Shown here: positions 1-64,000 of the stretch, piece after piece | Numbering within the stretch: the first letter of the stretch is position 1 | How the letters are laid out: every line of letters starts with the position of its first letter | Sequence record: NC_133255.1 | Direction: 5' to 3' (one strand) | DNA: 64,000 bases | From: Escherichia phage vB_EcoS-26175I | The notes under the pieces: generated by a model | The model's input: the letters and a program-made list of their open reading frames with translations, nothing else | Databases searched by the model: none | Told to the model about the DNA's origin: nothing | Program-made: the position numbers and the translations under genes

Positions 1-342
1 AAAAAGTTTTTATGCGGGAAAGTATTATTTTGAACCGACGTTAGAATAAAACGGCGACCGGATTTAACTTCCCATTGTTCAACGGTACTAGAAACAATTC
101 CCGCCGCTTCTGGACGATCATCATTTTTAATCGCCTTTTCAGCTTTTGCCGCTTTCGGTTTCGCTGGCTTATTTGCTTCCAGCCAGTCACAAATTGCGGT
201 CGAATGTTTCGGCGTATCATAAACAGCTTTTGAAATATCGTCGCAAACTTCCAATTTAGTAGCGCGTAAACGCTTACCATAGAAATTAAAATCAGCGGCC
301 ATTTTCAAAATTTGAGCTTGTTTTTCTGCGGAAATATTCATA
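1..342 (-). CDS. hypothetical protein, 3' end truncated by window edge (starts MNISAEKQAQILKMAADFNFYGKR)
   Basis: ATG at 342-340 preceded by AGGAG; open frame without stops to position 1; not in ORF track because no stop lies in the window. Confidence 0.45.
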
Positions 343-447
343 ACTAAATCAACTCCTATAAAGGGATAAATATTAATACTGGCAATATTGCCAAATATAA
401 TGCCTTGCCCGAAGTGGGGACTTTTAAAGGCATTATAATTTGCAACA

Positions 448-681
448 TTATTCCGATAAAATAAATTGCACTTGTTCAATTACCGAAAGAATAAGCGCGG
501 TAATAATAAAGAATCTAGCCAGCCATAAGGCGCTATTTTGAGACTGTAAAAGCCATTTAGTATTTGTAACACTAATTGCTTTATTAGCGTATTCAAGGCA
601 AAGTGAACCGAATTTATATTCTAGAGTATAGAATAATGCCGCCATGAAATAACAAGCTAGAACTATATAAATGTTAATCAC
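448..681 (-). CDS. small hydrophobic membrane protein
   Basis: 77-aa ORF with two hydrophobic segments. Confidence 0.4.
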   Translation of the reverse strand: MINIYIVLACYFMAALFYTLEYKFGSLCLEYANKAISVTNTKWLLQSQNSALWLARFFIITALILSVIEQVQFILSE

Positions 682-730
682 TAAATTCTCCTTTAAGGGA
701 TAGCGGGGAATAATCCCCGCTAATTAAAAT

Positions 731-1147
731 TTATTCACCTGCGGCCTGTTTTACTTCCTCCGCTACGCCTAACAATTGCGCTACGGCTTCCAGCGTTTCA
801 AGTTTTGCACTTTCCAAACTTGCCAGATCATCGGCATCTTTAATAACGCCAGCATCAATGGCATGTTTAGCCATAACGCGCACATAGTGAGCTTTACGGA
901 TTGAGCTACCGCCGCCAACTTTGCGAGGCTTGTCGCTTTTCTGATACGCTTTCGCGCTGGTCAGTTTAGAACGTACAGACACTGGACTAGCAGCGCCAAC
1001 GGCGGCGGCAATTTCTTTCAGGCCGTCACTGTTAGCAAATTCAATTCCGCTTTTAGCGACCATTTCAGAATACATAGAAACAGCTTTTTCGGTGTTTTCT
1101 TCGTTCCAAGAGAATTTTGCGGTTTTTTCGGTTTTAACGTTAGACAT
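731..1147 (-). CDS. hypothetical pre-early-region protein, Ala/Lys-rich
   Basis: 138-aa ORF; position in the pre-early-like segment. Confidence 0.5.
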   Translation of the reverse strand: MSNVKTEKTAKFSWNEENTEKAVSMYSEMVAKSGIEFANSDGLKEIAAAVGAASPVSVRSKLTSAKAYQKSDKPRKVGGGSSIRKAHYVRVMAKHAIDAGVIKDADDLASLESAKLETLEAVAQLLGVAEEVKQAAGE

Positions 1148-1454
1148 AGTTTAATACTCCATTCAATTATTAATTAAGGGATTATGATTAACTAAATGTT
1201 AATCGCTATATATTCTAATTAGATAATTAATATTACCGCTTTCGCTTAGACAATTAATTATTTAATACAGCTAGAATATATAACGGAAACATTTTATTTT
1301 TATTTCCTATTTAATGCCTTTTAGCGGCGACATTGTATATATACGCTGTCGATCTGATCACTATTACCCCATTCGACGGGAATCGTTAACGCTAGATTAT
1401 TCGAATCATCGTTATAGCCTGATTAAGCGTGATATGTTTAGTTACTACCGCTTA

Positions 1455-1706
1455 TTATGCGATAGCTTGCCATTTATCTTCCTTTTGAATGACCTTTACA
1501 ACGTCGCCAGATTTAACGCGAACGTTATAAATTGGCTTGCCGTTGTTACTGCGTTCCGTTTCAGCGTATACCGCTTCGATTTTATCGAAAGGAACAAGCG
1601 CCGCACCTTTAATACGTTCGGCTTTTCCGGTTAATTCATCCGTTTTAGTAACAAAAGGAATGAATACAGATTGACCTACTTTCGGCGCGGTAATAACGTT
1701 TTGCAT
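1455..1706 (-). CDS. hypothetical protein
   Basis: 83-aa ORF with a globular-looking sequence. Confidence 0.4.
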   Translation of the reverse strand: MQNVITAPKVGQSVFIPFVTKTDELTGKAERIKGAALVPFDKIEAVYAETERSNNGKPIYNVRVKSGDVVKVIQKEDKWQAIA

Positions 1707-1870
1707 TTTTAATACTCCGGTTTATTGGGGATTATTCCACAATAGCGCCTCGATACTTTGAAACGCTATTAGATTATAATCCGCTAGGAGTTAGCCTAAA
1801 CATTACCGTTATCCAAATTGTTAAAGAGCAGTTACTACGGGGAACATCTTAAAACCTATCGGCTAGCGTG

Positions 1871-2089
1871 TCAAGCGTTTTTTAAACTTTTTTCGATTTG
1901 ATGGGAGTTATATAAATCAATCATTATATTACGCCACACCATTTCCAGACCTTGCTGCTTGCCTTTCTTGTATTGCTTGAATCGGTATTTTACCGATCGT
2001 TGCGCTACTGTCAACAAATTTTTTGTTCTGCTATCTAATGCACTAGCAGGTTTCGCACTAATCACTAAAGCGTTTTTTGATTTGATCAT
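1871..2089 (-). CDS. small basic hypothetical protein
   Basis: 72-aa ORF with weak RBS. Confidence 0.3.
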   Translation of the reverse strand: MIKSKNALVISAKPASALDSRTKNLLTVAQRSVKYRFKQYKKGKQQGLEMVWRNIMIDLYNSHQIEKSLKNA

Positions 2090-2159
2090 TATCGTCGATT
2101 CCTTATATTATATAAGTTTACCGCCGATAGGCTTTAAGATGTTCCCTAGTTTTTAAAGA

Positions 2160-3160
2160 GCGCGGCGGTAAACTTTCCCGCCGTGTAGTTCGTCATTGCC
2201 GCCCTACGTGATAAATAATAGGAGAATACCGAGAAGGGCGCAACCTTATTTTTGTAAAGAAACGTAAAGACAAACGCCACTGCACCACGTCCAGCGGCGC
2301 ACTAAATTTAATGAAACGGGCGCGCGAATAACACCAAAACAACCATTTTAGCAAGTAATTTTCTCATTTATATTTGCTTTGCCCTACTTGACAAAATCTA
2401 AAATCCTCGTGGTGAGGTTTTCTCGGTGTACCCCTTATGATTGCCTATCTTTTCCTTTGAGGCGCTTAGAATGCGTTACAGAGCGTTTTAGACCCTGTTA
2501 ATAACTTATACAAAAAGCAAAAATGAAATTTAATGAGTTATCCACTTGATTTTTCAAAAAAGTATTTTCTGCTATTATTTTTCATTGACAAATAAGTTTA
2601 GACGTGCATTGATTGGTTAGCAGACTAACAATCGCTAGGATGATAATCACGCTGGTGGATTGTAACAGCTGAAACAGTTAGCAGACTATTAATACTCTAG
2701 AAACCTGTTAGCCAACTAACTATTTCATATTATATAATATACATATAAATTAATAAGAAATAATAACTATAAGAAACTATCAGCTAAGTGAGAACCACTA
2801 TCATTTAGGTTATTCACAAAGTTATCCACAGCACAAAATAACTTGACGCAATAGGCGACGTTTTGGCGACTTATCCACAGACTTATATACAGGTTATCCT
2901 ACTGTATAAATATACAGGGTAAATAGGTAGCAGTAACAACCGCAATCAAATTTAAGCGGCCTAGAACGCATTCTAAGCGATTTTCTCACTGCTACCCTTA
3001 TTATAATAAAGCCTTGTGTACGCTTACAGAGAGCTAGAAATAGAAAACGCGCGGTTATCATAAAAACAGGCAGTAGGCAAGGAATAAAAAACCTTTTCTT
3101 TTTTCTTGCCCCTAGCGAACAATTATCTATATCATTCACTCACCGATTAACGAGGGAGAC
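2160..3160. repeat. non-coding module A: DnaA-box-like sites (TTATCCACA near 2822-2830 and 2871-2879, TTATCCACT near 2538-2546), palindrome CTGTATAAATATACAG near 2901-2917, repeated GTTAGCAGACTA motifs, and a ~27-bp element TTAGAATGCGTTACAGAGCGTTTTAGA (about 2466-2492) with an inverted partial copy near 2966-2980
   Basis: Motifs read directly from the sequence; the same elements recur at 5800-5975. Confidence 0.6.
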
Positions 3161-3166
3161 AAAGAA

Positions 3167-4168
3167 ATGTCTACTGTAAGAATTGCAGTACCAGCAAACG
3201 CCACTATTATTAAGGGTAGTTTGCGCAACCTGCTAGACGGATCAAGTCCAGCAAGCCTACAACATACGGCGGCAATGGTTGAAAAGATTCACGATGATAT
3301 TTTAGATAATAATGATACTCATTATTGTTTAAGTGATTTCACACAACTACTAGACCCTACCCGCGTTCTAGTGCTTTACAACCGTGACTATCACATCATG
3401 CGAAATCAGCGGGGAAGCGATATTGATTTTATCATTGTAGGTCACGACGAAAAAAGCTATATTGCCCGTGGTTACAATGTACAAGAAAAGGAAATGGTTT
3501 TCGCTACTCGCGTAAATGGTATTAATTCCAGCGATGTAGAAGATTTACTATCTAGTATTTGGGGCGAATTGACAAGCGCCATTAAACGTGCTGATAGTGA
3601 CGCAATCGAAACAACTGGCGTATTGTGTTTTGAACGCGCTAGCGGTAACATGTTGATCCCTAACGATTATTTAGAGTATGGGAATGAATCAAACGTTGCA
3701 AACGCTGGATTTACACTTTTACCGCTTGACAATGTAACAAAACAGGCTGTAAGATCTAACACTCAAACTTCAAGCGCAAATGCGCAAACTACTGAAAATA
3801 AAGGAAATATTATGTCTAAAGTATCTTCTATCGTTGCTGCTAACAAATCTGCTGTTGTAAACGCTGCTAAACTGGAAGCGGGTAAAATTGCACTGACTCA
3901 AATCACAAAAGTAGCGGCGAAAAAAGCACCGTTTATGATTAAAGGGTATATTGATACGCCGATTGGTCGTGTAGTGATCGCTAACCTGCTGAGTGTAGCG
4001 GTTGACCAGTACGCCCCGACTAATGCGAAAGCGAAAGCGGTAGCAGGCGCGGCAATGGAAGCAGCAATGCTGGAAATGGTGCAGAGTTTCAATATTGCTG
4101 AAATGATCGATGAAATGGTAAAAGGCATTGACATTTCTACTTTTACCACTAACACCGAAAGCGAGTAA
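3167..4168 (+). CDS. hypothetical protein with Ala-rich C-terminal half
   Basis: 333-aa ORF with GAGGGAG RBS; followed by a hairpin plus T-run. Confidence 0.6.
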   Translation: MSTVRIAVPANATIIKGSLRNLLDGSSPASLQHTAAMVEKIHDDILDNNDTHYCLSDFTQLLDPTRVLVLYNRDYHIMRNQRGSDIDFIIVGHDEKSYIARGYNVQEKEMVFATRVNGINSSDVEDLLSSIWGELTSAIKRADSDAIETTGVLCFERASGNMLIPNDYLEYGNESNVANAGFTLLPLDNVTKQAVRSNTQTSSANAQTTENKGNIMSKVSSIVAANKSAVVNAAKLEAGKIALTQITKVAAKKAPFMIKGYIDTPIGRVVIANLLSVAVDQYAPTNAKAKAVAGAAMEAAMLEMVQSFNIAEMIDEMVKGIDISTFTTNTESE

Positions 4169-4195
4169 TAAATAGTCTAATGTAAAGTTTTGTAA

Positions 4196-4224
4196 AGGTC
4201 GCCCTAATCGGCGGCCTTTTTTGT
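4196..4224 (+). terminator. rho-independent terminator
   Basis: GC hairpin (GGTCGCC...GGCGGCC) followed by TTTTTT, just after the 4168 stop. Confidence 0.5.
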
Positions 4225-4287
4225 TATAATGCCTTTACACCGAAACGGTGGACTGAAAATTTTCCCTAATTTCTAGGAGGCGTTAAA

Positions 4288-4437
4288 ATGGTTATTTTTC
4301 GATCTATTCTGGCTAGTATCTTGGGCGCTATTTTATCCTTGTTTGTAATAGCTTTCGGCGTTCACGTGGTTATTATTGGAGCAGGTATCGCGGGGTTTTC
4401 TTACTTGTTAGGCTGTATGACTGGTAAAGGGGAATAA
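4288..4437 (+). CDS. 49-aa hydrophobic membrane peptide (MVIFRSILASILGAILSLFVIAFGVHVVIIGAGIAGFSYLLGCMTGKGE)
   Basis: Strong RBS TAGGAGG 8 nt upstream; frame checked codon by codon; below the ORF-track size cutoff. Confidence 0.5.
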   Translation: MVIFRSILASILGAILSLFVIAFGVHVVIIGAGIAGFSYLLGCMTGKGE

Positions 4438-4439
4438 AA

Positions 4440-4652
4440 ATGTTAAAGAATGTTTCCCTTGCCCGTTCCAAAGGTTTTAAGCTGGTGGATGTTAACACGT
4501 TCGAGCGTCCAGATTGTAAAATCGAATATGTAGCACGCAACAAAAACGCTTTCCGTGTTACAGAAAAGAAATTTGACAAGCGCGGCAATTTGGTAGCCGA
4601 AACGGTCAAACACTTTGCCACCTTTTACGCTGCATTTCGTGGGGTATTATAA
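4440..4652 (+). CDS. hypothetical protein
   Basis: 70-aa ORF with AAGGGG RBS, tightly packed after the previous gene. Confidence 0.5.
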   Translation: MLKNVSLARSKGFKLVDVNTFERPDCKIEYVARNKNAFRVTEKKFDKRGNLVAETVKHFATFYAAFRGVL

Positions 4653-4758
4653 TGGAAAGGGCAATTGTTAAAATGTTAACTTTTGTTTGTGGCGTGTCTA
4701 GTGCTACTCTGTTGATCACGCTAGTGATTATGATTATCCGTGACGCGAGGATCTTTTA

Positions 4759-5103
4759 ATGGTAATTTATGAGGGCAATCGTTTTGTTACTAATTGCCGT
4801 CCGGCATTATTAGCAAACTATTTAAATCAGCTTTCACCAGTTTATAAAGGCGTAGTTAATATCTATGAGGGCAAAGCACATTATAAGATTAATGCCATTG
4901 TTGCCCGTGAACTAGCGTTTCAATTTTTAACTTTCGGGTCTTGTGACGTTCAGGTTATGGGGGAAGCGTTAATAGCAGAAAATGAAAATGAATTTATCGA
5001 CATTTTCCGCAAAGTATATACAGAGCGCCTGATTATGAAAGGCGCGTATATTCAATCAACCGCTGAAAGTATCGAAACAGCGTTTCGAAAGGTGGCGCAA
5101 TGA
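4759..5103 (+). CDS. hypothetical protein
   Basis: 114-aa ORF with GAGG RBS. Confidence 0.55.
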   Translation: MVIYEGNRFVTNCRPALLANYLNQLSPVYKGVVNIYEGKAHYKINAIVARELAFQFLTFGSCDVQVMGEALIAENENEFIDIFRKVYTERLIMKGAYIQSTAESIETAFRKVAQ

Positions 5104-5285
5104 CTAGAAATGAAGCTGTTAAAGCTATGTTAGAAGGTAAAAAAGTAACTCATCGTTATTTTTCCATGCATGAATATTTATTCATGAAATATGAAGTGAT
5201 CACCACGGAGGATGGTTATAAATTTAATCATGAATTTTATAGCCGTGAAATGTTTAATGATGGCTGGCAGCTTTATTATGAATAG
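5100..5285 (+). CDS. hypothetical protein
   Basis: 61-aa ORF with ATGA start/stop overlap to the upstream gene. Confidence 0.45.
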   Translation: MTRNEAVKAMLEGKKVTHRYFSMHEYLFMKYEVITTEDGYKFNHEFYSREMFNDGWQLYYE

Positions 5286-5522
5286 CTGGTGGCGTAAAAC
5301 GCAAAGTCACAAATCTAATAATACCGCTGGGAATGTTTCCCAGCGTTTACGATTTGGTAATGGCTTTACAATGATATTGATAATCATTCTCATTCTAGGA
5401 GCGATGGCGTTATGAGACTATATATTTTCGTGGGTAATATTAAGCCTGCTAATGATCCCAACGGTGGCGACAATATCCGCCGCTATTTTCAACAATACAT
5501 CTATTAATAACGGGGCGTTACT

Positions 5523-5717
5523 ATGAGTGATAAAATTGTTATTCGTAAAACTAGTGTTACCGTGGATACATTCTATGTAGAAGATACAAAAGAAAACCGC
5601 GCAATTTGTGAGAATCAAGAGTATGACAAACTTATATATGATGAGTATGGTTACTACACTAATCTAGTAGATTCCTACGGTGAAAGCGTAGAGTTCTCCC
5701 ATCAAATACCGGACTAA
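5523..5717 (+). CDS. hypothetical protein
   Basis: 64-aa ORF followed by a terminator hairpin. Confidence 0.45.
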   Translation: MSDKIVIRKTSVTVDTFYVEDTKENRAICENQEYDKLIYDEYGYYTNLVDSYGESVEFSHQIPD

Positions 5718-5723
5718 TAATAA

Positions 5724-5756
5724 CGGGGCGCAACTATCGGCCCCGCCTTTTCTGGC
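5724..5756 (+). terminator. rho-independent terminator
   Basis: CGGGG...CCCCG stem followed by CCTTTTCT. Confidence 0.5.
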
Positions 5757-5799
5757 CTTCCTCAAATTTTCCCTTATTAAAATACCCCCTCCAAAAATA

Positions 5800-5975
5800 A
5801 ACGCGTTAGAATGCGTTACAGAGCGTTTTAGAGCTATATTAGAGTTATTCACCACGCAGGAATACTGTATAAATATACAGTAGAATAACCTGTTGATAAG
5901 TCTGTTGATAACGCCTCAAAATCGCTAGGATTTTGTCAAGTCAAATCGTGCTGTTAATAAACCTGTGGATAACTT
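5800..5975. repeat. non-coding module B: second copy of the 27-bp element (about 5806-5832), palindrome TACTGTATAAATATACAGTA (about 5863-5882), tandem TGTTGATAA DnaA-box-like sites (about 5891-5910) and a reverse DnaA box TGTGGATAA (about 5965-5973)
   Basis: Direct comparison with 2160-3160. Confidence 0.6.
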
Positions 5976-5999
5976 AAATAACAGTGTTTCTCACTTCCC

Positions 6000-6900
6000 T
6001 TTCTAAATGCAAATCATTCTCATTATGCGACTCATTCGCATTCAACTCTGTAAATGATAACCATTCTCATTCCGCTTTCTAAACGCGAATCATTCTCATT
6101 CGCATTCAACTTCTCAAATGCGAATCAATCTCATTATCATTCGCATTTCGGCAGGCAGGGCATTTTCATTTTTGCCCTGCGCTTTTGTGCAAATCCGACA
6201 TTTGCCCCCACGGATTACGTGCCAGCGTGCATGTGCGAATCCGACAATTTTTGGTAGTGTGCAAATCCGATGGGAAATATTTTTTATATGTGCGAATCCG
6301 ACAATGAATTTTCCTAAAAACTCCAGCAATCAACAACTGCGATGCAATCCAGCTGGATTTACTAGAATATGTGCAGATCCGACAAGTGTTAAGGTGTGCG
6401 AATCCGACAAGATTTTTGTGACTTCGATGAGAGGGTGTGTGATTGTGTGAGTTTGGGGAGAAGTGCGAATCCGATGAGATTTTGGGAGGAACTACGGAAG
6501 GAGCAGCGGTGTTGGTGCTTCAGCACCGGTTTGCTGCGTTTTTGGGGATAATGTGGGATGTTTTGGCTAGAATTGAGATTAGGGGAGATAAAGCGAAATT
6601 TTATTAGCAAAATGGGGCAGAATAGCTTGACAAGTGAAAATTCCTGTGGCTCTAAAAACTCAGGCAAATATGGGCCTTCGGCCCGAAATAATGCTGCTAT
6701 TTTCAGTGTTCCTAAAAACTTTGGAGACTCCTATCAATGTGCAAATCCGACCATAAATTTCTAGAAACATAATGTGCAAATCCGATAGCAATTTCCAGAA
6801 ATGTGTTTTGGAAAAATGTCTTCTAGAAATAACCGCCCTCCCTATAACCGCCCTCTATAGGAAACCGCCCTAGGATATGTAACGTTGGAGAGAAACTGCC
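6000..6900. repeat. injection-stop-like repeat locus: tandem CATTCTCATT / CATTCGCATTCAAC units (about 6005-6160); about 9 dispersed copies of GTGC(G/A)AATCCGA(C/T) (about 6186-6790); three to four AACCGCCCT units (about 6830-6900)
   Basis: Repeat families read from the sequence; only short junk-like ORFs; irregular spacing, not CRISPR. Confidence 0.6.
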
Positions 6901-7323
6901 CTAGAATGCGTGAGTTTTCCTAGAAACTTAGGAGTCTACTAGAAAGTGTTGTGCCATCCTAGCAGATGAGCGGCAACCGGTGTATCATCTTGAACGTTAA
7001 TTTATCTATTCAACAGTATTAGTTTTTATATAAGTATAAGATCCCCCAGGGTTCTCATATAGAGCTTTGCCCCCCGTCAGAAGGTCTCGTGATGTTTCTA
7101 GTAATCTTTACTAAATTACCTGTTGACTTGTCCTGTCGCTCCGTAACCTACGCTACAAGTCAGTAATTTAAGATTCCTGAACCACCACACCTTCTGTGTG
7201 GCAACTCTAAATGGTTAATTTTATTAACTCATAGAGTTATGATAACATACATTTAGTTATCTGTCAACGAGAGTTTGTATTTGAGTCTCGGTACAGGTAT
7301 TGTGCACCGAGACATGCAGGATC

Positions 7324-8211
7324 TTACAGTAACTCTTGGTATGCTTTTTGATACGCCTCAGTGTTAGTAGGTGTATCTTTTGCAATAGCTATTAATTCAT
7401 CTGTGATCTGAATATTTGTATTATAACGTGTGTGGAACTCGTCAGGAATTTCTAAATATCTATTGATGAATGCTGCAGCAAGCGGTGAAGCTATACCCAT
7501 TTCTAGAACCCATCCAACTTGTTTCTCAAACTTCAGATAAGGAGATTCTGTTTGAGTAGTAGAAGTTTTGGTTTCCTTGACTTCTTTAGTTGGTAGAATT
7601 GGATTTTCATAACGTGCTTCTTCTGGAATAGCAGATCTACGTTCTTTATAAATATAAGTTTCTAGATCCGATGCTTTAGACCCTGAGTACACTGCAAAGA
7701 CACTTGCTTTACCTTGTGATGCTCTAATTGGAAGATAACAATTTGGATAGCTTCTTAAGGCATCATGGAACGGGCTTCCAGAATATTGATAACGATCTCC
7801 ATATAAATCATCAATATTCATTCGTTCATCTTCAAAGATGTGGAATGCACTAAATGAAGGTAGCGTAAAATATTCTGTCTCTAGCGCACGAATTAAGAAA
7901 CGATGTGCATATGCACTAATCTTAATAACTGTGTAAGGTTTTTCTCCTTCTTTAAGAGCGTTACCCTTAGATGTAACTTGATAACGTTTCCCAAAGAACT
8001 CTACTAAACGTTTCTCATTTAACGAGAGCGTAGAGTATAAACGTCCATTCAGTCCTAGCAAAGTATCAAACATAAATGCTAGCTTATCTTTTTCTTCTTG
8101 GGTTAGTTCAGGGAACGGTAGGATCTTAGCATTTGGAATATTATTTGTTTCCTTAGCTTTTCCTTTGCCAGCATTTTGTCTCAGTTTGTCTTTAAAATTA
8201 TATGTACTCAT
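7324..8211 (-). CDS. hypothetical early protein
   Basis: 295-aa ORF. Confidence 0.6.
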   Translation of the reverse strand: MSTYNFKDKLRQNAGKGKAKETNNIPNAKILPFPELTQEEKDKLAFMFDTLLGLNGRLYSTLSLNEKRLVEFFGKRYQVTSKGNALKEGEKPYTVIKISAYAHRFLIRALETEYFTLPSFSAFHIFEDERMNIDDLYGDRYQYSGSPFHDALRSYPNCYLPIRASQGKASVFAVYSGSKASDLETYIYKERRSAIPEEARYENPILPTKEVKETKTSTTQTESPYLKFEKQVGWVLEMGIASPLAAAFINRYLEIPDEFHTRYNTNIQITDELIAIAKDTPTNTEAYQKAYQELL

Positions 8212-8280
8212 TGTGTTTCCTTTTTAAGGTCAGATGACCTGCTTTTTATTTTAAAGCCTCCGTAGAGGCTTGTGTATTAG

Positions 8281-8529
8281 TTACTTTTTATTACGTGGTA
8301 TTACATCTACGCATACTAAACCTAACTGTTTGATAAGACCTGCTAGATAACAGTGATGCAAGATCGCTTCTTTTGGTATTTTACTTATTAACTCAATAAT
8401 AGTACGTAGATCTTGTTGATTAGCAAAGAAAACATGCCTGATTTCTTCTTTTAAGTAAATACCGAACGTATCAGTATTAACAAGTTTTATACTAAAATCT
8501 TCATGTTCATAGGAGAGTAGTATATCCAT
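8281..8529 (-). CDS. hypothetical protein
   Basis: 82-aa ORF abutting the next gene. Confidence 0.45.
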   Translation of the reverse strand: MDILLSYEHEDFSIKLVNTDTFGIYLKEEIRHVFFANQQDLRTIIELISKIPKEAILHHCYLAGLIKQLGLVCVDVIPRNKK

Positions 8530-9140
8530 TAACGACCTCTAGCCTTATCTGCATCAATAGCTTCGAATACTTTCGTTAACATTTCTTCAAGCTCACCTTC
8601 TTTGCTAGGATTGCTCAAACGAATAGTATATGAGTTCCTAGAAACTCCGGAGTCTTCCTGTGCTCCGCGATCTTTAGCAAAGCTCATCATTGTAACGCCA
8701 GCTTTATTCCACTCGTCTACGCTAGACGCTTCCCCAAACTTATATGATTGCGTATTACTCACCACGCCACCACAAGGAATATTGTGCATATCCGACATTA
8801 ATCTTTTATCGGAGTTATTCAGCATTGCGATTGGTCCCGACTGCCACGGATCTCTAATAGTCACTGGAGTACTAGGGCGATTCACCTCAGTCTTCACGAG
8901 TTTGTACCCCGCATCGATCAGTGCATTAATCAGATTATCAGCCGGGATGCGAGCTGTGCCAAAGATAGCACGAGCATTCATGAGTTTAGCCTGAAATTCC
9001 TTGCAACCTTGAAGATCAGTGTGCAAAAACGACAGTTGCATAGATTTAAACTGTACTGTAGCAGTCAGATCTTTAAAGCTGTAATCCCATGTGTCGAGTT
9101 CATGATCTGCTACTACTTTAATGGTTTGTTGTGTAAACAT
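8529..9140 (-). CDS. hypothetical protein
   Basis: 203-aa ORF. Confidence 0.6.
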   Translation of the reverse strand: MFTQQTIKVVADHELDTWDYSFKDLTATVQFKSMQLSFLHTDLQGCKEFQAKLMNARAIFGTARIPADNLINALIDAGYKLVKTEVNRPSTPVTIRDPWQSGPIAMLNNSDKRLMSDMHNIPCGGVVSNTQSYKFGEASSVDEWNKAGVTMMSFAKDRGAQEDSGVSRNSYTIRLSNPSKEGELEEMLTKVFEAIDADKARGR

Positions 9141-9325
9141 TATTTATTCTCCAGTTTATCTAACAGCTTACGAGCTGCGATATTATGTTGTTTAAGTTCA
9201 CGATTGAGAATCTGGTTCTCACTAATTAATTCTAGATTCTTGGTATTAAGACTACTACAGCAAACCACTAATCCTAGAACTGCCACTAGAGACGCTACTA
9301 ATATAACGAGAAATAATATTTCCAT
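9140..9325 (-). CDS. small membrane protein
   Basis: 61-aa ORF with N-terminal transmembrane segment. Confidence 0.45.
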   Translation of the reverse strand: MEILFLVILVASLVAVLGLVVCCSSLNTKNLELISENQILNRELKQHNIAARKLLDKLENK

Positions 9326-9558
9326 TATTTAATTCCCATGTATCTTTTTAGGTATTCGATGAAGTCTTCAGCTTTATGCTCTTGACTGCCCTGAGCCACG
9401 AATAACTTTAGAACCTCACGCTGTTGTTTAAGAACAGAGACTTCTCTCCGCAATTTCACAGTATCGTCAATGATCTGGTTAGCATAACGAGTCTTGCGCA
9501 CAGCGGTATTGATAGCGAAGACTAGTGCGATTAGTAAAATAATTAATACATATTCCAT
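9325..9558 (-). CDS. small membrane protein
   Basis: 77-aa ORF with N-terminal transmembrane segment. Confidence 0.45.
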   Translation of the reverse strand: MEYVLIILLIALVFAINTAVRKTRYANQIIDDTVKLRREVSVLKQQREVLKLFVAQGSQEHKAEDFIEYLKRYMGIK

Positions 9559-9845
9559 CAGTTACTCCAGATTAGCATCCAGCTCTTGTCGAACGTGGCT
9601 GCTCTGTTAATTAATTCGCCCATAGAAACGTTATTGTTGTCTATGGCTTCTTGTACAAACTCTTTACCGAAATCATCTACTAGGTATTCTGTACCATTTA
9701 TAATAATCTTGTAGAGAGTTGGGACTAAAGGATGTTGATGATTAAGAGGACTCTCGTTAACAATTATCTCATTCCTTCCCCACGTCGTCTTGAACAGTTT
9801 GTGGGAGAGTAGAGCTAATGGGTTTGACCAGACTACGTACTCCAT
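9558..9845 (-). CDS. hypothetical protein (start uncertain)
   Basis: 95-aa ORF overlapping the upstream gene by about 77 nt. Confidence 0.35.
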   Translation of the reverse strand: MEYVVWSNPLALLSHKLFKTTWGRNEIIVNESPLNHQHPLVPTLYKIIINGTEYLVDDFGKEFVQEAIDNNNVSMGELINRAATFDKSWMLIWSN

Positions 9846-10311
9846 CTTTCTTTAACTCCTGCTTTAACTTTTGATCTTTATTATACCAAATTATATGCTC
9901 ACCGTCAACTACAAATTTGTGGAAAGGTGCTGGTACGGTGTACACTCCATATTCTGTTAAGCGTGTCACAACTTTATGAGCGCATAATCGGCAACCATGT
10001 CCTTCTAAGTGAGACCGTGCAGTTTGCAAGAAGTAACCATCGTGATCTGGGCAATAGATCTCAACCTGCTGCTGCATAGTTCTATACTTAACTCTCTCAT
10101 ACCCAAAGAACTTACCATGTGCTTCTACAGCTCTCCTAATAAAAATAAGATTAAGTGCGTCTTGCTGGAAGTCTGGATGAAGTTGTTTAAGTTTAGTTCT
10201 ATTAATAGATCCATCTGATTTAGTGAATCTATTTATGGGGAATTGTAATGATTCCTCATAAAGTAATTCGTTTATTTTATCTCTCATAGTATACACGAAA
10301 GGCCAGAACAA
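9769..10311 (-). CDS. hypothetical protein with Cys/His cluster (HLEGHGCRLCAH)
   Basis: 180-aa ORF. Confidence 0.5.
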   Translation of the reverse strand: MFWPFVYTMRDKINELLYEESLQFPINRFTKSDGSINRTKLKQLHPDFQQDALNLIFIRRAVEAHGKFFGYERVKYRTMQQQVEIYCPDHDGYFLQTARSHLEGHGCRLCAHKVVTRLTEYGVYTVPAPFHKFVVDGEHIIWYNKDQKLKQELKKDGVRSLVKPISSTLPQTVQDDVGKE

Positions 10312-10331
10312 TTAAGTCCTGGCCTCTAGGA

Positions 10332-10715
10332 TTAGTGAAGTTGCTTGCCGTTTAAGGCCATATCAGCAGTTTCCAGAAGAGATTCAGTAATCTCACGAGA
10401 AACTAGATATTCATCAATTGAGTGGCGGCGTTTATAGGCATAAGCATTAACAATCAGATCTAGAGCACCGAGAACATCATGAACAGTTACTTCTTCATCA
10501 TTATCTAGCTCTTCTTGGGTAATCTCGATTAACTGGCCAACTGCCATTAAAAGCCCAAGAATATCTGCTGTTTCACCTGCCACCAGCGGATTAGCACATC
10601 CTACTGTAAGATCGAAAGCATGATTGACAATTGACTGCCCATCAACGCTTCCTTCTTCAATCTGCTTCTCCAACTGCTTCATCTGCTCTAGCACTGGATT
10701 TTTCTTTTGTGTCAT
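10332..10715 (-). CDS. hypothetical acidic protein
   Basis: 127-aa ORF. Confidence 0.5.
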   Translation of the reverse strand: MTQKKNPVLEQMKQLEKQIEEGSVDGQSIVNHAFDLTVGCANPLVAGETADILGLLMAVGQLIEITQEELDNDEEVTVHDVLGALDLIVNAYAYKRRHSIDEYLVSREITESLLETADMALNGKQLH

Positions 10716-11124
10716 GGTAAAGATTTCCTGTATCAGTTGGAAGGAATGCCGACTGTGCCTTCGGCGGATGTTGTTTAGCGATCCAGTTGAAGATCAGTAC
10801 ACGGCTAGGAACGATATCAGTGTTATACCAGAAGTCATGAACCCAATGTCGTGCATCTTCGAACTTACCGAACTTATACGCTTTCTTAAACAGTTCAAAA
10901 CCAAAACAATCAGGTGCAAAATCTACATCACGATAAGGAATTACCTTAGAACCGGTGAGATCTTGAATCGCTGCATTAATCTCTGTATGCGAGAACTTCG
11001 TCTCATGGAAAGTATTAAAGAAGCGGTAATTAAAACGTCCGTTCGTTTCGACAAACAACTGGATGAATAAATCATTAAATTGGTCATCAAACCAGTAATT
11101 CTGTAATCTTTGCAGTGCTGTCAT
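10657..11124 (-). CDS. hypothetical protein
   Basis: 155-aa ORF. Confidence 0.5.
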   Translation of the reverse strand: MTALQRLQNYWFDDQFNDLFIQLFVETNGRFNYRFFNTFHETKFSHTEINAAIQDLTGSKVIPYRDVDFAPDCFGFELFKKAYKFGKFEDARHWVHDFWYNTDIVPSRVLIFNWIAKQHPPKAQSAFLPTDTGNLYHDTKEKSSARADEAVGEAD

Positions 11125-11321
11125 TTACGAACTCCATTAATTGCTGCGATAACGCCTTCATACATGAAAGGAAGAGTTTGTGAAATGTGGAAATCTTGAA
11201 CTGTCCAACCAGCTTCTTGATACATAATGTTAATGATTGCATAACTTAACGTAAAAGCTGGTAGAATTATAAAGTAATCCCACGTTGCTTTTTGCAAGTT
11301 AGGGTTATAAAAATTAATCAT
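11121..11321 (-). CDS. small membrane protein
   Basis: 66-aa ORF. Confidence 0.4.
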   Translation of the reverse strand: MINFYNPNLQKATWDYFIILPAFTLSYAIINIMYQEAGWTVQDFHISQTLPFMYEGVIAAINGVRK

Positions 11322-11422
11322 CTATTTTTTAAGTCTCCGTATTACTTTGGCCTGCTCAACGATTATGAAAACGGCAACCACTAAACCGAAGATTAGGATT
11401 GCCGTAACAGTTGTTAAATCAA

Positions 11423-11755
11423 TCAAGGTAGACGCCAGACGTAATCTTTAGTCCACAATGGTTCAGGTTCATCATCATGTTCTAACAGTACAAACTCTGG
11501 AGAGTAGCTAGAGGCCAGTTCACGACGAACCATCTCACGTTCTTCACCAGATTGAATATTTTTAACAATCACTTTCATATTAAGAGGAGTTAACTCAGAA
11601 AGCGGTCGCCATAAGTCTTCCAGATCTATTTTAGTTTTATTCTGGATAGATTGAAGGACTTCTAGTGTCTGGTGGTCTACGTTAATAAATCCACGTTCAG
11701 TAACAAAACCTAGAAACTCGTCCAGCAGGGTTAATTCACTAAAATTAAGCTTCAT
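11423..11755 (-). CDS. hypothetical protein
   Basis: 110-aa ORF. Confidence 0.5.
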   Translation of the reverse strand: MKLNFSELTLLDEFLGFVTERGFINVDHQTLEVLQSIQNKTKIDLEDLWRPLSELTPLNMKVIVKNIQSGEEREMVRRELASSYSPEFVLLEHDDEPEPLWTKDYVWRLP

Positions 11756-11990
11756 CTTTCAGAATATCCTCGATCAGGTCAGAAGATTGCTGTAGTTCGT
11801 CTACAATGCGTTTAACGTCGGTTTTTGTTACTTTACCTGCCAACATCGTGAACAGCATAGCAACGATGATGATAGGAACTGGCAGAACAAACAGTGCTAC
11901 TTTACCAATGTTCTTCGGAGTCCATGTATGATACTTAGTAACCAGAATACCAACAATAACCAGATAAAAAGCTAAGATAATTAACATCAT
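11745..11990 (-). CDS. membrane protein
   Basis: 81-aa ORF with two transmembrane segments. Confidence 0.45.
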   Translation of the reverse strand: MMLIILAFYLVIVGILVTKYHTWTPKNIGKVALFVLPVPIIIVAMLFTMLAGKVTKTDVKRIVDELQQSSDLIEDILKDEA

Positions 11991-12283
11991 TTCTTAATCT
12001 CCGTGATTACCTGAGCGCGCAGGACTTTAATAGGAAGTTTAGTATTACCAACAAGAGCTTCAACATTCTTTAGCTTTTCTTTAAGAAGATCTGAACGTCT
12101 TTGTGTATCCTCGATATCTTTTTCAGCAGCTATATATTTTTCCCAAAGCGCATTGTTGGTAGCCTTCATTGCTTCCATATTTTTACTAGCATTAAGAATG
12201 CCAATGATTCCTCCAATTGCTGCTAAAGTAGTAAGAACCAGCAATCCAATTAAAATTTCTGTAATCATTAAGTGCTCCTGCAT
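11987..12283 (-). CDS. membrane / coiled-coil protein
   Basis: 98-aa ORF. Confidence 0.45.
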   Translation of the reverse strand: MQEHLMITEILIGLLVLTTLAAIGGIIGILNASKNMEAMKATNNALWEKYIAAEKDIEDTQRRSDLLKEKLKNVEALVGNTKLPIKVLRAQVITEIKK

Positions 12284-12428
12284 TTTTCATTATCTGGGAT
12301 ATTTTTGCACATTTCTACTTTTAATTCCTTCACTGAATCCTCTAAATGGGACACTTTACCATGAATAAATCCTAATACCATTGCTTGGAAAGCTAGTACT
12401 ACTACTAATATAGCTAGTTTAGCTTCCA

Positions 12429-12698
12429 TTATTTCTTACCTTTCAGTTGCTTAACTTCACGCTCAAAAGATGCTGCACGACGTTCGGCAGTTGCCTGATG
12501 CTCTTTCGCAAAACGTGCTTCCTGTTTTGCTAGGTTGAATGCCATAGCATTCTTGTTCAGAGAATCATACATCTTTTTCATTGCCGGAATAGACATCTTC
12601 ATGAGCTGACCTTCAAACCCTTGCATGTCCAGCAGGATAGCCAATACGTTTGCCATTTCAGTTTTAGTCATGTTTTCCATTTGAACTTCCTCTCTCAT
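12429..12698 (-). CDS. hypothetical protein
   Basis: 89-aa ORF directly downstream of an early promoter. Confidence 0.5.
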   Translation of the reverse strand: MREEVQMENMTKTEMANVLAILLDMQGFEGQLMKMSIPAMKKMYDSLNKNAMAFNLAKQEARFAKEHQATAERRAASFEREVKQLKGKK

Positions 12699-12712
12699 TA
12701 ATTTATAATTAT

Positions 12713-12741
12713 ATTATATAAGATTTCTGGACATTTAGCAA
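12713..12741 (-). promoter_or_regulatory. early sigma70 promoter (-35 TTGCTA, 17-bp spacer, -10 TATAAT)
   Basis: Plus-strand TAGCAA and ATTATA; conserved leader and RBS toward the gene. Confidence 0.6.
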
Positions 12742-12754
12742 GTAAATTATTTAT

Positions 12755-13186
12755 TTACCAATCGTTAACGAAACCTGAGAACTCCGAAGCAAATACTAAC
12801 TCAAATTTCTCAGCAATTTCAGGATAATCCTTACAGATCAGTTCGATGCACTTCTCAGGTTCCATACCGTCTTCTTCAGGATCACCGTAATACTTGTCCC
12901 AAAGATCATCTGGAATAACTTGCTCGGCTATATCTTGGAAGTTCACTAACTGATAGCGTGGAGTATCTTCATTAATAAAGATCTCCTGCAATTCCTCAGA
13001 TACTTCTCCCCTATAATCGGAAATTAGCAGAGCATTGCAAGTAAAACATTCCCACATCATCAAACGCTCAGAAATCGGGTTCGATCTGTCTTGAACATAG
13101 GACTGAAAGACTGCCTTAAAAGTAGCTTTAACTTGCTCAAACTTATCTGCTGTTGCGATTAAAAGTGCTTTATCAATCTTTTGCAT
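12755..13186 (-). CDS. hypothetical acidic protein
   Basis: 143-aa ORF. Confidence 0.55.
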   Translation of the reverse strand: MQKIDKALLIATADKFEQVKATFKAVFQSYVQDRSNPISERLMMWECFTCNALLISDYRGEVSEELQEIFINEDTPRYQLVNFQDIAEQVIPDDLWDKYYGDPEEDGMEPEKCIELICKDYPEIAEKFELVFASEFSGFVNDW

Positions 13187-13216
13187 TTTGATTCCTTCTC
13201 ATCAATTTATAAAGTA

Positions 13217-13245
13217 ATTATACAGAAAACTAAGCATTTTAGCAA
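13217..13245 (-). promoter_or_regulatory. early sigma70 promoter (TTGCTA / TATAAT)
   Basis: Same module architecture. Confidence 0.6.
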
Positions 13246-13255
13246 ATGAAGTTTT

Positions 13256-13285
13256 AAAATAAAAGGCCTAAGCCTAGGCCCGTAA
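13256..13285 (-). terminator. rho-independent terminator (GGCCTA..TAGGCC hairpin plus T-run)
   Basis: Palindrome followed by T-run on the minus strand. Confidence 0.45.
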
Positions 13286-13347
13286 AGAAAGAGATAAGAA
13301 CTACTATCCCTATTGCTATAAATATCTCACGAGCCATGCCATCAAAA

Positions 13348-13938
13348 TCAAACATTAATATCTCCCCTTAATACTGCTGCCACATCTTCACCGATTTGGA
13401 GTACTTCACCAGTAGTGCAGTTAACCACTTTATCATAGCTTGTGAACTTGCCAGACACAATATCTTCTAGAGGAATAGGAGTCTTACTCATCTCAAAAGA
13501 GACGTTGATATAATGTGGGTCACGCACAGAATTGGTGTGCACATGTCCGTGAATATTTAGCTTACCACGAAGTTCTGCTTCGTGCAATGGACAGTGTGAC
13601 AGCCAAAACTTCTTGCCACCACCTGTTTGCTTACCTAGAGCCTGAATATCATCATAAACGTCTACAAGATCTTTAATACGCAGACCCTGACGTTCAGCAT
13701 CGTGGTTGCCCATGATTAACTGGTTAGGCACATTGTGGATAACCGACTTTAATTTAGCCAACCCTTCACGCCCCACGGCAATATCCCCTAGCAAGACGAG
13801 CTTAGTACGCTTGCCAATGTGCTTGGACAAAGTATCTAGGATATATTCATCATGTTCTTTCATGTTCTTAAACCACGGACGGAAGCGAAGAGTTCCAGGG
13901 TGGTCTAAGTGCAAATCCGACCAGAATTTAACTTTCAT
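13348..13938 (-). CDS. calcineurin-like metallophosphoesterase
   Basis: Motifs DLHLDH, LGDIAVG, GNHD in the 196-aa product. Confidence 0.65.
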   Translation of the reverse strand: MKVKFWSDLHLDHPGTLRFRPWFKNMKEHDEYILDTLSKHIGKRTKLVLLGDIAVGREGLAKLKSVIHNVPNQLIMGNHDAERQGLRIKDLVDVYDDIQALGKQTGGGKKFWLSHCPLHEAELRGKLNIHGHVHTNSVRDPHYINVSFEMSKTPIPLEDIVSGKFTSYDKVVNCTTGEVLQIGEDVAAVLRGDINV

Positions 13939-14144
13939 TATTTATTCCTTACACATGTGGATGTAATAGTATAACTATCGTAGAATATACCTTTTGTGAG
14001 TCCAATTTGAATACTGGAATAATCTAGCTCACCTCCAGCTACATCACATAAGTGTTTTGTATCTTCTGCAGTAAATCTCATATTATCATCGTAGGAATCA
14101 CATCCAGCTAGTATTAGTACTGATAATAGTAGTAATCTCTTCAT
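13938..14144 (-). CDS. small lipoprotein (lipobox LAGC)
   Basis: 68-aa ORF with signal peptide plus Cys. Confidence 0.45.
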   Translation of the reverse strand: MKRLLLLSVLILAGCDSYDDNMRFTAEDTKHLCDVAGGELDYSSIQIGLTKGIFYDSYTITSTCVRNK

Positions 14145-14511
14145 TACAGAACTTCCTCCGCATATTTATTCCAACCCTGACAATAACTACTAATACCACG
14201 AAGTTTGAATATTTCATCATGAATCTCATGATGTTCTTTTTGCTTCTTGATATCCTTTGTCAAGTTCTTCTTGTCGTGCTTGCTCAAAATCAACACGATT
14301 CTCTAGCATTTTCCAGACTTCTTCATACTCTGGCCAGTCATGCTCTACCACAACGGTTTTGAGATCCTTTTTCCACGTTGTGCTCGACTATACCAGAGCT
14401 TAGTTAGTATATGTTCCAAACTAACTATAGTACTATCACTGATATGCCCTAATTCTAGGGCTTTCTCAATATCAGACAACTTTATTACTACATAACGTTC
14501 TTCACGTTCCA

Positions 14512-15390
14512 TTATAGAATCCTCTGTACACCACAGCTATCATTTTTATCTGTGGTAAATGTCAAGATCTTACCAGCTTCATCATTAACTTGCGCAACCG
14601 TCAACTGCCCATTGAAAACACCGCCAGTATCGAGATAAACACGGTTCTTGTACAGAATTGGGTAAGGAACACCAGTGTGACCATGGAATACGAAATCTAC
14701 ACTTTCAACTTCTGGCACTTCCACAGTCAGTTCATCTTTAAATCCTGCATAACGCTGGAAATAGGGGTGCTCTGCACCTTGCTTAGACAGATGAAAACCA
14801 ATTTCCTGAATTACATCACGATCCCATAGATATGGCTCAATGTAATAACTAGGATGATCATTAGGATCATTTTCACTTGCAGCGATATGATCAATAATAT
14901 CATCCCAATTAGGTGTATGTACATCGAATCCCGCATCTTTATATTGGAATGGTATTCCACCATGAACAACACCATATTTCTTGCCACGATGGAGTACAGT
15001 CATGAATACTGGCATTTTAACTGCCATATCTTCTGCGATACCTTTAATTGTATCGGTATCTAGATCATTCATTGCCCACATTCCACCATTATACATCCAG
15101 TTGGCGTAGTCACCAGCAATCATAAACTGATCATGGTTGCCACGAACGCTGCGGAAGCGTGGGTTATATAAGAATTTGGCTAGAACCTGTAAGTTCTGCG
15201 GGCCACGGTCGATCAGGTCTCCAACACAGACAACATAGTCACGCTTTTCTTTATACCCTGCTAGTTTAAGAGCATCTTCCAACATATCATTACAGCCGTG
15301 AATATCTCCTACGAAGAACAGGTTAACATCATCTGGTACTACTAACATTTCATGCAGGTTAACTTCTTTTTTCATTATCGAGTCATCCAA
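14512..15390 (-). CDS. Ser/Thr protein phosphatase (PPP family)
   Basis: GDIHGC, GDLIDRG, GNHD motifs; 292 aa. Confidence 0.8.
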   Translation of the reverse strand: MDDSIMKKEVNLHEMLVVPDDVNLFFVGDIHGCNDMLEDALKLAGYKEKRDYVVCVGDLIDRGPQNLQVLAKFLYNPRFRSVRGNHDQFMIAGDYANWMYNGGMWAMNDLDTDTIKGIAEDMAVKMPVFMTVLHRGKKYGVVHGGIPFQYKDAGFDVHTPNWDDIIDHIAASENDPNDHPSYYIEPYLWDRDVIQEIGFHLSKQGAEHPYFQRYAGFKDELTVEVPEVESVDFVFHGHTGVPYPILYKNRVYLDTGGVFNGQLTVAQVNDEAGKILTFTTDKNDSCGVQRIL

Positions 15391-15755
15391 TTAGTGTGTT
15401 TTTCAGCTTCTGTATCATTTGGCTCAAAGACAACATGACAGTCTACTACTTCCCAGAAGCATTCACGGATAATAGCATTTTGCTCTGCAATATCCAGCTC
15501 TTCCCACTCTTCCATTGTTTCTAGGTCAGTATCAACTTCGGTATCAGCCCCAACCAAGCCCAAAGTAACAACAATAGTAACGCTACCTTCACGTTCTTCG
15601 GGATAAGCTTCAGCATATTCCCAAGCAGCTTGTTCAACATAATATTCTTGTTCCTTTTCAGTCAGTGACTTATACTTTTCTTCTGTGATCCCCATTTCTA
15701 CAGCACGAGTACCACAGACCACGTTGTTATGTATTATAAGATATGCGTAATTCAA
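15375..15755 (-). CDS. hypothetical acidic protein
   Basis: 126-aa ORF. Confidence 0.5.
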   Translation of the reverse strand: MNYAYLIIHNNVVCGTRAVEMGITEEKYKSLTEKEQEYYVEQAAWEYAEAYPEEREGSVTIVVTLGLVGADTEVDTDLETMEEWEELDIAEQNAIIRECFWEVVDCHVVFEPNDTEAEKHTNWMTR

Positions 15756-15786
15756 TGTGATACTCCTCTCATCAATTTATACATAT

Positions 15787-15815
15787 ATTATATCAAAATT
15801 TTTAGCAGAAAGCAA
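15787..15815 (-). promoter_or_regulatory. early sigma70 promoter (TTGCTT / TATAAT)
   Basis: Same module. Confidence 0.55.
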
Positions 15816-15825
15816 GTAATAAAAA

Positions 15826-15852
15826 AGCCTAGTCAGCTAAGACTAGGCTTTG
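15826..15852 (-). terminator. rho-independent terminator
   Basis: GCCTAGTC...GACTAGGC hairpin flanked by A-run and T-run. Confidence 0.5.
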
Positions 15853-15856
15853 GGTG

Positions 15857-16147
15857 TTAATCCCTTGGATTATCTTCCAAGAAGTTTTTGATTGCATCGT
15901 GCATAGTTTCTTTACGAAGTTGACGACCAATCAGAATGTGGTTGGCTTCCACACGACCATTAGGGAGACGATCGGCTAAAACTACTACAGGTACTTGTCT
16001 AACACCGAACTTCTGCATAAGTTCTGTGTTATCAGTCTCTTTATGAACTTCTAGACTGTAGTCCTGTACTACTTTATCAAATACAGGCTCGAAAAGTTTA
16101 CAAGGATTGCAGGTAGATCCCTTCAGTAGATATACTAATTTACTCAT
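15857..16147 (-). CDS. thioredoxin/glutaredoxin-like protein (CNPC)
   Basis: CxxC near the N-terminus; 96 aa. Confidence 0.55.
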   Translation of the reverse strand: MSKLVYLLKGSTCNPCKLFEPVFDKVVQDYSLEVHKETDNTELMQKFGVRQVPVVVLADRLPNGRVEANHILIGRQLRKETMHDAIKNFLEDNPRD

Positions 16148-16550
16148 GTTTATTAATGGCCTCCAAAAATGCCTTCATCACTTTAACAGTTGCAGTGCTA
16201 AGATCTAATGTAACACCTAAGCACTCGGATACAGCAGCTTGATAAGGGGCTTTTAGCCTGCCTTCCGGTACTTGTACTTTCTTATAGGTTTTCTTCTTGA
16301 CTTTATCCAGCATCGTTTCAAGAACATTGAGAGGCAACTTCTGACCTTCAATATTCACGCCAAGCTCTTCCATTAGCATGGTATTTAAGTCAATACGAGT
16401 AAGTTTCTTGCCCTTGCTAGACATACGAATTCCCGCCTTTTTCTCAAGTTTTGCACGCTCTGGTGAATCGAGGTCACGTAATGCGATGTTCAATTCATAC
16501 GGAGCCATATTGTAATGGTTAGCCATCTGAGTATAGTAACGATCTGACAT
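16140..16550 (-). CDS. hypothetical protein
   Basis: 136-aa ORF. Confidence 0.5.
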   Translation of the reverse strand: MSDRYYTQMANHYNMAPYELNIALRDLDSPERAKLEKKAGIRMSSKGKKLTRIDLNTMLMEELGVNIEGQKLPLNVLETMLDKVKKKTYKKVQVPEGRLKAPYQAAVSECLGVTLDLSTATVKVMKAFLEAINKHE

Positions 16551-16582
16551 TTGTGAAACTCCTCTGATTCAATTTATACAAA

Positions 16583-16611
16583 TATTATATAAAAATTTCA
16601 GCGGAAAGTCA
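16583..16611 (-). promoter_or_regulatory. early sigma70 promoter (TTGACT / TATAAT)
   Basis: Same module. Confidence 0.55.
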
Positions 16612-16625
16612 ATTACTTTTTTATA

Positions 16626-17042
16626 TTAATGTGCTTGATGTGGGAATCTCTTCCTAACTAAGTACATAGTTATTGGATATACTGAATACATAAGTATAGG
16701 GGAGAAAAGGGTGAAATAAGCCGTGACTCCCCCAGCTAACATTAGTGGTATCAATGCTAGAGTAAGGGCCATAAGAATCATACCGAATGAGACAGCCAGG
16801 GCTACTGTGATGCAGTTTTCTAACTCCATCCAAAGCCAACAATATTTCGTATTTCTCTGGCAGTTGCATTTGCAAACGCCGAATGTGCCCATAATTATAT
16901 ACTCTAGCCCATGAATGACTTTCTTTAATGTATCATTTTGGGTAGCTAGTGCGACAACAGTGAGAATTATCATTAAGATGAAAACTACTAGGCTTATTTT
17001 CCATATTCCTAGTAATATCATGGTGAATAGTTCTGCAAACAT
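16626..17042 (-). CDS. polytopic membrane protein
   Basis: 138-aa ORF with several transmembrane segments. Confidence 0.5.
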   Translation of the reverse strand: MFAELFTMILLGIWKISLVVFILMIILTVVALATQNDTLKKVIHGLEYIIMGTFGVCKCNCQRNTKYCWLWMELENCITVALAVSFGMILMALTLALIPLMLAGGVTAYFTLFSPILMYSVYPITMYLVRKRFPHQAH

Positions 17043-17080
17043 GGCTTTCTCCTATCATTAAGTTTTTAAAGCCCCCTTTT

Positions 17081-17105
17081 GCTTTAAAAGGCGGGGTAAC
17101 TCCCG
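17081..17105 (-). terminator. rho-independent terminator
   Basis: GGCGGG...CCCGCC hairpin then T-run on the minus strand. Confidence 0.45.
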
Positions 17106-17118
17106 CCTTGATTTATTA

Positions 17119-17532
17119 TCAGGCTAATTCTACGTGACCACCGTCGTAAGTACCACGATCGATCTCATCATGATAATCACCAGAACTATTCCAGTCGGCA
17201 CCAAAACGAAGTTTGATACCAAGTTCCTTACCAGCTTGTTCAAAAGCCTTCTTAACAGCCCAAAATGCTTCCAGATCTTTCCAATCAATCTTACCATTAA
17301 TATATGGTGCAAAATCTATAGCATCTCCAGTTACATGCTTACTTTTGCTAGGGTCTTTCAAGAATGAAGTACCATTAGCAATATTTTGGGCACTTTGTGC
17401 TACTGTACGAATACCTTGTACGATTGTGAAATCGTATGGGGATAGTTCTAAAGCCCTACGAGCTACCTTTTGTAGCTCGGGCTTAACAGTTGCTAATTGT
17501 TTTTCACTATTTTTACCAAATTTAAAACTCAT
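17119..17532 (-). CDS. lys: endolysin, L-alanyl-D-glutamate peptidase (M15 family, T5 Lys-like)
   Basis: 137 aa; zinc-ligand motifs HVTGDAID and DGGH; size and position match the T5 endolysin. Confidence 0.8.
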   Translation of the reverse strand: MSFKFGKNSEKQLATVKPELQKVARRALELSPYDFTIVQGIRTVAQSAQNIANGTSFLKDPSKSKHVTGDAIDFAPYINGKIDWKDLEAFWAVKKAFEQAGKELGIKLRFGADWNSSGDYHDEIDRGTYDGGHVELA

Positions 17533-18185
17533 ATAGATCTACCTAATGATCTCCGTTGTGGGGAACAGAGCTTTGCTAAGTACTCATTAAATTGTTCCGA
17601 ATCAGCTGTATCTACGGGTTTATCCTTCCATGCAATACCTATGTATCCAGCATAGATATTATTTAGGTTGAAATATGGACAAGTGTAGACGTAATTAAAA
17701 GTAATGTTCTTAAATGCTGGTATATTTGACCCCGTATACTTATTTACTTTTACACTTAAATCCGCAGCGTAGTTAAAGCCTTCCAGGTGACGTCTATAAA
17801 GTTCAGACGTCTTATTTACTGCTTTATCGGCCAAGTCAGCCCTATCCAATTGCGCATTGCTTTCCCATGCAATAATGTTTGAATAATCATTTATAGCATC
17901 TGGTTTATACTTTACTACAAAAACGGCATCCGCACCAGTCTGGGAGAAAAGAACCATACTCTTTTCTCGTGCTACATTAGGAAAGTTATCTATCCTTTGG
18001 GTTTGAACATCCTGTAAAACCGAAGACGTGGAGAAAGTCTTTAAAAATGACATCACCTCGCTAGTGTTACTTACAAACAAGAAAATAATGACAGCAACTA
18101 AGATAGTTAGCAGACGTTTTAGTAGCGAAGCTGGATCTTTCGCTTCTTGTAGCAGTATCGTTAATAGTTGTATAAACTTTTCCAC
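17529..18185 (-). CDS. hol: holin (T5-type)
   Basis: 218 aa with N-terminal transmembrane segment, immediately upstream of and overlapping the endolysin gene. Confidence 0.6.
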   Translation of the reverse strand: MEKFIQLLTILLQEAKDPASLLKRLLTILVAVIIFLFVSNTSEVMSFLKTFSTSSVLQDVQTQRIDNFPNVAREKSMVLFSQTGADAVFVVKYKPDAINDYSNIIAWESNAQLDRADLADKAVNKTSELYRRHLEGFNYAADLSVKVNKYTGSNIPAFKNITFNYVYTCPYFNLNNIYAGYIGIAWKDKPVDTADSEQFNEYLAKLCSPQRRSLGRSI

Positions 18186-18310
18186 TTGTAACCTCCTCTA
18201 ACCACTACCATTATACTAATTCTAGAGTAAAATTACAATGTGTTTTTTAAGATCACTTCTGGAGCACAATTTTTTGTCGTTGTCAAGAAGAATTTTAGGC
18301 AAAAGAAAAG

Positions 18311-18334
18311 CCAGAGTCGTTAAACTCTGGCTTA
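18311..18334 (-). terminator. rho-independent terminator
   Basis: GCCAGAGT...ACTCTGGC hairpin with T-run. Confidence 0.5.
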
Positions 18335-18341
18335 AAACTAC

Positions 18342-18941
18342 TTACACTTCTCCATGTTCTTCTGGATGCGGGGCTTGAGCTTTACTACACTGCTCTTTAC
18401 GATAATTCGCCAAAATTTCAATACGCTTATTGATTTCTTTGCTGTTGAGATAGATATTCTTATTCTCTTTTACCATGTCCTCGATTTCGTCGACAGAGAA
18501 GAACGGAAAGTAAATATCTAGCATCATATCTTCTACAAACTGGTTGTAGGATTCATAGGCTTTCTTGATTTCTTGACCTTTCTCGCAGAATCCGCCAGAG
18601 AACGTATGTCCCATAAGCGTAGCATGTGGATGTACAACCCAACCGTGGCAAGATAGGAAGATTGTGCAGTAAGCAGAAGCACTAGGACCGAGCAGGTGCC
18701 CAATAACCGTTCCACGACAGTTAGCTATTAGGTTAGATAGCTGTGCAGCAGTATCAACGTAACCACCAGGCCCATTAATCATCAGATTAATTTCATCATC
18801 TTCACTAGCCTGCATCAGTATCATTGATAGATCACGATACTCATCCGGTGAGCCTAACTCTTCGTCAAAGAAAAAGGTATACTCATTAGATTGGCGAACA
18901 GTGTGAAACAGGTTAGTCTTTTCTTCTTTCTTATTAGTCAT
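18342..18941 (-). CDS. ClpP-like serine peptidase (S14 fold)
   Basis: INGPGGYV and GPSASA motifs; 199 aa. Confidence 0.55.
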   Translation of the reverse strand: MTNKKEEKTNLFHTVRQSNEYTFFFDEELGSPDEYRDLSMILMQASEDDEINLMINGPGGYVDTAAQLSNLIANCRGTVIGHLLGPSASAYCTIFLSCHGWVVHPHATLMGHTFSGGFCEKGQEIKKAYESYNQFVEDMMLDIYFPFFSVDEIEDMVKENKNIYLNSKEINKRIEILANYRKEQCSKAQAPHPEEHGEV

Positions 18942-18953
18942 AGTGATCCTTAA

Positions 18954-19706
18954 TTATCCAACTAGTGGTTCTAGCTCTAAGTCACAGAAGTGGTACACAT
19001 CGGTACGAAGTGCATCAAGTCCATTGAAGGTATTCTCAAATTTATGAGAAATGTATTTTTCAGGAATACCGCTTTCAGACGGATGATCTGTCTCGATGCG
19101 ATACTTATTAGTAATACCAGATTCAACCTTAATAAGTATGGAATCCATATCTAGAGTATTGGTTTCCATGATTAGCTCTCCCTCATTGGGAAAACGCACA
19201 TCGGTAACGATTGCGACGTCTGGGTCGTCTTTATCGATGGATTGCTCCAGAATTATGAGCCAAATGCGTTCATGCACCAGCTGCCTTCCTAACTCAGTAC
19301 CTACAAGCTGTAGCATTTTTCTTGGGGAGATAAATACGCTATACAGCGCATCATCAGCTTGCCCAATTAACTGCTGAGGATCAAGGTATTTTCCTTCAAA
19401 AATCGGCCAAACGTACGAGAAGTCCTCAAACTTATCGATACCATACTTAAACCATACGTCTCTAGCTCGCTCCAATTGAGATTGTGTGACCGTAAACCAT
19501 TGGTCAATCTCTTTTCCCCTGCGCTCTCCCAGAAACTCTGGAGTTACCCCGAGGATTACGGATGCAAGTTCGTAAACGGGTTTAGCAAAACTGTAACGAC
19601 GAGATAAACACGTTGGGAACGTGTCATTACACCAATCAATCATTAATTCTGCAACGGTATCTTTTCCCGCACCAGCCTCACCATGTAAACCGACTAATAC
19701 TGACAT
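18954..19706 (-). CDS. dnk: deoxynucleoside monophosphate kinase
   Basis: P-loop GEAGAGKDT at the N-terminus; 250 aa as in T5 dNMP kinase. Confidence 0.7.
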   Translation of the reverse strand: MSVLVGLHGEAGAGKDTVAELMIDWCNDTFPTCLSRRYSFAKPVYELASVILGVTPEFLGERRGKEIDQWFTVTQSQLERARDVWFKYGIDKFEDFSYVWPIFEGKYLDPQQLIGQADDALYSVFISPRKMLQLVGTELGRQLVHERIWLIILEQSIDKDDPDVAIVTDVRFPNEGELIMETNTLDMDSILIKVESGITNKYRIETDHPSESGIPEKYISHKFENTFNGLDALRTDVYHFCDLELEPLVG

Positions 19707-20059
19707 TAATCTTTCCTATTTGTAATGGGTGGATAATAAACTAAGCAACGTTTTTCTTGTAAATCTTGACGATAGAAGCAAACCATACCGGTCAGTCGTG
19801 AAATGTAAGAGTAAACTGCTTCCTCGCATTTTGCTTTTGCATTCCAATCTTTGTAAGGTACAACAACTACTACGCCATCTTCACCATTTGTAGCTAATTT
19901 CTTTTCGAATTTGAAATCAAAGCTACACGGCTGAAGTCCTTTAGGCCAATCTATATGAGCTTGCTTTAACTCATGGGATGGCTCCGGTTTTATTTCTTCT
20001 GCACAGCCTGTGATTGTGATTGCGGCTGCGAGCAGTACTCCAAGTTTCCAGTTAAACAC
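19706..20059 (-). CDS. lipoprotein (lipobox ITGC)
   Basis: 117-aa ORF with signal peptide. Confidence 0.5.
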   Translation of the reverse strand: MFNWKLGVLLAAAITITGCAEEIKPEPSHELKQAHIDWPKGLQPCSFDFKFEKKLATNGEDGVVVVVPYKDWNAKAKCEEAVYSYISRLTGMVCFYRQDLQEKRCLVYYPPITNRKD

Positions 20060-20439
20060 GCTAATCTTTCCTCGAACTCTTTATTCTGCTTTTTAGCAAT
20101 TAATGTTACCAATCCAGGCTTTGCAGCGATAACATCTTGACGACTAAGAGCTTTATCTAACTGCTTAATCTTTTTGTCTAGATCTGCTTGCGAAATATTA
20201 TTCATTGTGAAATACTGGTTCATTCGAGTCTCACGAAGTTCACTCTCAGTTTTCACTTTATTAAGAGAAGTCTCTAGAGTGGAGATCTTTTTAGTCGCAA
20301 CTGCAAGATCACCTGCTAGAGTCTCAACCTTATTAACTAAGTGATAAGCACCGAACCCGATGCCTATCGCTAGACCTGCTCCCAGGATATACCACTTACC
20401 TTGCCATATTCCTGAAAGAAGTTTTTGTATCAAATCCAT
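19990..20439 (-). CDS. membrane-anchored coiled-coil protein
   Basis: 149-aa ORF with N-terminal transmembrane segment. Confidence 0.45.
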   Translation of the reverse strand: MDLIQKLLSGIWQGKWYILGAGLAIGIGFGAYHLVNKVETLAGDLAVATKKISTLETSLNKVKTESELRETRMNQYFTMNNISQADLDKKIKQLDKALSRQDVIAAKPGLVTLIAKKQNKEFEERLACLTGNLEYCSQPQSQSQAVQKK

Positions 20440-21094
20440 GTGCTGCTAACCTGTCTTTATCTGATACGGTAATCATATCAGGCTCACCAGTTCCTAGTAC
20501 ACCGAAGATATACTGTTCGAGAACTTGGTGTAAACGGTATAAGTTACTTTCAATTTCCTGCCACGGAATACCTGACTGGTGGAAACGAATGTTTGTCTGA
20601 ATTACGAAGTTACGAACATCATCGTTATCGTTCTTCTTAATACCTTTCACATATGCAATTGGTACGCGCAGTTCAGATAAGATACGTTCTGCTTTAGGTT
20701 TTGCTTCAACCAACATATCTCGCATGGTTTCACGAACATCACCACGATTCTTGTCTAGTAAGTAAGAACGGGCATGTAATCCCATTTCTTCCATTTTATC
20801 AAATACAGCATCGATGTTGAACGTTTTGAAACTGAATGCCGGATGCCAGCAGGACAGCTCATGTAACCAGTAAACTTCACCTGCAATAAACAGCGGATTT
20901 ACTGAGTATTCGAAATCACCACGGAAGGATAAGGAACCTTCACGAAACACCTGACGATTATGAACAATATTCTTTTCTACATCGTCGGTTACTTTTACTA
21001 GCAGCTCTTCAGTTTTACGCTCCCAGACACGATCTGGATCAAATAAACTATTCTGCAAATCGTATACATCATTGAACTTTGAAATGATTCTCAT
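20396..21094 (-). CDS. hypothetical protein
   Basis: 232-aa ORF. Confidence 0.6.
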   Translation of the reverse strand: MRIISKFNDVYDLQNSLFDPDRVWERKTEELLVKVTDDVEKNIVHNRQVFREGSLSFRGDFEYSVNPLFIAGEVYWLHELSCWHPAFSFKTFNIDAVFDKMEEMGLHARSYLLDKNRGDVRETMRDMLVEAKPKAERILSELRVPIAYVKGIKKNDNDDVRNFVIQTNIRFHQSGIPWQEIESNLYRLHQVLEQYIFGVLGTGEPDMITVSDKDRLAAHGFDTKTSFRNMAR

Positions 21095-21125
21095 AAATTA
21101 TCCTTTTGCCTCAATCTATAAACAT

Positions 21126-21154
21126 ATTATACAATACTTGTGGCATCTGAGCAA
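21126..21154 (-). promoter_or_regulatory. early sigma70 promoter (TTGCTC / TATAAT)
   Basis: Same module. Confidence 0.5.
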
Positions 21155-21175
21155 CTGAAATTTTATTACAAAAAT

Positions 21176-21206
21176 AGCCCAGTCGCAAAATTGCAGGCTG
21201 GGCTTT
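21176..21206 (-). terminator. rho-independent terminator
   Basis: AGCCCAG...CTGGGCT hairpin with T-run. Confidence 0.5.
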
Positions 21207-21239
21207 GTCATTATTATTCTTGCTAGGAGGTGATTATCA

Positions 21240-21629
21240 TCACTCTTGTTTACTTAATTCTCTAGCACGACGTAGCGATCCAGCGGTTCTCCATAGTTTA
21301 ATGTCGTCAACAACTTCTTTGTAGGGAGCAATAGTAAGACCTAGCGGCCCCGCTACCAACAGTCCAAAGAAACCAATTACACGCATGTAAAGCAAGCATT
21401 CTTTGGGAGTCATTGACTGGACAGCCTGTCTTTCCTCAGCACTGTCGAACTCGTGTTCTTGATCGTCTAAACGTAGGTACTTAATAAACCATTCAGCAGA
21501 ATATTCATCCAGATGACGAATAACTGCAATAGCATAGCCTAAACCAATAATAAACCATGCTGCTACAATGAATAAAATAAAGCTCATGATATCTCCAGTT
21601 AAAGTTGAGGTCAGCGACCAACTCACCAC
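21240..21629 (-). CDS. membrane protein
   Basis: 129-aa ORF with transmembrane segments. Confidence 0.5.
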   Translation of the reverse strand: MVSWSLTSTLTGDIMSFILFIVAAWFIIGLGYAIAVIRHLDEYSAEWFIKYLRLDDQEHEFDSAEERQAVQSMTPKECLLYMRVIGFFGLLVAGPLGLTIAPYKEVVDDIKLWRTAGSLRRARELSKQE

Positions 21630-21703
21630 TTACCGCACTAAGGGGCACGACTCCCTTATCCGTAACAGTTGCAGGTGACGCAACTCGGTCCTACGCGAGT
21701 TCT

Positions 21704-21988
21704 TTACTTGCTCTGCATTTCAGCACGGAACTTTTTCATCTTACGAGTTTTACGGAAGAAGAAATAAGTAGCTACTGGCCCGAACAAGGTGTCCATAATA
21801 AGCATACCTGACATAATGAATTTGAACATCTTTTCATCGTCAAATTCTGCTAATTCTGGCGGACGATATTTGTTTATAACATAAAGAATAACATCTTTAT
21901 TTTTAGAGATATACAGATCATCAATCAGACTGTAAATCGCGACAACTGCACCAATAACAAACCACAAAGCAAATGGAGAGATAATCAT
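21704..21988 (-). CDS. membrane protein
   Basis: 94-aa ORF. Confidence 0.45.
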   Translation of the reverse strand: MIISPFALWFVIGAVVAIYSLIDDLYISKNKDVILYVINKYRPPELAEFDDEKMFKFIMSGMLIMDTLFGPVATYFFFRKTRKMKKFRAEMQSK

Positions 21989-22278
21989 TTAAGATCCTTT
22001 TCGTCAATTAGAATAGTAACAAACAATGGTATACAACCTGGGCACAAATATTTACCAAACTTTTCCATCACATCCCAAAGTGGTAAAGTAATCAGACCAT
22101 TCTTAACTCTAGGATCTGTATACTCAGCTATTCGTTTATTTGCAAAATCAGTAGCTAAATCTGAGTTATGCTCGTAGCTATAATCAGTCCAGAATTTAAC
22201 ATGATCCTTTCTAAGATATTCTAGTACAGCATCAGTTGCTGGAATCTGTACTAGACTGTTGAGATTTAGCTCTTTCAC
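21985..22278 (-). CDS. hypothetical protein
   Basis: 97-aa ORF. Confidence 0.45.
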   Translation of the reverse strand: MKELNLNSLVQIPATDAVLEYLRKDHVKFWTDYSYEHNSDLATDFANKRIAEYTDPRVKNGLITLPLWDVMEKFGKYLCPGCIPLFVTILIDEKDLK

Positions 22279-22729
22279 GTTCTTCTCTCCGACGTTTGCG
22301 TTCTTTCATCATGTAAGCTGCTACAACTTCATGGTAGTAGTCGTTAATGTTACCTTCAGGTAAGAAATGCTTAATCGTTTCTAGCTGGCAGACAACACGG
22401 TAAAGATGTTTATTTGGTAAACATAATTTCATGCCCATAACAAATCCAGAGAAGCCTGGAACACTGAACATGGGTTGGGCTTCTACGTTGCCCTCTGGGT
22501 TGATACTAAGTTCAATCGAGATGCCCATTTTCATGCTATAAAGCTGACAGCCTTCACCATTGCCAAATCTTGACCAAACAGTGAAGTCCTCATCTATCTG
22601 ATCTTGGATTTCTTCGACTGCATGTTTAATTCTAGGGTCTAAATTACTCATCTTCACCTTCAAAGCCGCAGTCATAACGGCAAGTAAAAGAATCAGAACT
22701 ATTAGTACGTTGAGTAGTGATTTCACCAC
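22232..22729 (-). CDS. hypothetical protein with N-terminal transmembrane segment
   Basis: 165-aa ORF. Confidence 0.5.
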   Translation of the reverse strand: MVKSLLNVLIVLILLLAVMTAALKVKMSNLDPRIKHAVEEIQDQIDEDFTVWSRFGNGEGCQLYSMKMGISIELSINPEGNVEAQPMFSVPGFSGFVMGMKLCLPNKHLYRVVCQLETIKHFLPEGNINDYYHEVVAAYMMKERKRRREERERAKSQQSSTDSSN

Positions 22730-23009
22730 GTTTACTAACAGTAATAGCCGGAGTAGAGAAGTTTTTATTAGTATAGATTTCTACTTTGCCATTACGTTCT
22801 TTAACATCACGTACTTTACCATATTCGGTGGTAATGCCGTTCTGCTGAACTTTAACATTACCATTTTTCATAGAAACTTTGGTAGATGCCAGAGAACCGA
22901 AACTAACTGCTGAGATTACTAGAGCAATAATAAACTTATTCATCTTCATCGTCCTCTTCACAGTCACGGCATACATCATAATCATTGAAAGAATGTTCGT
23001 GAGCTTCAC
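22644..23009 (-). CDS. secreted protein (signal peptide)
   Basis: 121-aa ORF; start uncertain because of overlap. Confidence 0.4.
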   Translation of the reverse strand: MKLTNILSMIMMYAVTVKRTMKMNKFIIALVISAVSFGSLASTKVSMKNGNVKVQQNGITTEYGKVRDVKERNGKVEIYTNKNFSTPAITVSKRGEITTQRTNSSDSFTCRYDCGFEGEDE

Positions 23010-23217
23010 ACCACCAAGAACAAGAATCGCACAAGAAAATTTCTGTTTTCTCTATTGCCTGTCCAAGCAGTTCGTCTGCTTCATCTTCGGTGATTTTCAA
23101 ACTACAAACATCAGCAACACGTTTAACAATCATTTTACCTGCTTCATGATAAGACATACAAGTCCCAACAACATCATGCTCAAGTACGTGAACAGCACAG
23201 TCTAGGCGAGTTTTCAT
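22936..23217 (-). CDS. Cys-rich acidic protein (putative zinc ribbon)
   Basis: CDSCSWWC and CRDC motifs; 93 aa. Confidence 0.5.
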   Translation of the reverse strand: MKTRLDCAVHVLEHDVVGTCMSYHEAGKMIVKRVADVCSLKITEDEADELLGQAIEKTEIFLCDSCSWWCEAHEHSFNDYDVCRDCEEDDEDE

Positions 23218-23247
23218 TTCAAAGCCCTCTCATCAATTTATATAAAT

Positions 23248-23276
23248 ATTATATCAAAAGGAGAGGGTTTTAGCAA
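23248..23276 (-). promoter_or_regulatory. early sigma70 promoter (TTGCTA / TATAAT)
   Basis: Same module. Confidence 0.6.
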
Positions 23277-23293
23277 ATGAATTATTTACGAAA

Positions 23294-23689
23294 TTAGTCG
23301 TAGCACCACCATAACCCACGCTTACGCAGATCATGATCGCGATTATAGTCGTAATTTTCTGGATCTTTCATCACACGATGAAGTTCGCGACGGTTTCCCT
23401 GACGAACCATTTTGTTAGAATGCCACTTAACATTCCTACTAACAGAATCCCACCAGTGCCCATCTTTCTTCTCGTTACGGATGATATTTTCCTGAATCTC
23501 CTTCTCAATTTCATCCCAAGTTTTAGCCCATGCTTCATTGGATCGAACTTGATAATACTTCCACTGCTTACCATCCCTATCCGTGTAGATATACGGAATA
23601 CGGATATTAGTGCTATGAAAATTATAAGTAGAACGATGTGCATCACGCCAGTGACGATCACCAGATTGTTTACGATATGTACGGCTCAT
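23294..23689 (-). CDS. hypothetical basic Trp-rich protein
   Basis: 131-aa ORF. Confidence 0.5.
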   Translation of the reverse strand: MSRTYRKQSGDRHWRDAHRSTYNFHSTNIRIPYIYTDRDGKQWKYYQVRSNEAWAKTWDEIEKEIQENIIRNEKKDGHWWDSVSRNVKWHSNKMVRQGNRRELHRVMKDPENYDYNRDHDLRKRGLWWCYD

Positions 23690-23747
23690 ATTACCTCCAT
23701 TAAGTCTTTTAAATTAACTTAATGTGGGCGAACTTCAAAATATAACA

Positions 23748-23933
23748 TCAGTAATCTCCGTTGTCGTTGTATACTACCCCACTGCTCGGGAGTTCTTCTA
23801 CTGTCACATCCTCGAATTCTATAGAACTTCTATGGTTTCTAGCCAGTTCGATTGCTTCTTCTGCAGTTTCTGCAACGACAATAGCTGTACCACCTAACCA
23901 CAGGCCGCTATAGTTCACTTTAAAAATTTTCAT
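23748..23933 (-). CDS. small hypothetical protein
   Basis: 61-aa ORF. Confidence 0.4.
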   Translation of the reverse strand: MKIFKVNYSGLWLGGTAIVVAETAEEAIELARNHRSSIEFEDVTVEELPSSGVVYNDNGDY

Positions 23934-23947
23934 TTCGAAAATCCTAC

Positions 23948-23985
23948 ATACAAGAAAACCCCAGACTACCTATTCAATAGCTGGG
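23948..23985 (-). terminator. rho-independent terminator (bidirectional hairpin)
   Basis: AACCCCAG...CTGGGGTT stem. Confidence 0.45.
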
Positions 23986-23997
23986 GTTTATTATTAA

Positions 23998-24297
23998 TTA
24001 GATAATTTCGACAATATCCTGAGTTACAAAACCGTCGAATTCATCAGAGATACCACCTGTAAAGGTGATGCCCATAATCATTGCATCCATCTTTTTAATC
24101 TCCGAGATTTTCATACCTGCTTTACTATTCTTATAGTATTTGCGAGGATTCCCACACATCCAACAAGAACAGATGCAAGGAGTGGTAGTGATAATGCCTA
24201 ACCGCTTAGGACTTTCTTCATGTGGGAAGACTGTCCAATACTTTTTGCGATTGTTTTTCACACGTTGCCGGTGATGGCGTCTTAATGCTCGATCCAC
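23998..24297 (-). CDS. mini radical-SAM protein, NrdG-like glycyl-radical activase candidate
   Basis: C-x3-C-x2-C (CICSCWMC) and Gly-rich ITFTGGISD resembling NrdG SLSGGDP; only 99 aa. Confidence 0.4.
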   Translation of the reverse strand: MDRALRRHHRQRVKNNRKKYWTVFPHEESPKRLGIITTTPCICSCWMCGNPRKYYKNSKAGMKISEIKKMDAMIMGITFTGGISDEFDGFVTQDIVEII

Positions 24298-24378
24298 ACA
24301 TTTCTCCTAAAACTTGGGAGATAAATGGAGTTTGCTCGACTACCTTGCGTAGCTGGGAGAAATCGTATCCAAATCCCA

Positions 24379-24747
24379 TTATATCGCCTGAGTAAATGTA
24401 CGACTAATAACGTCGTTCTGTTGTTCACGCGTCAATGCGTTAAATCGAACAGCATAGCCAGAGACACGGATGGTCAACTGAGGATATTTTTCAGGATGTT
24501 TCTGTGCATCCAAAAGCTGATCACGGCTTAACACATTGACATTTAGGTGCTGACCACCCTCGACTTGAGGAACCACTTCCACATCTACAATGCGAAAGGC
24601 CTCAGGGTCAAAGTGAGGTGTGATACCTTCTAGATCTTCGACTAGAACTTTCTGTTTAAGTTCACCATCTTTAGAATATAGTTGAATGATCTGATTGTTA
24701 TGAACAATGTTAATTACGCCAGACTTAAGACTTTGATATGCTTTCAT
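24379..24747 (-). CDS. grcA: autonomous glycyl radical cofactor, GrcA/YfiD-like
   Basis: C-terminal region almost identical in pattern to E. coli GrcA ([10 protein letters not shown]...[28 protein letters not shown]); glycyl-radical motif RVSGY. Confidence 0.75.
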
Positions 24748-25111
24748 TAGATCTCCCTGATGTTAGAATTTGGCTCAGCTTTTTGTTAACCCAGAAGCAA
24801 GATAAAAACTGGAAGGCAGGCTTGCTTATTAAGTGAATACCCGATAATCGCTCGTAGTCCGGCTTGTGGATTGATAGTCCCATTCAGTTTAATAAGCACA
24901 GGAGCTTTGATTTTAACGTTGCGATCTCCTGGTCTGTTGCAACTACGTGATTGCTCACGCTAAGACAATGGCTATCTAAAGTCCTAGCTTCTACATTTAT
25001 ACTCCTGGATAGCATGGAGTTGCAGTCTACTTCCTGCTGTCACGCCCGGCCATTTATAGAATGTGGACTCTCTTCTCAGCAGGATCTGGTACAAAGACCT
25101 GATCCTCTGTT

Positions 25112-25187
25112 TGGTAGTTAGTAGTGGATTTGAACCACTGTAGTCGCCCCGTATGAAGGAGGTGCATAACCACTCTGCCAACTAACT
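25112..25187 (-). tRNA. tRNA-Met/Ile2 (anticodon CAU), CCA encoded
   Basis: Hand-folded cloverleaf: acceptor AGTTAGT/ACTAACT, T-arm AGTGG-TTCAAAT-CCACT, loop TTCATAC. Confidence 0.5.
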
Positions 25188-25193
25188 ATAATT

Positions 25194-25269
25194 TGGTACT
25201 CCGAGTTGGAATCGAACCAACGTTTGACGATTATCGGTCGCCCGTTCTAACCTATTGAACTATCAGAGC
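25194..25269 (-). tRNA. tRNA-Ile (anticodon GAU), loop CCGATAA with C at position 33
   Basis: Hand-folded: D-stem GTTC/GAAC, T-arm GTTGG-TTCGATT-CCAAC. Confidence 0.5.
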
Positions 25270-25270
25270 A

Positions 25271-25537
25271 TTAATACGGGTACTTGGCTCTTTTCACTGC
25301 TCTTTCAAATTCTCTAATATGTTCTCTAGAGAGTGCAGATAAATCAAAGGCACAAGATACTAAACGTTCTTTCTTGAAGAATCCTAAATAAAAGGAGGCT
25401 GTTATACATTGCGTAGGTCTAGCAAAGATCTTGTAAACTCCGGATTTAGGGATTCCCATACCCTTTTGATAATTACTGCCATTTGTAGGCCCAGCCATTA
25501 AGTTTTTGGGTACTAAGTCAAAACGTATTTTAATCAT
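25271..25537 (-). CDS. hypothetical protein
   Basis: 88-aa ORF. Confidence 0.45.
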   Translation of the reverse strand: MIKIRFDLVPKNLMAGPTNGSNYQKGMGIPKSGVYKIFARPTQCITASFYLGFFKKERLVSCAFDLSALSREHIREFERAVKRAKYPY

Positions 25538-25827
25538 CGCATAATATCCAAATAAGATTCATAACGATAGTCTGTTAGGCCTTCCTCCGTCACCGTAACC
25601 TTCACTGGAGGTACCCGACGAACTAAACCATGAATCATCTTGTACTGAATAGACTTAGATGGTTCGTGATCTTTTGGAAATACTTGTTTAACCGTTACTA
25701 CTTTGAAGCCTTCACGAGGTGTTAGCACAACAACTTGATCACCTTCTTTTATTTTCCAAGACTCAGGAAATTCGTAAGTATAGCGTTGACCACCAGTTTG
25801 GAACACGACAGAAAGATAACGTTTCAT
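25534..25827 (-). CDS. hypothetical protein
   Basis: 97-aa ORF downstream of an early promoter. Confidence 0.5.
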   Translation of the reverse strand: MKRYLSVVFQTGGQRYTYEFPESWKIKEGDQVVVLTPREGFKVVTVKQVFPKDHEPSKSIQYKMIHGLVRRVPPVKVTVTEEGLTDYRYESYLDIMR

Positions 25828-25857
25828 TTGGTTTCCCTCTCATTAATTTATATAAAT

Positions 25858-25886
25858 ATTATAACAAGAAATAAGAGAGAAGGCAA
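25858..25886 (-). promoter_or_regulatory. early sigma70 promoter (TTGCCT / TATAAT)
   Basis: Same module. Confidence 0.5.
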
Positions 25887-25905
25887 ATGAATTTTTTAAA
25901 TTTGA

Positions 25906-25977
25906 TGCTCCCACCAGGAATCGAACCCAGTTCAGATGCTTACAAGGCAACTGCATCGCCAGCAATGCTTTAGGAGC
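25906..25977 (-). tRNA. tRNA-Thr (anticodon UGU)
   Basis: Hand-folded: loop CTTGTAA, T-arm CTGGG-TTCGATT-CCTGG. Confidence 0.5.
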
Positions 25978-26143
25978 ATTAACCCGTTATTTCAACGGGA
26001 TTTCTTTTTCATATACAGGAGACTTATCAGACATTACTGTCCTAGCCAACTGCTGTAGAAATTCGAAGGAGAGTTTTAAACGTTCTTCACCCAACTCAAC
26101 CTCAACGCACTTCATTTGTTTATCAACCTTTAGCTTTAGATTA

Positions 26144-26365
26144 TCAGCCATCTTCGGATTCTCTTTGCTCAGCTATTGCTAGCCAGTTTGGTAAAAGAAA
26201 CTTCGTACGAAATTCTTCATATGTTTCTTCTGGATGAAAGCTATAACCTTGCTTTTCATCATTTAATAAAACCGAACCGTCTTCCTGTTCATAAGCTCGG
26301 TATGTTTCACCAATAATTAAAACTCGTCTATTAGGATTTTTATTACGAAACTCAAAAACGTGCAT
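26144..26365 (-). CDS. hypothetical protein
   Basis: 73-aa ORF. Confidence 0.45.
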   Translation of the reverse strand: MHVFEFRNKNPNRRVLIIGETYRAYEQEDGSVLLNDEKQGYSFHPEETYEEFRTKFLLPNWLAIAEQRESEDG

Positions 26366-26380
26366 AACGTTTCCTTAAAT

Positions 26381-26455
26381 TGGTGCGGGATACGAGAGTC
26401 GAACTCGTGTCTACTGGTTGGAAGCCAGTTATTCTAGCCACTGAACTAATCACGC
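26381..26455 (-). tRNA. tRNA-Gly (anticodon UCC)
   Basis: Hand-folded: anticodon stem ACTGG/CCAGT, loop CTTCCAA. Confidence 0.55.
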
Positions 26456-26461
26456 ATGAAT

Positions 26462-26537
26462 TGGCTGGAGAAGGAGGAATCGAACCTACCATTAACGGAG
26501 TCAAAGGCCGTTGTGCTAACCGTTACACTACTCTCCA
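26462..26537 (-). tRNA. tRNA-Gln (anticodon UUG)
   Basis: Hand-folded: loop CTTTGAC. Confidence 0.45.
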
Positions 26538-26543
26538 AGTATT

Positions 26544-26619
26544 TGGCTGGGATGCCACGGATCGAACGTGGAACCTTCGGAGTCAGAGGCCGACGATCTG
26601 CCAATTGATCTACATCCCA
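26544..26619 (-). tRNA. tRNA-Gln (anticodon CUG)
   Basis: Hand-folded: loop CTCTGAC, D-stem GATC/GATC. Confidence 0.45.
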
Positions 26620-26627
26620 ATAATTTT

Positions 26628-26828
26628 TTATTCTACAGGAACCGTGGCGATTGGATCAGGTTCTTCTAGACGTTTACCATTATGATCAACACGAATAATA
26701 CCACAACCCTCACAGATTACAACAGCACCATAGCCTTCTTTAACTTCGGCTTCTGTAATCAGCCCAGAAAGATCACCAGTATCTTTTCCCCACATATCAA
26801 TGGAACATTCTTTGCAGAAATCAGCCAT
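26628..26828 (-). CDS. small zinc-ribbon protein (CKEC...CEGC)
   Basis: 66-aa ORF with two CxxC pairs. Confidence 0.45.
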   Translation of the reverse strand: MADFCKECSIDMWGKDTGDLSGLITEAEVKEGYGAVVICEGCGIIRVDHNGKRLEEPDPIATVPVE

Positions 26829-26851
26829 ATTTTATTTCCCGTTTAAGTTAG

Positions 26852-26927
26852 TTGGTGCATCCTCAGGGAATCGAACCCCGATCGTAAAGTTCGTAGCTTT
26901 ACATTCTTTCCATTGAAATAAGGACGC
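26852..26927 (-). tRNA. tRNA-Arg (anticodon ACG)
   Basis: Hand-folded: perfect anticodon stem TAAAG/CTTTA, loop CTACGAA. Confidence 0.6.
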
Positions 26928-26933
26928 AATATT

Positions 26934-27010
26934 TGGGGTGACTAGTGGAATTCGAATCCACATAGGCCTGATTCACAATCAGGATCATTAACCAATTATG
27001 ATATAGCCAC
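26934..27010 (-). tRNA. tRNA-His (anticodon GUG), discriminator C
   Basis: Hand-folded: anticodon stem CCTGA/TCAGG, loop TTGTGAA. Confidence 0.6.
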
Positions 27011-27188
27011 AATTGAAATCTCTAGTTATCCCTTTCGTAGGGGCTAAAGGGCGATACCCATCCTAAAGACTTCAATTGTGGCGGCTCTCCGAAACTCATC
27101 ACACTAACAACTAGTTGATTACTTCTGGATTCTCGCCCAGAAAATTCTCTAGAAAGGTGCACCGTTACTCTTTGAGCCATTGAATATC

Positions 27189-27320
27189 AAGAAGTAGAAG
27201 GACTCGAACCTTCACGAGATAGACCATTTATCTCAGCCTCGTTTTCGGGTATCTTATGAGGAGTGGATGTTCCCCTTACGCCCTTTAGGAAGCCCCGTCT
27301 ACCGATTCCGGCATACTTCA
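27189..27320 (-). ncRNA. tRNA-like element with canonical T-arm (GAAGG-TTCGAGT-CCTTC) but no cloverleaf I could complete
   Basis: T-arm at 27197-27213; no 5' acceptor partner within normal tRNA length. Confidence 0.25.
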
Positions 27321-27325
27321 AGATT

Positions 27326-27413
27326 TGGCAGAAGATAATGGAGTCGAACCATCACCGTATCACTACAGCGGGCCGGTTTTCAAGACCGGTTACGTACCAC
27401 TACGTCCTATCTT
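27326..27413 (-). tRNA. tRNA-Ser (anticodon UGA), class II with long variable arm
   Basis: Hand-folded: anticodon stem CCGGT/ACCGG, loop CTTGAAA; 88 nt; acceptor AGAAGAT/ATCTTCT. Confidence 0.6.
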
Positions 27414-27770
27414 CTATTGTTCGTATATTACAAAGTTTACAGATTCAGAGTAATAACCATTACTAGAACCATGCCATTTAACGGTTACACAGCCTTTAGC
27501 TGTGGCAAACTTATACCATGTATGGGTTACTGAATCCCAATCTTCTGTAGCGTGTGTGATTACTTCCTCTGCTTCTATGATTGGATAACCTAAAAGGTCA
27601 TGTAAATCACCAATAATATCATCTATATGAACATCTTCACAGCAGTCCTGCTCATGATAAAACTTATAGTTCTTACCATCAGTACAAATGAAGATAAGAG
27701 TATCTTGGTCTTGGCATACATTAGTAAAAATTTTGCCAAGCATTTCATTATAGATTGTCACTTCTGACAT
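27414..27770 (-). CDS. hypothetical acidic protein
   Basis: 118-aa ORF. Confidence 0.5.
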   Translation of the reverse strand: MSEVTIYNEMLGKIFTNVCQDQDTLIFICTDGKNYKFYHEQDCCEDVHIDDIIGDLHDLLGYPIIEAEEVITHATEDWDSVTHTWYKFATAKGCVTVKWHGSSNGYYSESVNFVIYEQ

Positions 27771-27792
27771 ATTAGTTTCCTAGTAAGTTGTT

Positions 27793-27882
27793 TGGCGGAA
27801 GAAGAGAGATTCGAACTCTCAAGCCGTTTTACCAGTCAGCCACTTTCCAAGCGGTTTTCGTCACCTATCGATTTGCTCTTCC
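27793..27882 (-). tRNA. tRNA-Ser (anticodon GGA), class II
   Basis: Hand-folded: loop TTGGAAA; 90 nt; acceptor GGAAGAG/TTCTTCC. Confidence 0.5.
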
Positions 27883-28057
27883 GTAGATCTCAGGATTAAA
27901 TCATAAACTTCATTAGCGGATACTGGAAGTATGAGATTATACATCTTTTGGTCATACCTCTGACCATACTCTATAAACACATACTCTTTAGTTAATGTAT
28001 TAACAGCTAACCAGATATCAGTTATAGGAGTTTTCATCATGAGTTAATCCAATGTTT

Positions 28058-28138
28058 GGTAGGGATGGAGGGACTCGAACCCACACCCGAAGACTAGAAC
28101 CTAAATCTAGCGCGTCTGCCAATTTCGCCACATCCCCA
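28058..28138 (-). tRNA. tRNA-Leu (anticodon UAG)
   Basis: Hand-folded: anticodon stem CTAGA/TCTAG, loop TTTAGGT; 81 nt. Confidence 0.45.
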
Positions 28139-28144
28139 TTTTAT

Positions 28145-28363
28145 TTAGTTAGAAATAAATAATAATCCCGCAACAATAGAACCTACGCCACTGAATACCA
28201 TTATCAGCATAGCTTCTAAGCTGATAAAGCGGACAGTATATGGAGCGCCCCAAGAATAATCAGTAAAGAAAGTTTTCTTTTCTTTAGCTAAATCTTTAAT
28301 AGTTCTAAAATAGATAGCTAGTGCTAAAGCTGCAAGAACTACAGAGGCTGCTAAGAATACCAT
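28145..28363 (-). CDS. small membrane protein
   Basis: 72-aa ORF with two transmembrane segments. Confidence 0.45.
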   Translation of the reverse strand: MVFLAASVVLAALALAIYFRTIKDLAKEKKTFFTDYSWGAPYTVRFISLEAMLIMVFSGVGSIVAGLLFISN

Positions 28364-28382
28364 ATTATTTCCTTAATTTGTT

Positions 28383-28458
28383 TGGTGGAGTCACTCAGAA
28401 TTGAACTGAGTTCCACTGCTTGCAAGGCAGTAAGTTTAACCAAATAACCTATGACCCC
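28383..28458 (-). tRNA. tRNA-Ala (anticodon UGC) with G3:U70
   Basis: Hand-folded: anticodon stem ACTGC/GCAGT, loop CTTGCAA; acceptor GGGGTCA with G3-U70 identity pair. Confidence 0.6.
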
Positions 28459-28463
28459 GAATT

Positions 28464-28542
28464 TGGTGGAGAATAAGAGATTCGAACTCTTCTGATATCC
28501 TCGGTGCAAGCGAGGTGTCCACTCCAAGCAGACCCATTCCCC
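28464..28542 (-). tRNA. second UGC-anticodon tRNA (Ala-like, G3:U70, 11-nt D-loop, 7-nt variable region)
   Basis: Hand-folded: anticodon stem CCTCG/CGAGG, loop CTTGCAC. Confidence 0.4.
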
Positions 28543-28551
28543 AAAATTTAT

Positions 28552-28815
28552 TTATTCTCTATACATATCGAGAACAGTTGCTACAATCTGAGCTTCTAGC
28601 CTAGCAATATCTTTATTCACTATATCAGATTCTACTACTAAGTGATTATATATTGCTTCAGTTTTAGCAAGATCTATATCAGATAGTTTATTAAGACTAT
28701 TATAATACTTAGCATTATTGCAACGTTTCTTCATATCGGAAACTCGTTTATGGAGGGTTCTTTGTTGATAACGTTGCGACATTAGTTTCTTAGCCATATC
28801 TTTAAGATCAAACAT
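28552..28815 (-). CDS. hypothetical protein
   Basis: 87-aa ORF. Confidence 0.45.
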   Translation of the reverse strand: MFDLKDMAKKLMSQRYQQRTLHKRVSDMKKRCNNAKYYNSLNKLSDIDLAKTEAIYNHLVVESDIVNKDIARLEAQIVATVLDMYRE

Positions 28816-29080
28816 AGATATTCCTTCTAGTTTACTAAGGCTATTAGCTCGGTGTGCGTATTACCCTCAGACATTAGCCAGTAGAGGATAACCGCTCTTC
28901 ACAAACCCGATACACTATTCAGTTGCCGCTGAATCTAGTGGACTAATCTAGAACTTATTGCAAAGTATCCCCTGCCATTAGGGGTCTAATTGCAATTGTG
29001 CTTTTTGGCAGCCAGTCCTAGGTCGAGCTAATACCTTAGTGAACTTTGATGAGGATTTCTCCTCATCAATTTATATAAAT

Positions 29081-29109
29081 ATTATAACAAGAAATTAAGC
29101 ATCAAGCAA
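29081..29109 (-). promoter_or_regulatory. early sigma70 promoter (TTGCTT / TATAAT)
   Basis: Same module; followed by about 265 bp without an ORF. Confidence 0.55.
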
Positions 29110-29461
29110 GTACATTTTTAGCGATTTCTTGTAGTTCCTTAACGTCGCTAACGAAAAGGTAATCAGAGCTTCCAGAGTGCATACTCTGCATAACCACACC
29201 ATCCTCTGGTGCATCTTCCTTCAAAGTAAGTCCTAACCAGAACTTGGCAAAACCAGGTGTTACCTCACCTTGACTTGCCTTGAACACATCGCCTTCTGTG
29301 ATCTCTTGACCAGTAGAGAGTCCCATGTATGGTACGTTCAGATCAATATCTTTGTAGAACTCAGCTAGATCTTGCTCGAAATCCCAACCTTTAGAGATAG
29401 CGAACTCCATTGTTACATGACCGAAATAGCCTTGAACCTTGCTTGATAATTGCATTTGCAA
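29102..29461 (-). CDS. hypothetical protein
   Basis: 119-aa ORF. Confidence 0.55.
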   Translation of the reverse strand: MQMQLSSKVQGYFGHVTMEFAISKGWDFEQDLAEFYKDIDLNVPYMGLSTGQEITEGDVFKASQGEVTPGFAKFWLGLTLKEDAPEDGVVMQSMHSGSSDYLFVSDVKELQEIAKNVLA

Positions 29462-29480
29462 TTCCTTATTTTGAGTTAAT

Positions 29481-29554
29481 TGGTACTCGGTGATAGAATC
29501 GAACTATCGCAACCGCCGTGTAAAGACGGGGTTCTCCCATTAAACTAACCGAGT
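29481..29554 (-). tRNA. tRNA-Val (anticodon UAC)
   Basis: Hand-folded: loop TTTACAC, T-arm GATAG-TTCGATT-CTATC. Confidence 0.55.
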
Positions 29555-29558
29555 AATT

Positions 29559-29635
29559 TGGTGGATTGCCTGGGATTCGAACCCAGAACTGACGGATTAA
29601 AGGTCCGCTACTCTTATCCAGTTGAGCTAGCAATC
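29559..29635 (-). tRNA. tRNA-Lys (anticodon UUU), loop CCTTTAA with C at position 33
   Basis: Aligns arm by arm with E. coli tRNA-Lys except C33 in place of U33. Confidence 0.6.
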
Positions 29636-30100
29636 CAATTTTTCTACTAATAATTTAAAAGCATCTAGTACAGGTACTTCAAACCATTCTCCAGATACTC
29701 TATAATCTTTAAGAAGATTATGTAATTCTTTCTCTGTACGTCTTTTATCAGACGAAAATCTGAAATGGTATAGCTTGTAGTCTCTATTAGGTGAATAAGT
29801 TTGATAACTTGCTAACCTCTCATTCACATCTATAGTCATACCTATTTTATACATGCCTGGCCATGCTGGATTACCAATTACATATACAAAACCTTCCGTT
29901 ATAGGTATTTTATGCTCCCTTTTATACTTTAAGAGATTTAAGGCTGCCATTCGATAACAGAATCTAAACTCTGAAGTTTTTAACTTACCTTCTTTACCCG
30001 AAATTTCGTTATATTTGCTCATATAAGCTCTTATGAGCTTATCATCTATAATGAAGTTATCAGGAAGGTTTAAGGCAGCTAAAACTTTATTAATTAGCAT
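29627..30100 (-). CDS. T5orf172-domain protein (GIY-YIG-like putative homing endonuclease)
   Basis: GFVYVIGNPAWPGMYKIGMT...RL motif typical of the T5orf172 / MUG113 family. Confidence 0.6.
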   Translation of the reverse strand: MLINKVLAALNLPDNFIIDDKLIRAYMSKYNEISGKEGKLKTSEFRFCYRMAALNLLKYKREHKIPITEGFVYVIGNPAWPGMYKIGMTIDVNERLASYQTYSPNRDYKLYHFRFSSDKRRTEKELHNLLKDYRVSGEWFEVPVLDAFKLLVEKLDC

Positions 30101-30277
30101 AGACTTCCTTAATAGAATAAACTTTTAAGTAAGGGTGATTAATACCAAATTCCGCCATCACTTCGTTTTCATCTTTACCGTAATGGGCTAGTGGATACTT
30201 CTTACGATCTTTGCTAGAACGTAGATCACTTACTTTTAAACGAAATAATTTCATTTCGAAATCCTTCTATTAAATTG

Positions 30278-30354
30278 GAAGCGGGTGCAGGAATCGAACC
30301 TACCTCTTTCTAGCTTATGAGACTAGCGATCTCTACCAGAGATCTAACCCGCAA
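30278..30354 (-). tRNA. tRNA-Met/Ile2 (anticodon CAU)
   Basis: Hand-folded: loop CTCATAA; 1:72 mismatch. Confidence 0.45.
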
Positions 30355-30359
30355 TTGTT

Positions 30360-30437
30360 TGGTCTCCGTGGGAGGATTTGAACCCCCGACCCTACCGCCC
30401 CAAACGGAACGCTCTGGCCAAACTGAGCTACACGGAG
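30360..30437 (-). tRNA. tRNA-Pro (anticodon UGG)
   Basis: Hand-folded: loop TTTGGGG, acceptor CTCCGTG/CACGGAG. Confidence 0.55.
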
Positions 30438-30469
30438 AATATTCTTTGTTAACTCACTTTATAAAATAT

Positions 30470-30498
30470 ATTATACAGATATTTAAGCATAATAGCAA
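30470..30498 (-). promoter_or_regulatory. early sigma70 promoter (TTGCTA / TATAAT) driving a tRNA operon
   Basis: Same module, directly upstream of tRNA genes. Confidence 0.55.
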
Positions 30499-30744
30499 AT
30501 GAGTTTTTAATAAATTTACTTATTGCGTAGGCCACCTCACGCTTCAAACGCTCTGCTGACAAAGAAGTTTGCGAGACTTCTCTTAAATGCCAGAATAGAC
30601 CCGCCGATCTATCGGAACCTACTCAATAAGTAAACTTTCGTTTACCTACACCTACCTGGTCGGGAGGATTTTCAGCGACTAGAACCGGCCGGAAACTCAT
30701 CGCCTTGTTTATCTAGGAGTCCGTTCTCTAGGAAGCAGAAACCT

Positions 30745-30818
30745 AAATTTGGTGCGGTCGGAGGGAATCGAACCCTCAACTTCTGGTTGGCAACCAAAAA
30801 TTATACCTTTTAACTACG
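30745..30818 (-). tRNA. tRNA-Gly (anticodon GCC)
   Basis: Hand-folded: loop TTGCCAA, T-arm GAGGG-TTCGATT-CCCTC. Confidence 0.55.
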
Positions 30819-30825
30819 AACGCAT

Positions 30826-30955
30826 AATAAGTCAATCTAGGCAGGACTTGAACCTGCTATCACTTGTGCGGATTTACGAGAACCATTCTTTCACTCGAAT
30901 CGAACGAGCTTCTACCCTCGGCAAGCTGGTGTCCCCTCTCCACCACGCTAGAATG
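30826..30955 (-). ncRNA. two tRNA-like T-arm elements without complete cloverleaves (pseudo-tRNAs or small RNAs)
   Basis: GCAGG-ACTTGAA-CCTGC at 30836-30852 and ACTCG-AATCGAA-CGAGC at 30888-30904; no matching acceptor stems. Confidence 0.25.
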
Positions 30956-30956
30956 T

Positions 30957-31034
30957 TTAATTGGTACACCTGCTGAGATTCAAACTCAGGATCTTCCGAT
31001 TAAGAGTCGGTTGCTTTAAGTCAACTAAGCTACA
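30957..31034 (-). tRNA. tRNA with loop CTCTTAA (anticodon CUU, Lys)
   Basis: Hand-folded: D-stem GCTT/AAGC, T-arm CTGAG-TTTGAAT-CTCAG. Confidence 0.45.
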
Positions 31035-31579
31035 GATGCATTTATATCTTTATAGGACTTACCAGCCAGTCTTGTATAGCGTTTTCGCAAACCATTATCT
31101 GACATGCCCAATTCTCTAGAAGCTCTAGACCATGAGTAATTTTTAACCCAGTACTCTATTTGTTCTACAGTAATTTCTTGTGGATTTTGACAGTGCTGTT
31201 TGCAGTAACTAGCTCTTTTAGCTATTTCTTTGTTGCAAATAGGACAGAAATTTTTATCTGAACTTAATCCACGTTCTTCTATAGTTTTGAGAATATGATC
31301 AGCTTTACTTCGTACAATCAGATTTTCAAGAGAGAAATTTAGTTTATTTGTATCATCATGATCTACTTCTAAGTCAGAACTCAAAGATGGTAGATCTTTG
31401 TATACTCTCGCTAATACTCTGTGTAATAGAAGATGTTTTGATTTTCCATTATGTTGAACAGTAAAGAAAGGATACCCAGAAGTATTAATCTGTATTGAAA
31501 GTATACGATTAACTTTAGTACTAAATACTTCCCCAGTCTCACTTATTAAGTATTCTGGATATTCGGGTATTTCTTTCAT
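31025..31579 (-). CDS. HNH homing endonuclease
   Basis: HRVLARVY...EVDHDDTNKLNFSLENL HNH core; 184 aa; inserted among tRNA genes. Confidence 0.7.
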   Translation of the reverse strand: MKEIPEYPEYLISETGEVFSTKVNRILSIQINTSGYPFFTVQHNGKSKHLLLHRVLARVYKDLPSLSSDLEVDHDDTNKLNFSLENLIVRSKADHILKTIEERGLSSDKNFCPICNKEIAKRASYCKQHCQNPQEITVEQIEYWVKNYSWSRASRELGMSDNGLRKRYTRLAGKSYKDINASVA

Positions 31580-31595
31580 TACTGTTCCTTATAAT

Positions 31596-31672
31596 TTGGC
31601 GCGACCGATGGGATTCGAACCCACATTCTCTCCCGTGACAGGGGAGTACCATTACCAAGCCAGCCCCGATCG
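31596..31672 (-). tRNA. tRNA-Asp (anticodon GUC)
   Basis: Hand-folded: perfect anticodon stem CTCCC/GGGAG, loop CTGTCAC. Confidence 0.6.
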
Positions 31673-31682
31673 CATAATTTGT

Positions 31683-31868
31683 TTACTCAGCTTTGAGTTT
31701 TTCGATAGCTTCCTCAACCTCTTTTAGAGCTTCACGACGCTCTACTTGACCTTGAAGTTCTTCAAGAAGTTCAGCTTTCAGAGCCTTAATAATATTACCA
31801 CGAACCTTAATATTATTAATCAGATTATCACGATCAGCTTCTAGTCGAGCAATTGCACGAGTTGTCAT
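31683..31868 (-). CDS. small coiled-coil protein
   Basis: 61-aa ORF. Confidence 0.4.
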   Translation of the reverse strand: MTTRAIARLEADRDNLINNIKVRGNIIKALKAELLEELQGQVERREALKEVEEAIEKLKAE

Positions 31869-31895
31869 ATCTATTTCCTCAGTTGTTAGTGAAAT

Positions 31896-31981
31896 TGGCG
31901 GGCCGTGTAGGAGTTGAACCTACTTTATCCTTGCGGATACGGATTAACAGTCCGGCGCTTAAACCGTTCAGCCAACGGCCC
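31896..31981 (-). tRNA. class II (long variable arm, Tyr-like body) tRNA with anticodon loop CTGTTAA (GUU)
   Basis: 86 nt; acceptor GGGCCGT/ACGGCCC; 3-bp D-stem; loop differs from the Tyr loop CTGTAAA at one position. Confidence 0.4.
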
Positions 31982-31988
31982 TAAAATT

Positions 31989-32064
31989 TGGACGACCGCA
32001 TGAGATTCGAACTCACATAAGGAGGTTTTGCAGGCCTCCGCCTAAGCCATTCAGCCAACGGTCG
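31989..32064 (-). tRNA. tRNA-Cys (anticodon GCA), discriminator U
   Basis: Hand-folded: loop CTGCAAA. Confidence 0.55.
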
Positions 32065-32242
32065 ATTTATCTTGTTTTTCGAGATTAGTAAATTCTAAGT
32101 CTTTGGAATGCCCTATAGATCTAGCATAATAACCATCTCCAGCATCGTAGCCTGATTTACCACACTCACACATCTTAAACTCCCGATAACGAGTGAATAT
32201 ATGCTCAGAACCACAACACTTAAATTTAACTAACATTTTCAT
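32051..32242 (-). CDS. small Cys-rich protein
   Basis: 63-aa ORF; its 3' end overlaps the tRNA-Cys call. Confidence 0.35.
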   Translation of the reverse strand: MKMLVKFKCCGSEHIFTRYREFKMCECGKSGYDAGDGYYARSIGHSKDLEFTNLEKQDKSTVG

Positions 32243-32481
32243 GAAACACGCTCCGGTAGATCTTCTAATTTATACTCAGTAGCTACATTAGTAGCGTCTA
32301 GTAATAAACCCATATGTTTAAGGATTTTAGTAATAGATTCGCCTTCAGCTTCTTCTACAAAAGTGCGTAGTTGAATGAAGTCAATACCACCATCCATACC
32401 AGAGAAAATGTTTAGTAAGCGAAGCATTACCAGCTTACGTTCTTTTAATTCTTGTTCTGTCATGTTGCTTCTCCAGTTCAA
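32239..32481 (-). CDS. hypothetical protein
   Basis: 80-aa ORF. Confidence 0.45.
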   Translation of the reverse strand: MNWRSNMTEQELKERKLVMLRLLNIFSGMDGGIDFIQLRTFVEEAEGESITKILKHMGLLLDATNVATEYKLEDLPERVS

Positions 32482-32493
32482 TTTATGTAATAA

Positions 32494-32521
32494 TTATACA
32501 GAACTTTAAGGATTTAAGCAA
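32494..32521 (-). promoter_or_regulatory. early sigma70 promoter (TTGCTT / TATAAT)
   Basis: Same module. Confidence 0.5.
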
Positions 32522-32801
32522 CTACATTTTTCAGAAATTTGATGCCTTTCTTTTTCTTCTTATATTTCCACGTTAACGGGTTCTGTCGATTATGAACGCT
32601 TGAGATCTTTGTCTCGTCAAAGTTCTTCAATACCATGTAATCACATGCCAACTGCTCTAGTGGAATGGTTTCTCCATCAAAAGCATAAACATAAGGCTGT
32701 TGACTAGCACGATAATGATAGACTTTGTTAATTCTACATTTCAGCGACTTATCCGCGCAGTAAATAAAGAAGTTTTCAGGATGCATCAGCATCTCCTTCA
32801 A
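32514..32801 (-). CDS. hypothetical protein
   Basis: 95-aa ORF. Confidence 0.45.
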   Translation of the reverse strand: MKEMLMHPENFFIYCADKSLKCRINKVYHYRASQQPYVYAFDGETIPLEQLACDYMVLKNFDETKISSVHNRQNPLTWKYKKKKKGIKFLKNVVA

Positions 32802-32803
32802 AT

Positions 32804-32878
32804 TGGTGCACCCTGTTCGTATCGAACGAACCTCTCAAGCTCTTCAGGCAAGCGCTAATCCATCTCAGCTAAAGGTGC
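32804..32878 (-). tRNA. tRNA, possibly Phe (anticodon GAA) with a weak anticodon stem
   Basis: T-arm GTTCG-TTCGATA-CGAAC, acceptor GCACCTT/AGGGTGC; loop CTGAAGA. Confidence 0.35.
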
Positions 32879-32884
32879 AAATAT

Positions 32885-32962
32885 TGGCAAACCTACTAGG
32901 ACTCGAACCTAGACCGTACGGTTTTGGAGACCGACATGCTGTCCAGTAACACTCTAGGAATG
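32885..32962 (-). tRNA. tRNA-Trp (anticodon CCA), acceptor stem imperfect
   Basis: Anticodon arm CGGT-CTCCAAA-ACCG, T-arm CTAGG-TTCGAGT-CCTAG. Confidence 0.4.
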
Positions 32963-32969
32963 CAGAAAT

Positions 32970-33046
32970 TGGCGTCCTGTGCGGGGATCGAACCCGCAAA
33001 TCCTACCTTGAAAGGGTAGTGACTTTACCAGTTTGTCTAACAGGAC
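32970..33046 (-). tRNA. tRNA-Glu (anticodon UUC)
   Basis: Perfect acceptor GTCCTGT/ACAGGAC; anticodon stem CTACC/GGTAG, loop CTTTCAA. Confidence 0.65.
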
Positions 33047-33053
33047 TTAAATT

Positions 33054-33134
33054 TGGTGGGGGATGGAGGACTCGAACCTCCGCGTGGTATACCCGGTCTA
33101 CAGCCAGGCGCCGTCGCCACTGAGCCAATCCCCC
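33054..33134 (-). tRNA. tRNA-Tyr (anticodon GUA)
   Basis: Acceptor GGGGGAT/ATCCCCC; anticodon arm CCTGG-CTGTAGA-CCGGG; 81 nt. Confidence 0.5.
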
Positions 33135-33260
33135 CCTATTTGAATGAAAAGTAAGTCGGTTAAACTCAAGGTGGAATATTTCAGGATTTCCTGACTTTAC
33201 CCCTAAAAGTCAACTCGCTTAATTACTTCTCATTCAGATATGTTTCCAAATTAGATAACT

Positions 33261-33289
33261 ATTATATCAAGTTTTATGGCACTGAGCAA
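33261..33289 (-). promoter_or_regulatory. early sigma70 promoter (TTGCTC / TATAAT) upstream of a tRNA operon
   Basis: Same module; -35 lies inside a 12-bp perfect inverted repeat. Confidence 0.5.
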
Positions 33290-33318
33290 GTCAAATTTTA
33301 AAGAACTTGCTCAGTGCT
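33278..33318. promoter_or_regulatory. 12-bp perfect inverted repeat GCACTGAGCAAG...CTTGCTCAGTGC overlapping the promoter -35 (candidate operator)
   Basis: Read from sequence; 17-nt spacer; no T-run, so not a typical terminator. Confidence 0.4.
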
Positions 33319-33325
33319 GTATTAG

Positions 33326-33601
33326 TTAGTCGAACTTAGGAGTGACAGTTAAGGAGAACGGAAGTTCAAAAACTTCTTCACCCTCATCACTAACAGTGAT
33401 TACACGACCTTTAAGTTCAGACATTGAAATATCAATATCAGCTTTTGCATCTGGAGCCATGCCAGCTTCAACACATTTAGCTTTAATTTCCGGCAGAAGT
33501 TCTACATCATAGAAATAAAGCCATTCAATCTCACCTTCCCAGCCTTCCCAGGATTTACAGATTGCACTTTCAATACCAGTTGTTATAACACGATTTTGCA
33601 T
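33326..33601 (-). CDS. hypothetical protein
   Basis: 91-aa ORF. Confidence 0.5.
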   Translation of the reverse strand: MQNRVITTGIESAICKSWEGWEGEIEWLYFYDVELLPEIKAKCVEAGMAPDAKADIDISMSELKGRVITVSDEGEEVFELPFSLTVTPKFD

Positions 33602-33631
33602 TCGTTAACTCCTTCATCAATTTATATAACT

Positions 33632-33661
33632 ATTATACCAGAAATTTAAAGCAAAAGGCAA
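33632..33661 (-). promoter_or_regulatory. early sigma70 promoter
   Basis: Same module; -35 TTGCCT-like. Confidence 0.45.
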
Positions 33662-33691
33662 GTACATTTTTAAAAATTCTGTTTGGAGGAG

Positions 33692-33898
33692 CTAAACTCC
33701 AGATTCTTCAGCCAGATCAAGCCCAACCAATGTGATTGCCATAATAGCCGCGCCATGTTCTTTCTCTCCTAGCTCTTTGGCTTGAGTGAGAATATTTAGG
33801 AACTGCTTGTGGAAATCTTCCACTTCTTCTGTCATGCCTGCTTCAGAAATAATACCTTTCAGCATAAAGCGCTGTGCAGTAATTTCAGGATTAGCCAT
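33692..33898 (-). CDS. hypothetical protein
   Basis: 68-aa ORF. Confidence 0.4.
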   Translation of the reverse strand: MANPEITAQRFMLKGIISEAGMTEEVEDFHKQFLNILTQAKELGEKEHGAAIMAITLVGLDLAEESGV

Positions 33899-34049
33899 TT
33901 ATTATCTCCAGTTATTTAGAATGTAAGCCAAACTTAGGATCATAGCGATCATAAGTCGTACCATTAGTTGAAGTCTTGATGCTATGAAAACGACAGTACA
34001 TAAATTTACGTAGTGCTTTCTTAATAGCTTTCATTTTATTTCCTTAATT

Positions 34050-34126
34050 TGGTAGGGGTGGTGGGATTCGAACCCACAAAACCTGAATTTTAAGTCCAGT
34101 ACCTATGCCAATTCGATTACACCCCC
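34050..34126 (-). tRNA. class I tRNA with anticodon loop CTTAAAA (UAA, Leu-type anticodon on a short-variable-arm body)
   Basis: Acceptor GGGGGTG/CACCCCT, T-arm GTGGG-TTCGAAT-CCCAC, anticodon stem CTGGA/TTCAG. Confidence 0.4.
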
Positions 34127-34135
34127 ATGTAATCT

Positions 34136-34483
34136 TTAGAGTTCGTAACCCTGAATATATCGAGCAAAACCAGTAATCTCGAACTGAATTGCCCATGCTA
34201 CTTCCATATGCTCAATCTTACTAAAATGAGCGTCAGACTGTTCTAGGAAATAACGAGAGATTATAGGGAACTCAATGTCAAAATCTTCCTTATCCATACC
34301 ATAGAAGAAGTTTCCAGAAATATTACGAACTTCACGAAAGAAATCCTCAATCTGAAAATCCATCAGAGGATAAGTATATTCCTCTTTGCTATCATCCGTT
34401 TGGAAGAAGCGGAAATGCACAAGGCAAGAGCCAATCAGATTTACTGCTGGAGTAGTGTAAATATCCATGTTAACCTCGATCAA
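34136..34483 (-). CDS. hypothetical protein
   Basis: 115-aa ORF. Confidence 0.5.
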   Translation of the reverse strand: MIEVNMDIYTTPAVNLIGSCLVHFRFFQTDDSKEEYTYPLMDFQIEDFFREVRNISGNFFYGMDKEDFDIEFPIISRYFLEQSDAHFSKIEHMEVAWAIQFEITGFARYIQGYEL

Positions 34484-34655
34484 TATCTAGAGAAATTCCA
34501 AATTCTGGATTAATACCAGAACCATTACATGCTGCGCATTCCCACTCTTCAAAACGCATATCGCCAGGTTCAGCATCATTAATAGTACCTGTTCCATGGC
34601 AGTGAGTACACATGCACTCTTCTAGTTCTTGTTTAAGCTCTTGAAACTTAGACAT
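34470..34655 (-). CDS. small zinc-finger protein (CxxCxGxG repeats, DnaJ-like)
   Basis: CTHCHGTG and CAACNGSG motifs; 61 aa. Confidence 0.5.
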   Translation of the reverse strand: MSKFQELKQELEECMCTHCHGTGTINDAEPGDMRFEEWECAACNGSGINPEFGISLDIDRG

Positions 34656-34672
34656 ATAGTCTCCTAGTTAAT

Positions 34673-34750
34673 TGGTGGCTCCCGGAGGATTCGAACCTAC
34701 CTACCTTTCGCTTATGAGGCGACGGCTCATACCAAATGAGCTTGAGAACC
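34673..34750 (-). tRNA. tRNA-Met/Ile2 (anticodon CAU)
   Basis: D-stem GCTC/GAGC, loop CTCATAA, T-arm GTAGG-TTCGAAT-CCTCC. Confidence 0.5.
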
Positions 34751-34755
34751 AAATT

Positions 34756-34844
34756 TGGAGGAAGAAGTGGGAATCGAACCCACAAGGCTATGTTTCAAAC
34801 CGACAGATTAGCAATCTGCTGCAATACCGTTATGCTATTCTTCC
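34756..34844 (-). tRNA. tRNA-Ser (anticodon GCU), class II
   Basis: 89 nt; perfect acceptor GGAAGAA/TTCTTCC; loop TTGCTAA; long variable arm. Confidence 0.55.
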
Positions 34845-35354
34845 TTAATTATTTCGGGCATATTCCCCATGAAGTTTCTCTCTCAGTTGAATTAGAGCTT
34901 CATTTGCTGCTTCAGGAGTACTGTGCAGCCCTGCGGAGTATGACTTACCTTTAAACATTATTCTATCCTGCCACTGACCAGATGCTTTGTGGTAGGATAC
35001 TCCCTTAAATCCGCTAGTATTCCTAGAAGATTTACTAGCATTATGAGTATTAGTGGTACTATCCGCTGCTCTTAAATTTAAAGGATGTATGTTTAACTTA
35101 TTGCAGTCTTTATGATCAATCATTTCCGGCCTATACCCATAATATAGTATAAATACTATGATATGAGCTAAGTAATCTTGGTGATCAACGTTAACTCTGA
35201 TATACCCAGAGCTTTTGTGCAAAGATCCCGCAGGTTTATTGGCAAACTTAGTATTAAATATCTTCTCCTCTCTGGAGTTTCCGGAGAGCGGATTCCACAC
35301 CAGTACACCATCTTCTAAACGGAATCTATAAAGTATAGACTCATAGTCTAGCAT
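34845..35354 (-). CDS. HNH-AP2 homing endonuclease
   Basis: HNH core IDHKDCNKLNIHPLNLR plus AP2-type DNA-binding segment GVSYHKASGQWQ; 169 aa. Confidence 0.7.
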   Translation of the reverse strand: MLDYESILYRFRLEDGVLVWNPLSGNSREEKIFNTKFANKPAGSLHKSSGYIRVNVDHQDYLAHIIVFILYYGYRPEMIDHKDCNKLNIHPLNLRAADSTTNTHNASKSSRNTSGFKGVSYHKASGQWQDRIMFKGKSYSAGLHSTPEAANEALIQLREKLHGEYARNN

Positions 35355-35387
35355 AAATAGTTCCTAATCTTACAAATTTATGAATAT

Positions 35388-35416
35388 ATTATACAGAAAA
35401 TTTCGGCATTAAGCAA
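35388..35416 (-). promoter_or_regulatory. early sigma70 promoter (TTGCTT / TATAAT)
   Basis: Same module. Confidence 0.55.
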
Positions 35417-35424
35417 GTGAAATT

Positions 35425-35739
35425 TTACTGAACATTGCACTGATATACCTGTTTGATACGTGTCACTGACTTCTTAGTTGGGTTGATAGAAGAACCCTGC
35501 CACCAACGTGATTCTGAGCTGAGAACAGCACCAGGAACAGCTTGTTCTTTTGGCAGAACAATATCAAAACACTGTTCACCCATATTATCTTTAATGTGCG
35601 ACCAAATGTCTAGAGTAAATCGTTCTAGCTTATTACAAACTTGAACTTGACAAAGTTCCTGTTGTGGAGCAGCAAATACAGAAGTAGATACTAGAGTCAA
35701 TGCAAGTACAATGCGTTTCATATTTGATTCCTCTCTCAA
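35425..35739 (-). CDS. secreted Cys-containing protein (signal peptide)
   Basis: 104-aa ORF with N-terminal signal sequence. Confidence 0.5.
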   Translation of the reverse strand: MREESNMKRIVLALTLVSTSVFAAPQQELCQVQVCNKLERFTLDIWSHIKDNMGEQCFDIVLPKEQAVPGAVLSSESRWWQGSSINPTKKSVTRIKQVYQCNVQ

Positions 35740-35751
35740 ATTTATAAATAT

Positions 35752-35780
35752 ATTATACAGAAATTTTCTATATTAAGCAA
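35752..35780 (-). promoter_or_regulatory. early sigma70 promoter (TTGCTT / TATAAT)
   Basis: Same module. Confidence 0.55.
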
Positions 35781-35793
35781 GTGAAAATTTCTG

Positions 35794-35820
35794 TATAATA
35801 GCCCTCGCTTAGAGGGCTAT
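35794..35820 (-). terminator. hairpin TAGCCCTC..GAGGGCTA within a conserved TATAATAGCC-hairpin element
   Basis: Just downstream of the pnuC stop; the same element recurs at 47315-47336. Confidence 0.4.
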
Positions 35821-35827
35821 AGCTACT

Positions 35828-36520
35828 TTATTTGTTAACGCGTACAAAGTATCCTTTATAGGCTCCCATAATAGAGTTACCTAAGAATACTAGCCACATT
35901 GCTAGGATTGCATAAGATGCACCTGTAGATTGAGTAGTTACAAGCCAAATGTACACAGTACCAATGTTAATAGCAATCCAGATCAGCCACTGCTCGGCAT
36001 ACTGCTTAACCATAAGCCACATAGCGATCACACTACCTACCGCAGTAAATGCATCCAACATTGGGAATGGATCAGCCGTAGTAGCTAAGAAACTACCATA
36101 CCCTAACGTGGCTACTGCTAGAATCCCTAGAGTCAGCAGAGCTTGGACTTTAGTCAGAATCTTAGTTGGAACATCTGGCAGATTACTTGGCTTATTTTTA
36201 TGCCATAAGTACATTCCATAAAACTGCATAGGAACGTAGTATAGCAGGTTTAGTGCAGCGTTACCATAAAGATCTGCGTTTAAAGCTGTAATACCATAGG
36301 TAAGAACACCAACTAAGCCCCAAATATAGTTAGAAACACGTCCTTTAGCAACCAAAATAACACAAACTACGTTGGTTATCGCAGTAGCCCAATCTAGAGC
36401 TGTACCATTATAGTTTGCTAAACTAATAAAGGCGACTGCCATAAACAGCCACAGATATTCCAAAGGTTTCCAGTTTTTAAAGTCATTTACAAGATAGTTA
36501 GTCATATTAAAACTCTCCAA
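35828..36520 (-). CDS. pnuC: nicotinamide riboside transporter PnuC
   Basis: 230-aa polytopic membrane protein with PnuC-like Trp/Gly-rich helices; overlaps nadR. Confidence 0.7.
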   Translation of the reverse strand: MESFNMTNYLVNDFKNWKPLEYLWLFMAVAFISLANYNGTALDWATAITNVVCVILVAKGRVSNYIWGLVGVLTYGITALNADLYGNAALNLLYYVPMQFYGMYLWHKNKPSNLPDVPTKILTKVQALLTLGILAVATLGYGSFLATTADPFPMLDAFTAVGSVIAMWLMVKQYAEQWLIWIAINIGTVYIWLVTTQSTGASYAILAMWLVFLGNSIMGAYKGYFVRVNK

Positions 36521-37613
36521 CGTTAAAGTGATGAATCAGCCAGTCTACTGCGTTTACTGCTTCGTCCATACGAACTTTGTAGTCCGGGGAGTCGATGTAA
36601 ACAGTACGTCCTTCAGGGAACTGATTTGGAAATTCTTTCTTCATCTGCTCGAACAGTTCAGAAGTAATTGAACGATCGGAGTTAATACGTAAACCATCAT
36701 CTACCCACTTGACAGTAGGCGCTAGAACAATTACTAAATCGTAATGTTCTTCTTTTGCAATTGCTGTAACCACAGGATTCTTACGATGTTCATAAAGTCT
36801 GTGGTAGAACTCAGTAATAAAAGCATTTGTATCCACAAACATGATCTTATTTGCAGTACGTTCTGCTTCAAACTCTAGCTCTTTGTGTCTGAACGCAATT
36901 TTACTATAATCTTCGCTGGTAAGCAGATTTTCGTTACCAACTAGATCAACTTCACAATACGTTCGACCATATTCTTCTACCCACGAAGTGTTGTATAGCT
37001 TCGCAAGGTATTTTGTTAAAGTAGTCTTTCCCGAGCTTTCAGTCCCAATGAGTACAACCTTACGCACGTAATCTTTACGAACTACGCTAGGAAGAAACTC
37101 CCAATACTTCATAAGATCATTACGAATCATTGTAGCTGAGATTGGAACACGAGTCCGATCAGAATCTACAATATAATGACCAAACTTCGGCAGATATTTC
37201 TTATATTCTGCATCATAGTCTAGTTCGCTAGAGAAAATGGTGATCTCAGGCAAATGTCCATAATTTTCATTAAGGATTCTAGCATATTCCGGCCAACCAT
37301 TCGGATATTCAGGAATATCATCTTCAATAATGTACTCTACCGAAACGTGCTCAATATCCGCGTAAGTTTGTTCTAACCAACGAAGACGATTCTTTAACTG
37401 TAATACTTCCTGATCACGTGTGTTCTGCTTATCCAGCCAACGATTATCATGACTAACTACAATAATAACTCGTTCACACATAGTTGCTGCTGTGTTTATT
37501 AGGTTAATATGACCACGCGTTAATGGTGCGAACTTACCAATTACTAGACCAGTCTTAATCATGTTTGATTCCTCTCTCAAATTTATAAATATATTATACA
37601 GAGAATTTAGCAT
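36507..37613 (-). CDS. nadR: bifunctional NadR-like NMN adenylyltransferase / ribosylnicotinamide kinase (no HTH domain)
   Basis: N-terminal GKFAPLTRGH nucleotidyltransferase motif and C-terminal Walker A GTESSGKTT; 368 aa. Confidence 0.8.
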   Translation of the reverse strand: MLNSLYNIFINLREESNMIKTGLVIGKFAPLTRGHINLINTAATMCERVIIVVSHDNRWLDKQNTRDQEVLQLKNRLRWLEQTYADIEHVSVEYIIEDDIPEYPNGWPEYARILNENYGHLPEITIFSSELDYDAEYKKYLPKFGHYIVDSDRTRVPISATMIRNDLMKYWEFLPSVVRKDYVRKVVLIGTESSGKTTLTKYLAKLYNTSWVEEYGRTYCEVDLVGNENLLTSEDYSKIAFRHKELEFEAERTANKIMFVDTNAFITEFYHRLYEHRKNPVVTAIAKEEHYDLVIVLAPTVKWVDDGLRINSDRSITSELFEQMKKEFPNQFPEGRTVYIDSPDYKVRMDEAVNAVDWLIHHFNVGEF

Positions 37614-37621
37614 TCAAGCAA
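37593..37621 (-). promoter_or_regulatory. early sigma70 promoter (TTGCTT / TATAAT) for nadR-pnuC
   Basis: Same module. Confidence 0.6.
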
Positions 37622-37825
37622 TCGAATTTTTAAACTTTTTAGTGGAAAAATCTCAAGGCATTTAGTGGTAGCACGTTGTTGCTGCAATAATAGTATATGA
37701 TTCTAAAGAATTAAATACTAAAGACCTTAGTTGAATAACTTATGGGATTTTCTTTTACCTTAAATACAGAAAAGCCCGCGCTCTCGGAGGAAACGCGGGC
37801 TTGTTTCGAAGATTACGTGGAACTA

Positions 37826-38770
37826 TTACTTATTACGCATATCCATAATCATTTGACCATCGTAGCCAGTACCGACAACAGTCTGCGGTACACCACCTTG
37901 GTATTTTTCAGCACGAAGCATTTCAACTTCCAGCTGCTTCCAACGAATCATTTCAGGAGTAATGGTACGTTGCAGAGCGGCGTTAGCTTCAGCTTCTTTC
38001 TTAGCTGCGTACAGTTTAGCATCTGCGTCACGTTCGTTAGCTACTGCCATGTTTTCACGAGCGGAACGATCTGCCTCAGCTTGCTTAACTTTCTGCTGTG
38101 CTTCTTGTTCAACACGAGCCAGTTCAGCTTTTGCAGCGTTAACTTGTTCTTCACGAACTTTAGTGTTCTGTACCTGTTCCATGATTACCGGTGGCAGAGT
38201 AATATCCTGAAGGAATACTTGCTTAACCGTGTAACCATAAGGACGCGCGTACTCTTCTACCTCTTGCTGAATAGCAGTTTGCAGTTGAGCCTGAATCTTA
38301 GCGTCGAACAGATCTTGTGCTTTTGGTACGGACTTACCAAACTCACGAATCGTAGACAGCATCTTCTCTTCAACGTATTTGTTCAGAGCCTGATCCTGAG
38401 TACCTGCGTTAACACGGTTCATAGGAGCTTTAGCACCATCAAACTGCAACATAACGGTAATGTCAACAGTAGACTTAAACTTATCCTGGCTAGGAACCTG
38501 AAGTTTATCCAGTTTCATGGAAATATCTTTCGTACTAAAAGTATCAAAAGAAGCAAATGGGTTAACAATATGGAAGCCTGGCAATACAGGATTAGGGCTA
38601 ACTTTACCCAGGAAGGTTTGAGTCTTAACAGTACCATCCTGAACAACTGTATAGGAATTGAGAGCCAGAATAAGAGCACCAAGACCAACAGCAGCACCAA
38701 CACCCCAACGTTTAATAGTACGAATTACTTTTTGCTCAGAAGTCAGTTCTTTAGTGTTTTTAGTAAACAT
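37826..38770 (-). CDS. SPFH / band-7 (prohibitin / HflC-like) membrane protein
   Basis: N-terminal transmembrane segment, SPFH-like core, Ala/Glu-rich coiled coil; 314 aa. Confidence 0.6.
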   Translation of the reverse strand: MFTKNTKELTSEQKVIRTIKRWGVGAAVGLGALILALNSYTVVQDGTVKTQTFLGKVSPNPVLPGFHIVNPFASFDTFSTKDISMKLDKLQVPSQDKFKSTVDITVMLQFDGAKAPMNRVNAGTQDQALNKYVEEKMLSTIREFGKSVPKAQDLFDAKIQAQLQTAIQQEVEEYARPYGYTVKQVFLQDITLPPVIMEQVQNTKVREEQVNAAKAELARVEQEAQQKVKQAEADRSARENMAVANERDADAKLYAAKKEAEANAALQRTITPEMIRWKQLEVEMLRAEKYQGGVPQTVVGTGYDGQMIMDMRNK

Positions 38771-38781
38771 ATATTTCCTTA

Positions 38782-38982
38782 TTATTTAGAAGAGTTATCT
38801 ACTACAGTTACTTTAGTTGCAGAAATAAATAGGCTAGCATCCACAGCAAATTCAGGAGCTTTGATATCTCCATTATGAAATATGACTATACCGGAGACTA
38901 CTTCAAATGCTAGTGCTGTAACATCGGTGGTCTTTAGTTGTGAATGTTCACCTACTACTTTTACTATATATCGTGTTTTCAC
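38782..38982 (-). CDS. hypothetical protein
   Basis: 66-aa ORF. Confidence 0.4.
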   Translation of the reverse strand: MKTRYIVKVVGEHSQLKTTDVTALAFEVVSGIVIFHNGDIKAPEFAVDASLFISATKVTVVDNSSK

Positions 38983-39008
38983 TTTATTTTCCTAGCAGTT
39001 AATAAAAT

Positions 39009-39083
39009 TGGCCGAGGTGACAGGATTCGAACCTGCATAAAGGAATTTAGAAGACTCCTGCCTATCCCTTAGACTACACCCCG
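39009..39083 (-). tRNA. tRNA-Arg (anticodon UCU)
   Basis: Acceptor CGGGGTG/CACCTCG, loop CTTCTAA, T-arm GCAGG-TTCGAAT-CCTGT. Confidence 0.55.
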
Positions 39084-39091
39084 AGAATAAA

Positions 39092-39601
39092 TTACTTAAT
39101 GATTTCGTTCAGTTTGGTTTGGCTTTCTAGCGCTGCTTTAGCTGATTTCTCAGCATCCCTAGCAGCACGTCGTGCTTTAGAGTCAATCAATAGCTTGTCA
39201 TACTTGATATTAACGAACTCTTTAATATCATGGTAGAAACGTTGATGTGCCATGTATTCTTGTGCATCTGCATCGTAACAGCGCATATAGAAGTAATCAC
39301 TAGGCTCTCCACGAAGTGTACGCTCTAGAATCTGAGGTCGATAACGACGTAATGTATCTTTCGCCATTTTTATTTCATCAGTTTCTTCACCAAGCTGAAC
39401 TAGGTGATAAAGACGAGTATTGTCGATGTAATCCAAAGCTACGCTAAAGTATTCACCTTCTCGAAGATTGTATCCTGTAATCTCACTCATTTTCTCACGA
39501 GCTTGATCAAGTGTCAGGCGTTCTGGAAAATGTGCTATATGCAGAATACGAGGGCAACACATTTCTTGATGATCAAAGATACAAGTTGTTCCTAGATTCA
39601 T
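39092..39601 (-). CDS. hypothetical protein
   Basis: 169-aa ORF. Confidence 0.55.
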   Translation of the reverse strand: MNLGTTCIFDHQEMCCPRILHIAHFPERLTLDQAREKMSEITGYNLREGEYFSVALDYIDNTRLYHLVQLGEETDEIKMAKDTLRRYRPQILERTLRGEPSDYFYMRCYDADAQEYMAHQRFYHDIKEFVNIKYDKLLIDSKARRAARDAEKSAKAALESQTKLNEIIK

Positions 39602-40560
39602 ATTGATTCCTTTTGTTAGGTATTTTTAAGAACTCTCGTAAAAGTCCTTAAAGATACCCGGCGGTAGGTAGGGTCAGCCCCCTCAGATTAAGCTCTGCAG
39701 CCCTTCCGTCAGACAATATCTTCCAGTTTAAGTCAGGGTGACTTTGTGGTTATTCAGCTAAGGCTGATCGGCAGCTCTTAGGTCATGACTCCTCGTCGCT
39801 CTTTACTCACCGGCTAGGAAGTTATCTCGAGTTCTTCCTAGCTCTTTAGTCGTGCCATTAAGGTGCCTTCTAAGAGACTTACCTTTTCCCACTTTCGATT
39901 TGGGCATGTATCAGGTAAGGGTAGCCAAATCAGCATCCTAGTCCTACGGGGTCTCATCAAATTACATACCACCGCTTTTCGATATGTAATGCCCATGTCT
40001 ATACGGGAGAAGAAAATGGGCATCTTTCTCTTCGTCTGATAGCTTGAAAAACGACTCCTCATGGAGGAAAAACTTCACTATCTAGGCTAAAGCCTAAAGT
40101 TCTTCTTTAATCCGGCAAAGCAAAACCGTAGTATATACTTTTCAGGAATGGTTGGTTAGTCTGGAACCAACTACCGCGTGGTTTTGGCAGTGCACAGCTG
40201 CCTGCGATTGCTTCGCCATTAGAAGCACCAGTTATCCAACTCTTTCCGACCGTGGGACTCGAACCCACATCTTCAGGCGGTGAAGCCCTAATAATACCTA
40301 TTATACTAGGACGGCAGTGTTGTTACATAAGTGGTTTCGGCACCCCACTAACATAAACTAGAGAAGAGTTTACGAGATTTCGGGACAGCTCCCGAGTTTT
40401 CCGCAGATTTTCAGTTCCCTATCAATAGCAATAAGCGTTAGCTCGTAGCCTCTCTCAGAGTACTTACTAGTCTCCAACTCACCGACTCTATTCAGTGGAA
40501 TAGCTATCCTAGTAGGAGTCACTAAACTCACTCAGCGTAATCGGCTCGCTGTTCTCTAAT
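39602..40560 (-). ncRNA. about 1 kb promoter-driven ORF-poor, relatively GC-rich stretch containing a tRNA-like 3' element (T-arm GTGGG-TTCGAGT-CCCAC at 40252-40268); candidate structured non-coding RNA
   Basis: Early promoter immediately upstream; only a junk-like 74-aa ORF inside. Confidence 0.3.
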
Positions 40561-40570
40561 TTATGAATCT

Positions 40571-40599
40571 ATTATACAGAATTTTGAAGCGTTTAGCAA
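40571..40599 (-). promoter_or_regulatory. early sigma70 promoter (TTGCTA / TATAAT)
   Basis: Same module; reads into the ORF-poor region. Confidence 0.55.
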
Positions 40600-40607
40600 A
40601 TCAATTT

Positions 40608-41042
40608 TTAATTAAATTCGCCAGCAACCTGAGCAGCAACTTTACCCTCGTAACGACCAGGAAACTCTTCCTTAATCGCTTTCATTAGCTGGCCTTTAGT
40701 GATTCCAGAATTTAATTTAACCAGTTCGGCAAAGTAATTACGAATCTGTACTTCTGATAACTGCTCTAACGCGTATTCGTATTCTAGACCCGCTAACAGA
40801 TCGAGATATTCAGCATCCGGAGTATATTCAATGTTTGCCTTTTCAGCAGCCGCCTGAGTATTTTCGATTGCTTTGAACTGCGATTTAATCCAGTTAGTAA
40901 ATTCTAACTTAGTTACGCAGTCCTTATCAATACGCTGCAAGTCACCTAAAATCGTACTTAGGTGCTTAACCGACACAGTGTCACCACGTTTGCGAGCAGC
41001 TTCAATCAACTCTCGCAGTACACGAATCATATTCGTACCCAT
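40608..41042 (-). CDS. hypothetical protein
   Basis: 144-aa ORF. Confidence 0.55.
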   Translation of the reverse strand: MGTNMIRVLRELIEAARKRGDTVSVKHLSTILGDLQRIDKDCVTKLEFTNWIKSQFKAIENTQAAAEKANIEYTPDAEYLDLLAGLEYEYALEQLSEVQIRNYFAELVKLNSGITKGQLMKAIKEEFPGRYEGKVAAQVAGEFN

Positions 41043-41233
41043 TATTTTATTCCTAATGCTTGGTTAAAAGATTGTTCTGTCATAACTGCTGAGACTTTGG
41101 CGAAATCAAACTTCTTAGGATTTGTAGTAATTTCAGCAACGTTAGTAGTTTTAACTGTTTTCGTAGTACGAATACCGTGAGTGTTAACACCAATAATTAC
41201 AACTGATTTCATATTTCGCTTTCCTCTCATCAA
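41042..41233 (-). CDS. small hypothetical protein
   Basis: 63-aa ORF. Confidence 0.4.
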   Translation of the reverse strand: MMRGKRNMKSVVIIGVNTHGIRTTKTVKTTNVAEITTNPKKFDFAKVSAVMTEQSFNQALGIK

Positions 41234-41244
41234 TTTATACAGTT

Positions 41245-41273
41245 ATTATACAGAAATTTAAGGCTTTAAGCAA
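41245..41273 (-). promoter_or_regulatory. early sigma70 promoter (TTGCTT / TATAAT)
   Basis: Same module. Confidence 0.55.
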
Positions 41274-41281
41274 TCGAATTT

Positions 41282-41749
41282 TTAAGTTTTCTTAACCACA
41301 GGCTTGTAGAACGTATGGCCTTGAATCTTCGTTGTTTTCTTAAACTTCTTTGTCCAGTACGGTTTATCTTTACCACTATGGAAGTATAACGCTCCATGTG
41401 TTGGATCTTGTGGTAAATCAACGTAGTATATCACTCTAGCTAAATTCTTAGCAACTTGCCAAGCCTCATCGGTTTTATCAACTTTTGGTCTCTTGGCCAC
41501 CCAAGAGAACTGGTTAGACTGATATACTACTTTACAGTAAGAATCAGGAAAAGTACCAGAGTTAACACGGTTTTTAGTAACCTGTGCAACTGCGATCATT
41601 CCTTTAGTGCCCTCACCTCGTGCTTCGAAGTAGATATTTTTTGCAATGCAATCAATCTGCTTTGAGTCGTAGGTCGCATGACTATTGAAGCTATAGGTTA
41701 GGGCAGCTATTAAAAGCAAAGCTGCCTTCATTTTATTTACTCCGGCCAA
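41282..41749 (-). CDS. SleB-like cell wall hydrolase with signal peptide
   Basis: Signal peptide plus NIYFEARGE...AVAQV..NR motif of the SleB / Hydrolase_2 family; 155 aa. Confidence 0.6.
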   Translation of the reverse strand: MAGVNKMKAALLLIAALTYSFNSHATYDSKQIDCIAKNIYFEARGEGTKGMIAVAQVTKNRVNSGTFPDSYCKVVYQSNQFSWVAKRPKVDKTDEAWQVAKNLARVIYYVDLPQDPTHGALYFHSGKDKPYWTKKFKKTTKIQGHTFYKPVVKKT

Positions 41750-42054
41750 TCGTACTCAATACGATTAGGGCTTTCTTGATACCCTTCGTCAAGCAAATCA
41801 TTGCGCATGTTCTGCTTAGCTACAGGGTTCGAGGTTACTAGTACCACTTTCTTGGGTCTCTGACCAAATTCTAGGAGTAAACGAAGAATTTGATAACCTT
41901 CCATACCATCTACAGCCAGATCGTTATCCATATAAACGAAATGACCCGTGGTATCGGTTGTATTCAGAAACTCAATAGCGGCTTCGGGGGTTCGAATGAT
42001 AATGTCCATTCCATGGAGGTTACGCACATCATCAATCAGAATATGAAAAATCAT
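41737..42054 (-). CDS. hypothetical protein
   Basis: 105-aa ORF. Confidence 0.5.
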   Translation of the reverse strand: MIFHILIDDVRNLHGMDIIIRTPEAAIEFLNTTDTTGHFVYMDNDLAVDGMEGYQILRLLLEFGQRPKKVVLVTSNPVAKQNMRNDLLDEGYQESPNRIEYDWPE

Positions 42055-42084
42055 AATAGCCTCGTCTCATCAATTTAAAAATAT

Positions 42085-42113
42085 ATTATACAGATAATTA
42101 AACTGTTTTGCAA
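42085..42113 (-). promoter_or_regulatory. early sigma70 promoter (TTGCAA / TATAAT)
   Basis: Same module. Confidence 0.5.
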
Positions 42114-42494
42114 ATACATTTTTAGATTGAGAGAACTAGTAAACCGATAAACAGCCTAGAGGCGCCACAGGCCATATCTTATGAGCCATGTACCTTTGAT
42201 CTAGGGTTTGAATCATCAACGAATACTTTGCATCTTTTAGCTTTAGAAGGTTAGAAGTTTGAGTGCTTTTAACTTTTCAGCTTTCATACTTGAGCGTTGA
42301 TCTTTGAAGTTGTGTTGGTACTACCAACGACCGTTTTTACAGTTCAGCTTAAGAGGCTGGTGTAATAAACATAATCTCCAATAGATTATACTTTATAGTA
42401 TGGTCAGCGGTCTTATTTAACCTCGTATTTCAACCGCTGCTGCGAGGTAAGATGCTTGGGCTTTCGTCTACCGATTTACTAGTCTTTTAAATTA

Positions 42495-43133
42495 TTACTC
42501 TACTTCGATAAAAGTAGAGGCGTTGGACTCAGACAGAACAAAGTCAACGTTGGTTGCAAAGTCCTGGTATTCTTCGTCGTGTTGCTTGATCAGCTTTTCC
42601 AGCTCCAGTGGATCGATCAGGAACGGAGTGTTCTTGAGTTCCAGCAGGTTAAGCTGCATCTTAACTTCATCCTCGGAAGTCTTCTTGTCGCGGGTAGCCA
42701 TGGTATCCTGCAAACGCTCATACTTAGCATCAAACTGAGCTTTCTGAGTGTTAAACTTAACAGTAGCAGCATGGAACTGCTTACGCATGTTAGCCAGCAA
42801 CTGAGCTTTGAGTTCCATAGAACGCTTAGCTTCGATTGCTTCCGCAACAGTCATAGAGCGCGAACCGATCTCTACAACAGTTTCAGCATTGCTCTTGATC
42901 AGCGCAGCTTTCAGACGATCACGCTGGGACATCATATCCAGCAGAGACTGGAAATCAGTCTTAATACGGGTAGACAGAGCATCTACTTCGATTGCAGCGC
43001 CAACGACAACTTGGTTCTTGTCCTTACCTTCACCAACAGCGATCAAAAGCTGTTGTTCAGTAGCTTTACGGATTTTAGCTTCCAGAGACTTGATAGTTGC
43101 CAGAGCACGAGTTTTAGAGATACGAGTAGTCAT
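42495..43133 (-). CDS. coiled-coil protein
   Basis: 212-aa ORF. Confidence 0.6.
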   Translation of the reverse strand: MTTRISKTRALATIKSLEAKIRKATEQQLLIAVGEGKDKNQVVVGAAIEVDALSTRIKTDFQSLLDMMSQRDRLKAALIKSNAETVVEIGSRSMTVAEAIEAKRSMELKAQLLANMRKQFHAATVKFNTQKAQFDAKYERLQDTMATRDKKTSEDEVKMQLNLLELKNTPFLIDPLELEKLIKQHDEEYQDFATNVDFVLSESNASTFIEVE

Positions 43134-43187
43134 TATTTGCTTCCTTATATGAAGTTTGAGATTTGAATTTGTTTTAAAAACGGTCTA

Positions 43188-43370
43188 TTACAGACCGATT
43201 GCCAGCATAGTGCGCAGAACAGTATCAGAACTGTTATCAATATTCGGATTGGCGCGATTCAGTACGTTAAAGATTTTCTGGATGCCGGACTGACGTTCAG
43301 CCATACGACGCAGACCCAGGTTACGTTTTGCTACTTTACCATTTTTACGGACGTTTTTAGATACTGGCAT
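43188..43370 (-). CDS. small basic protein
   Basis: 60-aa ORF. Confidence 0.45.
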   Translation of the reverse strand: MPVSKNVRKNGKVAKRNLGLRRMAERQSGIQKIFNVLNRANPNIDNSSDTVLRTMLAIGL

Positions 43371-43410
43371 AATTATTTTCCTTTTGTTGTTCTCTCAAAT
43401 TTATGAATAT

Positions 43411-43439
43411 ATTATACAGAATTTTGGAGCTGAAAGCAA
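43411..43439 (-). promoter_or_regulatory. early sigma70 promoter (TTGCTT / TATAAT)
   Basis: Same module. Confidence 0.55.
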
Positions 43440-43440
43440 A

Positions 43441-44142
43441 TCAAATTTTGATTTTTTCGATCATGACGGCTACACAATAACTTTCAACTAAAGCATCGAA
43501 TGCTGGATCATGCTTCACAGGATAGATTCCATAACGAATGGTGTCCATCTTTTCCATTTTAGCTTTTGCCCAGCTAGCACCTTCGGCTTCTAGATCTTTA
43601 TAGCTATAACCAGCTTGCATCCACTGATTACGGAAAGATCGAACGTTACCTAAGTTCCAGAATTTCCACGGAACTATTTCTTCATGAGTTCCGGCATGGA
43701 ACGTATTTGCAGAGTAGATTGTCATATCAAACTCTGGGCCATTGCCGTAATACAGAGCATTATCTCCTAGAGACAATTCCATAATGTTCTGAGCCATAGA
43801 GAAGGCAGCATAATTAGAGCCTACGTCATTAGTGCAGTGATGCTTACCATCACGGAAGGCAATCAGTTTAGGATTACGATCATTTAGAGCCTCCATAATA
43901 TGGAGCGCAGATGGACTGTTTTTAGCTTGATCCATCCAGAATGCAATAGTAGAGGCAGTTACCTTAGCACCCGCATTAAGCTGATCTTGAACGTCTAGAG
44001 TAACGAATACCAGATCAGGATCTTTATCAATTCCGTGCATCGCTACAAAAGCGAAAGAAGGCATTGCAATATGAGTAGTACCGCAATTTCCTGGAGTACC
44101 TAGAGATTCAATGTCCAGCATACCAAAGGGCTTGAATTTCAT
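43441..44142 (-). CDS. DEDDh-family 3'-5' exonuclease
   Basis: Exo I LDIESLG, Exo II YGNGPEFD, Exo III H..FDAL motifs; 233 aa. Confidence 0.6.
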   Translation of the reverse strand: MKFKPFGMLDIESLGTPGNCGTTHIAMPSFAFVAMHGIDKDPDLVFVTLDVQDQLNAGAKVTASTIAFWMDQAKNSPSALHIMEALNDRNPKLIAFRDGKHHCTNDVGSNYAAFSMAQNIMELSLGDNALYYGNGPEFDMTIYSANTFHAGTHEEIVPWKFWNLGNVRSFRNQWMQAGYSYKDLEAEGASWAKAKMEKMDTIRYGIYPVKHDPAFDALVESYCVAVMIEKIKI

Positions 44143-44172
44143 AATTATGTCCTTTATTGTTGTAGAAAACTA

Positions 44173-44427
44173 TTAAAGAGCTGTCTCTTTAATAGACTCC
44201 CACTGTTTGGGGTCTTTCAGAGGAAGTTCCTCTTCTTCAAACAGGTCTATTCCACTTTCGTTAACATCCCAATTTTCTTCCATGATCTCTTCTAGAAGCT
44301 CATGTTTAGAAAGACGAGTGTAGTCTCTAGCAGATTTATGAGTGCTAGCACGGTTAAAATCATTCTTTGCAACGAAGTTACGCATAGTTTCTCCAAATAA
44401 GAGGGGCTTTCGCCCCCTGCATATCAA
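44173..44427 (-). CDS. hypothetical protein
   Basis: 84-aa ORF. Confidence 0.45.
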   Translation of the reverse strand: MICRGRKPLLFGETMRNFVAKNDFNRASTHKSARDYTRLSKHELLEEIMEENWDVNESGIDLFEEEELPLKDPKQWESIKETAL

Positions 44428-44741
44428 AGATAAGTTCTACAGTAGTGCTCTAAAGCACTCTGAGCTTCTCCAGGCGTAACGAAGTATCCCTCGCTAAACT
44501 GTTCACACTCATCAGAGTATTCATACCAAGTAAATGTTTGGTTGTACAAAGAATCTGGATCATCTGATATCCGAAACTCTAGTTTCCAGATATTTGGAAA
44601 TTCAGTTTTGTACGCTTTTACTGCACCATCGTAGAACAGGCGTTGCAGCATACCTGACATAATACGAGCGTTATTTTCTCTCATATTACTTGCCCAGCAG
44701 TTTAAGGATGTTTTCCTTAATAGTTTGAGCAGATTTTTCAC
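44424..44741 (-). CDS. hypothetical protein
   Basis: 105-aa ORF. Confidence 0.5.
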   Translation of the reverse strand: MKNLLKLLRKTSLNCWASNMRENNARIMSGMLQRLFYDGAVKAYKTEFPNIWKLEFRISDDPDSLYNQTFTWYEYSDECEQFSEGYFVTPGEAQSALEHYCRTYL

Positions 44742-44901
44742 TCTTATTGGTTTCAGCCAGTTTCAGAGCGAGTTCTTCCTGCTGTTTCTGAATATCAGCA
44801 GCAGTTTTCTGGTCCGCTTCAATACGAGCTTGAAGTTCATCAGTAATAATGGTAAAGGAAGCAACGATTTCAGTAACGGAACGTGGTTTCTTAGAGAACA
44901 T
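44686..44901 (-). CDS. small coiled-coil protein
   Basis: 71-aa ORF. Confidence 0.4.
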   Translation of the reverse strand: MFSKKPRSVTEIVASFTIITDELQARIEADQKTAADIQKQQEELALKLAETNKSEKSAQTIKENILKLLGK

Positions 44902-44962
44902 AAAGATATCCTTAATTAGTCAGAGAAAGAGTTAGTATATGGGGCTTTCGCCCCATCAATCA

Positions 44963-45478
44963 TTACTTCGCTTTACGCTTACGAGTAGGTTTAGCGGATT
45001 TACGATCGGAAGCACCAGTAAACTTAATACCGATACCGTAGCACAGAGCGCGAACGTTGTCACGGCTATACTCTACACCGAAAATATTCGGTTTAACGGA
45101 GCCAAACTGTCCACGGGATTCACGCATTACGTCAGCCATTGGCTTACGCTTCTGATTGACTGCTTTTTCGTAGTCTTTCAGAGCCATACCGTTGCGGGCG
45201 AACATCTCAGCACCGCCGTTAAAGCTCAGAGTTACCGGTACAGACTTATGACCTTCACCCTTGATGAACACAACCTGCTTAGCAGTTGCGCGAGTAGAGT
45301 TCTTGGCCTTCGGCTTCTGGCGAACCGGAGCCGGAGACTTCAGGGCAGTCTGAGCCTGAGCATCAGTAGGATGCTTACGCAGATGACGTTCCAGACGAGC
45401 CTTACGATTGGCTTCGGTCTGGGCGAAAGTTTTAACTGCCGGAGCTGCCTGAGTTTTTGCGTTTTTCTGCTTAGCCAT
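44963..45478 (-). CDS. highly basic Lys/Ala/Arg-rich protein (possible nucleic-acid-binding)
   Basis: 171-aa ORF. Confidence 0.55.
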   Translation of the reverse strand: MAKQKNAKTQAAPAVKTFAQTEANRKARLERHLRKHPTDAQAQTALKSPAPVRQKPKAKNSTRATAKQVVFIKGEGHKSVPVTLSFNGGAEMFARNGMALKDYEKAVNQKRKPMADVMRESRGQFGSVKPNIFGVEYSRDNVRALCYGIGIKFTGASDRKSAKPTRKRKAK

Positions 45479-45516
45479 TATTTGTTTTCCTTTTTGTTGA
45501 TCAATTTATGAGATAT

Positions 45517-45545
45517 ATTATACGAAATTTTGAAGCGTTTAGCAA
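45517..45545 (-). promoter_or_regulatory. early sigma70 promoter (TTGCTA / TATAAT)
   Basis: Same module. Confidence 0.55.
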
Positions 45546-45561
45546 ATGAATTTTTTAAAAA

Positions 45562-45840
45562 TTATCTGCCGATCATCTTAGCTTGTTCCTCACTGGAAAC
45601 GTACTGATAACCACCCTTGTTATATGCAGGAGCAGTACACAGTTTCTTGCGCTCAATTTCTTCTTGAGCTTTGCGTTCCCTTTCGGCTAATTCTTCATCT
45701 AGATAAACTAGACGCTGCTCCGGAGGTGGTGGAAGCCTAGTTTCTGGCTCACCAATATTTGCCTTTCTGATCTGACGCGGAGATTGTGCGCGTTTTCTCA
45801 ACGGTTTAAATCCTAATGAATTTGAGTTGTAAATTCGCAT
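45562..45840 (-). CDS. hypothetical protein
   Basis: 92-aa ORF. Confidence 0.5.
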   Translation of the reverse strand: MRIYNSNSLGFKPLRKRAQSPRQIRKANIGEPETRLPPPPEQRLVYLDEELAERERKAQEEIERKKLCTAPAYNKGGYQYVSSEEQAKMIGR

Positions 45841-45867
45841 AAAGCCCTCCTCACTTTCAATACGAAT

Positions 45868-45896
45868 ATTATACTAAATTCTAGGGCTTTAAGCAA
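45868..45896 (-). promoter_or_regulatory. early sigma70 promoter (TTGCTT / TATAAT)
   Basis: Same module. Confidence 0.55.
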
Positions 45897-45916
45897 GTGA
45901 ATTTTTAAATTATTTA

Positions 45917-46405
45917 TTACATCTCAGCAAGTTCTTGCTCAGTAATTACAGTATTGCATAGAGCATCAACTTCTTCATTACCACGAATACCTGAGTGACC
46001 TTTAACCTTAACAAAGGTTGGATTGGTATCATGGAAGTTAATATACTGTTGAGTTAGTTTAAATGCTTCTTGCCAGAGTTCTAGATTGAGAGGAGTTTCA
46101 CCATCTCCCTTCTTCCAGCCTTTCTTCTGCCAAGACCACATCCAGCTTTCCATACCATTTTTACAGTAAGCAGAATCAGTGTAGATAATTACTGGACGAT
46201 TATCTTTCTTAGTAGACCAACGAAGAACTTCAACAATTGCAGTAAGTTCCATTTCGTTATTAGTAGTTTTAGGGCTGAAGCCAGATTTAGAGCCAATACG
46301 ATCATCATTATCATTATAGACAACGAATCCCCACGCACCTAAACCAGGATTGCCTTTACATGCACCATCTGTATATATGTGGAAAACCGACATTATTTGC
46401 TCCAA
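45917..46405 (-). CDS. rnhA: ribonuclease H (RNase HI-like)
   Basis: TDGAC...GNPG, YTDS, GH.G..GNE.D catalytic motifs; 162 aa. Confidence 0.8.
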   Translation of the reverse strand: MEQIMSVFHIYTDGACKGNPGLGAWGFVVYNDNDDRIGSKSGFSPKTTNNEMELTAIVEVLRWSTKKDNRPVIIYTDSAYCKNGMESWMWSWQKKGWKKGDGETPLNLELWQEAFKLTQQYINFHDTNPTFVKVKGHSGIRGNEEVDALCNTVITEQELAEM

Positions 46406-46662
46406 TCAATTTCAAGCCAAAAACCTTCACGCTGTTCATACTTAGCTTCTACAACATAACCTAGTTTGCTAAGTTTTTGCATGACGCTATTTCTAGCGTT
46501 TTCTGAGTATTCAGTTAATCCCTGGATGTGACAGTTAAATTCTTTATCTTTAATAGCTTTGTCAATCTCTACGGCAATAAGTGATTCTAGGTCAATTACT
46601 TCCTTTTTAATGCTAGCAATAGTATTTTGTTTTGCTTCTAAAGCAGATAAAAGAATAGACAT
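46393..46662 (-). CDS. hypothetical protein
   Basis: 89-aa ORF. Confidence 0.45.
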   Translation of the reverse strand: MSILLSALEAKQNTIASIKKEVIDLESLIAVEIDKAIKDKEFNCHIQGLTEYSENARNSVMQKLSKLGYVVEAKYEQREGFWLEIDWSK

Positions 46663-46664
46663 AT

Positions 46665-47243
46665 TTATTCTCCAATTACTAAAACATCATGTTGAGAAGA
46701 TACACCACACATATAATCTGCACAATGCGTAAAAGCCAGATCAATGATTTCAAATATATCATCTACATCTAAATCTGTGGCTCGACAATCCGCAATAGCT
46801 AAACCTGTACGAATACTGGAAAGTACATCTTCTCCTCCACAGCCTACACCGGCATATTCAACTTCTAGAATAGAAGCATTAGATTGGAAAATAAAGATTC
46901 TTCCTTTGTAGAGCATAATAAATTGTCCCAGATTAGGTTCAGCATATTTTTCATTTTTCTTTTCGCCAAAATCTTTCTGGTTAAACATATCACGTAATTT
47001 AGGTACTATTTCCGTATATAAATATTTATCATCGGAAATATCCGCTAAACGTGGTGGTACAGTAAAGCTATGCTCTAGTAATTGTCCCATGTAGAAGGAA
47101 CTAGTGTATCCGAAGTACAAATCATCAGAGATTTTGAATACTTTCGGATTTTTAACCAGCAGTTTCGTATAGCCATTAGAACCCATACGATCACCAGCTA
47201 AGTATACTTTATCTTTATATTTAAATGCTACTATGGCTGTCAT
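46665..47243 (-). CDS. hypothetical protein with an HslV / proteasome-beta-like N-terminus (MTAIVAF..VYLAGD)
   Basis: 192-aa ORF; weak resemblance only. Confidence 0.3.
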   Translation of the reverse strand: MTAIVAFKYKDKVYLAGDRMGSNGYTKLLVKNPKVFKISDDLYFGYTSSFYMGQLLEHSFTVPPRLADISDDKYLYTEIVPKLRDMFNQKDFGEKKNEKYAEPNLGQFIMLYKGRIFIFQSNASILEVEYAGVGCGGEDVLSSIRTGLAIADCRATDLDVDDIFEIIDLAFTHCADYMCGVSSQHDVLVIGE

Positions 47244-47273
47244 TATTAAATCCTTCTGTCAAATTAGAAGTAT

Positions 47274-47302
47274 ATTATATTTGAATTTCACTCAGTAAGC
47301 AA
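47274..47302 (-). promoter_or_regulatory. early sigma70 promoter (TTGCTT / TATAAT)
   Basis: Same module. Confidence 0.55.
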
Positions 47303-47314
47303 ATGAAATTTAAG

Positions 47315-47336
47315 TATAATAGCCCCGAAGGGCTAT
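47315..47336 (-). terminator. hairpin TAGCCCC-GAA-GGGGCTA within a conserved TATAATAGCC-hairpin element
   Basis: Directly downstream of the 47342 gene stop. Confidence 0.4.
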
Positions 47337-47341
47337 TTGAA

Positions 47342-47695
47342 TTAGATTATAATCAAGATTATTAGGGCGTATGTCAGATAATGCAGTAACTGATCAAATC
47401 CTAAAGCTATCCAAAACTTAGCGTCGCTTATAGCGTATTTACAGCGTTGTGCTTTCCAATAATCTATAATAAAGTGTAGAATTAATTCCATAATAGCTAA
47501 AGCTATAGACATTCCTAGTGATGTGAATAGGATTAGAATTGCAAATGTTAATCCAGCATGTACTAGCGAATGGGTTAATAATGGAAGTTTCCACCCTATT
47601 TTATGCGTCTTTCTTAGCATATATGGTGTTTGGAGGGGATAATCGGCCATAAAATGTTTTAGAAAGAATATGACAAATAATAGTATAATTAACAT
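47342..47695 (-). CDS. polytopic membrane protein
   Basis: 117-aa ORF. Confidence 0.5.
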   Translation of the reverse strand: MLIILLFVIFFLKHFMADYPLQTPYMLRKTHKIGWKLPLLTHSLVHAGLTFAILILFTSLGMSIALAIMELILHFIIDYWKAQRCKYAISDAKFWIALGFDQLLHYLTYALIILIII

Positions 47696-47698
47696 ATG

Positions 47699-48553
47699 TT
47701 ACACCGTAAATGGATATGCAATAGCAGGATGGTGTTCATAGCCACGAACAGTAAAATCATCCTTACTTACCCACGTTAATACATCATCCAAAGTTCTAAT
47801 ATTTGGATTGATTTCTAAAGTAGGGGGTGCAAAAGGTTCACGATCGAATTGCTTGTGCTCCATCAGAACATTATACTGATCTTCATAGATATGAAGATTA
47901 ATAATCTTTTGACGAGCAATACCTGGCTTAAGACCTGTAATCTGTGCCATAATAGCTAGAAGTGCATAGCATTGCACCATATTAAATACTTGGCCCAGCA
48001 AGAAATCATTAGACCTCTGGAAAGAGTTTAGGTATAGTGTATCACCTAAAATAGAGAATTGATGGGTATGCATACACGGACGTAGGCATCCTTTACGAAA
48101 TTCCCCAGGGTTCCAAAAAGTTAAAATTTCTCCACGATCGTCAATCCCTCTTTTCAAATTATGATAGACTTTGGCTAACTGATCAAATACCATACCATCA
48201 GAATTAGTCCAATGACGTCCTTGAACACCATAGACTCGTCCCATATCATCCTCGCCTTTACGGAATGGATTACCTAGCCAGGCAATATTTTCATTTGCAT
48301 TAGCATTCCATGTATTAACACCAATAGCGCGGAATTGTGCTGCTGAGTCGTACCCACGGAGATATCCGATCATTTCCATTATTGCTTGTTTAGCAAATGC
48401 TTTACGAGTAGTTACTAGCGGCAGTTCTCCTGCTCCTACGTTAAAGGTAAAGTCTGCATCAATAATAGTTAGGCAACGAATCCCTGTTCTAGGATTCGTT
48501 ACCCATACACCCTCTTCAAGAATACGTTTTCCAGTTTCAATATATTGGCGCAT
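47699..48553 (-). CDS. thyA: thymidylate synthase
   Basis: Active-site [10 protein letters not shown]; 284 aa; adjacent to DHFR. Confidence 0.85.
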
Positions 48554-49080
48554 TAATAAGTCACCAGTTCTTGTACAAAAGATAAACTTTTGTCTGCATT
48601 ATGCCCTACTGCATAGTCCATCCTAGTTGCTGTTGAATTAGTCATAGTAATATGATGGTGAAGATGTACATCAGCAGATAATGGTGTGGCTGAATTAATA
48701 GTAGATACATACGCCATATCTAGATGATTATTGACGTACATTTCAAGAAGCAGAGTTGCTCCTCCTAATACTACAGTTACTTCTTCCTTGAGGAAATCAG
48801 GCAGACTGTATCCAATATTACTTATGCGTGTGGCTGATCCTACAGAGTTAGGTAGTGGTCTATTTGCATAAATAAATAGGTCAGAATCTCCTAGTATTCT
48901 TTTTTGCAGAGTCTCAGGGAAGGCTAACCAAGTCCCTGCTCCTACAATAATATTATCAGGTGCTAGAGAATCCAAAGTAGCGTAGAAGATATCTAGTTCT
49001 TCTTTGAAAGAACCCCAAGGGAGTTTACCGTTGAGGCCGAACTCCCCATTCGGCCCAGTTGCATAGATTGCTGCTATCAT
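48553..49080 (-). CDS. folA: dihydrofolate reductase
   Basis: N-terminal [22 protein letters not shown]; 175 aa. Confidence 0.8.
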
Positions 49081-50225
49081 TAGAACATACCCTCAAATTC
49101 GTTGCCAAGATCTTTCAGAGTATCAGCAGAGGTTTCTGTGACTTGACCTACGCGGTAGGCTGCACCAATCTGAATCTCTTGCGGAGCAGGTTGTAGAGAA
49201 GTAGTATCCAACCAGTTCATGATCCACGGAATCGGATTCTTAGTAATTACAGGTAAGTGGCTTGGCCATTCTACACCAATGTGCATAAATGCGTTACGTC
49301 CTACAAAGTAAAGGTATTCTTCAAGCAGTTCTGCGTTCAAACCAATCAGACTACGGCCTTTAAAGATAAAGTGACCCCATTCAATCTCAGTTTTCAGAGT
49401 TTTTAGGAGTTGTGCTGGTGCTTTAGCTAATGCTTCATCTACCAGATCTTTATCAAACTGCTGGAACATAATCTGGATGATAGCTTTAGACATTTGAGTA
49501 TGTAGAGCTTCATCTTTAGCGATTAATTGCAGGTTCTTAGCAATACCTTGCAGAATATCGTTCTCTGCTAGAGCAAAGGTACATGCAAAGGATGCGTAGA
49601 ACTGCATTGCTTCCAGACCGTAGATTGCAAAGTAAGCATCTAACAGCTTAGCCTGAGTTTCACGTTTAACTTCAGGGAACTCAGTTTCTGGATAAGTATT
49701 ATCACCACGATGATCACGTACTGCAAGGAAATACTGACCTAACAGATACAATTCATCAAACAGTTCAACAGAATCTGCGATACGTGCAAATGCTTCTTGG
49801 TTTTTAGTTACAGAATCAATAAATTCTGCTGGATCAGTCAGAACGTTACGAATAATGTTACTATATGCACGGCTATGCAGATCTTCGAAGTAGCTCCACT
49901 GCTTGAGCATACCCTCCAATTCAGGACGGCTTACAAGCGGCATAATAGCTGCTTCAGGAGCACGGCTAATGAAAGAATCTGTTTGAGTCTGCCATGCTAA
50001 GTTCAGGAGAGTAATTTCCTGAATATCACGCGGGAGGTTTGGCCATTGTTTCTTATCGGCTTCCAGACTGATTTCAGTTTCAGTCCAGAATTGAGAGCGA
50101 GCTAATAACGCCAGCCTTTCTAGCTCTGGATGAGCTACTCGTACATAATCTGCAATACCAAGAGAATCACCGAGAAATAGATCTTTATTGGTATGATCCC
50201 AGTTTAAGTTAAGTAAAGTTGTCAT
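49080..50225 (-). CDS. nrdB: ribonucleotide reductase small subunit (class Ia beta)
   Basis: Ferritin-like E..H ligand motifs (KDEALH); 381 aa. Confidence 0.8.
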   Translation of the reverse strand: MTTLLNLNWDHTNKDLFLGDSLGIADYVRVAHPELERLALLARSQFWTETEISLEADKKQWPNLPRDIQEITLLNLAWQTQTDSFISRAPEAAIMPLVSRPELEGMLKQWSYFEDLHSRAYSNIIRNVLTDPAEFIDSVTKNQEAFARIADSVELFDELYLLGQYFLAVRDHRGDNTYPETEFPEVKRETQAKLLDAYFAIYGLEAMQFYASFACTFALAENDILQGIAKNLQLIAKDEALHTQMSKAIIQIMFQQFDKDLVDEALAKAPAQLLKTLKTEIEWGHFIFKGRSLIGLNAELLEEYLYFVGRNAFMHIGVEWPSHLPVITKNPIPWIMNWLDTTSLQPAPQEIQIGAAYRVGQVTETSADTLKDLGNEFEGMF

Positions 50226-50233
50226 TAGTTCTC

Positions 50234-50749
50234 CTATTTATCTGTGTTTCTAAGTAGTGTTGGGTCTTTGGTTATAGAGAGGATTAAAGAATCTCGATAC
50301 TCTATCGCCTCTTCGAGAGTTGGAAGAGTTTTCACGTATTCTTTTCCGTTAATGGATTTTCTAACTTGAAATCCAGACCCTTTCTTCCGAATATTCTTAG
50401 TACCCAATATATTATTTTTACTGGTTTTTCTGTTTTGACTATTTAACTGCCAGTCTGCTTCTCTTAGATTAGTCCACTTATAGTTTAGTGAATCTCCATC
50501 TATATGATCAACCATAACTTTAGGTAAGTTTCCTGTCATGTACAGGAAAGCAATATTTTGTGCAGGATATTTCTTACCATTGATTTGTATTACTAAGTCT
50601 TTTCGGTTAGGATCTACTGAGTGGGGTTTTAAACAACCAGCAGGTAGTCCTCTTACTTTATTGTGTACTTCTTGGTTATTTAACCAAGTAAATGTTCCTT
50701 CATCTGGATTATACTCCAGAATCCTTTTTAATTCATCTTGTGTTATCAA
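50234..50749 (-). CDS. HNH homing endonuclease with AP2-like domain, inserted between nrdB and nrdA
   Basis: VDHIDGDSLNYKWTNLR HNH core plus GFQVRKSINGKEY segment; 171 aa. Confidence 0.65.
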   Translation of the reverse strand: MITQDELKRILEYNPDEGTFTWLNNQEVHNKVRGLPAGCLKPHSVDPNRKDLVIQINGKKYPAQNIAFLYMTGNLPKVMVDHIDGDSLNYKWTNLREADWQLNSQNRKTSKNNILGTKNIRKKGSGFQVRKSINGKEYVKTLPTLEEAIEYRDSLILSITKDPTLLRNTDK

Positions 50750-50774
50750 AACTAATCTCCTTAACTAATGGAGA

Positions 50775-50803
50775 TATTATAGCAAATCTGGTAGCAATTA
50801 GCA
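50775..50803 (-). promoter_or_regulatory. early sigma70 promoter (TTGCTA / TATAAT)
   Basis: Same module. Confidence 0.5.
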
Positions 50804-50825
50804 AGTAAAATTTCAAAGAAAAAGG

Positions 50826-50848
50826 AGACCCGAAGATCTCCTTGTTTT
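50826..50848 (-). terminator. rho-independent terminator after nrdA
   Basis: AGGAGATC..GGTCTCCT hairpin plus T-run. Confidence 0.5.
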
Positions 50849-50850
50849 TA

Positions 50851-53241
50851 TTACAGGTTACAACCGCCTGATGCACAACCTGCTGCTTCTTCACCAGCTC
50901 CACCACCATTTTCAGTGTTGAAGTTAGCGTAGTACCAAGTTTTCCAACCGTACTTAACAGCAGTCATAAAGTCACGAACTACTACTGGGCCAGGAATTAC
51001 CTCATTCTCAAACTTAGTATAGTCATAGTACATATTCGTACTGATAGACTGGCTAAAGAATTTCTGCATAGTTGCTACCCATTTGATCCACTCGATACGA
51101 TCTACATCATAAGCCAGTTTATAGCTCATTAATGTATCCCAATCGGTTGCACCTGGAGCAATTGCAATTACTTTATTCACTGCACTACCCTTGATAGATA
51201 CAATCTTACGAGGTGGTTCAATAGAGTTAGTAACACCTAGCAGTACAGAGGAACTTTCACCCGGCATCTGAGCAGTCAGAACAGAGTTGCGCATACCATA
51301 TTTCAGAATATCTGCACGCAGAGATTCCCAATCCATTTCTAGACCTACAGTTACCAGTTCATCAACAGTTTTCTTGTACGTGTCGATTACCAGAGTTCCT
51401 TGCGAAGGCTTAGTACGATTAAACCAGTCACATGCACCTTGTTCTTTAGCCAGACGTACAGAGGCTTTATGCAGGAAGTAGGACAGCTTTTCAGCTTCAC
51501 GGTGAATCCAGTTACGAGCTTCAACACCTTCGTAAGCCAAACCTTCTGCTGCCATTGCGCCTGCTGCGTTCATCAGACCAATACCAACGTTACGACGTTT
51601 CTTAGCCGTGTACTCCATAGTTGGGAATGGGTAATCCTGAATCTCGATGATTGTATCAACGAATTTCAGAAGAATGTAGCAAGTTTTCTCCCATTCAGCC
51701 AGAGATTCCATGCGACCTAGCACAACACCACCTAAGTTACACAGAGATACTTCACCAATATCTTCTGGACGCATATCATCTAACTGATCTTGGGTCTTAT
51801 ACAGTTCCGTAATATGGTGGAATGGGCGAGTTGGCTGAGTAATTTCAACACAAAGGTTGGTCATACGAATCGGGTCAAGGAAGTTACCATGACGGTTAGA
51901 TTCACCAATGTGATGAGCATACATACGCCCTGTTTCCATACGGATACGTAACCAAGTATCTAGGATTTCTTTTGCAGAGATTCTAGGAGCTGCTGGAATT
52001 GTTTTTCCTTCATGGTCGATCTTTGTAAGAGATGCCACACGTTTCTCCGCTGCCACGTAGATTTCTTCAAACTTAGCCTCATCTTCGCCATAAAACGCTT
52101 CATGAACTTCTGGTGCGTAGAAGTAGGACATTAGCGTAATATCTTCGTTTTTCAGGTAACGTTTTAACAGAAGGTTGTTAAAGCTCAGAGAGTAATCCAT
52201 CTTATCGATTTTATTCTCGTCTGTAGCACGTTGTTGTTTAACCTGCATCAACTGAATGATTTCAGGATCGAAGTATGGATAAGACACAGTAGCAGAACCG
52301 CCACGGGTTTGCTGAGTGTTAGCTTTTACTGATCGGTCAATGTGTCGATAATATGGCAGTTTTCCGGAATGCGGGAATGCCCCATTTCGCACCGGATCAG
52401 CAATTGATCGGCTTTCAAGATGATACCCGATTCCCGCTCTGGCTGCGACCATTTTGAAGACGATGTGCTCGGCTGTGTCGATTGAATCGAGCGTGTCAGT
52501 GGAATCCACGAGGCAGCAACTAGCAAATCCACGGTCACTAGAGCGCAGGCCAACCAGTGGCGGCGTAGGAACGTTGATTTTGTGGAGTGACATTGCATTG
52601 TAGAGGTCGATTGCATCTAGAATTGTCCAGTTAGGTTGAGATAACATCGCCATTGCCATACCCATGTAGGCAAACTGCGGGGTTTCATAAATTTCACCAG
52701 TTGCAATATTACGACGAGAATACTTGTCGAAGAACTGTTTCAGTCCACCACTAGTGAATAAACGATCGCGATCATGATCAATAACTTGGTTCAGAGCGTC
52801 AAACTGATCATCGCTAATCCATGCACTCATATTTTCCCAAGCGCCAACACGAACCATATGATCGTGGAAGAAACGCAGAGAAGGTGGTTCGAAGGAATCA
52901 TATAGGCGTTTACGCATCTGCGCAAGACGTAATTCCTTCGCTACAGTATCATATGCTGGATTGTCTTTGATAAGACCTTCAGCAGCTTTAATTAACACAT
53001 CTTGGAGTGTATCGGAGTCTACAACACCTTTGGGTAGATTTTTCAGGGCAGCCATAACTACGGCAGACCAACTTACGTCAGTATCTTTACATGCCCATGC
53101 AGCCCAATCATTGAGTTTTTCAGGAGCAAAGTCCTGAACAGTACCGTCACGTTTAATTACTTTTTCTATGCGATGGCTCATTTGGCTTTCCTTTTTGTAG
53201 TTATCAGGATTTAAATAGTATTCTACTTTATTCTCAGTCAT
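50851..53241 (-). CDS. nrdA: ribonucleotide reductase large subunit (class Ia alpha)
   Basis: 796 aa; active-site NLCVEI and C-terminal Cys pair. Confidence 0.9.
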   Translation of the reverse strand: MTENKVEYYLNPDNYKKESQMSHRIEKVIKRDGTVQDFAPEKLNDWAAWACKDTDVSWSAVVMAALKNLPKGVVDSDTLQDVLIKAAEGLIKDNPAYDTVAKELRLAQMRKRLYDSFEPPSLRFFHDHMVRVGAWENMSAWISDDQFDALNQVIDHDRDRLFTSGGLKQFFDKYSRRNIATGEIYETPQFAYMGMAMAMLSQPNWTILDAIDLYNAMSLHKINVPTPPLVGLRSSDRGFASCCLVDSTDTLDSIDTAEHIVFKMVAARAGIGYHLESRSIADPVRNGAFPHSGKLPYYRHIDRSVKANTQQTRGGSATVSYPYFDPEIIQLMQVKQQRATDENKIDKMDYSLSFNNLLLKRYLKNEDITLMSYFYAPEVHEAFYGEDEAKFEEIYVAAEKRVASLTKIDHEGKTIPAAPRISAKEILDTWLRIRMETGRMYAHHIGESNRHGNFLDPIRMTNLCVEITQPTRPFHHITELYKTQDQLDDMRPEDIGEVSLCNLGGVVLGRMESLAEWEKTCYILLKFVDTIIEIQDYPFPTMEYTAKKRRNVGIGLMNAAGAMAAEGLAYEGVEARNWIHREAEKLSYFLHKASVRLAKEQGACDWFNRTKPSQGTLVIDTYKKTVDELVTVGLEMDWESLRADILKYGMRNSVLTAQMPGESSSVLLGVTNSIEPPRKIVSIKGSAVNKVIAIAPGATDWDTLMSYKLAYDVDRIEWIKWVATMQKFFSQSISTNMYYDYTKFENEVIPGPVVVRDFMTAVKYGWKTWYYANFNTENGGGAGEEAAGCASGGCNL

Positions 53242-53303
53242 TTAGCAAGTACAATTTTTCTGATAGAAAAGGCCCGAGTATTTTCATACCCAGGCCTTCT
53301 ATA

Positions 53304-53546
53304 TTACCAGTCTAGTTTTTCGGCTTGATTAATTACTTTTGCTTTCGCATTCGCCCTCAGAAGAATATCTACTGATGTTGAAAGTTCATTATAATTAAAA
53401 GGCCGATTTGGATTAGAGGCTACAATTTTCCATGCTAGGGTAGTCTTAGGACTTTCTTCCCCTTCCTTACGTGTAATCATATTAGCAGCACTCAATGAAG
53501 TACGGTGGATCTTAGTTTTGCGGTGCAGATGTACGACGTTTCCCAT
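53304..53546 (-). CDS. hypothetical protein
   Basis: 80-aa ORF. Confidence 0.45.
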   Translation of the reverse strand: MGNVVHLHRKTKIHRTSLSAANMITRKEGEESPKTTLAWKIVASNPNRPFNYNELSTSVDILLRANAKAKVINQAEKLDW

Positions 53547-53547
53547 A

Positions 53548-54309
53548 CTACACCTTCCCCATATCCTTAAAGATATCGTAGAATGCTTTAGACTCTGGTG
53601 AGCGAACGTTGTCGATCAGTTCGATCATAGAGAAAGGAGAGTTTTCGTACTTCTCATAGACTTCCATAAGAAGTGCTAGACCTGAATCACCCTTGATGTC
53701 TTTCTGAGCTATATCCCCACAGATAATTAAACGACAATCTTGTCCTACACGAGTCAGGAGACAGATCATTGCTTCAACGGAGATATTCTGAGCTTCATCG
53801 ACAATTACATAGGAGTTGTTGAAAGTTCGGCCACGGGCATGTTCGATAGCCAGGAATTTGATTTTCTGACGTTCGACATATCCTTTGTAGGCGTGATCAC
53901 CGATTGCCCATTTCATGCCATCGGCTATTGGTTCCAACCAAGGTTCTAGCTTTTCTGCTAGATCACCTGGGAGCATACCAAGAGATTTACCTAGAGGTTC
54001 GTTCGGACGCACGAGGATCACTTGCTCAATATCTGAGTGAATGTCTACGAGTTCCTGAGCTGCAAGAACGGACGGAATAAAGGTTTTACCAGTACCTGGT
54101 TCACCGATACCCACAGTCACTGTGTTGTTCTTGATCATATTGATATATGATTTTTGCTCACGGTTTTTACCAACTAGGGATTTAGCAACTGGATTGGCGT
54201 AATCACCAGAGAAATCTGCTTGAATTACGTTACTCTCGTACTTGTTGCCACGCTTTCTTGAACCATTGCGGTTCTCTCTTTTTTGACGTGCTTTTCCCAT
54301 AAATAACAC
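53548..54309 (-). CDS. phoH: PhoH-like ATPase
   Basis: Walker A GEPGTGKTF; 253 aa. Confidence 0.8.
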   Translation of the reverse strand: MLFMGKARQKRENRNGSRKRGNKYESNVIQADFSGDYANPVAKSLVGKNREQKSYINMIKNNTVTVGIGEPGTGKTFIPSVLAAQELVDIHSDIEQVILVRPNEPLGKSLGMLPGDLAEKLEPWLEPIADGMKWAIGDHAYKGYVERQKIKFLAIEHARGRTFNNSYVIVDEAQNISVEAMICLLTRVGQDCRLIICGDIAQKDIKGDSGLALLMEVYEKYENSPFSMIELIDNVRSPESKAFYDIFKDMGKV

Positions 54310-54373
54310 TCCTATAGTGTACTTCGCTAACAGAGGATCAACAAAAAGATCTTGTTTATCAACTTACAAATAT

Positions 54374-54402
54374 ATTATACCAATATATACGGGAGAAAGC
54401 AA
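54374..54402 (-). promoter_or_regulatory. early sigma70 promoter (TTGCTT / TATAAT) for phoH
   Basis: Same module. Confidence 0.55.
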
Positions 54403-54594
54403 CTACAATTTTAAATAAGCCTATGATATTGCATTTAAATAAAAAATTTGCTTGCTTTTATTGGGAAATGTATGGTACTAGATAATCATTTTATATCGCG
54501 TACACGGGTGCGTGATTATACTATTTTTAGTAGAGGTTGGCAAATAAAATTTTTTGACTCAGATCAATTTACAGAATGTTATAGTAAAATATTG

Positions 54595-54623
54595 TTGACA
54601 TCCGCCTTCGAATGAGTTATAAT
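54595..54623 (+). promoter_or_regulatory. sigma70 promoter for nrdD (TTGACA, 17-bp spacer, TATAAT)
   Basis: Consensus hexamers read from sequence; RBS GAAGGAGAG follows. Confidence 0.65.
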
Positions 54624-54652
54624 AGTAGTCTTAGTTAGAGAAGGAGAGTATA

Positions 54653-56527
54653 ATGAATCGCAATGAAGAACTAAAGTATAAAGGAATGCAGTCCTTGATT
54701 CGAAACTGCAAAGAAATTATCGAAGGTTCAGCAGATGAAGAGCTGCTGTTTAATAATGCCAATAAGCCCTCAGAACGTTTCCCTACACAAAGGGATATGC
54801 TTGCAGGGGAATTGAGTAAATATCTGATTCTGGAAGAAATGCCAATCCAGATTCGAAATGCTCACATGATTGGTGATATTCACTTCCATGATGCTGATTA
54901 CGCTGCGTTAGGTATGACTAACTGTTGCCTGGTTGCTTTGGAAGATATGTTGAAGAATGGTATGAAGGTTGGTAATGCTGAAATCAGTACACCAAACTCT
55001 ATTACTACTGCGGCTGCTATCACAGCTCAGATTATCACTCAGGTTAGTTCACATCAATATGGTGGTACTTCTGTAGACCGATTAGATGAAGTACTGGCTC
55101 CTTATGTTCGTAAGTCTTATGATAAGAATCATGCGTTTGCAAAACGTTGGACTAAGGATGAAGCCAAAGCATCTGTAATGGCTACGGAAATGACTGAGAA
55201 AGAAGTTTACGATGCCTGTCAGGGCCTGGAGTATGAAATCAATACGATGTTCAACTCTAATGGTCAGAGTCCATTTATTACCTTTGGTTTTGGTCTAGGA
55301 ACTTCCTGGGAAGCACGTCTTGTACAGAAAGCAATCTTAGAAGTGCGTATGGATGGTTTGGGTATCAATAAACGTACAGCTATCTTCCCTAAACTGGTAT
55401 TTGTTTTGCGTGATGGCGTAAACATGAAACCTGGTGATGTTAACTATGATATCAAGAAGTTAGCTATGAAATGTACTGCCGAACGTATGTACCCCGACTA
55501 TATCAGTTATGATAAGGTTGTAGAAGTTACTGGTGACTATAAAGTCTCTATGGGTTGTCGTTCATTCCTGGCTGCTGCGGAAGATGGTGAAACTTCTGGT
55601 CGTAACAACTTAGGCGTTGTTTCCGTAAACCTTCCTCGAATCGCTATCGAAGCAGAAGGAAATATTGATCTATTCTTCGATCTGCTTGAGCTGCGTGTGG
55701 ATACCGCGTTAAAAGCATTGGAGTGGAGGGTTGATCGCTTAAAATACATTCAAGCTAAAGCTGCGCCCATCCTCTATATGTCAGGAGCCTTTGGATTACG
55801 TCTGGGACCCGATGAATATGTATTTGATCATTTCTACAAGCGTGCTTCTGTATCTCTAGGATATATTGGTTGCCACGAAATGTTGCAGCTCATGTTTGGT
55901 AAAGATGTAGATACAATGTCTGAGTCTTGTATCAAGTTCGTTCAACGTGTGCTACAATATATGCGTGATCGTGCTGATCAGAAGAAGGAAGAGACTCAGT
56001 TAGGTTATAGTCTGTATGCTACACCATCTGAATCTCTGTGTGATCGCTTCTGTCGTCTAGACCGTGAGTACTTCCCAGAGCATGAGGATATTCTGGCTAA
56101 AGGATACTACACTAACTCCCATCACCTTGATGTAGAACGTAAGGTTGCTCCAAATGTGAAATTTGATTATGAGTCTAACTTTACTCCTATTGCTTCTGGT
56201 GGGTGCATTTCCTACGTGGAATTACCTGACATGAAGAAATTCCCAGATGCCCTAGAATGGGTAATTAACTATGCTGCAAGTAAAGTTCACTACTTTGGTA
56301 TTAATACTCCAGTTGATTCTTGTGGTGAGTGTGGATTCTTAGGCGAAACAATTGCTTCTGAAGATGGATTTAAATGCCCAATTTGTGGCAACCATGATCC
56401 TGAGACTCTTGAGGTAACACGTCGTGTTTGTGGGTACCTTGGTAATCCAGGTGCACGCCCATTTAACCCAGGTAAACAGCATGAGGTTATGGGACGAATC
56501 AAGCATGCAGATGTAAGAGCTAAATAA
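54653..56527 (+). CDS. nrdD: anaerobic ribonucleoside-triphosphate reductase
   Basis: 624 aa; C-terminal Zn ribbon CPICGNHD and glycyl-radical motif RRVCGYLG. Confidence 0.85.
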   Translation: MNRNEELKYKGMQSLIRNCKEIIEGSADEELLFNNANKPSERFPTQRDMLAGELSKYLILEEMPIQIRNAHMIGDIHFHDADYAALGMTNCCLVALEDMLKNGMKVGNAEISTPNSITTAAAITAQIITQVSSHQYGGTSVDRLDEVLAPYVRKSYDKNHAFAKRWTKDEAKASVMATEMTEKEVYDACQGLEYEINTMFNSNGQSPFITFGFGLGTSWEARLVQKAILEVRMDGLGINKRTAIFPKLVFVLRDGVNMKPGDVNYDIKKLAMKCTAERMYPDYISYDKVVEVTGDYKVSMGCRSFLAAAEDGETSGRNNLGVVSVNLPRIAIEAEGNIDLFFDLLELRVDTALKALEWRVDRLKYIQAKAAPILYMSGAFGLRLGPDEYVFDHFYKRASVSLGYIGCHEMLQLMFGKDVDTMSESCIKFVQRVLQYMRDRADQKKEETQLGYSLYATPSESLCDRFCRLDREYFPEHEDILAKGYYTNSHHLDVERKVAPNVKFDYESNFTPIASGGCISYVELPDMKKFPDALEWVINYAASKVHYFGINTPVDSCGECGFLGETIASEDGFKCPICGNHDPETLEVTRRVCGYLGNPGARPFNPGKQHEVMGRIKHADVRAK

Positions 56528-56568
56528 TGAATCAGCCAGGTCGCTAGTCGATCTGGCTTTTATTTTAC

Positions 56569-56597
56569 TTGCTTTCTAGCTAAAACTTATGTATAAT
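56569..56597 (+). promoter_or_regulatory. sigma70 promoter (TTGCTT / TATAAT)
   Basis: Same module in plus orientation. Confidence 0.55.
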
Positions 56598-56626
56598 TGA
56601 TTTATAAATTTGAGAGGAGAAAACGA

Positions 56627-56845
56627 ATGGCAAAAGTACCACAAGAATTTACGGATGGAATTAAGGCAGATCTAGATGTAATGCTAATGGCCCAATGGGA
56701 GTCTGGCTTCCGAGATGGAATTGATTGTTGTGTGGCCGTGCTCGATACTATTAGTTGGCAGCTTATTCAATCTGGAAATGATGCAGAAGGCAACCTTCTA
56801 GCTAACCTTTCTAAACAAATTAGGGAAATGAAATGCGCAGATTAA
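56627..56845 (+). CDS. hypothetical protein (MAKVPQEF...)
   Basis: Start moved to the ATG with GAGAGGAG RBS; the ORF-track start at 56597 is TTG inside the -10. Confidence 0.5.
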   Translation: MAKVPQEFTDGIKADLDVMLMAQWESGFRDGIDCCVAVLDTISWQLIQSGNDAEGNLLANLSKQIREMKCAD

Positions 56846-57684
56846 TTATTGTTAGTGGTGCAGGTTTGAGTGTAGACAGTGGTGTTCGTGCTTTCCGTAC
56901 TGATACTTCTAGTGGAAAATCTTTGTGGGATGAGTACGATCTAGAGGAAGTATGTAGCTTGCCTAACTTTGAAGCTGGCTTCCGTCGCTTCTGTGGTGAA
57001 GATGATCCTAACTACTTCAGTGCTCGTTTCCCTGGCATTGATGAAGATGGTAACGATCTGTATCTCAAGACTCATGAGTTCTACAACATGCGTCGTCAGG
57101 AATTACAGACTGTTGAGCCTAACATTGCCCATCTGCGAATTGCAGAATGGTTCCAGCGTTATGGTGCGGATAGCGTGAAGAACTTCACTACTAACGTTGA
57201 TGACCTTCTGGAACGTGCTGGTATCCCTCGTGATGAAATCATCCATGCTCACGGATACTTGAAAGAGGTGATCTATCGTCGGGGTCGCAATCAAATCATC
57301 GAAGATGTTGGATACACTGCAATTGTTCCTGAAGATTACGAATGGGTAAAACCAAACGTGGTGTTCTTTGGTGAGACAGCTCCGTGGTACATGGGTCAAA
57401 TCAACCTGTTTGATACTCTTACTAGCAATGACATGGTTATTGTGGTGGGTTGTAGTAACCAAGTTATCAACTTCAACTGGGAATTATTTCCTGCTGTATG
57501 TCGTGGAACTAAGATGATGGTTGTTAACCCACAAGTTCGTTATGACGAGCAGCTTGAGTATGAGAAACGTGGTGTTACTGTATGGCGTGCTGGAGCTGCC
57601 GAAGTTTTTGGTAACAAGCATTTCATTGATCAAGTTGAAGCCTTTATGGAAGGAACTATTTATGCACCAGAAAAACATAGGTGA
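56833..57684 (+). CDS. Sir2-like NAD-dependent deacylase / ADP-ribosyltransferase
   Basis: N-terminal GAGLSVDSGVRAFR sirtuin NAD-binding motif; 283 aa. Confidence 0.65.
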   Translation: MRRLIIVSGAGLSVDSGVRAFRTDTSSGKSLWDEYDLEEVCSLPNFEAGFRRFCGEDDPNYFSARFPGIDEDGNDLYLKTHEFYNMRRQELQTVEPNIAHLRIAEWFQRYGADSVKNFTTNVDDLLERAGIPRDEIIHAHGYLKEVIYRRGRNQIIEDVGYTAIVPEDYEWVKPNVVFFGETAPWYMGQINLFDTLTSNDMVIVVGCSNQVINFNWELFPAVCRGTKMMVVNPQVRYDEQLEYEKRGVTVWRAGAAEVFGNKHFIDQVEAFMEGTIYAPEKHR

Positions 57685-57844
57685 TCTTTTAGTATGGCCG
57701 GATGGTAGTTGGTGCTACCGTTTCGAATTTGCTACCGATGACTTCTCATGGAAGAGTGATGATTTCTGCGTTATCTACGAAGATACAGCGGAATGGAAAG
57801 AATTCCTGATTAAGGAGGGAGAATATGGTGAAGAAGATTTTTAA
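57662..57844 (+). CDS. small hypothetical protein
   Basis: Internal ATG with GGAAGGA RBS; the longer ORF-track form overlaps Sir2. Confidence 0.35.
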   Translation: MHQKNIGDLLVWPDGSWCYRFEFATDDFSWKSDDFCVIYEDTAEWKEFLIKEGEYGEEDF

Positions 57845-58010
57845 GGGTATCTGGAAAGGTCTAGTATGGTTTGTCAACCTAATTGGTATGATTACCATTT
57901 ATTCTCTGTTCCTATCTGTTATGTGGGGTAAAGGTGAACTGAAGGTTCCGGTTCCTTTTACTAATGAAGTTAAAGTCTGGACGTGGGATGCTACTGGTGG
58001 AAATAAGTAA
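57825..58010 (+). CDS. small membrane protein
   Basis: 61-aa ORF with AGGAGGGAG RBS and one transmembrane segment. Confidence 0.5.
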   Translation: MVKKIFKGIWKGLVWFVNLIGMITIYSLFLSVMWGKGELKVPVPFTNEVKVWTWDATGGNK

Positions 58011-58503
58011 TACTCCTGTGATTTTCCTGGATATTGATGGGGTGCTCAATTCGAGCATCTCTCACCATCATGCTCCAGATAATGAAAAGCTGTTCTTTGG
58101 CAGTGATTGGGTTTATAAACCGTTACTCCAGGCTTTTCAGAACTTCCTTAAACCTTCTCCAATAATGATTGTTGGGGTATCTTCATGGTTTTCTGTACGA
58201 AACGAGATGGAGAACGTTCAGATTATGACCGGGCTCGGTTTGATCGATCGTTTTCTTGGTACAACAGATTTTACTGGTGGCGGTTTATCTCGTGGTAATT
58301 CTGTCTTACGTTTCGTAGAAAAACATAAGCTCAAGCATTGGTGCGTCCTAGATGATGCTGGTGCTATGATGTATCAATTTCCTACTGTTATTGTAAATGG
58401 CAGGACTGGAATAAACTTTCAAGATTTAAATGCTATCAGCTATACGCTGGAATTTAGTCCAGATCTTGAAATGTGTAAGGCTCTTCAGAAACTCAAGGTG
58501 TAG
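57988..58503 (+). CDS. HAD-superfamily phosphatase-like protein (start uncertain)
   Basis: VIFLDIDGVLN motif near the N-terminus. Confidence 0.4.
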   Translation: MLLVEISNTPVIFLDIDGVLNSSISHHHAPDNEKLFFGSDWVYKPLLQAFQNFLKPSPIMIVGVSSWFSVRNEMENVQIMTGLGLIDRFLGTTDFTGGGLSRGNSVLRFVEKHKLKHWCVLDDAGAMMYQFPTVIVNGRTGINFQDLNAISYTLEFSPDLEMCKALQKLKV

Positions 58504-58505
58504 AT

Positions 58506-58934
58506 ATGTTCGATAATCTTTTCATGAAAGAGGTAAACCCTATGCTTCTCAACTTCTGGCGTTCTCTCCCTAATGGTATGTACAATGAAACCATCAATCT
58601 GCTTAAGATTTGGTGTGAGAATAACGATATCTTCTTATCCTTTAAAGGCCCACTAGAGGAAGCTCCGTGTATTGGAGTTAGTGTGGATTTAGGGGAGGGA
58701 GTAGAAGAAATTGTGGACTGGAAAGAACTCGATGAAATGGGTCTGGTTTTTGCCTTGAACCATAAGCTGTTTATGCCTGCAAATCACCGTCTTATTGTAA
58801 ATTATCGCACTGGTGAAGCTCCTGCTTTCCAGGTAAATGAACGTGAGGGCTGGTCATATTCGCCCGAGGAAGTAAATGAGGGGATTCAGAAACTTCGTCG
58901 TTTCGGGTATATGATCCCAGGTTTAACTGCTTAA
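58506..58934 (+). CDS. hypothetical protein, paralog 1
   Basis: 142 aa; shares W.EL..MGL..ALN...F.P......R..TGE.P...QV...W.Y...PGL with the next gene. Confidence 0.6.
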   Translation: MFDNLFMKEVNPMLLNFWRSLPNGMYNETINLLKIWCENNDIFLSFKGPLEEAPCIGVSVDLGEGVEEIVDWKELDEMGLVFALNHKLFMPANHRLIVNYRTGEAPAFQVNEREGWSYSPEEVNEGIQKLRRFGYMIPGLTA

Positions 58935-58943
58935 GGAGGCAGA

Positions 58944-59339
58944 ATGGAACAAGTATTTTGGCGTCAGATAGATCCTAGTTTGGTAGAGCGTGCTGAAGGG
59001 CTCCTTGCACGTTGGTTGGGGGTTGACAAGGTTAGTGTAACATTTCCGTTTACTTCTGTAACAGACCCTAGTGTAGGTGTCTTTGTGGACGAAGATGAAG
59101 ATGATGGTTGGGAAGCTGACTGGAATGAATTGTCCAGCATGGGCTTGATTGTTGCCCTCAACTTCTCTATATTCCATCCACGTGGCTTAGCCATTACACG
59201 TGACCCCGAGACTGGTGAATCCCCTTATCTTTTGCAAGTAGAAGATGATATTTGGGAGTACACCGAAGATATTCTCGAAGAAGCTAAAGGTCAATTAAAT
59301 CTCATTGGAATCTATGTCCCAGGCCTAAATGTTGATTGA
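58944..59339 (+). CDS. hypothetical protein, paralog 2
   Basis: 131 aa; tandem divergent duplicate of the previous gene. Confidence 0.6.
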   Translation: MEQVFWRQIDPSLVERAEGLLARWLGVDKVSVTFPFTSVTDPSVGVFVDEDEDDGWEADWNELSSMGLIVALNFSIFHPRGLAITRDPETGESPYLLQVEDDIWEYTEDILEEAKGQLNLIGIYVPGLNVD

Positions 59340-59430
59340 TTTTCATTAGTTCAATCCTGATTACCGAGTCATTTTGGCTCGGTTTTCTCCGTGCTCAAAG
59401 ACACTGATAGCACCTTCGGAAAAATTTTAC

Positions 59431-59459
59431 TTGCAGGATGCTCAAAATCTTGGTATAAT
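59431..59459 (+). promoter_or_regulatory. sigma70 promoter (TTGCAG, 17-bp spacer, TGGTATAAT)
   Basis: Hexamers read from sequence; followed by a long leader of about 590 nt. Confidence 0.5.
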
Positions 59460-60051
59460 ATTTATATTGAATTGAGAGACATTAGTAAAAATTGATTTTG
59501 CTAATTTTTCTTAATGAAGCTGACAATGGATTTACGGCGAGAGCGATCGATGACCCGTAAATAGCTGCATAAGGTACGTTGCTAGAGCTTTATGAAAAAG
59601 TTTTTCTTGTTTACAATCCGCAATACGGAACAGTTAGGCTGCCCCATTAAAGGTTGTTTTAACTATTACTAGTGTTTATACTGCATTAGTTAATTATCAA
59701 TTAAGTGATCTGCGTACCCTGAATTCGGAAAGGTAAATCCAAACCGTGCATATTTAGCTCGTTATATAGGCAGAGCTTTATATGGGGGTGCGAACGAAAA
59801 GAGCAGCGAATGGTGACACGTCCAGTAGCCACCTACCAATAGGATAGTGAGGGCAATCAGAATCGGCTTAGCGGCCAATGACCTAGGTTCTGATCTGGAT
59901 AAGAGTTAAGAGAGCGCAGCACTGAGGTATGATAACTTATTCATACTGCTTGATGATGATTAATGTTTGTGTAAATGGTAGTAATAGTTGTTCTATTCTT
60001 TTGAATAGTCCTAAAGAAAGATATCCGAATAACCAACATAGGAGTATTGTT

Positions 60052-62841
60052 GTGTTCTCAATCCTACAAGGTCACGCAGGATTTTCCAGAGATAAAGCCA
60101 CTGGCATCTGGAAAGAGATCAAAGTGGAAGATTACACCTTTGCAAAGCGATTCTCTAAAGAGCATCCAGAAGGTAAACCAGCTTCCATGCCCTTCAAATT
60201 TGACGTACTTGAAGAACTTGACCCGCAAAACCTTGCTGAAATGTTACCTATCATGCGTCGTCTTACCAAAGATCCGCATATTGTAGCTATTCGTGGTAAA
60301 TGTCTAGCTCCAAAAGATAATGTGCGTCGTACCAGAGGAAACTTTAACGTATCCAATCCTAGTCATATTATTGCTATGGACGTGGATGGTATTGTAGATA
60401 CTGGTGGCTATGACAAGTTTAATCTTGTTGGCATGGCACGTCATATTATTAAGATGTTGAATAGTATTAGTGAGGATATGTTTCCTCTTGATGCAGGGTT
60501 TATTGCCCATGCATCGTCTTCGGCTGGATTAAAACCAGGTATCCGAATGCACTTAATGCTAGAATCTAATGTCAAGGTAACGCAGGGACAGTTAAAGTTC
60601 TTATTTACATCTATCAATGATAGTAGTAAGCAAAAGTACGGCTTTGATATTGCTGACTTAGCTTATTATTCTTCTGTTCAGCTTCACTATTTCGCAGATC
60701 CCTTATTTGATGATGGTATAGTCGATCCGTTTAAAGCGGAGAATAAACCACGTCTTGTGTATGTTAAGGGTTCGAAGGTGAATCTACCTAATAACCTAGT
60801 TGACTTTGAGACAACTAGAGGTGAGTTTAAAGAAGAATTCTATTCCTTACTTGACCAAATTAAAGGCAAGAAGGCTGCATCTGATAAAGTGGAAGAAACC
60901 ATCAGCGAACTAGAAGAAGCTGAGGATGGAGTGTACCTGCGTATTATCCCAAAGCTGTATCACAGAGCATTGGAAGATGGTGTGGACTTCGCATGGTTAG
61001 AAAAGGAGATTAAACCAGCCTTATCTGAGTATATTGCAACTAAGGATAATAGTCGTAACATTCAAGATTACTTTAATAACGGTCGTAAGCAGGCTCTCAA
61101 AGCCTTTGTAAATAACTCCAAACGTGAGATTCCACCAAACTTAAAAGGTGTACCATTAAAACGTCTAGATACAGATTCACCACCAGAAGTTCCATACCTG
61201 AAAATTAACATTGTACCACCAAAAGGACATTTAACATTTGTTAAGGCAAGTCTTGGTACGGGTAAAACTACAGCAGTAACTAAGTGGCTAGATGCAGGTG
61301 TTCTTCCAGGAAACTTTATTGCAATCACGAATACTAGGGCACTTGTATCTTCAAACGCGAAGAAATTCAGTGCTGGCCAGTATGATAAGTCAGTTGATAT
61401 GCTAAACTTCAAACGTGGTGCTATTGATCGTATGTCTTCAACTATTCACTCTATCCATAAGTTCAAGAGCTTTGTGGGTCAGATTGATACGATCTTTATT
61501 GATGAATGTGATGCAGTAATGAATGATCTGTTATTCGCTCCGGTTGTTAAAAACCGTCGTGAATGTATTCAGGTTCTTCGTGATATCCTTATTACTGCTA
61601 AAACTGTTATCTTATCTGATGGTGATATCAGTGCAGAAACGATTGAAGCCTATGGTTCTTTGATTGATTTTGATAAACCAGTTGCATTCTATAATCATCA
61701 CCGTAAAATGCTGGCGAAAGCTCACGCTTATGAATTCCCTGACGAATCCAGTATTTGGGTTGCACTTCAAACATCTCTAGAGATGGGGGAGAAGTCAATC
61801 CTAGTATCTGACTGTGGACCGGATGAACTGAATGAAAAGGGAATGGCGTTACGTCGTAATACTGGTGCGTTAGTTAAAGAAATTCACTCAAACTCTACAT
61901 CTGATGTAGATATCCGACGTATTCTGGATTATACAACTAATGAGCTAATTGATCAACAGATTGATTGTTTGTTATGTAGTCCATCTGTAACGAGTGGTGT
62001 TGACTTTAACTATTTTGATAACGTATTCGTAATCACTAGAACCTCAAACCAAGCGCCAAACATGCGTTTCCAAGCAATCAGGCGCGACCGTGGTGCTCAG
62101 AATATCTATTACTTCATTGATAAGTCTACAAGTGGATTTTCTGCGGGTTCCGAGCAGTATAATATTGATGAAGGTTGGATTGAGTTAGCCCAACAACTGT
62201 ACGCACGTCGTCGTGAGCTGGAATCTAAAAACTATACTAGTACTTTGCGTTATTATCTACTTGATCAGGGTGCAACTATTGATATTTTCAGTGAAAGCTG
62301 GGGAACTATCGAAGGTGCAGGCAAAGAGTATACAGAAGAGCGAATCAAAGCTATTTTGTACTCAACTCCTGAATATTGCGCACCACGTCATGCAGATGCC
62401 TATGAAGCCAAGATACTTCTGGTTCGCTATTATCATCTGGATTCTATTAAAGATGTAACAGTGGAACACGTTGAACAGTATATCAAGGATAAACCGAATG
62501 ATCGAGCTGCATTTTTCCATAAGATGCACGAGATGTTCTGGGAAGATATTAAAAAGTGTTCAAACGTAACAATCAAACCGTTTATCGAAGCTCTTAAGAA
62601 TAAGAAGAAGGATTTCTTCCTTAAGACAGGTCAGAGCGCTAACCCAAAATATGCTCGTATGTATCTTGGCATGATGGGTATCGGTAAAGATCTGGATACG
62701 GAAAAGATTGTGGACTGGTACAGAACTTACTGTAAGATCGAATGTATGCCGATTCCAGTTAAGTTTATGACAGATGAAGAACGTCAGATGCATGAGGAAG
62801 CTCTTGCTGAATTGGGAGCTAGAAATGACAGTGAAGAATAA
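60052..62841 (+). CDS. P-loop NTPase, putative helicase / replication origin-binding-type protein
   Basis: Walker A GTGKTT and Walker B FIDECDAV; start placed at GTG 60052 after AGGAG (in-frame ATG at 59929 lacks an RBS). Confidence 0.6.
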   Translation: MFSILQGHAGFSRDKATGIWKEIKVEDYTFAKRFSKEHPEGKPASMPFKFDVLEELDPQNLAEMLPIMRRLTKDPHIVAIRGKCLAPKDNVRRTRGNFNVSNPSHIIAMDVDGIVDTGGYDKFNLVGMARHIIKMLNSISEDMFPLDAGFIAHASSSAGLKPGIRMHLMLESNVKVTQGQLKFLFTSINDSSKQKYGFDIADLAYYSSVQLHYFADPLFDDGIVDPFKAENKPRLVYVKGSKVNLPNNLVDFETTRGEFKEEFYSLLDQIKGKKAASDKVEETISELEEAEDGVYLRIIPKLYHRALEDGVDFAWLEKEIKPALSEYIATKDNSRNIQDYFNNGRKQALKAFVNNSKREIPPNLKGVPLKRLDTDSPPEVPYLKINIVPPKGHLTFVKASLGTGKTTAVTKWLDAGVLPGNFIAITNTRALVSSNAKKFSAGQYDKSVDMLNFKRGAIDRMSSTIHSIHKFKSFVGQIDTIFIDECDAVMNDLLFAPVVKNRRECIQVLRDILITAKTVILSDGDISAETIEAYGSLIDFDKPVAFYNHHRKMLAKAHAYEFPDESSIWVALQTSLEMGEKSILVSDCGPDELNEKGMALRRNTGALVKEIHSNSTSDVDIRRILDYTTNELIDQQIDCLLCSPSVTSGVDFNYFDNVFVITRTSNQAPNMRFQAIRRDRGAQNIYYFIDKSTSGFSAGSEQYNIDEGWIELAQQLYARRRELESKNYTSTLRYYLLDQGATIDIFSESWGTIEGAGKEYTEERIKAILYSTPEYCAPRHADAYEAKILLVRYYHLDSIKDVTVEHVEQYIKDKPNDRAAFFHKMHEMFWEDIKKCSNVTIKPFIEALKNKKKDFFLKTGQSANPKYARMYLGMMGIGKDLDTEKIVDWYRTYCKIECMPIPVKFMTDEERQMHEEALAELGARNDSEE

Positions 62842-63058
62842 AAAGTGGGAAACAAGGAAGTTTCCAGTAAAAGAACGTAAAACTTCTGTTTACGATACCG
62901 CGGAGAAACTATGTAGGGTTGTACCACCTCGTCTCGCTGGCATCCCTAACGTCTCCATATGGTTACTTAAACAACGGAAGACTCGTGTGTCTCTTCGCAT
63001 TGGCTTTGAGTTAGATAAAGTCTATGCTGAACTTGCTTCTTTGCTCAAAGAATCATAA
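62825..63058 (+). CDS. small hypothetical protein
   Basis: Internal ATG with RBS; overlaps the upstream stop by 17 nt. Confidence 0.4.
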   Translation: MTVKNKKWETRKFPVKERKTSVYDTAEKLCRVVPPRLAGIPNVSIWLLKQRKTRVSLRIGFELDKVYAELASLLKES

Positions 63059-63066
63059 AAATTTAT

Positions 63067-63095
63067 TTGCTTTCAGGAAAAATTTTCTGTATAAT
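63067..63095 (+). promoter_or_regulatory. sigma70 promoter (TTGCTT / TATAAT) with conserved leader
   Basis: Same module in plus orientation. Confidence 0.6.
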
Positions 63096-63126
63096 AGATT
63101 CATAAATTTGAGAGAGGAGTTTAAAT

Positions 63127-63831
63127 ATGGCTGGTTCTCGTAGAAAGAAACTTATCCATGAAATCCCTGATGAAACCTTTAAAAAGGTTATTGAACATCT
63201 GGAGAATGGTGGTACTAAGAAAGCAGCATGTGAAATGCTCGGTGTTTCTTCTAACCCAACTATGGAACGAATGATCGAAGAATGGAGAGATCGTCAGGTT
63301 CAGGTTGCGGAAATGAAAAAGAAGAAGCGCGGAACACTGATTGAAGGTGTTGAGCTTGCAAACGTAATTGAACAGTATCTTTCTGGTGATTCTTTTGAAG
63401 AAATTGCTGATCGTAACTATCGTTCTGTAGCGATGATTAAATCTGTTCTGGAACGTTATGGTGCTCTGCTTCGTTTAAACGATATTGTTGATCCATTGAA
63501 TCCTCCATTGATTCCTGATGATGCGATGGCAGAAGAATTTGAAGTTGGTGAACTTGTTTGGGTTCCTGGATATCAGTGTATTGGTGAAATCAAGAAAGCA
63601 ATGACTAATCCAGTTGGTTGCTATCGTGTTTGGTTGTTATCAGAAGGTAAACAACAGAACGTTCACTATATGCACTACGAATTAGCTTCTGTTAAACATC
63701 TGGAAAAGCTGGGTGTTGATGTTAAGGCTCTGGGCTTTAAGTGGAGTCGTGAAGAAGTTATCACGTTGGTTAATGAAGCTGTTAAAGCTGCCTTGAAACT
63801 CGATAAAGAGAAAGGAAAACGCCGTGAGTAA
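63127..63831 (+). CDS. hypothetical protein with putative helix-turn-helix
   Basis: 234-aa ORF with GAGAGGAG RBS. Confidence 0.6.
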   Translation: MAGSRRKKLIHEIPDETFKKVIEHLENGGTKKAACEMLGVSSNPTMERMIEEWRDRQVQVAEMKKKKRGTLIEGVELANVIEQYLSGDSFEEIADRNYRSVAMIKSVLERYGALLRLNDIVDPLNPPLIPDDAMAEEFEVGELVWVPGYQCIGEIKKAMTNPVGCYRVWLLSEGKQQNVHYMHYELASVKHLEKLGVDVKALGFKWSREEVITLVNEAVKAALKLDKEKGKRRE

Positions 63832-64000
63832 ACTAACTGATCTGTTAAAAGCTGGAGACGTAAAATATCTCCAGCGAGATAGTTGGGTTAACTGGGATGT
63901 TCGTAGCTGCTACTCTACCATTATAAAGGTAGATGTTGATAATAATGATATTATCGAATTTACTTGGTGGCCTGATGTAGATGGATATACTAATCTCTCT
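63826..64000 (+). CDS. hypothetical protein, 3' end truncated by window edge
   Basis: GTG start with AGGAAA RBS; open to the end of the window. Confidence 0.3.

What the first reader, a model, noticed from the sequence alone, without database searches (positions are those of the whole stretch)
2160..5975. Two non-coding modules sharing DnaA boxes, a palindrome and a 27-bp element flank a plus-strand cassette
Regions 2160-3160 and 5800-5975 share a 27-bp element (TTAGAATGCGTTACAGAGCGTTTTAGA), the palindrome CTGTATA-AA-TATACAG, AATCGCTAGGA motifs and DnaA-box-like sites (TTATCCACA x2, TTATCCACT, TGTTGATAA x2, TGTGGATAA). They bracket the only plus-strand gene block of the left half (3167-5717). 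The arrangement suggests a cis-acting unit (replication, DNA-transfer pausing or host DnaA titration), not simple intergenic spacer.
Basis: seen in the sequence. Interest (0 to 1): 0.5.

Follow-up and report, generated by a model that had tools for sequence, protein, structure and literature searches.

The report
T5-type injection-stop inverted repeats
The two "modules" are the two arms of a well-known inverted repeat, carrying host DnaA-binding sites, in the first DNA segment that T5-like phages inject; it is published as the candidate signal that pauses DNA injection, so the finding is real but a rediscovery.

Summary
The window is the left end of a T5-like phage (Epseptimavirus, 100% identical to Escherichia phage vB_EcoS-26175). 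The region is its pre-early, first-step-transfer segment.

The two modules are arms of a 132-nt inverted repeat (2786-2917 and 5865-5996). They correspond to T5's annotated IRC-spacer-IRD and IRD'-spacer-IRC'. Each arm holds two tandem pairs of DnaA-type boxes, 12 nt apart within a pair and 61 nt between pairs. Each also has the palindrome and, further in, the 27-bp "B" element. Box enrichment is strong (P about 4e-10).

Davison's 2020 preprint describes the same layout in 25 T5 relatives and proposes DnaA-mediated injection stop. That proposal has never been tested. The finding is therefore already known.

My additions:
- The palindrome is a consensus-grade LexA (SOS) box, conserved next to the DnaA boxes even in Vibrio phages.
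- The cassette between the arms is inverted in Sugarlandvirus and Myunavirus.
- Primer mapping shows that a viable T5 mutant published in 2026 lacks the A2-side arm, so that arm is dispensable.

A replication origin is unlikely. DnaA or LexA binding has not been shown.

The parts
2466..2492 (+). B element, outer copy.
   Evidence: Identical 27/27 to 5806-5832. Homologous position to T5 IR B at 5285-5310. The core TAGAATGCGT occurs exactly 4 times in the window, all in this region. The motif recurs in Vibrio phage D308.
2538..2546 (+). Isolated DnaA-like box TTATCCACT, one mismatch to consensus.
   Evidence: The equivalent box is present in EPS7 at 5276.
2616..2723 (+). Three GTTAGCAGACTAAC-type repeats. 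The last overlaps a promoter-like TAGCCA-18-TATAAT at 2709-2738.
   Evidence: Family D6 and promoter scan. Conserved in T5 at 5935-6010. Not significant as a motif count on its own.
2786..2917 (+). A2-side arm, equal to T5 IRC-spacer-IRD. Outer block AAGTGAGAA...; box pair 2810/2822; spacer containing CTTGAC; box pair 2871/2883; degenerate third box at 2894; palindrome at 2902-2917.
   Evidence: Inverted repeat I1, 132 nt. Alignment A1, 83% identity. Box positions. T5 annotation of IR C and IR D.
2900..2919 (.). LexA (SOS) box-like 20-mer TACTGTATAAATATACAGGG. It contains T5 'palindrome D'.
   Evidence: 22.0 bits on a LexA matrix, the second best site in the 64 kb. CTGT-N8-ACAG occurs only at 2902 and 5865.
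2954..2979 (-). B element, inner inverted copy (T5 'inverted repeat B''). It lies 36 nt inside the arm.
   Evidence: Inverted pairs I5 and I10. TAGAATGCGT on the minus strand at 2966-2975. T5 IR B' at 6184-6209.
3106..3135 (+). Promoter-like site upstream of the first cassette gene: TTGCCC-18-TATCAT.
   Evidence: Homologous to the T5 promoter annotated upstream of T5.011. That promoter is described as experimentally characterised in 10.64898/2026.04.02.716235.
3167..5717 (+). Pre-early accessory gene cassette. 3167-4168 is the DUF7566/T5.011 homologue. 4440-4652 is the homologue of the Ung-dependent nicking endonuclease. Further ORFs at 4288-4437, 4759-5103, 5100-5285 and 5523-5717.
   Evidence: ORFs. 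Pfam and PHROGs hits. tblastn against T5 and EPS7.
5725..5744 (+). GC-rich hairpin GGGGCGCAACTATCGGCCCC followed by GCCTTTTCT, a probable terminator of the cassette.
   Evidence: Read directly from the sequence. Same position as T5 palindrome C / terminator at 9194-9213. The automatic scan did not call it because the loop exceeds 8 nt.
5806..5832 (+). B element, inner copy next to the SST-side arm.
   Evidence: (27/27 identical to 2466-2492).
5863..5882 (.). LexA (SOS) box-like 20-mer TACTGTATAAATATACAGTA, 19/20 to the consensus. It contains palindrome D.
   Evidence: 25.6 bits, higher than all 19 E. coli sites used to build the matrix and the best site in the window. Consensus taken from PMC3009722 Table 4.
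5865..5996 (-). SST-side arm, equal to T5 IRD'-spacer-IRC'. Degenerate box at 5880; box pair 5891/5903; spacer with AATCGCTAGGA and GTCAAG; box pair 5952/5964; outer block ending in TTCTCACTT.
   Evidence: T5 IR D' and IR C' at 9332-9462. It lies inside the region RefSeq T5 annotates as iss.
5999..6145 (+). AATCATTCTCATT-type direct repeats and palindromes (T5 DR C / DRE, palindromes E-J), immediately outside the SST-side arm.
   Evidence: Families D1 and D3. T5 annotation. Fur-box-like architecture.
6174..6184 (+). GCCCTGCGCTT, homologue of the T5 major single-strand nick site at 7.9% of the genome.
   Evidence: Motif at window 6174 and at T5 9660. T5 nick annotated at 9661-9668.
6186..6791 (+). 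TGTGCGAATCCGACA-type direct repeats (T5 DR D), at least 9 copies. They span the predicted right end of the terminal repeat at about 6652.
   Evidence: Families D2 and D4. The boundary motif CTGTGG.TCTAAAAACTCAGG is at window 6644 and at T5 10131, and the T5 terminal repeat ends at 10139.

Best explanation
What is shown:
- The region is the pre-early, first-step-transfer (FST) part of the terminal repeat of a T5-like phage.
- The two modules are the two arms of its conserved inverted repeat, T5's IRC-spacer-IRD and IRD'-spacer-IRC'.
- Each arm is a fixed array of operator-like sites: two head-to-tail pairs of DnaA boxes (12-nt phase within a pair, 61 nt between pairs), all pointing toward the cassette.
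- A degenerate third box overlaps a consensus-grade LexA box. A 'B' element lies about 35 nt further in.
- The right (SST-side) arm is followed by repeat arrays, the 7.9% nick site and the end of the terminal repeat.

What is inferred:
- These sites are bound by host proteins already present at infection. DnaA is the most likely, and LexA is possible.
- Binding would occur as the DNA emerges into the cell. [quoted passage not shown]
- The A2-side arm would be an accessory partner, for example a second anchoring point. It is not essential.

Because the arms are inverted copies, recombination between them inverted the intervening cassette at least once during evolution of the family.
For: Identity:
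- The window is 100% identical to vB_EcoS-26175 and about 91% to EPS7 positions 4523-10114.
- The A2 homologue is at 731-1147.
- T5 GenBank records annotate the same repeats and an iss feature.
- Davison 2020 describes eight DnaA boxes, in pairs 3 bp apart, in 25 relatives.

Non-randomness.

Selection on the motifs themselves:
- Column identity is 0.84-0.97 for the boxes and 0.91 for the LexA 20-mer, against 0.60-0.64 for the spacers.
- The same box geometry appears in Klebsiella, Pectobacterium and Serratia phages and in the Vibrio phage River4.
- 48 IMG/VR loci show DnaA clusters on both sides of the cassette.

A host factor rather than a phage factor:
- The exact 9-mer TTATCCACA persists in Vibrio phages whose A2 is only 41-43% identical.
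- In phage D308 the DnaA, LexA-like and B motifs co-occur in sequence that does not otherwise align.

Position: the SST-side arm ends about 180 nt before the nick-site homologue and about 650 nt before the terminal-repeat end. This matches T5, where the shear point at about 9618 lies just right of the arm at 9332-9462.

Accessory role of the A2-side arm:
- The T5 'DLDR' deletion primers map to 5360-5392 and 9082-9107. The deletion therefore removes IRC-spacer-IRD (6022-6152) but keeps 9332-9462, and the phage is viable with small plaques.
- Davison reports that Type 4 phages lack the A2-side arm.
Against: - No binding of DnaA or LexA to these sites has been shown in any paper I could find. PMC10644984 says experimental studies of their role are lacking.
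- It is not obvious how proteins that bind DNA already inside the cell would stop further entry. A membrane anchor has to be assumed.
- Half of the boxes deviate from TTWTNCACA (TTATCAACA, TTATTAACA, TTATATACA), and their affinity is unknown.
- The LexA-like box falls below 18 bits in Thalassavirus phages (L006, L054-L056), so it is not universal.
- Function of the SST-side arm has never been tested by mutation.
- The stop could instead depend on the adjacent repeat arrays, on the virion or on DNA structure.
Confidence: 0.5

Rival explanations
1. Transcription control or insulation. The arms would be DnaA/LexA-dependent operators or roadblocks. They would bound the right-hand pre-early operon, or drive weak inward promoters, tying cassette expression to host replication or SOS state. 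DNA entry would not be involved.
For: LexA boxes are normally transcriptional operators. The arms sit on both sides of one operon. Weak promoter-like hexamers overlap the inner boxes and the palindrome, for example TTATCA-16-TATATT at 5899-5872 on the minus strand. Several cassette genes are toxic to E. coli.
Against: The palindrome lies about 190 nt upstream of the promoter-like site that is homologous to the characterised T5 promoter, and does not overlap it. The arms keep the same position and polarity whether the cassette is forward or inverted, so they are not tied to the promoter end. The whole cassette plus the A2-side arm can be deleted in T5.
Confidence: 0.2
2. Phage-protein sites. 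The boxes, the palindrome or the B elements would be recognised by phage proteins, not host proteins. The candidates are the DNA-binding dimer A2 or the A1/A2 complex. The resemblance to host operators would be mimicry or coincidence.
For: A2 is a conserved DNA-binding dimer required for second-step transfer. B elements flank each arm and are conserved as far as Vibrio phages, with no host motif I could match. In Klebsiella phages the B element is a perfect palindrome, TTAGAATCGATTCTAA, which would suit a dimer.
Against: The stop occurs without phage protein synthesis, so the arrest step cannot need A2. The 9-mer and 20-mer match host consensus sequences at or above the level of real chromosomal sites. 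They stay constant while A2 diverges to about 42% identity. A2 has no Pfam or PDB relative that would suggest a specificity.
Confidence: 0.15
3. Recombination substrate. The inverted repeats would exist mainly to allow inversion or exchange of the accessory cassette.
For: In Sugarlandvirus (L003, L007, L046, L048), in My1 (L008, L050/51) and in L047, homologues of cassette genes lie in reverse order on the opposite strand, between unchanged arms. The asymmetric centre of the palindrome reads AA/AA in forward genomes and TT/TT in inverted ones. Cassette content varies widely.
Against: None of 471 close relatives carries the inverted junction, so inversion is rare and old. No recombinase is encoded in the segment. 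Homology-driven inversion needs no conserved DnaA or LexA motifs, no phasing and no 61-nt spacing.
Confidence: 0.08
4. A DnaA-dependent replication origin, or a DnaA sink like datA that disturbs host initiation.
For: Clustered, phased, same-orientation DnaA boxes resemble oriC arrays. An AT-rich tract at 2724-2785 adjoins the A2-side arm.
Against: According to Davison's summary, electron microscopy places T5 origins near the genome centre, and the replication genes are in the later-injected DNA. Host DNA is destroyed within minutes, so titration has little purpose. The SST-side arm has no AT-rich tract next to it. No homologous locus exists in E. coli genomes.
Confidence: 0.05

Closest known systems
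Phage T5 inverted repeats IRC-spacer-IRD and IRD'-spacer-IRC' with IR B/B' and palindrome D. They lie in the left terminal repeat and form part of the 'injection stop signal' region (GenBank AY587007 and NC_005859 annotation; Davison 2020, bioRxiv 10.1101/866236).
   Same: The position matches, between the A2 operon and the early genes. So do the length (131-132 nt), the box pairs 3 bp apart, the palindrome sequence, the flanking B elements and the downstream DR C/DRE, nick and DR D features. The order of all elements is the same.
   Different: This phage is an Epseptimavirus. It lacks the HNH (hegG) insertion that splits the left module in T5. It has all eight boxes, whereas T5 has seven. The two direct B copies are 27/27 identical here but diverged in T5.
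E. coli oriC arrays of DnaA sites: high-affinity R boxes that nucleate adjacent low-affinity sites in head-to-tail arrays. This description is from general knowledge of oriC.
   Same: Same 9-mer consensus, head-to-tail tandem boxes at about one helical turn (11-12 nt), and two oppositely oriented arrays.
   Different: The two arrays are 3 kb apart and flank genes. There is no evidence of an unwinding element or of initiation. T5 origins are reported elsewhere.
LexA operators (SOS boxes) of Enterobacterales, consensus TACTGTATATATATACAGTA (PMC3009722, Table 4).
   Same: Matches are 19/20 (5863-5882) and 17/20 (2900-2919). All 14 enterobacterial arms keep CTG-N10-CAG.
   Different: The site does not overlap a recognised promoter. 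It occurs as part of a DnaA-box array in a virulent phage. Binding is untested.
Invertible segments of phages Mu (G segment) and P1 (C segment), which are flanked by inverted repeats. This description is from general knowledge.
   Same: A gene block flanked by inverted repeats is found in both orientations in related genomes.
   Different: There is no invertase gene. No orientation polymorphism is seen among close relatives. The arms are much longer and are built of host-operator motifs.

Membership tests
T5-type FST inverted repeat / iss region | Located in the terminal repeat of a Demerecviridae genome, downstream of dmp-A1-A2 and upstream of the early genes. | tested here: met
   The A2 homologue is at 731-1147. 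The region is collinear with EPS7 and T5. The terminal-repeat end motif is at 6644.
T5-type FST inverted repeat / iss region | Two inverted copies of about 131 bp that flank the right-hand pre-early genes. | tested here: met
   132-nt arms at 2786-2917 and 5865-5996, 83% identical in alignment.
T5-type FST inverted repeat / iss region | Eight DnaA or DnaA-like boxes in four pairs separated by 3 bp, with fixed spacing between the pairs. | tested here: met
   Pairs at 2810/2822, 2871/2883, 5891/5903 and 5952/5964, with 61 nt between pairs. Same geometry in T5, EPS7, KpGranit, IME260, My1 and Kamaji.
T5-type FST inverted repeat / iss region | The SST-side arm is followed by the DR C/DRE repeats, the 7.9% nick site and the DR D repeats. 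| tested here: met
T5-type FST inverted repeat / iss region | Acts in cis to halt DNA transfer at about 8% of the genome. | not testable with these tools
   Two-step transfer has been verified only for T5 and BF23. No mutational test of the arms has been reported.
DnaA-dependent replication origin (oriC type) | Cluster of DnaA boxes. | tested here: met
DnaA-dependent replication origin (oriC type) | Adjacent AT-rich unwinding element, and initiation at the site. | tested here: inconclusive
   An AT-rich tract adjoins the A2-side arm only. Initiation cannot be tested here. The literature places T5 origins mid-genome.
LexA operator (SOS box) | Palindromic CTGT-N8-ACAG with an AT-rich core, close to TACTGTATATATATACAGTA. 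| tested here: met
   19/20 and 17/20 matches, 25.6 and 22.0 bits, the top two sites in the window. Consensus.
LexA operator (SOS box) | Overlaps the promoter it represses. | tested here: not met
   The nearest good promoter-like site is about 190 nt away. Only weak 9/12 hexamer matches overlap the box.
LexA operator (SOS box) | Bound by LexA and released on SOS induction. | not testable with these tools
   No data found.
Site-specific invertible segment (Gin/Hin type) | A recombinase gene in or next to the segment. | tested here: not met
   No recombinase domain in any ORF of the segment.
Site-specific invertible segment (Gin/Hin type) | Both orientations present among near-identical genomes. 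| tested here: not met
   0 of 471 records hold the inverted junction. The inversion is seen only between genera.

The most novel reading that the evidence does not exclude
The arms would be composite landing pads for two abundant host repressor-type proteins, DnaA and LexA. They might be joined by a Fur-like binder on the adjacent repeats. Arrest of T5-type DNA entry would then be caused by a host nucleoprotein plug. Its release would be partly timed by the SOS response, with LexA self-cleavage triggered by A1-driven host DNA degradation. A2 would act at the conserved B elements. The same arms would have served as the crossover sites for an ancient inversion of the accessory cassette.
Probability: 0.12. 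Interest if true: 0.75.

Novelty: already known. Interest (0 to 1): 0.3.

Why it matters
How T5 stops and restarts DNA injection has been unexplained for more than fifty years, and these arms are the leading cis-acting candidate. The finding itself adds nothing to what is annotated for T5 and described by Davison (2020).

This check gives three usable leads:
- The palindrome is a near-consensus LexA box, conserved beside the DnaA boxes. This gives a second host factor that can be tested with standard lexA and recA strains.
- The A2-side arm is already absent from a viable engineered T5. That mutant can be used directly to ask whether the stop point or its timing changes.
- The cassette has been inverted between the arms in some genera. 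The arms therefore work independently of the direction of cassette transcription.

Tried and rejected
- Rfam scan of 1100-7400: only a sub-threshold sRNA hit at 4185-4237, nothing in the modules.
- Search for a host origin of the arm in 5,426 E. coli genomes: no match.
- Synthetic inverted-junction query, to look for recent or polymorphic inversion: 0 of 471 records.
- AATCGCTAGGA as a shared motif: two exact copies, not above chance at 1 mismatch and not positionally equivalent. I do not treat it as a functional element.
- GTTAGCAGACTAAC repeats: real locally but not significant as a motif count. Left unexplained.
- A2 as a recognisable DNA-binding fold: no Pfam hit above noise and no PDB relative. 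I ran no further search on it.
- Fur boxes in the DR C/DRE repeats: the architecture is similar and 13-15 of 19 positions match, but every hexamer reads GAGAAT rather than GATAAT. I do not assign them to Fur.
- Replication origin: rejected as the main reading (see the rival explanations).
- Davison's 2015 paper (PMC4743489) is not held in the library, so I could not check whether it mentions the inversion or the LexA box. The 2020 preprint mentions neither.

Full report
**What the window is.** Megablast of 1800-6200 gives 100% identity to Escherichia phage vB_EcoS-26175 II, IV and V. It gives about 91% identity to phage EPS7 at positions 4523-10114, and 534 T5-like records match in all. In EPS7 the segment follows dmp, A1 and A2. 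The window ORF at 731-1147 (minus strand) is the A2 homologue, 96% identical to EPS7 and 87% to T5. The finding therefore lies in the left terminal repeat of a T5-like phage of the genus Epseptimavirus. This is the 'first-step-transfer' (FST) or pre-early segment, the roughly 8% of the genome that enters the cell first.

**Checking the observation.**
- The 27-nt element is identical at 2466-2492 and 5806-5832.
- The 18-nt TACTGTATAAATATACAG is identical at 2900-2917 and 5863-5880.
- The exact DnaA box TTATCCACA occurs 4 times in 64 kb against 0.58 expected (0 of 100 shuffles reach 4), and three of the four are in the modules.
- Allowing one mismatch, six boxes lie in the 264 nt of the two arms against 0.083 expected (P = 4e-10). 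The only four box pairs with 12-nt phasing in the whole window are in the arms.
- The palindrome occurs nowhere else in the window.
- AATCGCTAGGA is present twice, but that is not more than chance allows.
- The plus-strand claim holds.

Aligned, the arms are 83% identical.

**Anatomy.** Read toward the cassette, each arm has the following parts:
- an outer conserved block, AAGTGAGAA(A/C)CACT.TCATTTA;
- a pair of boxes 3 bp apart;
- a spacer containing CTTGAC;
- a second pair whose first box starts 61 nt after the first box of the first pair;
- a degenerate third box, TTATCCTAC or TTATTCTAC;
- overlapping that box, the 16-bp palindrome.

About 35 nt further in lies a copy of the 27-nt 'B' element, at 2954-2979 (inverted) and at 5806-5832. 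A third copy lies outside the left arm at 2466-2492. The core TAGAATGCGT occurs a fourth time at 6902. All boxes of the left arm are on the plus strand and all boxes of the right arm are on the minus strand, so both arrays point inward.

Inside the arms lie a promoter-like site (3106-3135), seven to nine small genes (3167-5717) and a hairpin terminator (5725-5744). Outside the right arm lie AATCATTCTCATT-type repeats (5999-6145). Beyond them come the homologue of the T5 7.9% nick site (6174), TGTGCGAATCCGACA repeats, and the predicted end of the terminal repeat at about 6652.

**This is a known structure.**
- GenBank AY587007 (T5) annotates inverted repeats A/A', B/B', C, D, D' and C', palindromes A-J, direct repeats A-D, the nick and the terminal repeat. 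The sequences are collinear with the window.
- RefSeq T5 annotates 'injection stop signal (iss)' over the region that contains the right arm.
- Davison's preprint (bioRxiv 10.1101/866236) compares 25 T5 relatives. It describes the 131-bp IRC-spacer-IRD and IRD'-spacer-IRC', the eight DnaA or DnaA-like boxes in pairs 3 bp apart, and the constant spacer.
- The preprint proposes that membrane-bound DnaA holds the incoming DNA at these boxes. It rejects a replication role, because T5 origins map near the genome centre.
- Two later papers state that this idea has not been tested (PMC10644984; PMC13250531).

**Conservation beyond the published set.** I fetched the region from T5, EPS7, Klebsiella phages KpGranit and IME260, Pectobacterium phage My1, Serratia phage Kamaji and Vibrio phages River4 and D308. 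I also fetched 48 IMG/VR loci found with an A2 alignment.
- The 12-nt and 60-63-nt box geometry recurs in all except D308.
- In a 16-arm alignment the boxes and the palindrome have column identities of 0.84-0.97, while the spacers have 0.60-0.64.
- River4 has six exact TTATCCACA, all in two clusters flanking its cassette. D308 has five.
- A2 in these Vibrio phages is only 41-43% identical. The unchanged 9-mer therefore fits a host factor better than a co-evolving phage protein. This is an inference.

**The palindrome is a LexA-type SOS box.** TACTGTATAAATATACAGTA at 5863-5882 differs at one position from the E. coli LexA consensus TACTGTATATATATACAGTA (consensus and eight example sites in PMC3009722).
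- I built a matrix from 19 E. coli boxes recalled from memory, several of which are confirmed by that table. On it the right copy scores 25.6 bits, above all 19 training sites.
- The left copy scores 22.0 bits. The next best site in the window scores 14.1.
- Almost every related locus has two such sites of at least 18 bits, each abutting the inner box pair. All 14 enterobacterial arms keep CTG-N10-CAG.
- In D308, LexA-like boxes (19-22 bits) sit beside exact DnaA boxes and B elements in sequence that does not otherwise align.
- Thalassavirus phages lack a site of at least 18 bits.
- Davison's preprint does not mention LexA or SOS, and a library search found no T5 paper that does.
- Binding is untested, and the site does not overlap a good promoter.

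**The cassette has been inverted between the arms.** In the window, T5, EPS7 and Kamaji the cassette is transcribed away from A2, and the DUF7566 gene (3167-4168) lies next to the A2-side arm.
- In KpGranit, IME260, My1 and locus L047, homologues of 3167-4168, 4759-5103 and 5523-5717 lie in reverse order on the other strand. The DUF7566 gene is then next to the SST-side arm. The blastp E-value for 3167-4168 against the KpGranit gene is 8e-40.
- The arms keep their polarity in these genomes.
- The asymmetric centre of the palindrome reads AA/AA in forward genomes and TT/TT in inverted ones, with the genome oriented dmp-left. This is what an inversion that carries the palindromes with it would produce, and it places the crossover in the box part of the arms.
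- Davison noted ORFs 'read in the opposite direction' but described them as a replacement.
- A synthetic inverted-junction query matched none of 471 close relatives over its full length. The event is therefore old and is not an active switch. No recombinase is encoded in the segment.
- It follows that the arms function whichever way the cassette is transcribed.

**The A2-side arm is dispensable in T5.** A 2026 preprint (10.64898/2026.04.02.716235) built T5 'DLDR', which lacks hegG to 017. The phage is viable with small plaques. The two inverse-PCR primers map to AY587007 positions 5360-5392 and 9082-9107. The single deletion of about 5393-9081 therefore removes IRC-spacer-IRD (6022-6152) and IR B', but keeps IRD'-spacer-IRC' (9332-9462). 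The authors do not discuss this. It agrees with Davison's remark that Type 4 phages lack the A2-side arm.

**Most likely mechanism.** The structure and its conservation are shown. The rest is inference.
- The arms would be arrays of high-affinity sites for host proteins that are already present when the DNA enters. DnaA is the most likely, and LexA is possible.
- The SST-side arm ends about 180 nt before the nick-site homologue, and in T5 it lies just left of the shear point. It would be the core of the stop signal.
- The A2-side arm would be an accessory.
- A1 and A2 would release the block, and the B elements are candidate A2 sites.

I put about 0.5 on this. Nothing has been shown to bind, and how a cytoplasmic complex would arrest entry is not obvious.

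Rivals, with my confidence in each:
- transcriptional control or insulation, 0.2;
- phage-protein binding sites, 0.15;
- a recombination substrate as the primary role, 0.08;
- a replication origin or DnaA sink, 0.05.

**Verdict.** It is already annotated and published for T5 and its relatives, so the novelty class is 'already known' and the interest is modest. What lifts it above a plain rediscovery is the set of leads for an old open question: the LexA-box identity of the palindrome, the ancient inversion, and the viable mutant that lacks one arm.

Noticed in passing
window 5999-6145; also 5373-5391, 3308-3326, 4720-4738: The AATCATTCTCATT-type repeats outside the SST-side arm have the layout of a Fur box (GAGAAT GAGAAT C ATTCTC) and match 13-15 of 19 positions of GATAATGATAATCATTATC. 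GATATTGATAATCATTCTC at 5373 matches 17 of 19, inside an ORF. Five of the six hits in the window with at least 15/19 lie in the first 6.1 kb, against 0.9 expected per 64 kb. Each hexamer has G where Fur boxes have T, so the binder is unclear.
   Followed up: partly
L005 (Vibrio phage D308, OZ196011) 5614-9576: The pre-early non-coding region has 8 sigma-54-type -24/-12 motifs (TGGCAC-N5-TTGC, at most 1 mismatch) against 0.94 expected; 0 of 200 shuffles reach 8. They are interleaved with the DnaA, LexA-like and B motifs. This suggests that the phage's pre-early promoters may be sigma-54 dependent.
   Followed up: partly
window 1840-1863 and 2123-2146: A 24-nt inverted repeat (96% complementary; T5 IR A/A') brackets the small ORF at 1871-2089, the homologue of T5.008/hdi, a host division inhibitor. 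The strongest promoter-like sites of the region (TTGACA-16-TAAAAT and TTGACA-17-TAAGAT, minus strand) lie within this bracketed stretch, one of them overlapping the IR A arm. They correspond to the T5 promoters P-H22 and P-D/E20.
   Followed up: partly
window 2616-2723: Three copies of a GTTAGCAGACTAAC-like partial palindrome, 61 and 30 nt apart, lie just left of the A2-side arm. They are conserved in T5 (5935-6010). Function unknown.
   Followed up: partly
window 6186-6791 and about 6652: At least nine TGTGCGAATCCGACA repeats (T5 DR D) straddle the predicted right end of the terminal repeat. They are candidates for terminase or end-definition sites.
   Followed up: no
L052 and L053 (IMG/VR metagenomic contigs; A2 43% identical): These distant relatives carry 13 DnaA-type boxes (at most 1 mismatch) within about 1.7 kb upstream of A2. 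The pairs have 11-nt phasing instead of 12-nt, and there is one LexA-like box of 21.7 bits.
   Followed up: no
L003 13895-13919 and L007 197-221 (Klebsiella phages, inside dmp about 200 nt from the left genome end); T5 L002 228-252: Very strong Fur-box-like sequences (17-18 of 19, for example GATATTGATAATCATTATC) lie near the extreme left end, the first DNA to enter the cell.
   Followed up: no
window 13734-13742: The only exact TTATCCACA outside the FST region lies in the early gene block, on the minus strand. Not examined.
   Followed up: no

What the first reader, a model, noticed from the sequence alone, without database searches (positions are those of the whole stretch)
6000..6900. Dense multi-family repeat locus resembling an injection-stop region
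Within about 900 bp there are three distinct repeat families: tandem CATTCTCATT / CATTCGCATTCAAC units, about 9 dispersed copies of GTGC(G/A)AATCCGA(C/T), and AACCGCCCT repeats. Spacing is irregular and there is no spacer structure, so this is not CRISPR. It sits between the plus-strand cassette and the start of the minus-strand early block, the position expected for the first-step-transfer boundary in T5-like phages, and could bind a host or phage protein.
Basis: partly seen in the sequence, partly recalled or inferred. Interest (0 to 1): 0.55.

Follow-up and report, generated by a model that had tools for sequence, protein, structure and literature searches.

The report
T5-type injection-stop repeat region

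Summary

**Identity.** The window is 100% identical to Escherichia phage vB_EcoS-26175III/IV/V (Epseptimavirus, T5-like). Window 5700-6900 aligns base for base with T5's annotated injection stop signal (NC_005859 9140-10149), which Davison calls "Repeat Region 3".

**The three repeat families are real:**
- Six CATTCKCATT units lie at 6015-6147.
- Nine GTGCRAATCCGAY copies lie at 6187-6786, all on the + strand (0.22 expected by chance in the window).
- Three AACCGCCCT copies lie at 6831-6871.

**T5 landmarks mapped by homology:**
- The estimated first-step-transfer shear point maps to about 6061.
- The major nick maps to 6182/6183 on the minus strand.
- The right end of the terminal repeat maps to 6652.

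So seven 13-mers lie inside the terminal repeat. Two 13-mers and all the AACCGCCCT copies lie outside it.

**Conservation.** The module order is conserved in coli, Salmonella, Klebsiella, Serratia and Vibrio Demerecviridae.

**Possibly new.** I found no mention of these in the searchable literature:
- A 19/20 match to the LexA operator consensus sits beside the paired DnaA boxes in both inverted-repeat arms.
- Several sites resemble Fur boxes.
- The 13-mer arrays bracket the terminal-repeat cut site, which suggests an additional role in forming genome ends or in packaging.

The mechanism remains unproven.

The parts
2786..2917 (.). Distal arm of the large inverted repeat (Davison's IRC-spacer-IRD, 'Repeat Region 2'). 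It carries DnaA boxes at 2810, 2822 and 2871, and a second LexA-like palindrome at 2900-2919.
   Evidence: The 132-nt arms are 75% complementary to 5865-5996. The LexA match is 17/20. The element is described for T5 in 10.1101/866236.
5724..5751 (+). Terminator hairpin that closes the rightward pre-early gene cassette.
   Evidence: It aligns to the terminator annotated in T5 at 9275-9296. The last + strand ORF ends at 5717.
5786..5996 (.). IRD'-spacer-IRC' module, the proximal arm of the inverted repeat. Among 9 phages it is the most conserved stretch of the locus of this length.
   Evidence: T5 9332-9462 maps to 5786-5916. The inverted-repeat arm is 5865-5996. Mean identity to 8 relatives is 0.84-0.96 per 25-nt block.
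5863..5882 (.). Palindrome TACTGTATAAATATACAGTA, a 19/20 match to the LexA operator consensus.
   Evidence: This and 2902 are the only two CTGT-N8-ACAG sites in the 64 kb. Chance expectation for 19/20 or better is 2.5e-5 per window, and the authentic recA operator scores 16/20. The palindrome is invariant in coli, Klebsiella, Serratia and Vibrio phages.
5891..5972 (-). Two pairs of DnaA-type boxes, each pair separated by 3 bp: TGTTGATAA at 5891 and 5903; TGTTAATAA at 5952 and consensus TGTGGATAA at 5964.
   Evidence: Read directly from the sequence. The pairs are invariant across five genera while the spacer between them is not. Davison described them.
5996..6150 (+). CATTCKCATT / AAATGNGAATCATT repeat family (DRE/DRC in T5 nomenclature). 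It is partly palindromic and C-rich on the + strand. The T5 shear-point estimate maps here, at 6061.
6152..6183 (-). GC-rich palindrome (CAGGGCA...TGCCCTG), followed by the predicted major single-strand interruption between 6182 and 6183 on the minus strand (5' of GCGC).
   Evidence: The T5 nick at 9748/9749 maps here. The block 6175-6199 is 100% identical in 9 phages. The PhageTerm 'repeat end' of phage Seabear falls exactly at this position.
6187..6475 (+). Seven copies of TGTGCRAATCCGAY (DRD) inside the terminal repeat.
6350..6650 (+). Block that is G-rich and C-poor on the + strand, with TTTGGGGA repeats. It forms the last 300 nt of the terminal repeat.
   Evidence: GC skew is +0.4 to +0.58.
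6627..6652 (+). Conserved end box TTGACAAGTGAAAATTCCTGTGGCTC. The predicted right end of the terminal repeat is at 6652.
   Evidence: The T5 and Spc35 annotated terminal-repeat ends and the last bases of the vB_SenS-3 record fall here. The Slocum end called by PhageTerm falls within 2 nt in a recognisably similar box. Conservation is 0.92-0.98.
6672..6684 (.). GGGCCTTCGGCCC hairpin just outside the terminal repeat.
   Evidence: It is unique in the window. The 6675-6699 block is 0.98 conserved.
6739..6786 (+). Two further DRD copies, in a 35-nt tandem unit, outside the terminal repeat.
   Evidence: The same pair, 35-37 nt apart, is present in T5, Spc35 and Slocum.
6831..6902 (+). AACCGCCCT (DRA) repeats, three exact copies and one variant, outside the terminal repeat.
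   Evidence: ATAACCGCCCT repeats lie at the same distance beyond the terminal-repeat end in T5, Spc35 and Slocum. A related motif lies about 30 nt inside the left genome end.

Best explanation
The locus is the orthologue of the T5 injection stop signal region (Davison's 'Repeat Region 3'). This is the large non-coding tract at the right end of the roughly 9.5-10 kb terminal repeat of Demerecviridae. It lies between the pre-early genes, which enter the cell in the first transfer step, and the early genes.

Shown here:
- Base-for-base homology to the annotated T5 feature.
- The same order of modules: terminator; inverted-repeat arm with a LexA-like palindrome and two DnaA-box pairs; CATTCKCATT repeats; GC palindrome with the nick site; seven oriented 13-mers; a G-rich block; the conserved end box; two more 13-mers; AACCGCCCT repeats.
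- Conservation of that order across five host genera.

Inferred: I read the locus as composite.
- The left module (5786-6150) coincides with the T5 shear-point estimate. Its only deeply invariant islands are sites for universal host proteins. It is the most likely stop determinant, acting as a nucleoprotein and/or cruciform obstacle or anchor at the cytoplasmic face. This essentially follows Davison's DnaA model.
- The oriented 13-mer arrays bracket the terminal-repeat cut site. They occur essentially only in T5-like phage DNA: none lie near the left repeat boundary, and no arrays were found in Enterobacterales chromosomes. I therefore think they are more probably binding sites for a phage-encoded protein. 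That protein could act in the restart of transfer (A1/A2) or in forming and packaging the genome end.
- The AACCGCCCT repeats lie outside the terminal repeat. They cannot be part of the first-step DNA and probably belong to the end-formation signal.
For: Identity and synteny:
- The window is 100% identical to MK907269-71 (Epseptimavirus).
- It is collinear with the left terminal repeats of vB_SenS-3 and T5, from gene A1 onward.

Mapping of T5 features:
- The T5 record annotates 'injection stop signal (iss)' at 9140-10149, the left terminal repeat end at 10219, and a major nick at 9748/9749.
- These map to about 5700-6582, 6652 and 6182/6183.
- The terminal-repeat end was verified in two genomes and agrees with Spc35 and Slocum.

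Repeat statistics.

Conservation:
- The repeats are conserved in 9 Markadamsvirinae genomes, in Klebsiella and Serratia phages, and as a module order in a Vibrio phage.
- The five-genus alignment shows that only the LexA-like palindrome and the DnaA-box pairs are invariant.

Distribution of the 13-mer array:
- Pair-pattern scans hit 47 stretches in viral contigs, all but three on genomes of 104-123 kb.
- In 185,579 bacterial and archaeal species genomes there were 7 stretches: two are T5-like fragments and five are unrelated tandem repeats.
- No 13-mers lie near the left repeat boundary.

Not coding, not a known RNA: the internal ORFs have no Pfam or PHROG hits, and no Rfam family reaches threshold.

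Literature:
- Davison (10.1101/866236) describes nine DRD repeats, DRE and DRA repeats and DnaA boxes, and places the shear point at about 9618.
- Papers from 2026 still call the mechanism poorly understood.
Against: - No physical data exist for this particular phage. Its deposited records (114.6 kb) carry only one copy of the terminal repeat, so the repeat end, the nick and the pause point are all inferred by homology.
- The T5 shear point (7.9%) is an old and approximate measurement.
- According to Davison, T5 ejects its whole genome into FhuA proteoliposomes. This argues for a host-dependent stop but does not identify the cis element.
- Nothing here shows that any protein binds any of the repeats.
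- The split of functions between the left and right modules is my inference, not a result.
- Among close relatives the 13-mer cores are only modestly more conserved than their spacers (0.87 against 0.80).
Confidence: 0.85

Rival explanations
1. The 13-mer and AACCGCCCT arrays are mainly a packaging and end-formation signal, not an injection-stop signal. On this view they are oriented binding sites for the terminase or an accessory protein. These sites would define the right boundary of the terminal repeat in concatemers and start packaging there. The role would be comparable to lambda cosB or to the repeat arrays at the T7 concatemer junction. This can coexist with an iss function in the left module.
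For: - The terminal-repeat end lies in the gap between the 7-copy cluster and the 2-copy pair in T5, Spc35, vB_SenS-3 and Slocum.
- All copies share one orientation in every phage examined, as expected for a directional process.
- The 26-nt box at the cut site is 0.92-0.98 conserved and is recognisable in Slocum.
- ATAACCGCCCT repeats lie 190-250 nt beyond the right boundary, and a related TAACCGCCACCCCC motif lies about 30 nt inside the left genome end.
- The arrays are absent from host genomes.
- T5 DNA enters left end first. By the usual last-in-first-out rule (an inference), the right end next to this array is packaged first.
Against: - No 13-mer lies near the left boundary, although that boundary must also be cut.
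- No terminase recognition site has been defined for T5 in the literature I could search.
- The motif resemblance at the left end is short and could be chance.
- No binding data exist.
Confidence: 0.35
2. The region is a regulatory hub for transcription: a cluster of operators for host regulators (LexA, DnaA, possibly Fur) that time pre-early and early gene expression, rather than a mechanical stop.
For: - A 19/20 LexA consensus match sits next to DnaA-box pairs in both arms.
- The distal arm lies in the non-coding gap between the leftward and rightward pre-early genes.
- Fur-consensus matches of 16-17/19 lie at 3308, 4720 and 5373, against 0.06 expected per 64 kb.
- Promoter-like hexamers overlap the boxes.
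Against: - The proximal arm lies downstream of a terminator and upstream of nothing on the + strand.
- The promoter matches within the module are weak (9/12) and close to the shuffle expectation (11 found against 6.2 +/- 2.7).
- The promoters annotated in T5 do not overlap these sites.
- The Fur similarity of the repeat units themselves is only 13-15/19.
Confidence: 0.12
3. The region is an iteron-type replication origin: DnaA boxes, direct repeats and a compositionally skewed flank.
For: Paired DnaA boxes, nine same-strand direct repeats and strong strand skew superficially resemble oriC or plasmid iteron origins.
Against: - Spacing is irregular and not helically phased.
- There is no adjacent initiator gene.
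- Davison cites electron-microscopy studies that place the T5 origins near the middle of the genome. He also notes that the replication genes are not expressed during the first-step period.
Confidence: 0.05
4. The locus is a chance repeat cluster, a CRISPR-like array, or overlooked small genes.
For: Several database records annotate short hypothetical proteins across the region.
Against: - The motif count is far above chance.
- There is no regular repeat-spacer structure.
- The internal ORFs have no family matches, and T5 annotates no gene here.
- The conserved units are the repeats and the protein-site-like boxes, not reading frames.
Confidence: 0.01

Closest known systems
Bacteriophage T5 injection stop signal (iss), also called 'Repeat Region 3' of the left terminal repeat (NC_005859 9140-10149; Heusterspreute et al. 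1987; Wang et al. 2005; Davison 2015 and 2020)
   Same: - The locus is orthologous, with about 79-86% identity over 1.6-2.6 kb.
- The module order is identical.
- The inverted-repeat arm with paired DnaA boxes is the same.
- The CATTCKCATT-type repeats are the same, and there are nine GTGCRAATCCGAY copies as in T5.
- The nick-site sequence, terminal-repeat end sequence and AACCGCCCT repeats are the same.
   Different: - The differences are minor and at the genus level (Epseptimavirus against Tequintavirus).
- There are fewer copies of the CATTCKCATT/AAATGAGAATCATT units than in T5.
- There is an extra 13-mer at 6463 that T5 lacks, while T5 has an extra one at 10478.
- No experimental data on two-step transfer, nicks or termini exist for this phage.
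Terminase recognition regions next to genome-end cut sites (lambda cosB; repeat arrays at the T7/T3 concatemer junction)
   Same: Clustered short repeats lie immediately beside a precisely conserved cut site at a genome end. They have a single orientation and are specific to the phage.
   Different: No terminase binding has been shown, and the repeats are absent from the other (left) boundary. There is no sequence similarity to the lambda or T7 elements. The comparison rests on my general knowledge of those systems.
DnaA-box clusters of oriC-type origins and LexA operators (SOS boxes) of Gammaproteobacteria
   Same: The locus holds sequence matches to TTATCCACA and its near-variants, arranged in 3-bp-spaced pairs. 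It also holds a match to CTGT-N8-ACAG that is better than the one in the recA operator.
   Different: The sites sit on an incoming virulent-phage DNA end, not at an origin or an SOS gene promoter. Binding and function are untested.

Membership tests
T5-type iss / Repeat Region 3 of Demerecviridae | Large untranslated tract at the right end of the left terminal repeat, after the last pre-early ORF and before the leftward early genes. | tested here: met
   ORFs end at 5717 and resume at 7324. The window is collinear with the T5 and vB_SenS-3 left terminal repeats. The terminal-repeat end maps to 6652.
T5-type iss / Repeat Region 3 of Demerecviridae | An IRD'-spacer-IRC' arm with an inverted partner about 2-4 kb to the left, each carrying DnaA boxes in pairs separated by 3 bp. 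| tested here: met
   Arms 2786-2917 and 5865-5996 are 75% complementary. The box pairs are at 5891/5903 and 5952/5964. This stretch aligns to T5 without gaps.
T5-type iss / Repeat Region 3 of Demerecviridae | DRE/DRC repeats, about nine DRD repeats, and DRA repeats, in that order. | tested here: met
   The same motif positions are seen in T5. The list of elements is given in 10.1101/866236.
T5-type iss / Repeat Region 3 of Demerecviridae | A major site-specific nick on the minus strand at about 7.9% of the genome. | not testable with these tools
   The sequence around the T5 nick is 100% conserved in 9 phages. The PhageTerm boundary of Seabear falls exactly there. The nick itself is a physical property of virion DNA.
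T5-type iss / Repeat Region 3 of Demerecviridae | Acts in cis to pause DNA entry after the first-step transfer. | not testable with these tools
   This needs infection experiments. Only the positional correspondence with the T5 shear-point estimate (6061) is available.
CRISPR array | Identical repeats at a regular period, separated by unique spacers of similar length. | tested here: not met
   Spacings are 46, 26, 31, 81, 25, 67, 276 and 35. The repeats are 13-16 nt long.
Iteron-type replication origin | Regularly phased iterons next to an initiator gene, with origin activity. | tested here: not met
   Spacing is irregular and no initiator-like protein lies nearby. T5 origins have been mapped elsewhere, according to the literature cited. 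Origin activity itself was not testable.
LexA operator (SOS box) | A 20-bp palindrome matching TACTGTATATATATACAGTA with intact CTGT and ACAG arms, bound by LexA. | tested here: inconclusive
   The sequence criterion is met: 19/20 at 5863-5882 and 17/20 at 2900-2919, against 16/20 for the recA operator. The arms are conserved across five genera. Binding could not be tested.
Fur box | A match to GATAATGATAATCATTATC or to arrays of its hexamers, bound by Fur-Fe. | tested here: inconclusive
   The repeat units score 13-15/19 and the authentic fhuA box scores 14/19. Stronger matches lie at 3308, 4720 and 5373. Only a consensus count was used, with no weight matrix and no binding data.

The most novel reading that the evidence does not exclude
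The core of the stop signal may be a landing pad for abundant, universally conserved host DNA-binding proteins, not only DnaA. A near-perfect LexA operator sits directly beside the paired DnaA boxes in both arms of the inverted repeat. This arrangement is invariant from coli to Vibrio phages. Fur-box-like hexamer arrays follow in the enterobacterial phages. On this reading, host proteins that bind within seconds of entry would clamp or loop the two arms and arrest translocation, and the phage A1/A2 proteins would then release the block. A companion idea is that the oriented 13-mer and AACCGCCCT arrays are the unrecognised packaging and end-formation signal of T5-like phages. I found no mention of LexA or Fur sites in T5 first-step DNA in the searchable literature. 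The older primary papers could not be read.
Probability: 0.2. Interest if true: 0.6.

Novelty: already known. Interest (0 to 1): 0.25.

Why it matters
Two-step DNA entry in T5 has been known for nearly 60 years, but neither the stop nor the restart is understood. Papers from 2026 still say so.

This window adds no new kind of element. The comparative picture assembled here does narrow down what to test:
- The only islands conserved across five host genera are a LexA-like palindrome and two DnaA-box pairs.
- The intervening repeat family is lineage-specific.
- The oriented 13-mers bracket the terminal-repeat cut site.

Knowing exactly where first-step DNA ends also has a practical use. Restriction and CRISPR defences act only on the first-step DNA of these phages.

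Tried and rejected
- **CRISPR or a regular tandem array.** Rejected because the spacing is irregular.
- **Hidden genes.** Five ORFs of 67-110 aa within 6054-6764 gave no Pfam or PHROG hits. T5 annotates none here.
- **Known RNA family.** Rfam gave only one sub-threshold chance hit.
- **A host origin for the 13-mer array.** It returned only two T5-like fragments mis-binned into MAGs and five unrelated tandem repeats.
- **13-mers at the left terminal-repeat boundary.** None were found.
- **13-mers as a general nick-site element.** Rejected. There are only two other copies in the 64 kb, and the nick-flank motif CCCTGCGCTTTT is not enriched.
- **A DNA-binding domain in the pre-early proteins that might read the repeats.** Pfam gave only DUF families or nothing.
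- **Fur boxes.** I could only count consensus matches. The result is suggestive for 3308, 4720 and 5373 but weak for the repeat units themselves.
- **Terminal-repeat annotations of chee24, Kenya-K16 and Seabear.** These disagree with T5, Spc35 and vB_SenS-3. The chee24 repeat starts at T5 position ~107, so it is not the physical end. The Seabear end equals the nick site. Kenya-K16 remains unexplained.
- **Literature.** Davison 2015 could not be retrieved. Heusterspreute 1987 and Wang 2005 were not read either. I therefore cannot exclude that the LexA-like palindrome has been noted before.
Full report
**What is in the sequence**

Window 5718-7323 contains no convincing gene. Plus-strand ORFs end at 5717, and the minus-strand block starts with a stop codon at 7324.

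- GTGCRAATCCGAY occurs nine times between 6187 and 6786, always on the + strand. The whole window holds 11 matches at up to one mismatch, against 0.22 expected, and no shuffle reached that number.
- CATTC[TG]CATT occurs seven times in the 64 kb, all on the + strand. Six of these lie in 6015-6147. Tandem periods of 29 and 35 nt are reported there.
- The only three exact AACCGCCCT copies lie within 41 nt, at 6831-6871.
- Spacing is irregular, so this is not a CRISPR array.
- The five ORFs of 67-110 aa tested within 6054-6764 match no protein family.
- No Rfam family reaches threshold.

**What it is**

The window is 100% identical to Escherichia phage vB_EcoS-26175III/IV/V, genus Epseptimavirus, family Demerecviridae. 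Window 1-8300 is collinear with the left terminal repeats of Salmonella phage vB_SenS-3 and of T5, starting inside gene A1.

The T5 reference record annotates the following:

- an 'injection stop signal (iss)' at 9140-10149;
- a terminator at 9275-9296;
- a 'major DNA single-chain interruption' at 9748/9749 on the minus strand;
- the end of the left terminal repeat at 10219.

A global alignment (about 86% identity over the aligned columns) maps these and related landmarks onto the window:

| T5 feature | T5 coordinate | Window coordinate |
|---|---|---|
| Terminator | 9275-9296 | 5724-5751 |
| IRD'-spacer-IRC' | 9332-9462 | 5786-5916 |
| Estimated shear point of first-step DNA | 9618 | 6061 |
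| Major nick | 9748/9749 | 6182/6183 |
| End of annotated iss | 10149 | 6582 |
| End of left terminal repeat | 10219 | 6652 |
| End of Davison's Repeat Region 3 | 10409 | 6842 |

I checked the repeat end directly.

- T5's right terminal repeat is identical to 1-10219 and ends ...CTGTGGCTC. The vB_SenS-3 record ends with the same bases, and the window has the identical context.
- Spc35's annotated end maps to the same place.
- The PhageTerm-derived end of Serratia phage Slocum falls within 2 nt, in a recognisably homologous box: TTGACAAG...TGTGGC|TC.

Davison's preprint (10.1101/866236) describes this region in T5 and 24 relatives. It reports nine DRD repeats, DRE and DRC repeats, DRA copies, many palindromes and paired DnaA boxes.

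**Conservation**

- The 13-mer array has the same strand, number and spacing (46, 26, 31, 81, 25 ... 35) in T5, chee24, Spc35, Kenya-K16, OSYSP, SB9, Seabear and vB_SenS-3.
- A Klebsiella phage keeps seven copies with different spacing.
- Serratia phage Slocum keeps six: four before its terminal-repeat end and two after.
- In a nine-phage alignment the best-conserved blocks are 5800-6024 (0.84-0.96), 6175-6199 (1.00; the nick site plus the first 13-mer) and 6600-6700 (0.92-0.98; the repeat end and a GGGCCTTCGGCCC hairpin). The 13-mer cores score 0.87 against 0.80 for their spacers.
- A scan of viral contigs for two 13-mers 10-40 nt apart found 47 stretches, all but three on contigs of 104-123 kb, the size of T5-like genomes.
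- The same scan of 185,579 bacterial and archaeal species genomes found seven stretches. Two are T5-like fragments binned into MAGs and five are unrelated tandem repeats. None is in an enterobacterial chromosome.

The locus starts earlier than 6000. A 132-nt inverted repeat links 5865-5996 with 2786-2917. This is Davison's IRD'-spacer-IRC' and IRC-spacer-IRD.

The proximal arm holds two pairs of DnaA-type boxes, each pair separated by 3 bp: 5891/5903 and 5952/5964.

Directly to their left is TACTGTATAAATATACAGTA (5863-5882).

- It matches the LexA operator consensus at 19 of 20 positions.
- The distal arm has a 17/20 copy at 2900-2919.
- These are the only CTGT-N8-ACAG sites in the 64 kb.
- Chance expectation for 19/20 or better is 2.5e-5 per window.
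- The authentic E. coli recA operator scores 16/20 by the same count.
- In about 525 kb of T5-like loci, nearly all CTGT-N8-ACAG hits are these two sites, at fixed distances from the first 13-mer.

I aligned the window with T5, a Klebsiella phage, Serratia phage Slocum and Vibrio phage VCPH. The invariant islands are exactly this palindrome and the two DnaA-box pairs. The spacer between the pairs is not conserved.

In the Vibrio phage the module order is retained, but two families differ. The CATTCKCATT family is replaced by a 15-nt tandem repeat, and the 13-mer is a variant, AGTGCGAAATCTA.

The CATTCKCATT units resemble Fur boxes.

- They score 13-15/19 against the consensus, while the authentic fhuA Fur box scores 14/19. 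The fhuA box shares the 10-mer AATCATTCTC with them.
- Stronger matches (16-17/19) lie at 3308, 4720 and 5373, against 0.06 expected per window at 16/19 or better.
- This is a consensus count only, so I treat it as a lead.

I found no mention of LexA or Fur sites in T5 first-step DNA in Davison's preprint or in the searchable library. The 1987, 2005 and 2015 primary papers could not be read.

**How it most likely works**

What is shown is homology, position and conservation. What follows is inference.

The shear-point estimate falls in the CATTCKCATT block, immediately right of the DnaA/LexA module. That module is the only part conserved across host genera, and its conserved islands match sites of universal host proteins. 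The block also has strong hairpin potential (z = -5.6). I therefore favour the left module (5786-6150) as the stop determinant, acting as a protein-bound and/or cruciform obstacle or anchor. This is in line with Davison's membrane-DnaA proposal.

The 13-mers behave differently.

- They are asymmetric and uniformly oriented.
- They are specific to these phages.
- They are absent from the left repeat boundary.
- They bracket the conserved cut site, seven inside and two outside, in every genome with a credible terminus (T5, Spc35, vB_SenS-3, Slocum).

The AACCGCCCT repeats lie 180-250 nt outside the repeat in the window, T5, Spc35 and Slocum. A related motif lies about 30 nt inside the left genome end of T5, Spc35 and Slocum. 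T5 DNA enters left end first. By the usual last-in-first-out rule, the right end next to these arrays would be packaged first.

I therefore think the right half of the locus is more likely read by a phage protein, either for end formation and packaging or for the A1/A2-dependent restart. None of this is demonstrated. Reviews and 2026 papers state that the mechanism is still poorly understood, and no T5 packaging signal is described in the papers I could search.

**Rivals**

- A replication origin is unlikely. Spacing is irregular, there is no initiator gene, and T5 origins are mapped mid-genome.
- A purely transcriptional operator cluster is possible for the distal arm, which sits in the non-coding gap between the leftward and rightward pre-early genes. 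It fits the proximal arm poorly, because that arm follows a terminator.
- Chance, CRISPR and coding explanations are excluded.

**Verdict**

- Observation: confirmed.
- Interpretation: supported.
- Novelty: already known.
- Interest: low to modest. The element is annotated in the T5 reference genome and analysed in detail in the literature. The residual interest lies in the unsolved mechanism and in the leads listed above.

Noticed in passing
window 5863-5882 and 2900-2919: A palindrome matches the LexA operator consensus at 19/20 (proximal arm) and 17/20 (distal arm). It sits directly beside the paired DnaA boxes in both arms of the inverted repeat. It is invariant from coli to Vibrio Demerecviridae. 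I found no mention of it in the searchable T5 literature.
   Followed up: yes
window 3308-3326, 4720-4738, 5373-5391 and 6003-6140: Fur-box consensus matches of 16-17/19 lie at three sites in the pre-early region, and the CATTCKCATT units score 13-15/19. Only one other locus in the remaining 57 kb reaches 15/19. The E. coli fhuA Fur box (14/19) shares AATCATTCTC with the repeat unit.
   Followed up: partly
window 7239-7267 (minus strand): A near-consensus sigma-70 promoter-like site, TTGACA-17-TATCAT with a TG extension (11/12), lies just downstream of the last early-block gene. It points leftward into the non-coding repeat region. The GGGCCTTCGGCCC hairpin at 6672-6684 could end such a transcript. 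No Rfam match.
   Followed up: partly
window 8784-8796 and 13909-13921: Two isolated copies of the 13-mer (one with a single mismatch, one exact) lie on the + strand inside minus-strand early ORFs. The first has counterparts at the equivalent place in T5 (12154) and vB_SenS-3 (11687).
   Followed up: partly
L004 (Salmonella phage Seabear, MK728824) position 1432, equivalent to window 6182: The 'repeat region predicted by PhageTerm' ends exactly at the position of the T5 major nick, not at the true terminal-repeat end. The nick probably misled the terminus caller. This is also indirect evidence that the nick exists in Epseptimavirus.
   Followed up: partly
L062 (SABI01000336.1, 'Spirochaetia' MAG) and L067 (RZZU01000077.1, 'Clostridia' MAG): These short contigs in metagenome-assembled bacterial genomes carry T5-like iss-region sequence with the same flanks as the window. 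They are probably phage fragments that were mis-binned.
   Followed up: partly
L069 (Vibrio phage VCPH, AP014889) 2700-3550: The module order matches the window: terminator, AAATGAGAAT...TTCTCATTT palindrome, LexA-like palindrome, two DnaA-box pairs. A lineage-specific 15-nt tandem repeat (about 10 copies) replaces the CATTCKCATT family, and the 13-mer is a diverged variant, AGTGCGAAATCTA.
   Followed up: partly
window 5950-6150 and 6350-6650: There is strong and opposite strand asymmetry. The + strand is C-rich over the CATTCKCATT block (GC skew about -0.5). It is G-rich over the last 300 nt of the terminal repeat (+0.4 to +0.58), with TTTGGGGA repeats.
   Followed up: no
It is interspersed with the 13-mers and lies on both sides of the terminal-repeat end.
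   Followed up: no
window 2786-5996: The two arms of the 132-nt inverted repeat bracket the whole rightward pre-early gene cassette, with the LexA-like palindromes on the inner sides. Davison reports that this cassette is poorly conserved and of variable length among T5-like phages, so the arms could mark a recombination-prone module.
   Followed up: no
L005/L072 (chee24, NC_047885) and L007 (Kenya-K16, OQ291030): The annotated terminal repeats disagree with the T5-type ends. The chee24 repeat starts at the equivalent of T5 position ~107. The Kenya-K16 'DTR' ends just after the DnaA box. These are probably annotation artefacts rather than real differences in the termini.
   Followed up: partly

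Follow-up and report, generated by a model that had tools for sequence, protein, structure and literature searches.

A GrcA-type spare glycyl-radical protein and an unrelated small CxCxxC protein encoded side by side in a T5-like Escherichia phage

Two validated "spare part" proteins are described in PMC8683613, namely YfiD (GrcA) of Escherichia coli and Y06I, the product of vs.6 of phage T4. As summarised there from Wagner et al. 2001, PFL-AE installs a glycyl radical on both proteins, and both restore the activity of pyruvate formate-lyase (PFL) that has been cleaved by O2. The same paper gives free YfiD as a poor substrate of PFL-AE. In phages T5, EPS7 and SPC35, nrdD is found together with nrdAB and without nrdG (PMC3653736), and the nrdD-without-nrdG state is thus already published. 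T4 has its own NrdG, whereas the T5-like phages are without it.

Here, these systems are compared with a locus of Escherichia phage vB_EcoS-26175I (NC_133255.1), of which a stretch of 64,000 nucleotides, called the window below, was analysed. A preliminary description of the window had proposed a glycyl-radical module, in which a GrcA-like protein stands next to a short NrdG-like radical-SAM activase, so that the phage may carry its own system to install or replace the radical; as a second option, GrcA may rescue host PFL during infection. The reading considered very likely here is that two unrelated genes of a T5-like phage are transcribed together in a single early unit. The first would encode a GrcA-type spare part for host PFL that is activated by host PflA, the second, ORF99, would encode no activase, and the NrdD of the phage would rely on host NrdG.

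Organisation of the locus

Both genes are found on the minus strand of the window, as the preliminary description had placed them. The grcA-like gene (24379..24747, 122 aa) has GGGAG upstream, and ORF99 (23998..24297, 99 aa) starts with GTG, 5 nt downstream of an AGGAGA Shine-Dalgarno sequence. The two genes are co-oriented with 81 bp between them. Directly 3' of ORF99, a terminator-like hairpin on the same strand (23952..23989; CCCCAG...CUGGGG, then UUUUCUU) was spotted by eye and then confirmed by RNA folding (-19 kcal/mol, z = -4.67, none of 200 shuffles equally stable), while a consensus terminator scan gave no call there. Since the hairpin follows ORF99 directly, grcA and ORF99 probably close one transcription unit, with the hairpin as its putative terminator.

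The 3-kb stretch around both ORFs matches Escherichia phage vB_EcoS-26175II-V with 100% identity, and many genomes of Epseptimavirus and Tequintavirus, T5-like phages of the Demerecviridae, with 97-99.9%. In annotated relatives, the counterpart of the 122-aa ORF is T5p055, and that of ORF99 is T5p054/ORF053 (T5.055), named "hypothetical". Both ORFs lie at the edge of a tRNA island with 31 tRNA genes (25112-40316). The ~365 bp between tRNA-Met and grcA (24748-25111), with no convincing ORF and no Rfam match, are the part that varies among T5-like phages, and only ~88% of the 3-kb query is covered by the alignments with relatives. One of the 31 tRNA genes (40243-40316, minus strand) is called "tRNA-SeC" with anticodon tca by ARAGORN and may be UGA-reading or otherwise atypical. 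Two genes downstream of ORF99, a 131-aa protein (23294-23689, minus strand) is a full-length member of DUF7295 (1.8e-59) and, like ORF99, is conserved in phages with no function assigned to it.

The phage also encodes NrdD, a class III ribonucleotide reductase and glycyl-radical enzyme (54653..56527, plus strand; Pfam NRDD, 4.6e-172, and Gly_radical), about 30 kb from the two ORFs, as had been noted. No nrdG stands beside nrdD; downstream of it, 56833-57684 encodes a Sir2-family protein and 57964-58503 a protein with a HAD_SAK_2 domain, and PhoH (53548-54309) lies between nrdA and nrdD. Between nrdA (50851-53241) and nrdB (49080-50225), an HNH endonuclease ORF of 171 aa (50234-50749, minus strand) is probably a free-standing homing endonuclease.

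The 122-aa protein and its likely client

The likeness to GrcA/YfiD claimed for the product of 24379..24747 is borne out. The protein matches Pfam Gly_radical (PF01228, 4e-18), and in the PDB it matches E. coli GrcA, solved by NMR (6OWR, 2e-29), and PFL (1.6e-26). Over the C-terminal 60 residues, 49 positions are identical to E. coli GrcA and 47 to PflB, and the protein shares with E. coli GrcA the segment GGQHLNVNV, the radical glycine and the ten-residue glycyl-radical segment, which is intact. The motif R94-V-S-G97-Y-A-V is invariant in comparison with GrcA, PflB and vs.6, and Gly97 (codon GGC, 24457..24459, minus strand), the predicted radical-bearing residue, corresponds to Gly734 of PflB. 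In the alignment, all radical-domain residues common to GrcA and PflB are kept. With 122 aa, compared with 127 aa in E. coli GrcA, and a mass of 13.9 kDa, the protein fits the small (~14 kDa) stand-alone GrcA/YfiD format with a PFL-type C-terminal half. In nucleotide comparisons, the 3' half of grcA matches host pflB and tdcE with ~75% identity, and all 5,426 E. coli genomes have such matches, with a median of three per genome.

The N-terminal half sets the phage protein apart from E. coli GrcA, as its first ~55 residues are not confidently alignable, and so does its being encoded by a lytic phage. Because of this N-terminal difference, the NCBIfam GrcA model TIGR04365 gives 118.3 bits, below its equivalog cutoff of 170, with the match confined to residues 54-121. 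The diverged N-terminus thus places the protein in a phage (vs.6-type) subgroup and not with the bacterial equivalog. T4-type vs.6 can be aligned with it from end to end (50-54% identity), the N-terminal half with its MKAYQ... start included. Using tblastn, homologues were found in 1,582 phage records, T4 vs.6 (Y06I) included; ~440 of them are T5-like at 80% identity or more, and more than 1,100 fall below that, most of the sampled ones being T4-like.

That this gene is a grcA is already known, both from the validated T4 homologue and from some T5-like records that annotate it so. In general, the names given to it in T5-like GenBank records are inconsistent, ranging over "pyruvate formate-lyase", "ribonucleotide reductase subunit", "acetyltransferase"(-related), "2-ketobutyrate formate-lyase", "autonomous glycyl radical cofactor" and "hypothetical", and they are partly wrong. 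In Citrobacter phage YZU-L1, the gene is annotated as truncated (204 bp) though the DNA is 99.9% identical.

Homology and the published precedent support the 122-aa protein as a GrcA/YfiD-type spare glycyl-radical domain with host PFL as its likely client, in agreement with the second option of the preliminary description. Traces of O2 would cleave host PFL at its radical glycine, and phage GrcA would dock into the truncated enzyme and replace the lost C-terminal domain, as can be expected from YfiD and T4 Y06I. The host radical-SAM activase PflA would convert Gly97 to a glycyl radical, upon which the conversion of pyruvate to acetyl-CoA and formate would resume, and the supply of fermentative energy and carbon could be sustained in a microaerobic infection. 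This mechanism is transferred to the 122-aa protein from Y06I and YfiD through the homology observed here, with its activity assumed to be like theirs. Like Y06I, it would be a phage-encoded PFL spare part that uses host PFL-AE, with no activase gene adjacent; the two differ in their phage families (Straboviridae for T4, Demerecviridae for the present phage) and in their gene neighbours.

Another client could be the NrdD of the phage itself, which is oxygen-sensitive and had been linked to the GrcA-like protein in the preliminary description. A gene order in the jumbo Klebsiella phage fENko-Kae01 (OR228459, 324-2971) would fit such a role, as nrdD (601 aa), a PFL-type grcA (120 aa) whose product is 66% identical to the present protein, and the gene for an NrdG activase (156 aa) follow each other there. 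However, the identity to PflB and the RVSGYAV motif, together with a lack of similarity to the phage's own NrdD (BLASTP E = 4.9), indicate that the radical domain is PFL-type and not RNR-type, and the jumbo-phage GrcA is likewise without similarity to the NrdD of the present phage. In addition, a spare part must structurally replace the C-terminal domain that its client has lost, and that of NrdD, with RVCGYLG and a Zn ribbon, is unlike the PFL-type radical domain. With grcA also lying far from nrdD in both T4-like and T5-like phages, it is extremely unlikely that phage GrcA is a spare part for NrdD in place of host PFL. The order seen in fENko-Kae01 is nevertheless a real adjacency of grcA and an activase gene, and NrdG-type activases could be able to serve phage GrcA.

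It could also be speculated that phage GrcA is a decoy or inhibitor, which titrates host PflA or occupies PFL and so redirects the flux of pyruvate. The N-terminal half, unlike that of bacterial GrcA and common to T4 vs.6, makes a phage-specific behaviour possible, and the poor performance of free YfiD as a PFL-AE substrate, as given in PMC8683613, would suit a decoy. Yet the same paper reports that T4 Y06I reconstitutes PFL activity. The retention of every radical-domain residue common to GrcA and PflB is what would be expected of a working cofactor, and a role as decoy or inhibitor is considered very unlikely compared with the repair of host PFL.

The 99-aa protein and its family

Radical-SAM activases are built on a partial (beta/alpha)6 barrel, are at least ~150 aa long and contain a Gly-rich SAM-binding motif. 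The features that had led the preliminary description to liken ORF99 to NrdG are present: C41-x3-C45-x2-C48 is preceded by a hydrophobic stretch, a motif scan of the window found this spacing in no other plausible coding ORF, and the Gly-rich stretch reads GITFTGGIS. ORF99 could on these grounds be a miniature radical-SAM activase that charges phage GrcA, NrdD or both and makes the phage independent of host activases; it adjoins grcA, is probably co-transcribed with it, and belongs to a phage that has NrdD and GrcA and is without NrdG or PflA. The likeness to NrdG, however, dissolves when the family of ORF99 is considered.

ORF99 matches phrog_4499 (2.7e-39), of unknown function, and is a full member of the wider family around it, which has no Pfam entry and whose proteins, typically ~70-100 aa long, are widespread in phages and proteobacteria. 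While a word-indexed search with ORF99 returned T5-like relatives only, a profile search of 1.84 billion representatives (E<=0.001) yielded at least 2,183 clusters at 50% identity, with lengths of 69-183 aa (median ~80; among the 150 matches listed, nearly all 69-133 aa). A second indexed search gave 2,934 clusters at 90% identity, all of them "hypothetical" and without a Pfam domain, and the family includes chromosomal copies in Burkholderia and Undibacterium. Its motif, RAxRRHHxxR...TPxxCSCWMCGNPR[KR], combines an N-terminal R/H-rich helix with the core C-S-C-x-x-C-G-N-P-R-[KR]. In alignments of 41 and 60 diverse members, R6, H9, R12, R17, G34, C43, S44, C45, C48 and R52 are invariant or nearly so, and ORF99 carries all of these columns. 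CxCxxC is kept in 40/41 and 60/60 members; all 60 members of the larger alignment have C43, C45 and C48, and C48 is kept in 40/41 of the other. The proteins are basic, with a pI of 9.6 for ORF99, 10.35 for its residues 1-70 and a family median of 10.1. In the T5 lineage, the copies also have a fourth Cys and end in an additional tail (residues ~70-99) that is acidic and variable.

It is this fourth Cys that completes the activase-like spacing within the cluster C41-I-C43-S-C45-W-M-C48 (24154..24177, minus strand). Only 14/41 and 23/60 members (about 35%) have a Cys at position 41, so that the first Cys is missing in ~62-66% of the family, and one T5-like member has Ala there. The GITFTGGIS segment is deleted in T5 itself and in many close homologues. 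The T5-lineage proteins share with NrdG and PflA the bare C-x3-C-x2-C spacing, then N, and differ from them in having no SAM-binding GGE-type motif and no predicted beta/alpha fold. The conserved core of ~55 residues cannot form a radical-SAM barrel, and even the small activase NrdG has 154 aa. AF2 models of ORF99, from inputs of 15 and 60 sequences, consist of helices only (pLDDT 53 and 62) and show no radical-SAM-type fold; with this low-confidence model, Foldseek gave 0 matches in the PDB.

Profile comparisons agree with this. No Pfam match was found for ORF99 at E<=0.1, with Radical_SAM, Fer4_12 and Fer4_14 included, nor for any of 41 family members at E<=0.01. A PDB profile search with the family returned no radical-SAM chain at E<=10, only chance matches to CutA and cellulose synthase (E>0.3), and hhalign of the family profile gave a probability of 0.2% for NrdG and 0.8% for PflA, with the Cys loop alone aligned. 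A PADLOC scan of ORF99 revealed no relationship, and Pfam, NCBIfam, PHROGs and PADLOC together gave only phrog_4499 and the cluster loop of the radical-SAM protein HxsC. The latter NCBIfam match (E = 0.014), which could be counted in favour of an activase, reaches 14 bits against a cutoff of 268 and is rejected as an artefact of the Cys spacing. As judged from its family alignment and the profile comparisons, ORF99 is not a radical-SAM protein, its CxxxCxxC is an accident of the lineage, and a role as miniature activase is extremely unlikely. Of the preliminary description of ORF99, the Cys cluster and the Gly-rich stretch thus stand, while the likeness to NrdG and the assignment to the activases give way to membership in a family with no relation to them, made up of small and basic proteins with CxCxxC.

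With its Arg/His-rich helix, knuckle-like Cys motif and basic pI, ORF99 may tentatively be regarded as a small metal-binding accessory protein that binds nucleic acid, the metal probably being Zn held by C43, C45, C48 and His9. A bolder proposal, considered very unlikely, is that the CSCxxCGNPR[KR] family is a new class of small metal-binding regulators whose four-Cys members, roughly one-third of the family with the T5-like ones included, hold an oxygen-labile Fe-S cluster, so that ORF99 might sense oxygen in T5-like phages, as a partner or regulator of the probably co-transcribed GrcA, and would not be a radical-SAM protein. Literature searches returned nothing relevant on the "CGNPR" motif or on a glycyl radical in T5-like phages.

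A weak hint of an RNA-related role comes from some of the settings in which family members occur. In a metagenomic contig (1-6418), one is flanked by RtcA on one side and by a second RtcB and a PrfH-like RF-1 on the other, one is near an RNA 2'-phosphotransferase (Tpt1) in Erwinia phage Simmy50, and one is inside a tRNA gene cluster of Rhizobium phage RHph_TM39. A tRNA is found within 5 kb of the family gene in only 7/51 non-T5 viral loci, and when the neighbours in the viral loci were clustered, a conserved partner emerged only within a single clade of related temperate phages.

Gene pairing, dependence on host activases and meaning

Among 80 viral loci carrying the ORF99 family, all 29 T5-like ones encode GrcA at a distance of 5 kb or less and none of the 51 others does, at least 8 of the latter being four-Cys variants. 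Five metagenomic and bacterial contexts have unrelated neighbours and no GrcA, and T4-like phages have GrcA and are without the ORF99 family. The pairing is therefore an arrangement of the T5 lineage and not a conserved module, and the glycyl-radical module proposed in the preliminary description is not supported; in the contexts examined outside the T5 lineage, family members, four-Cys ones included, never stand beside glycyl-radical genes. That ORF99 stands beside grcA is probably accidental to the T5 lineage. Within that lineage, the two may still be functionally connected, which is conceivable because they are co-oriented, probably co-transcribed and always adjacent in T5-like phages, where two glycyl-radical proteins occur without a recognisable activase.

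The search for such an activase used tblastn with E. coli NrdG (154 aa) and PflA as probes. The NrdG probe can be regarded as validated, since annotated NrdG proteins of 2,265 phage records are recovered with it. Neither probe found anything in the 64-kb window or in the 50 kb searched outside it in the matching genome record, MK907268, and NrdG and PflA are absent from all 80 viral loci with the ORF99 family. In place of a phage-owned system for installing the radical, phage GrcA and NrdD must then, it would appear, be served by host PflA and host NrdG, respectively, which is consistent with the T4 Y06I precedent.

The main value of the analysis is thus a correction, in that the phage encodes no miniature activase and the CxxxCxxC match is accidental to its lineage. 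What remains would be a well-precedented auxiliary metabolic gene, with GrcA as a probable spare part for host PFL. In addition, ORF99 marks a very large unnamed family of small proteins that deserves a Pfam entry. Finally, the spread of grcA over hundreds of T5-like and many T4-like records suggests that upkeep of host fermentation at low oxygen may be broadly useful to phages of enterobacteria.
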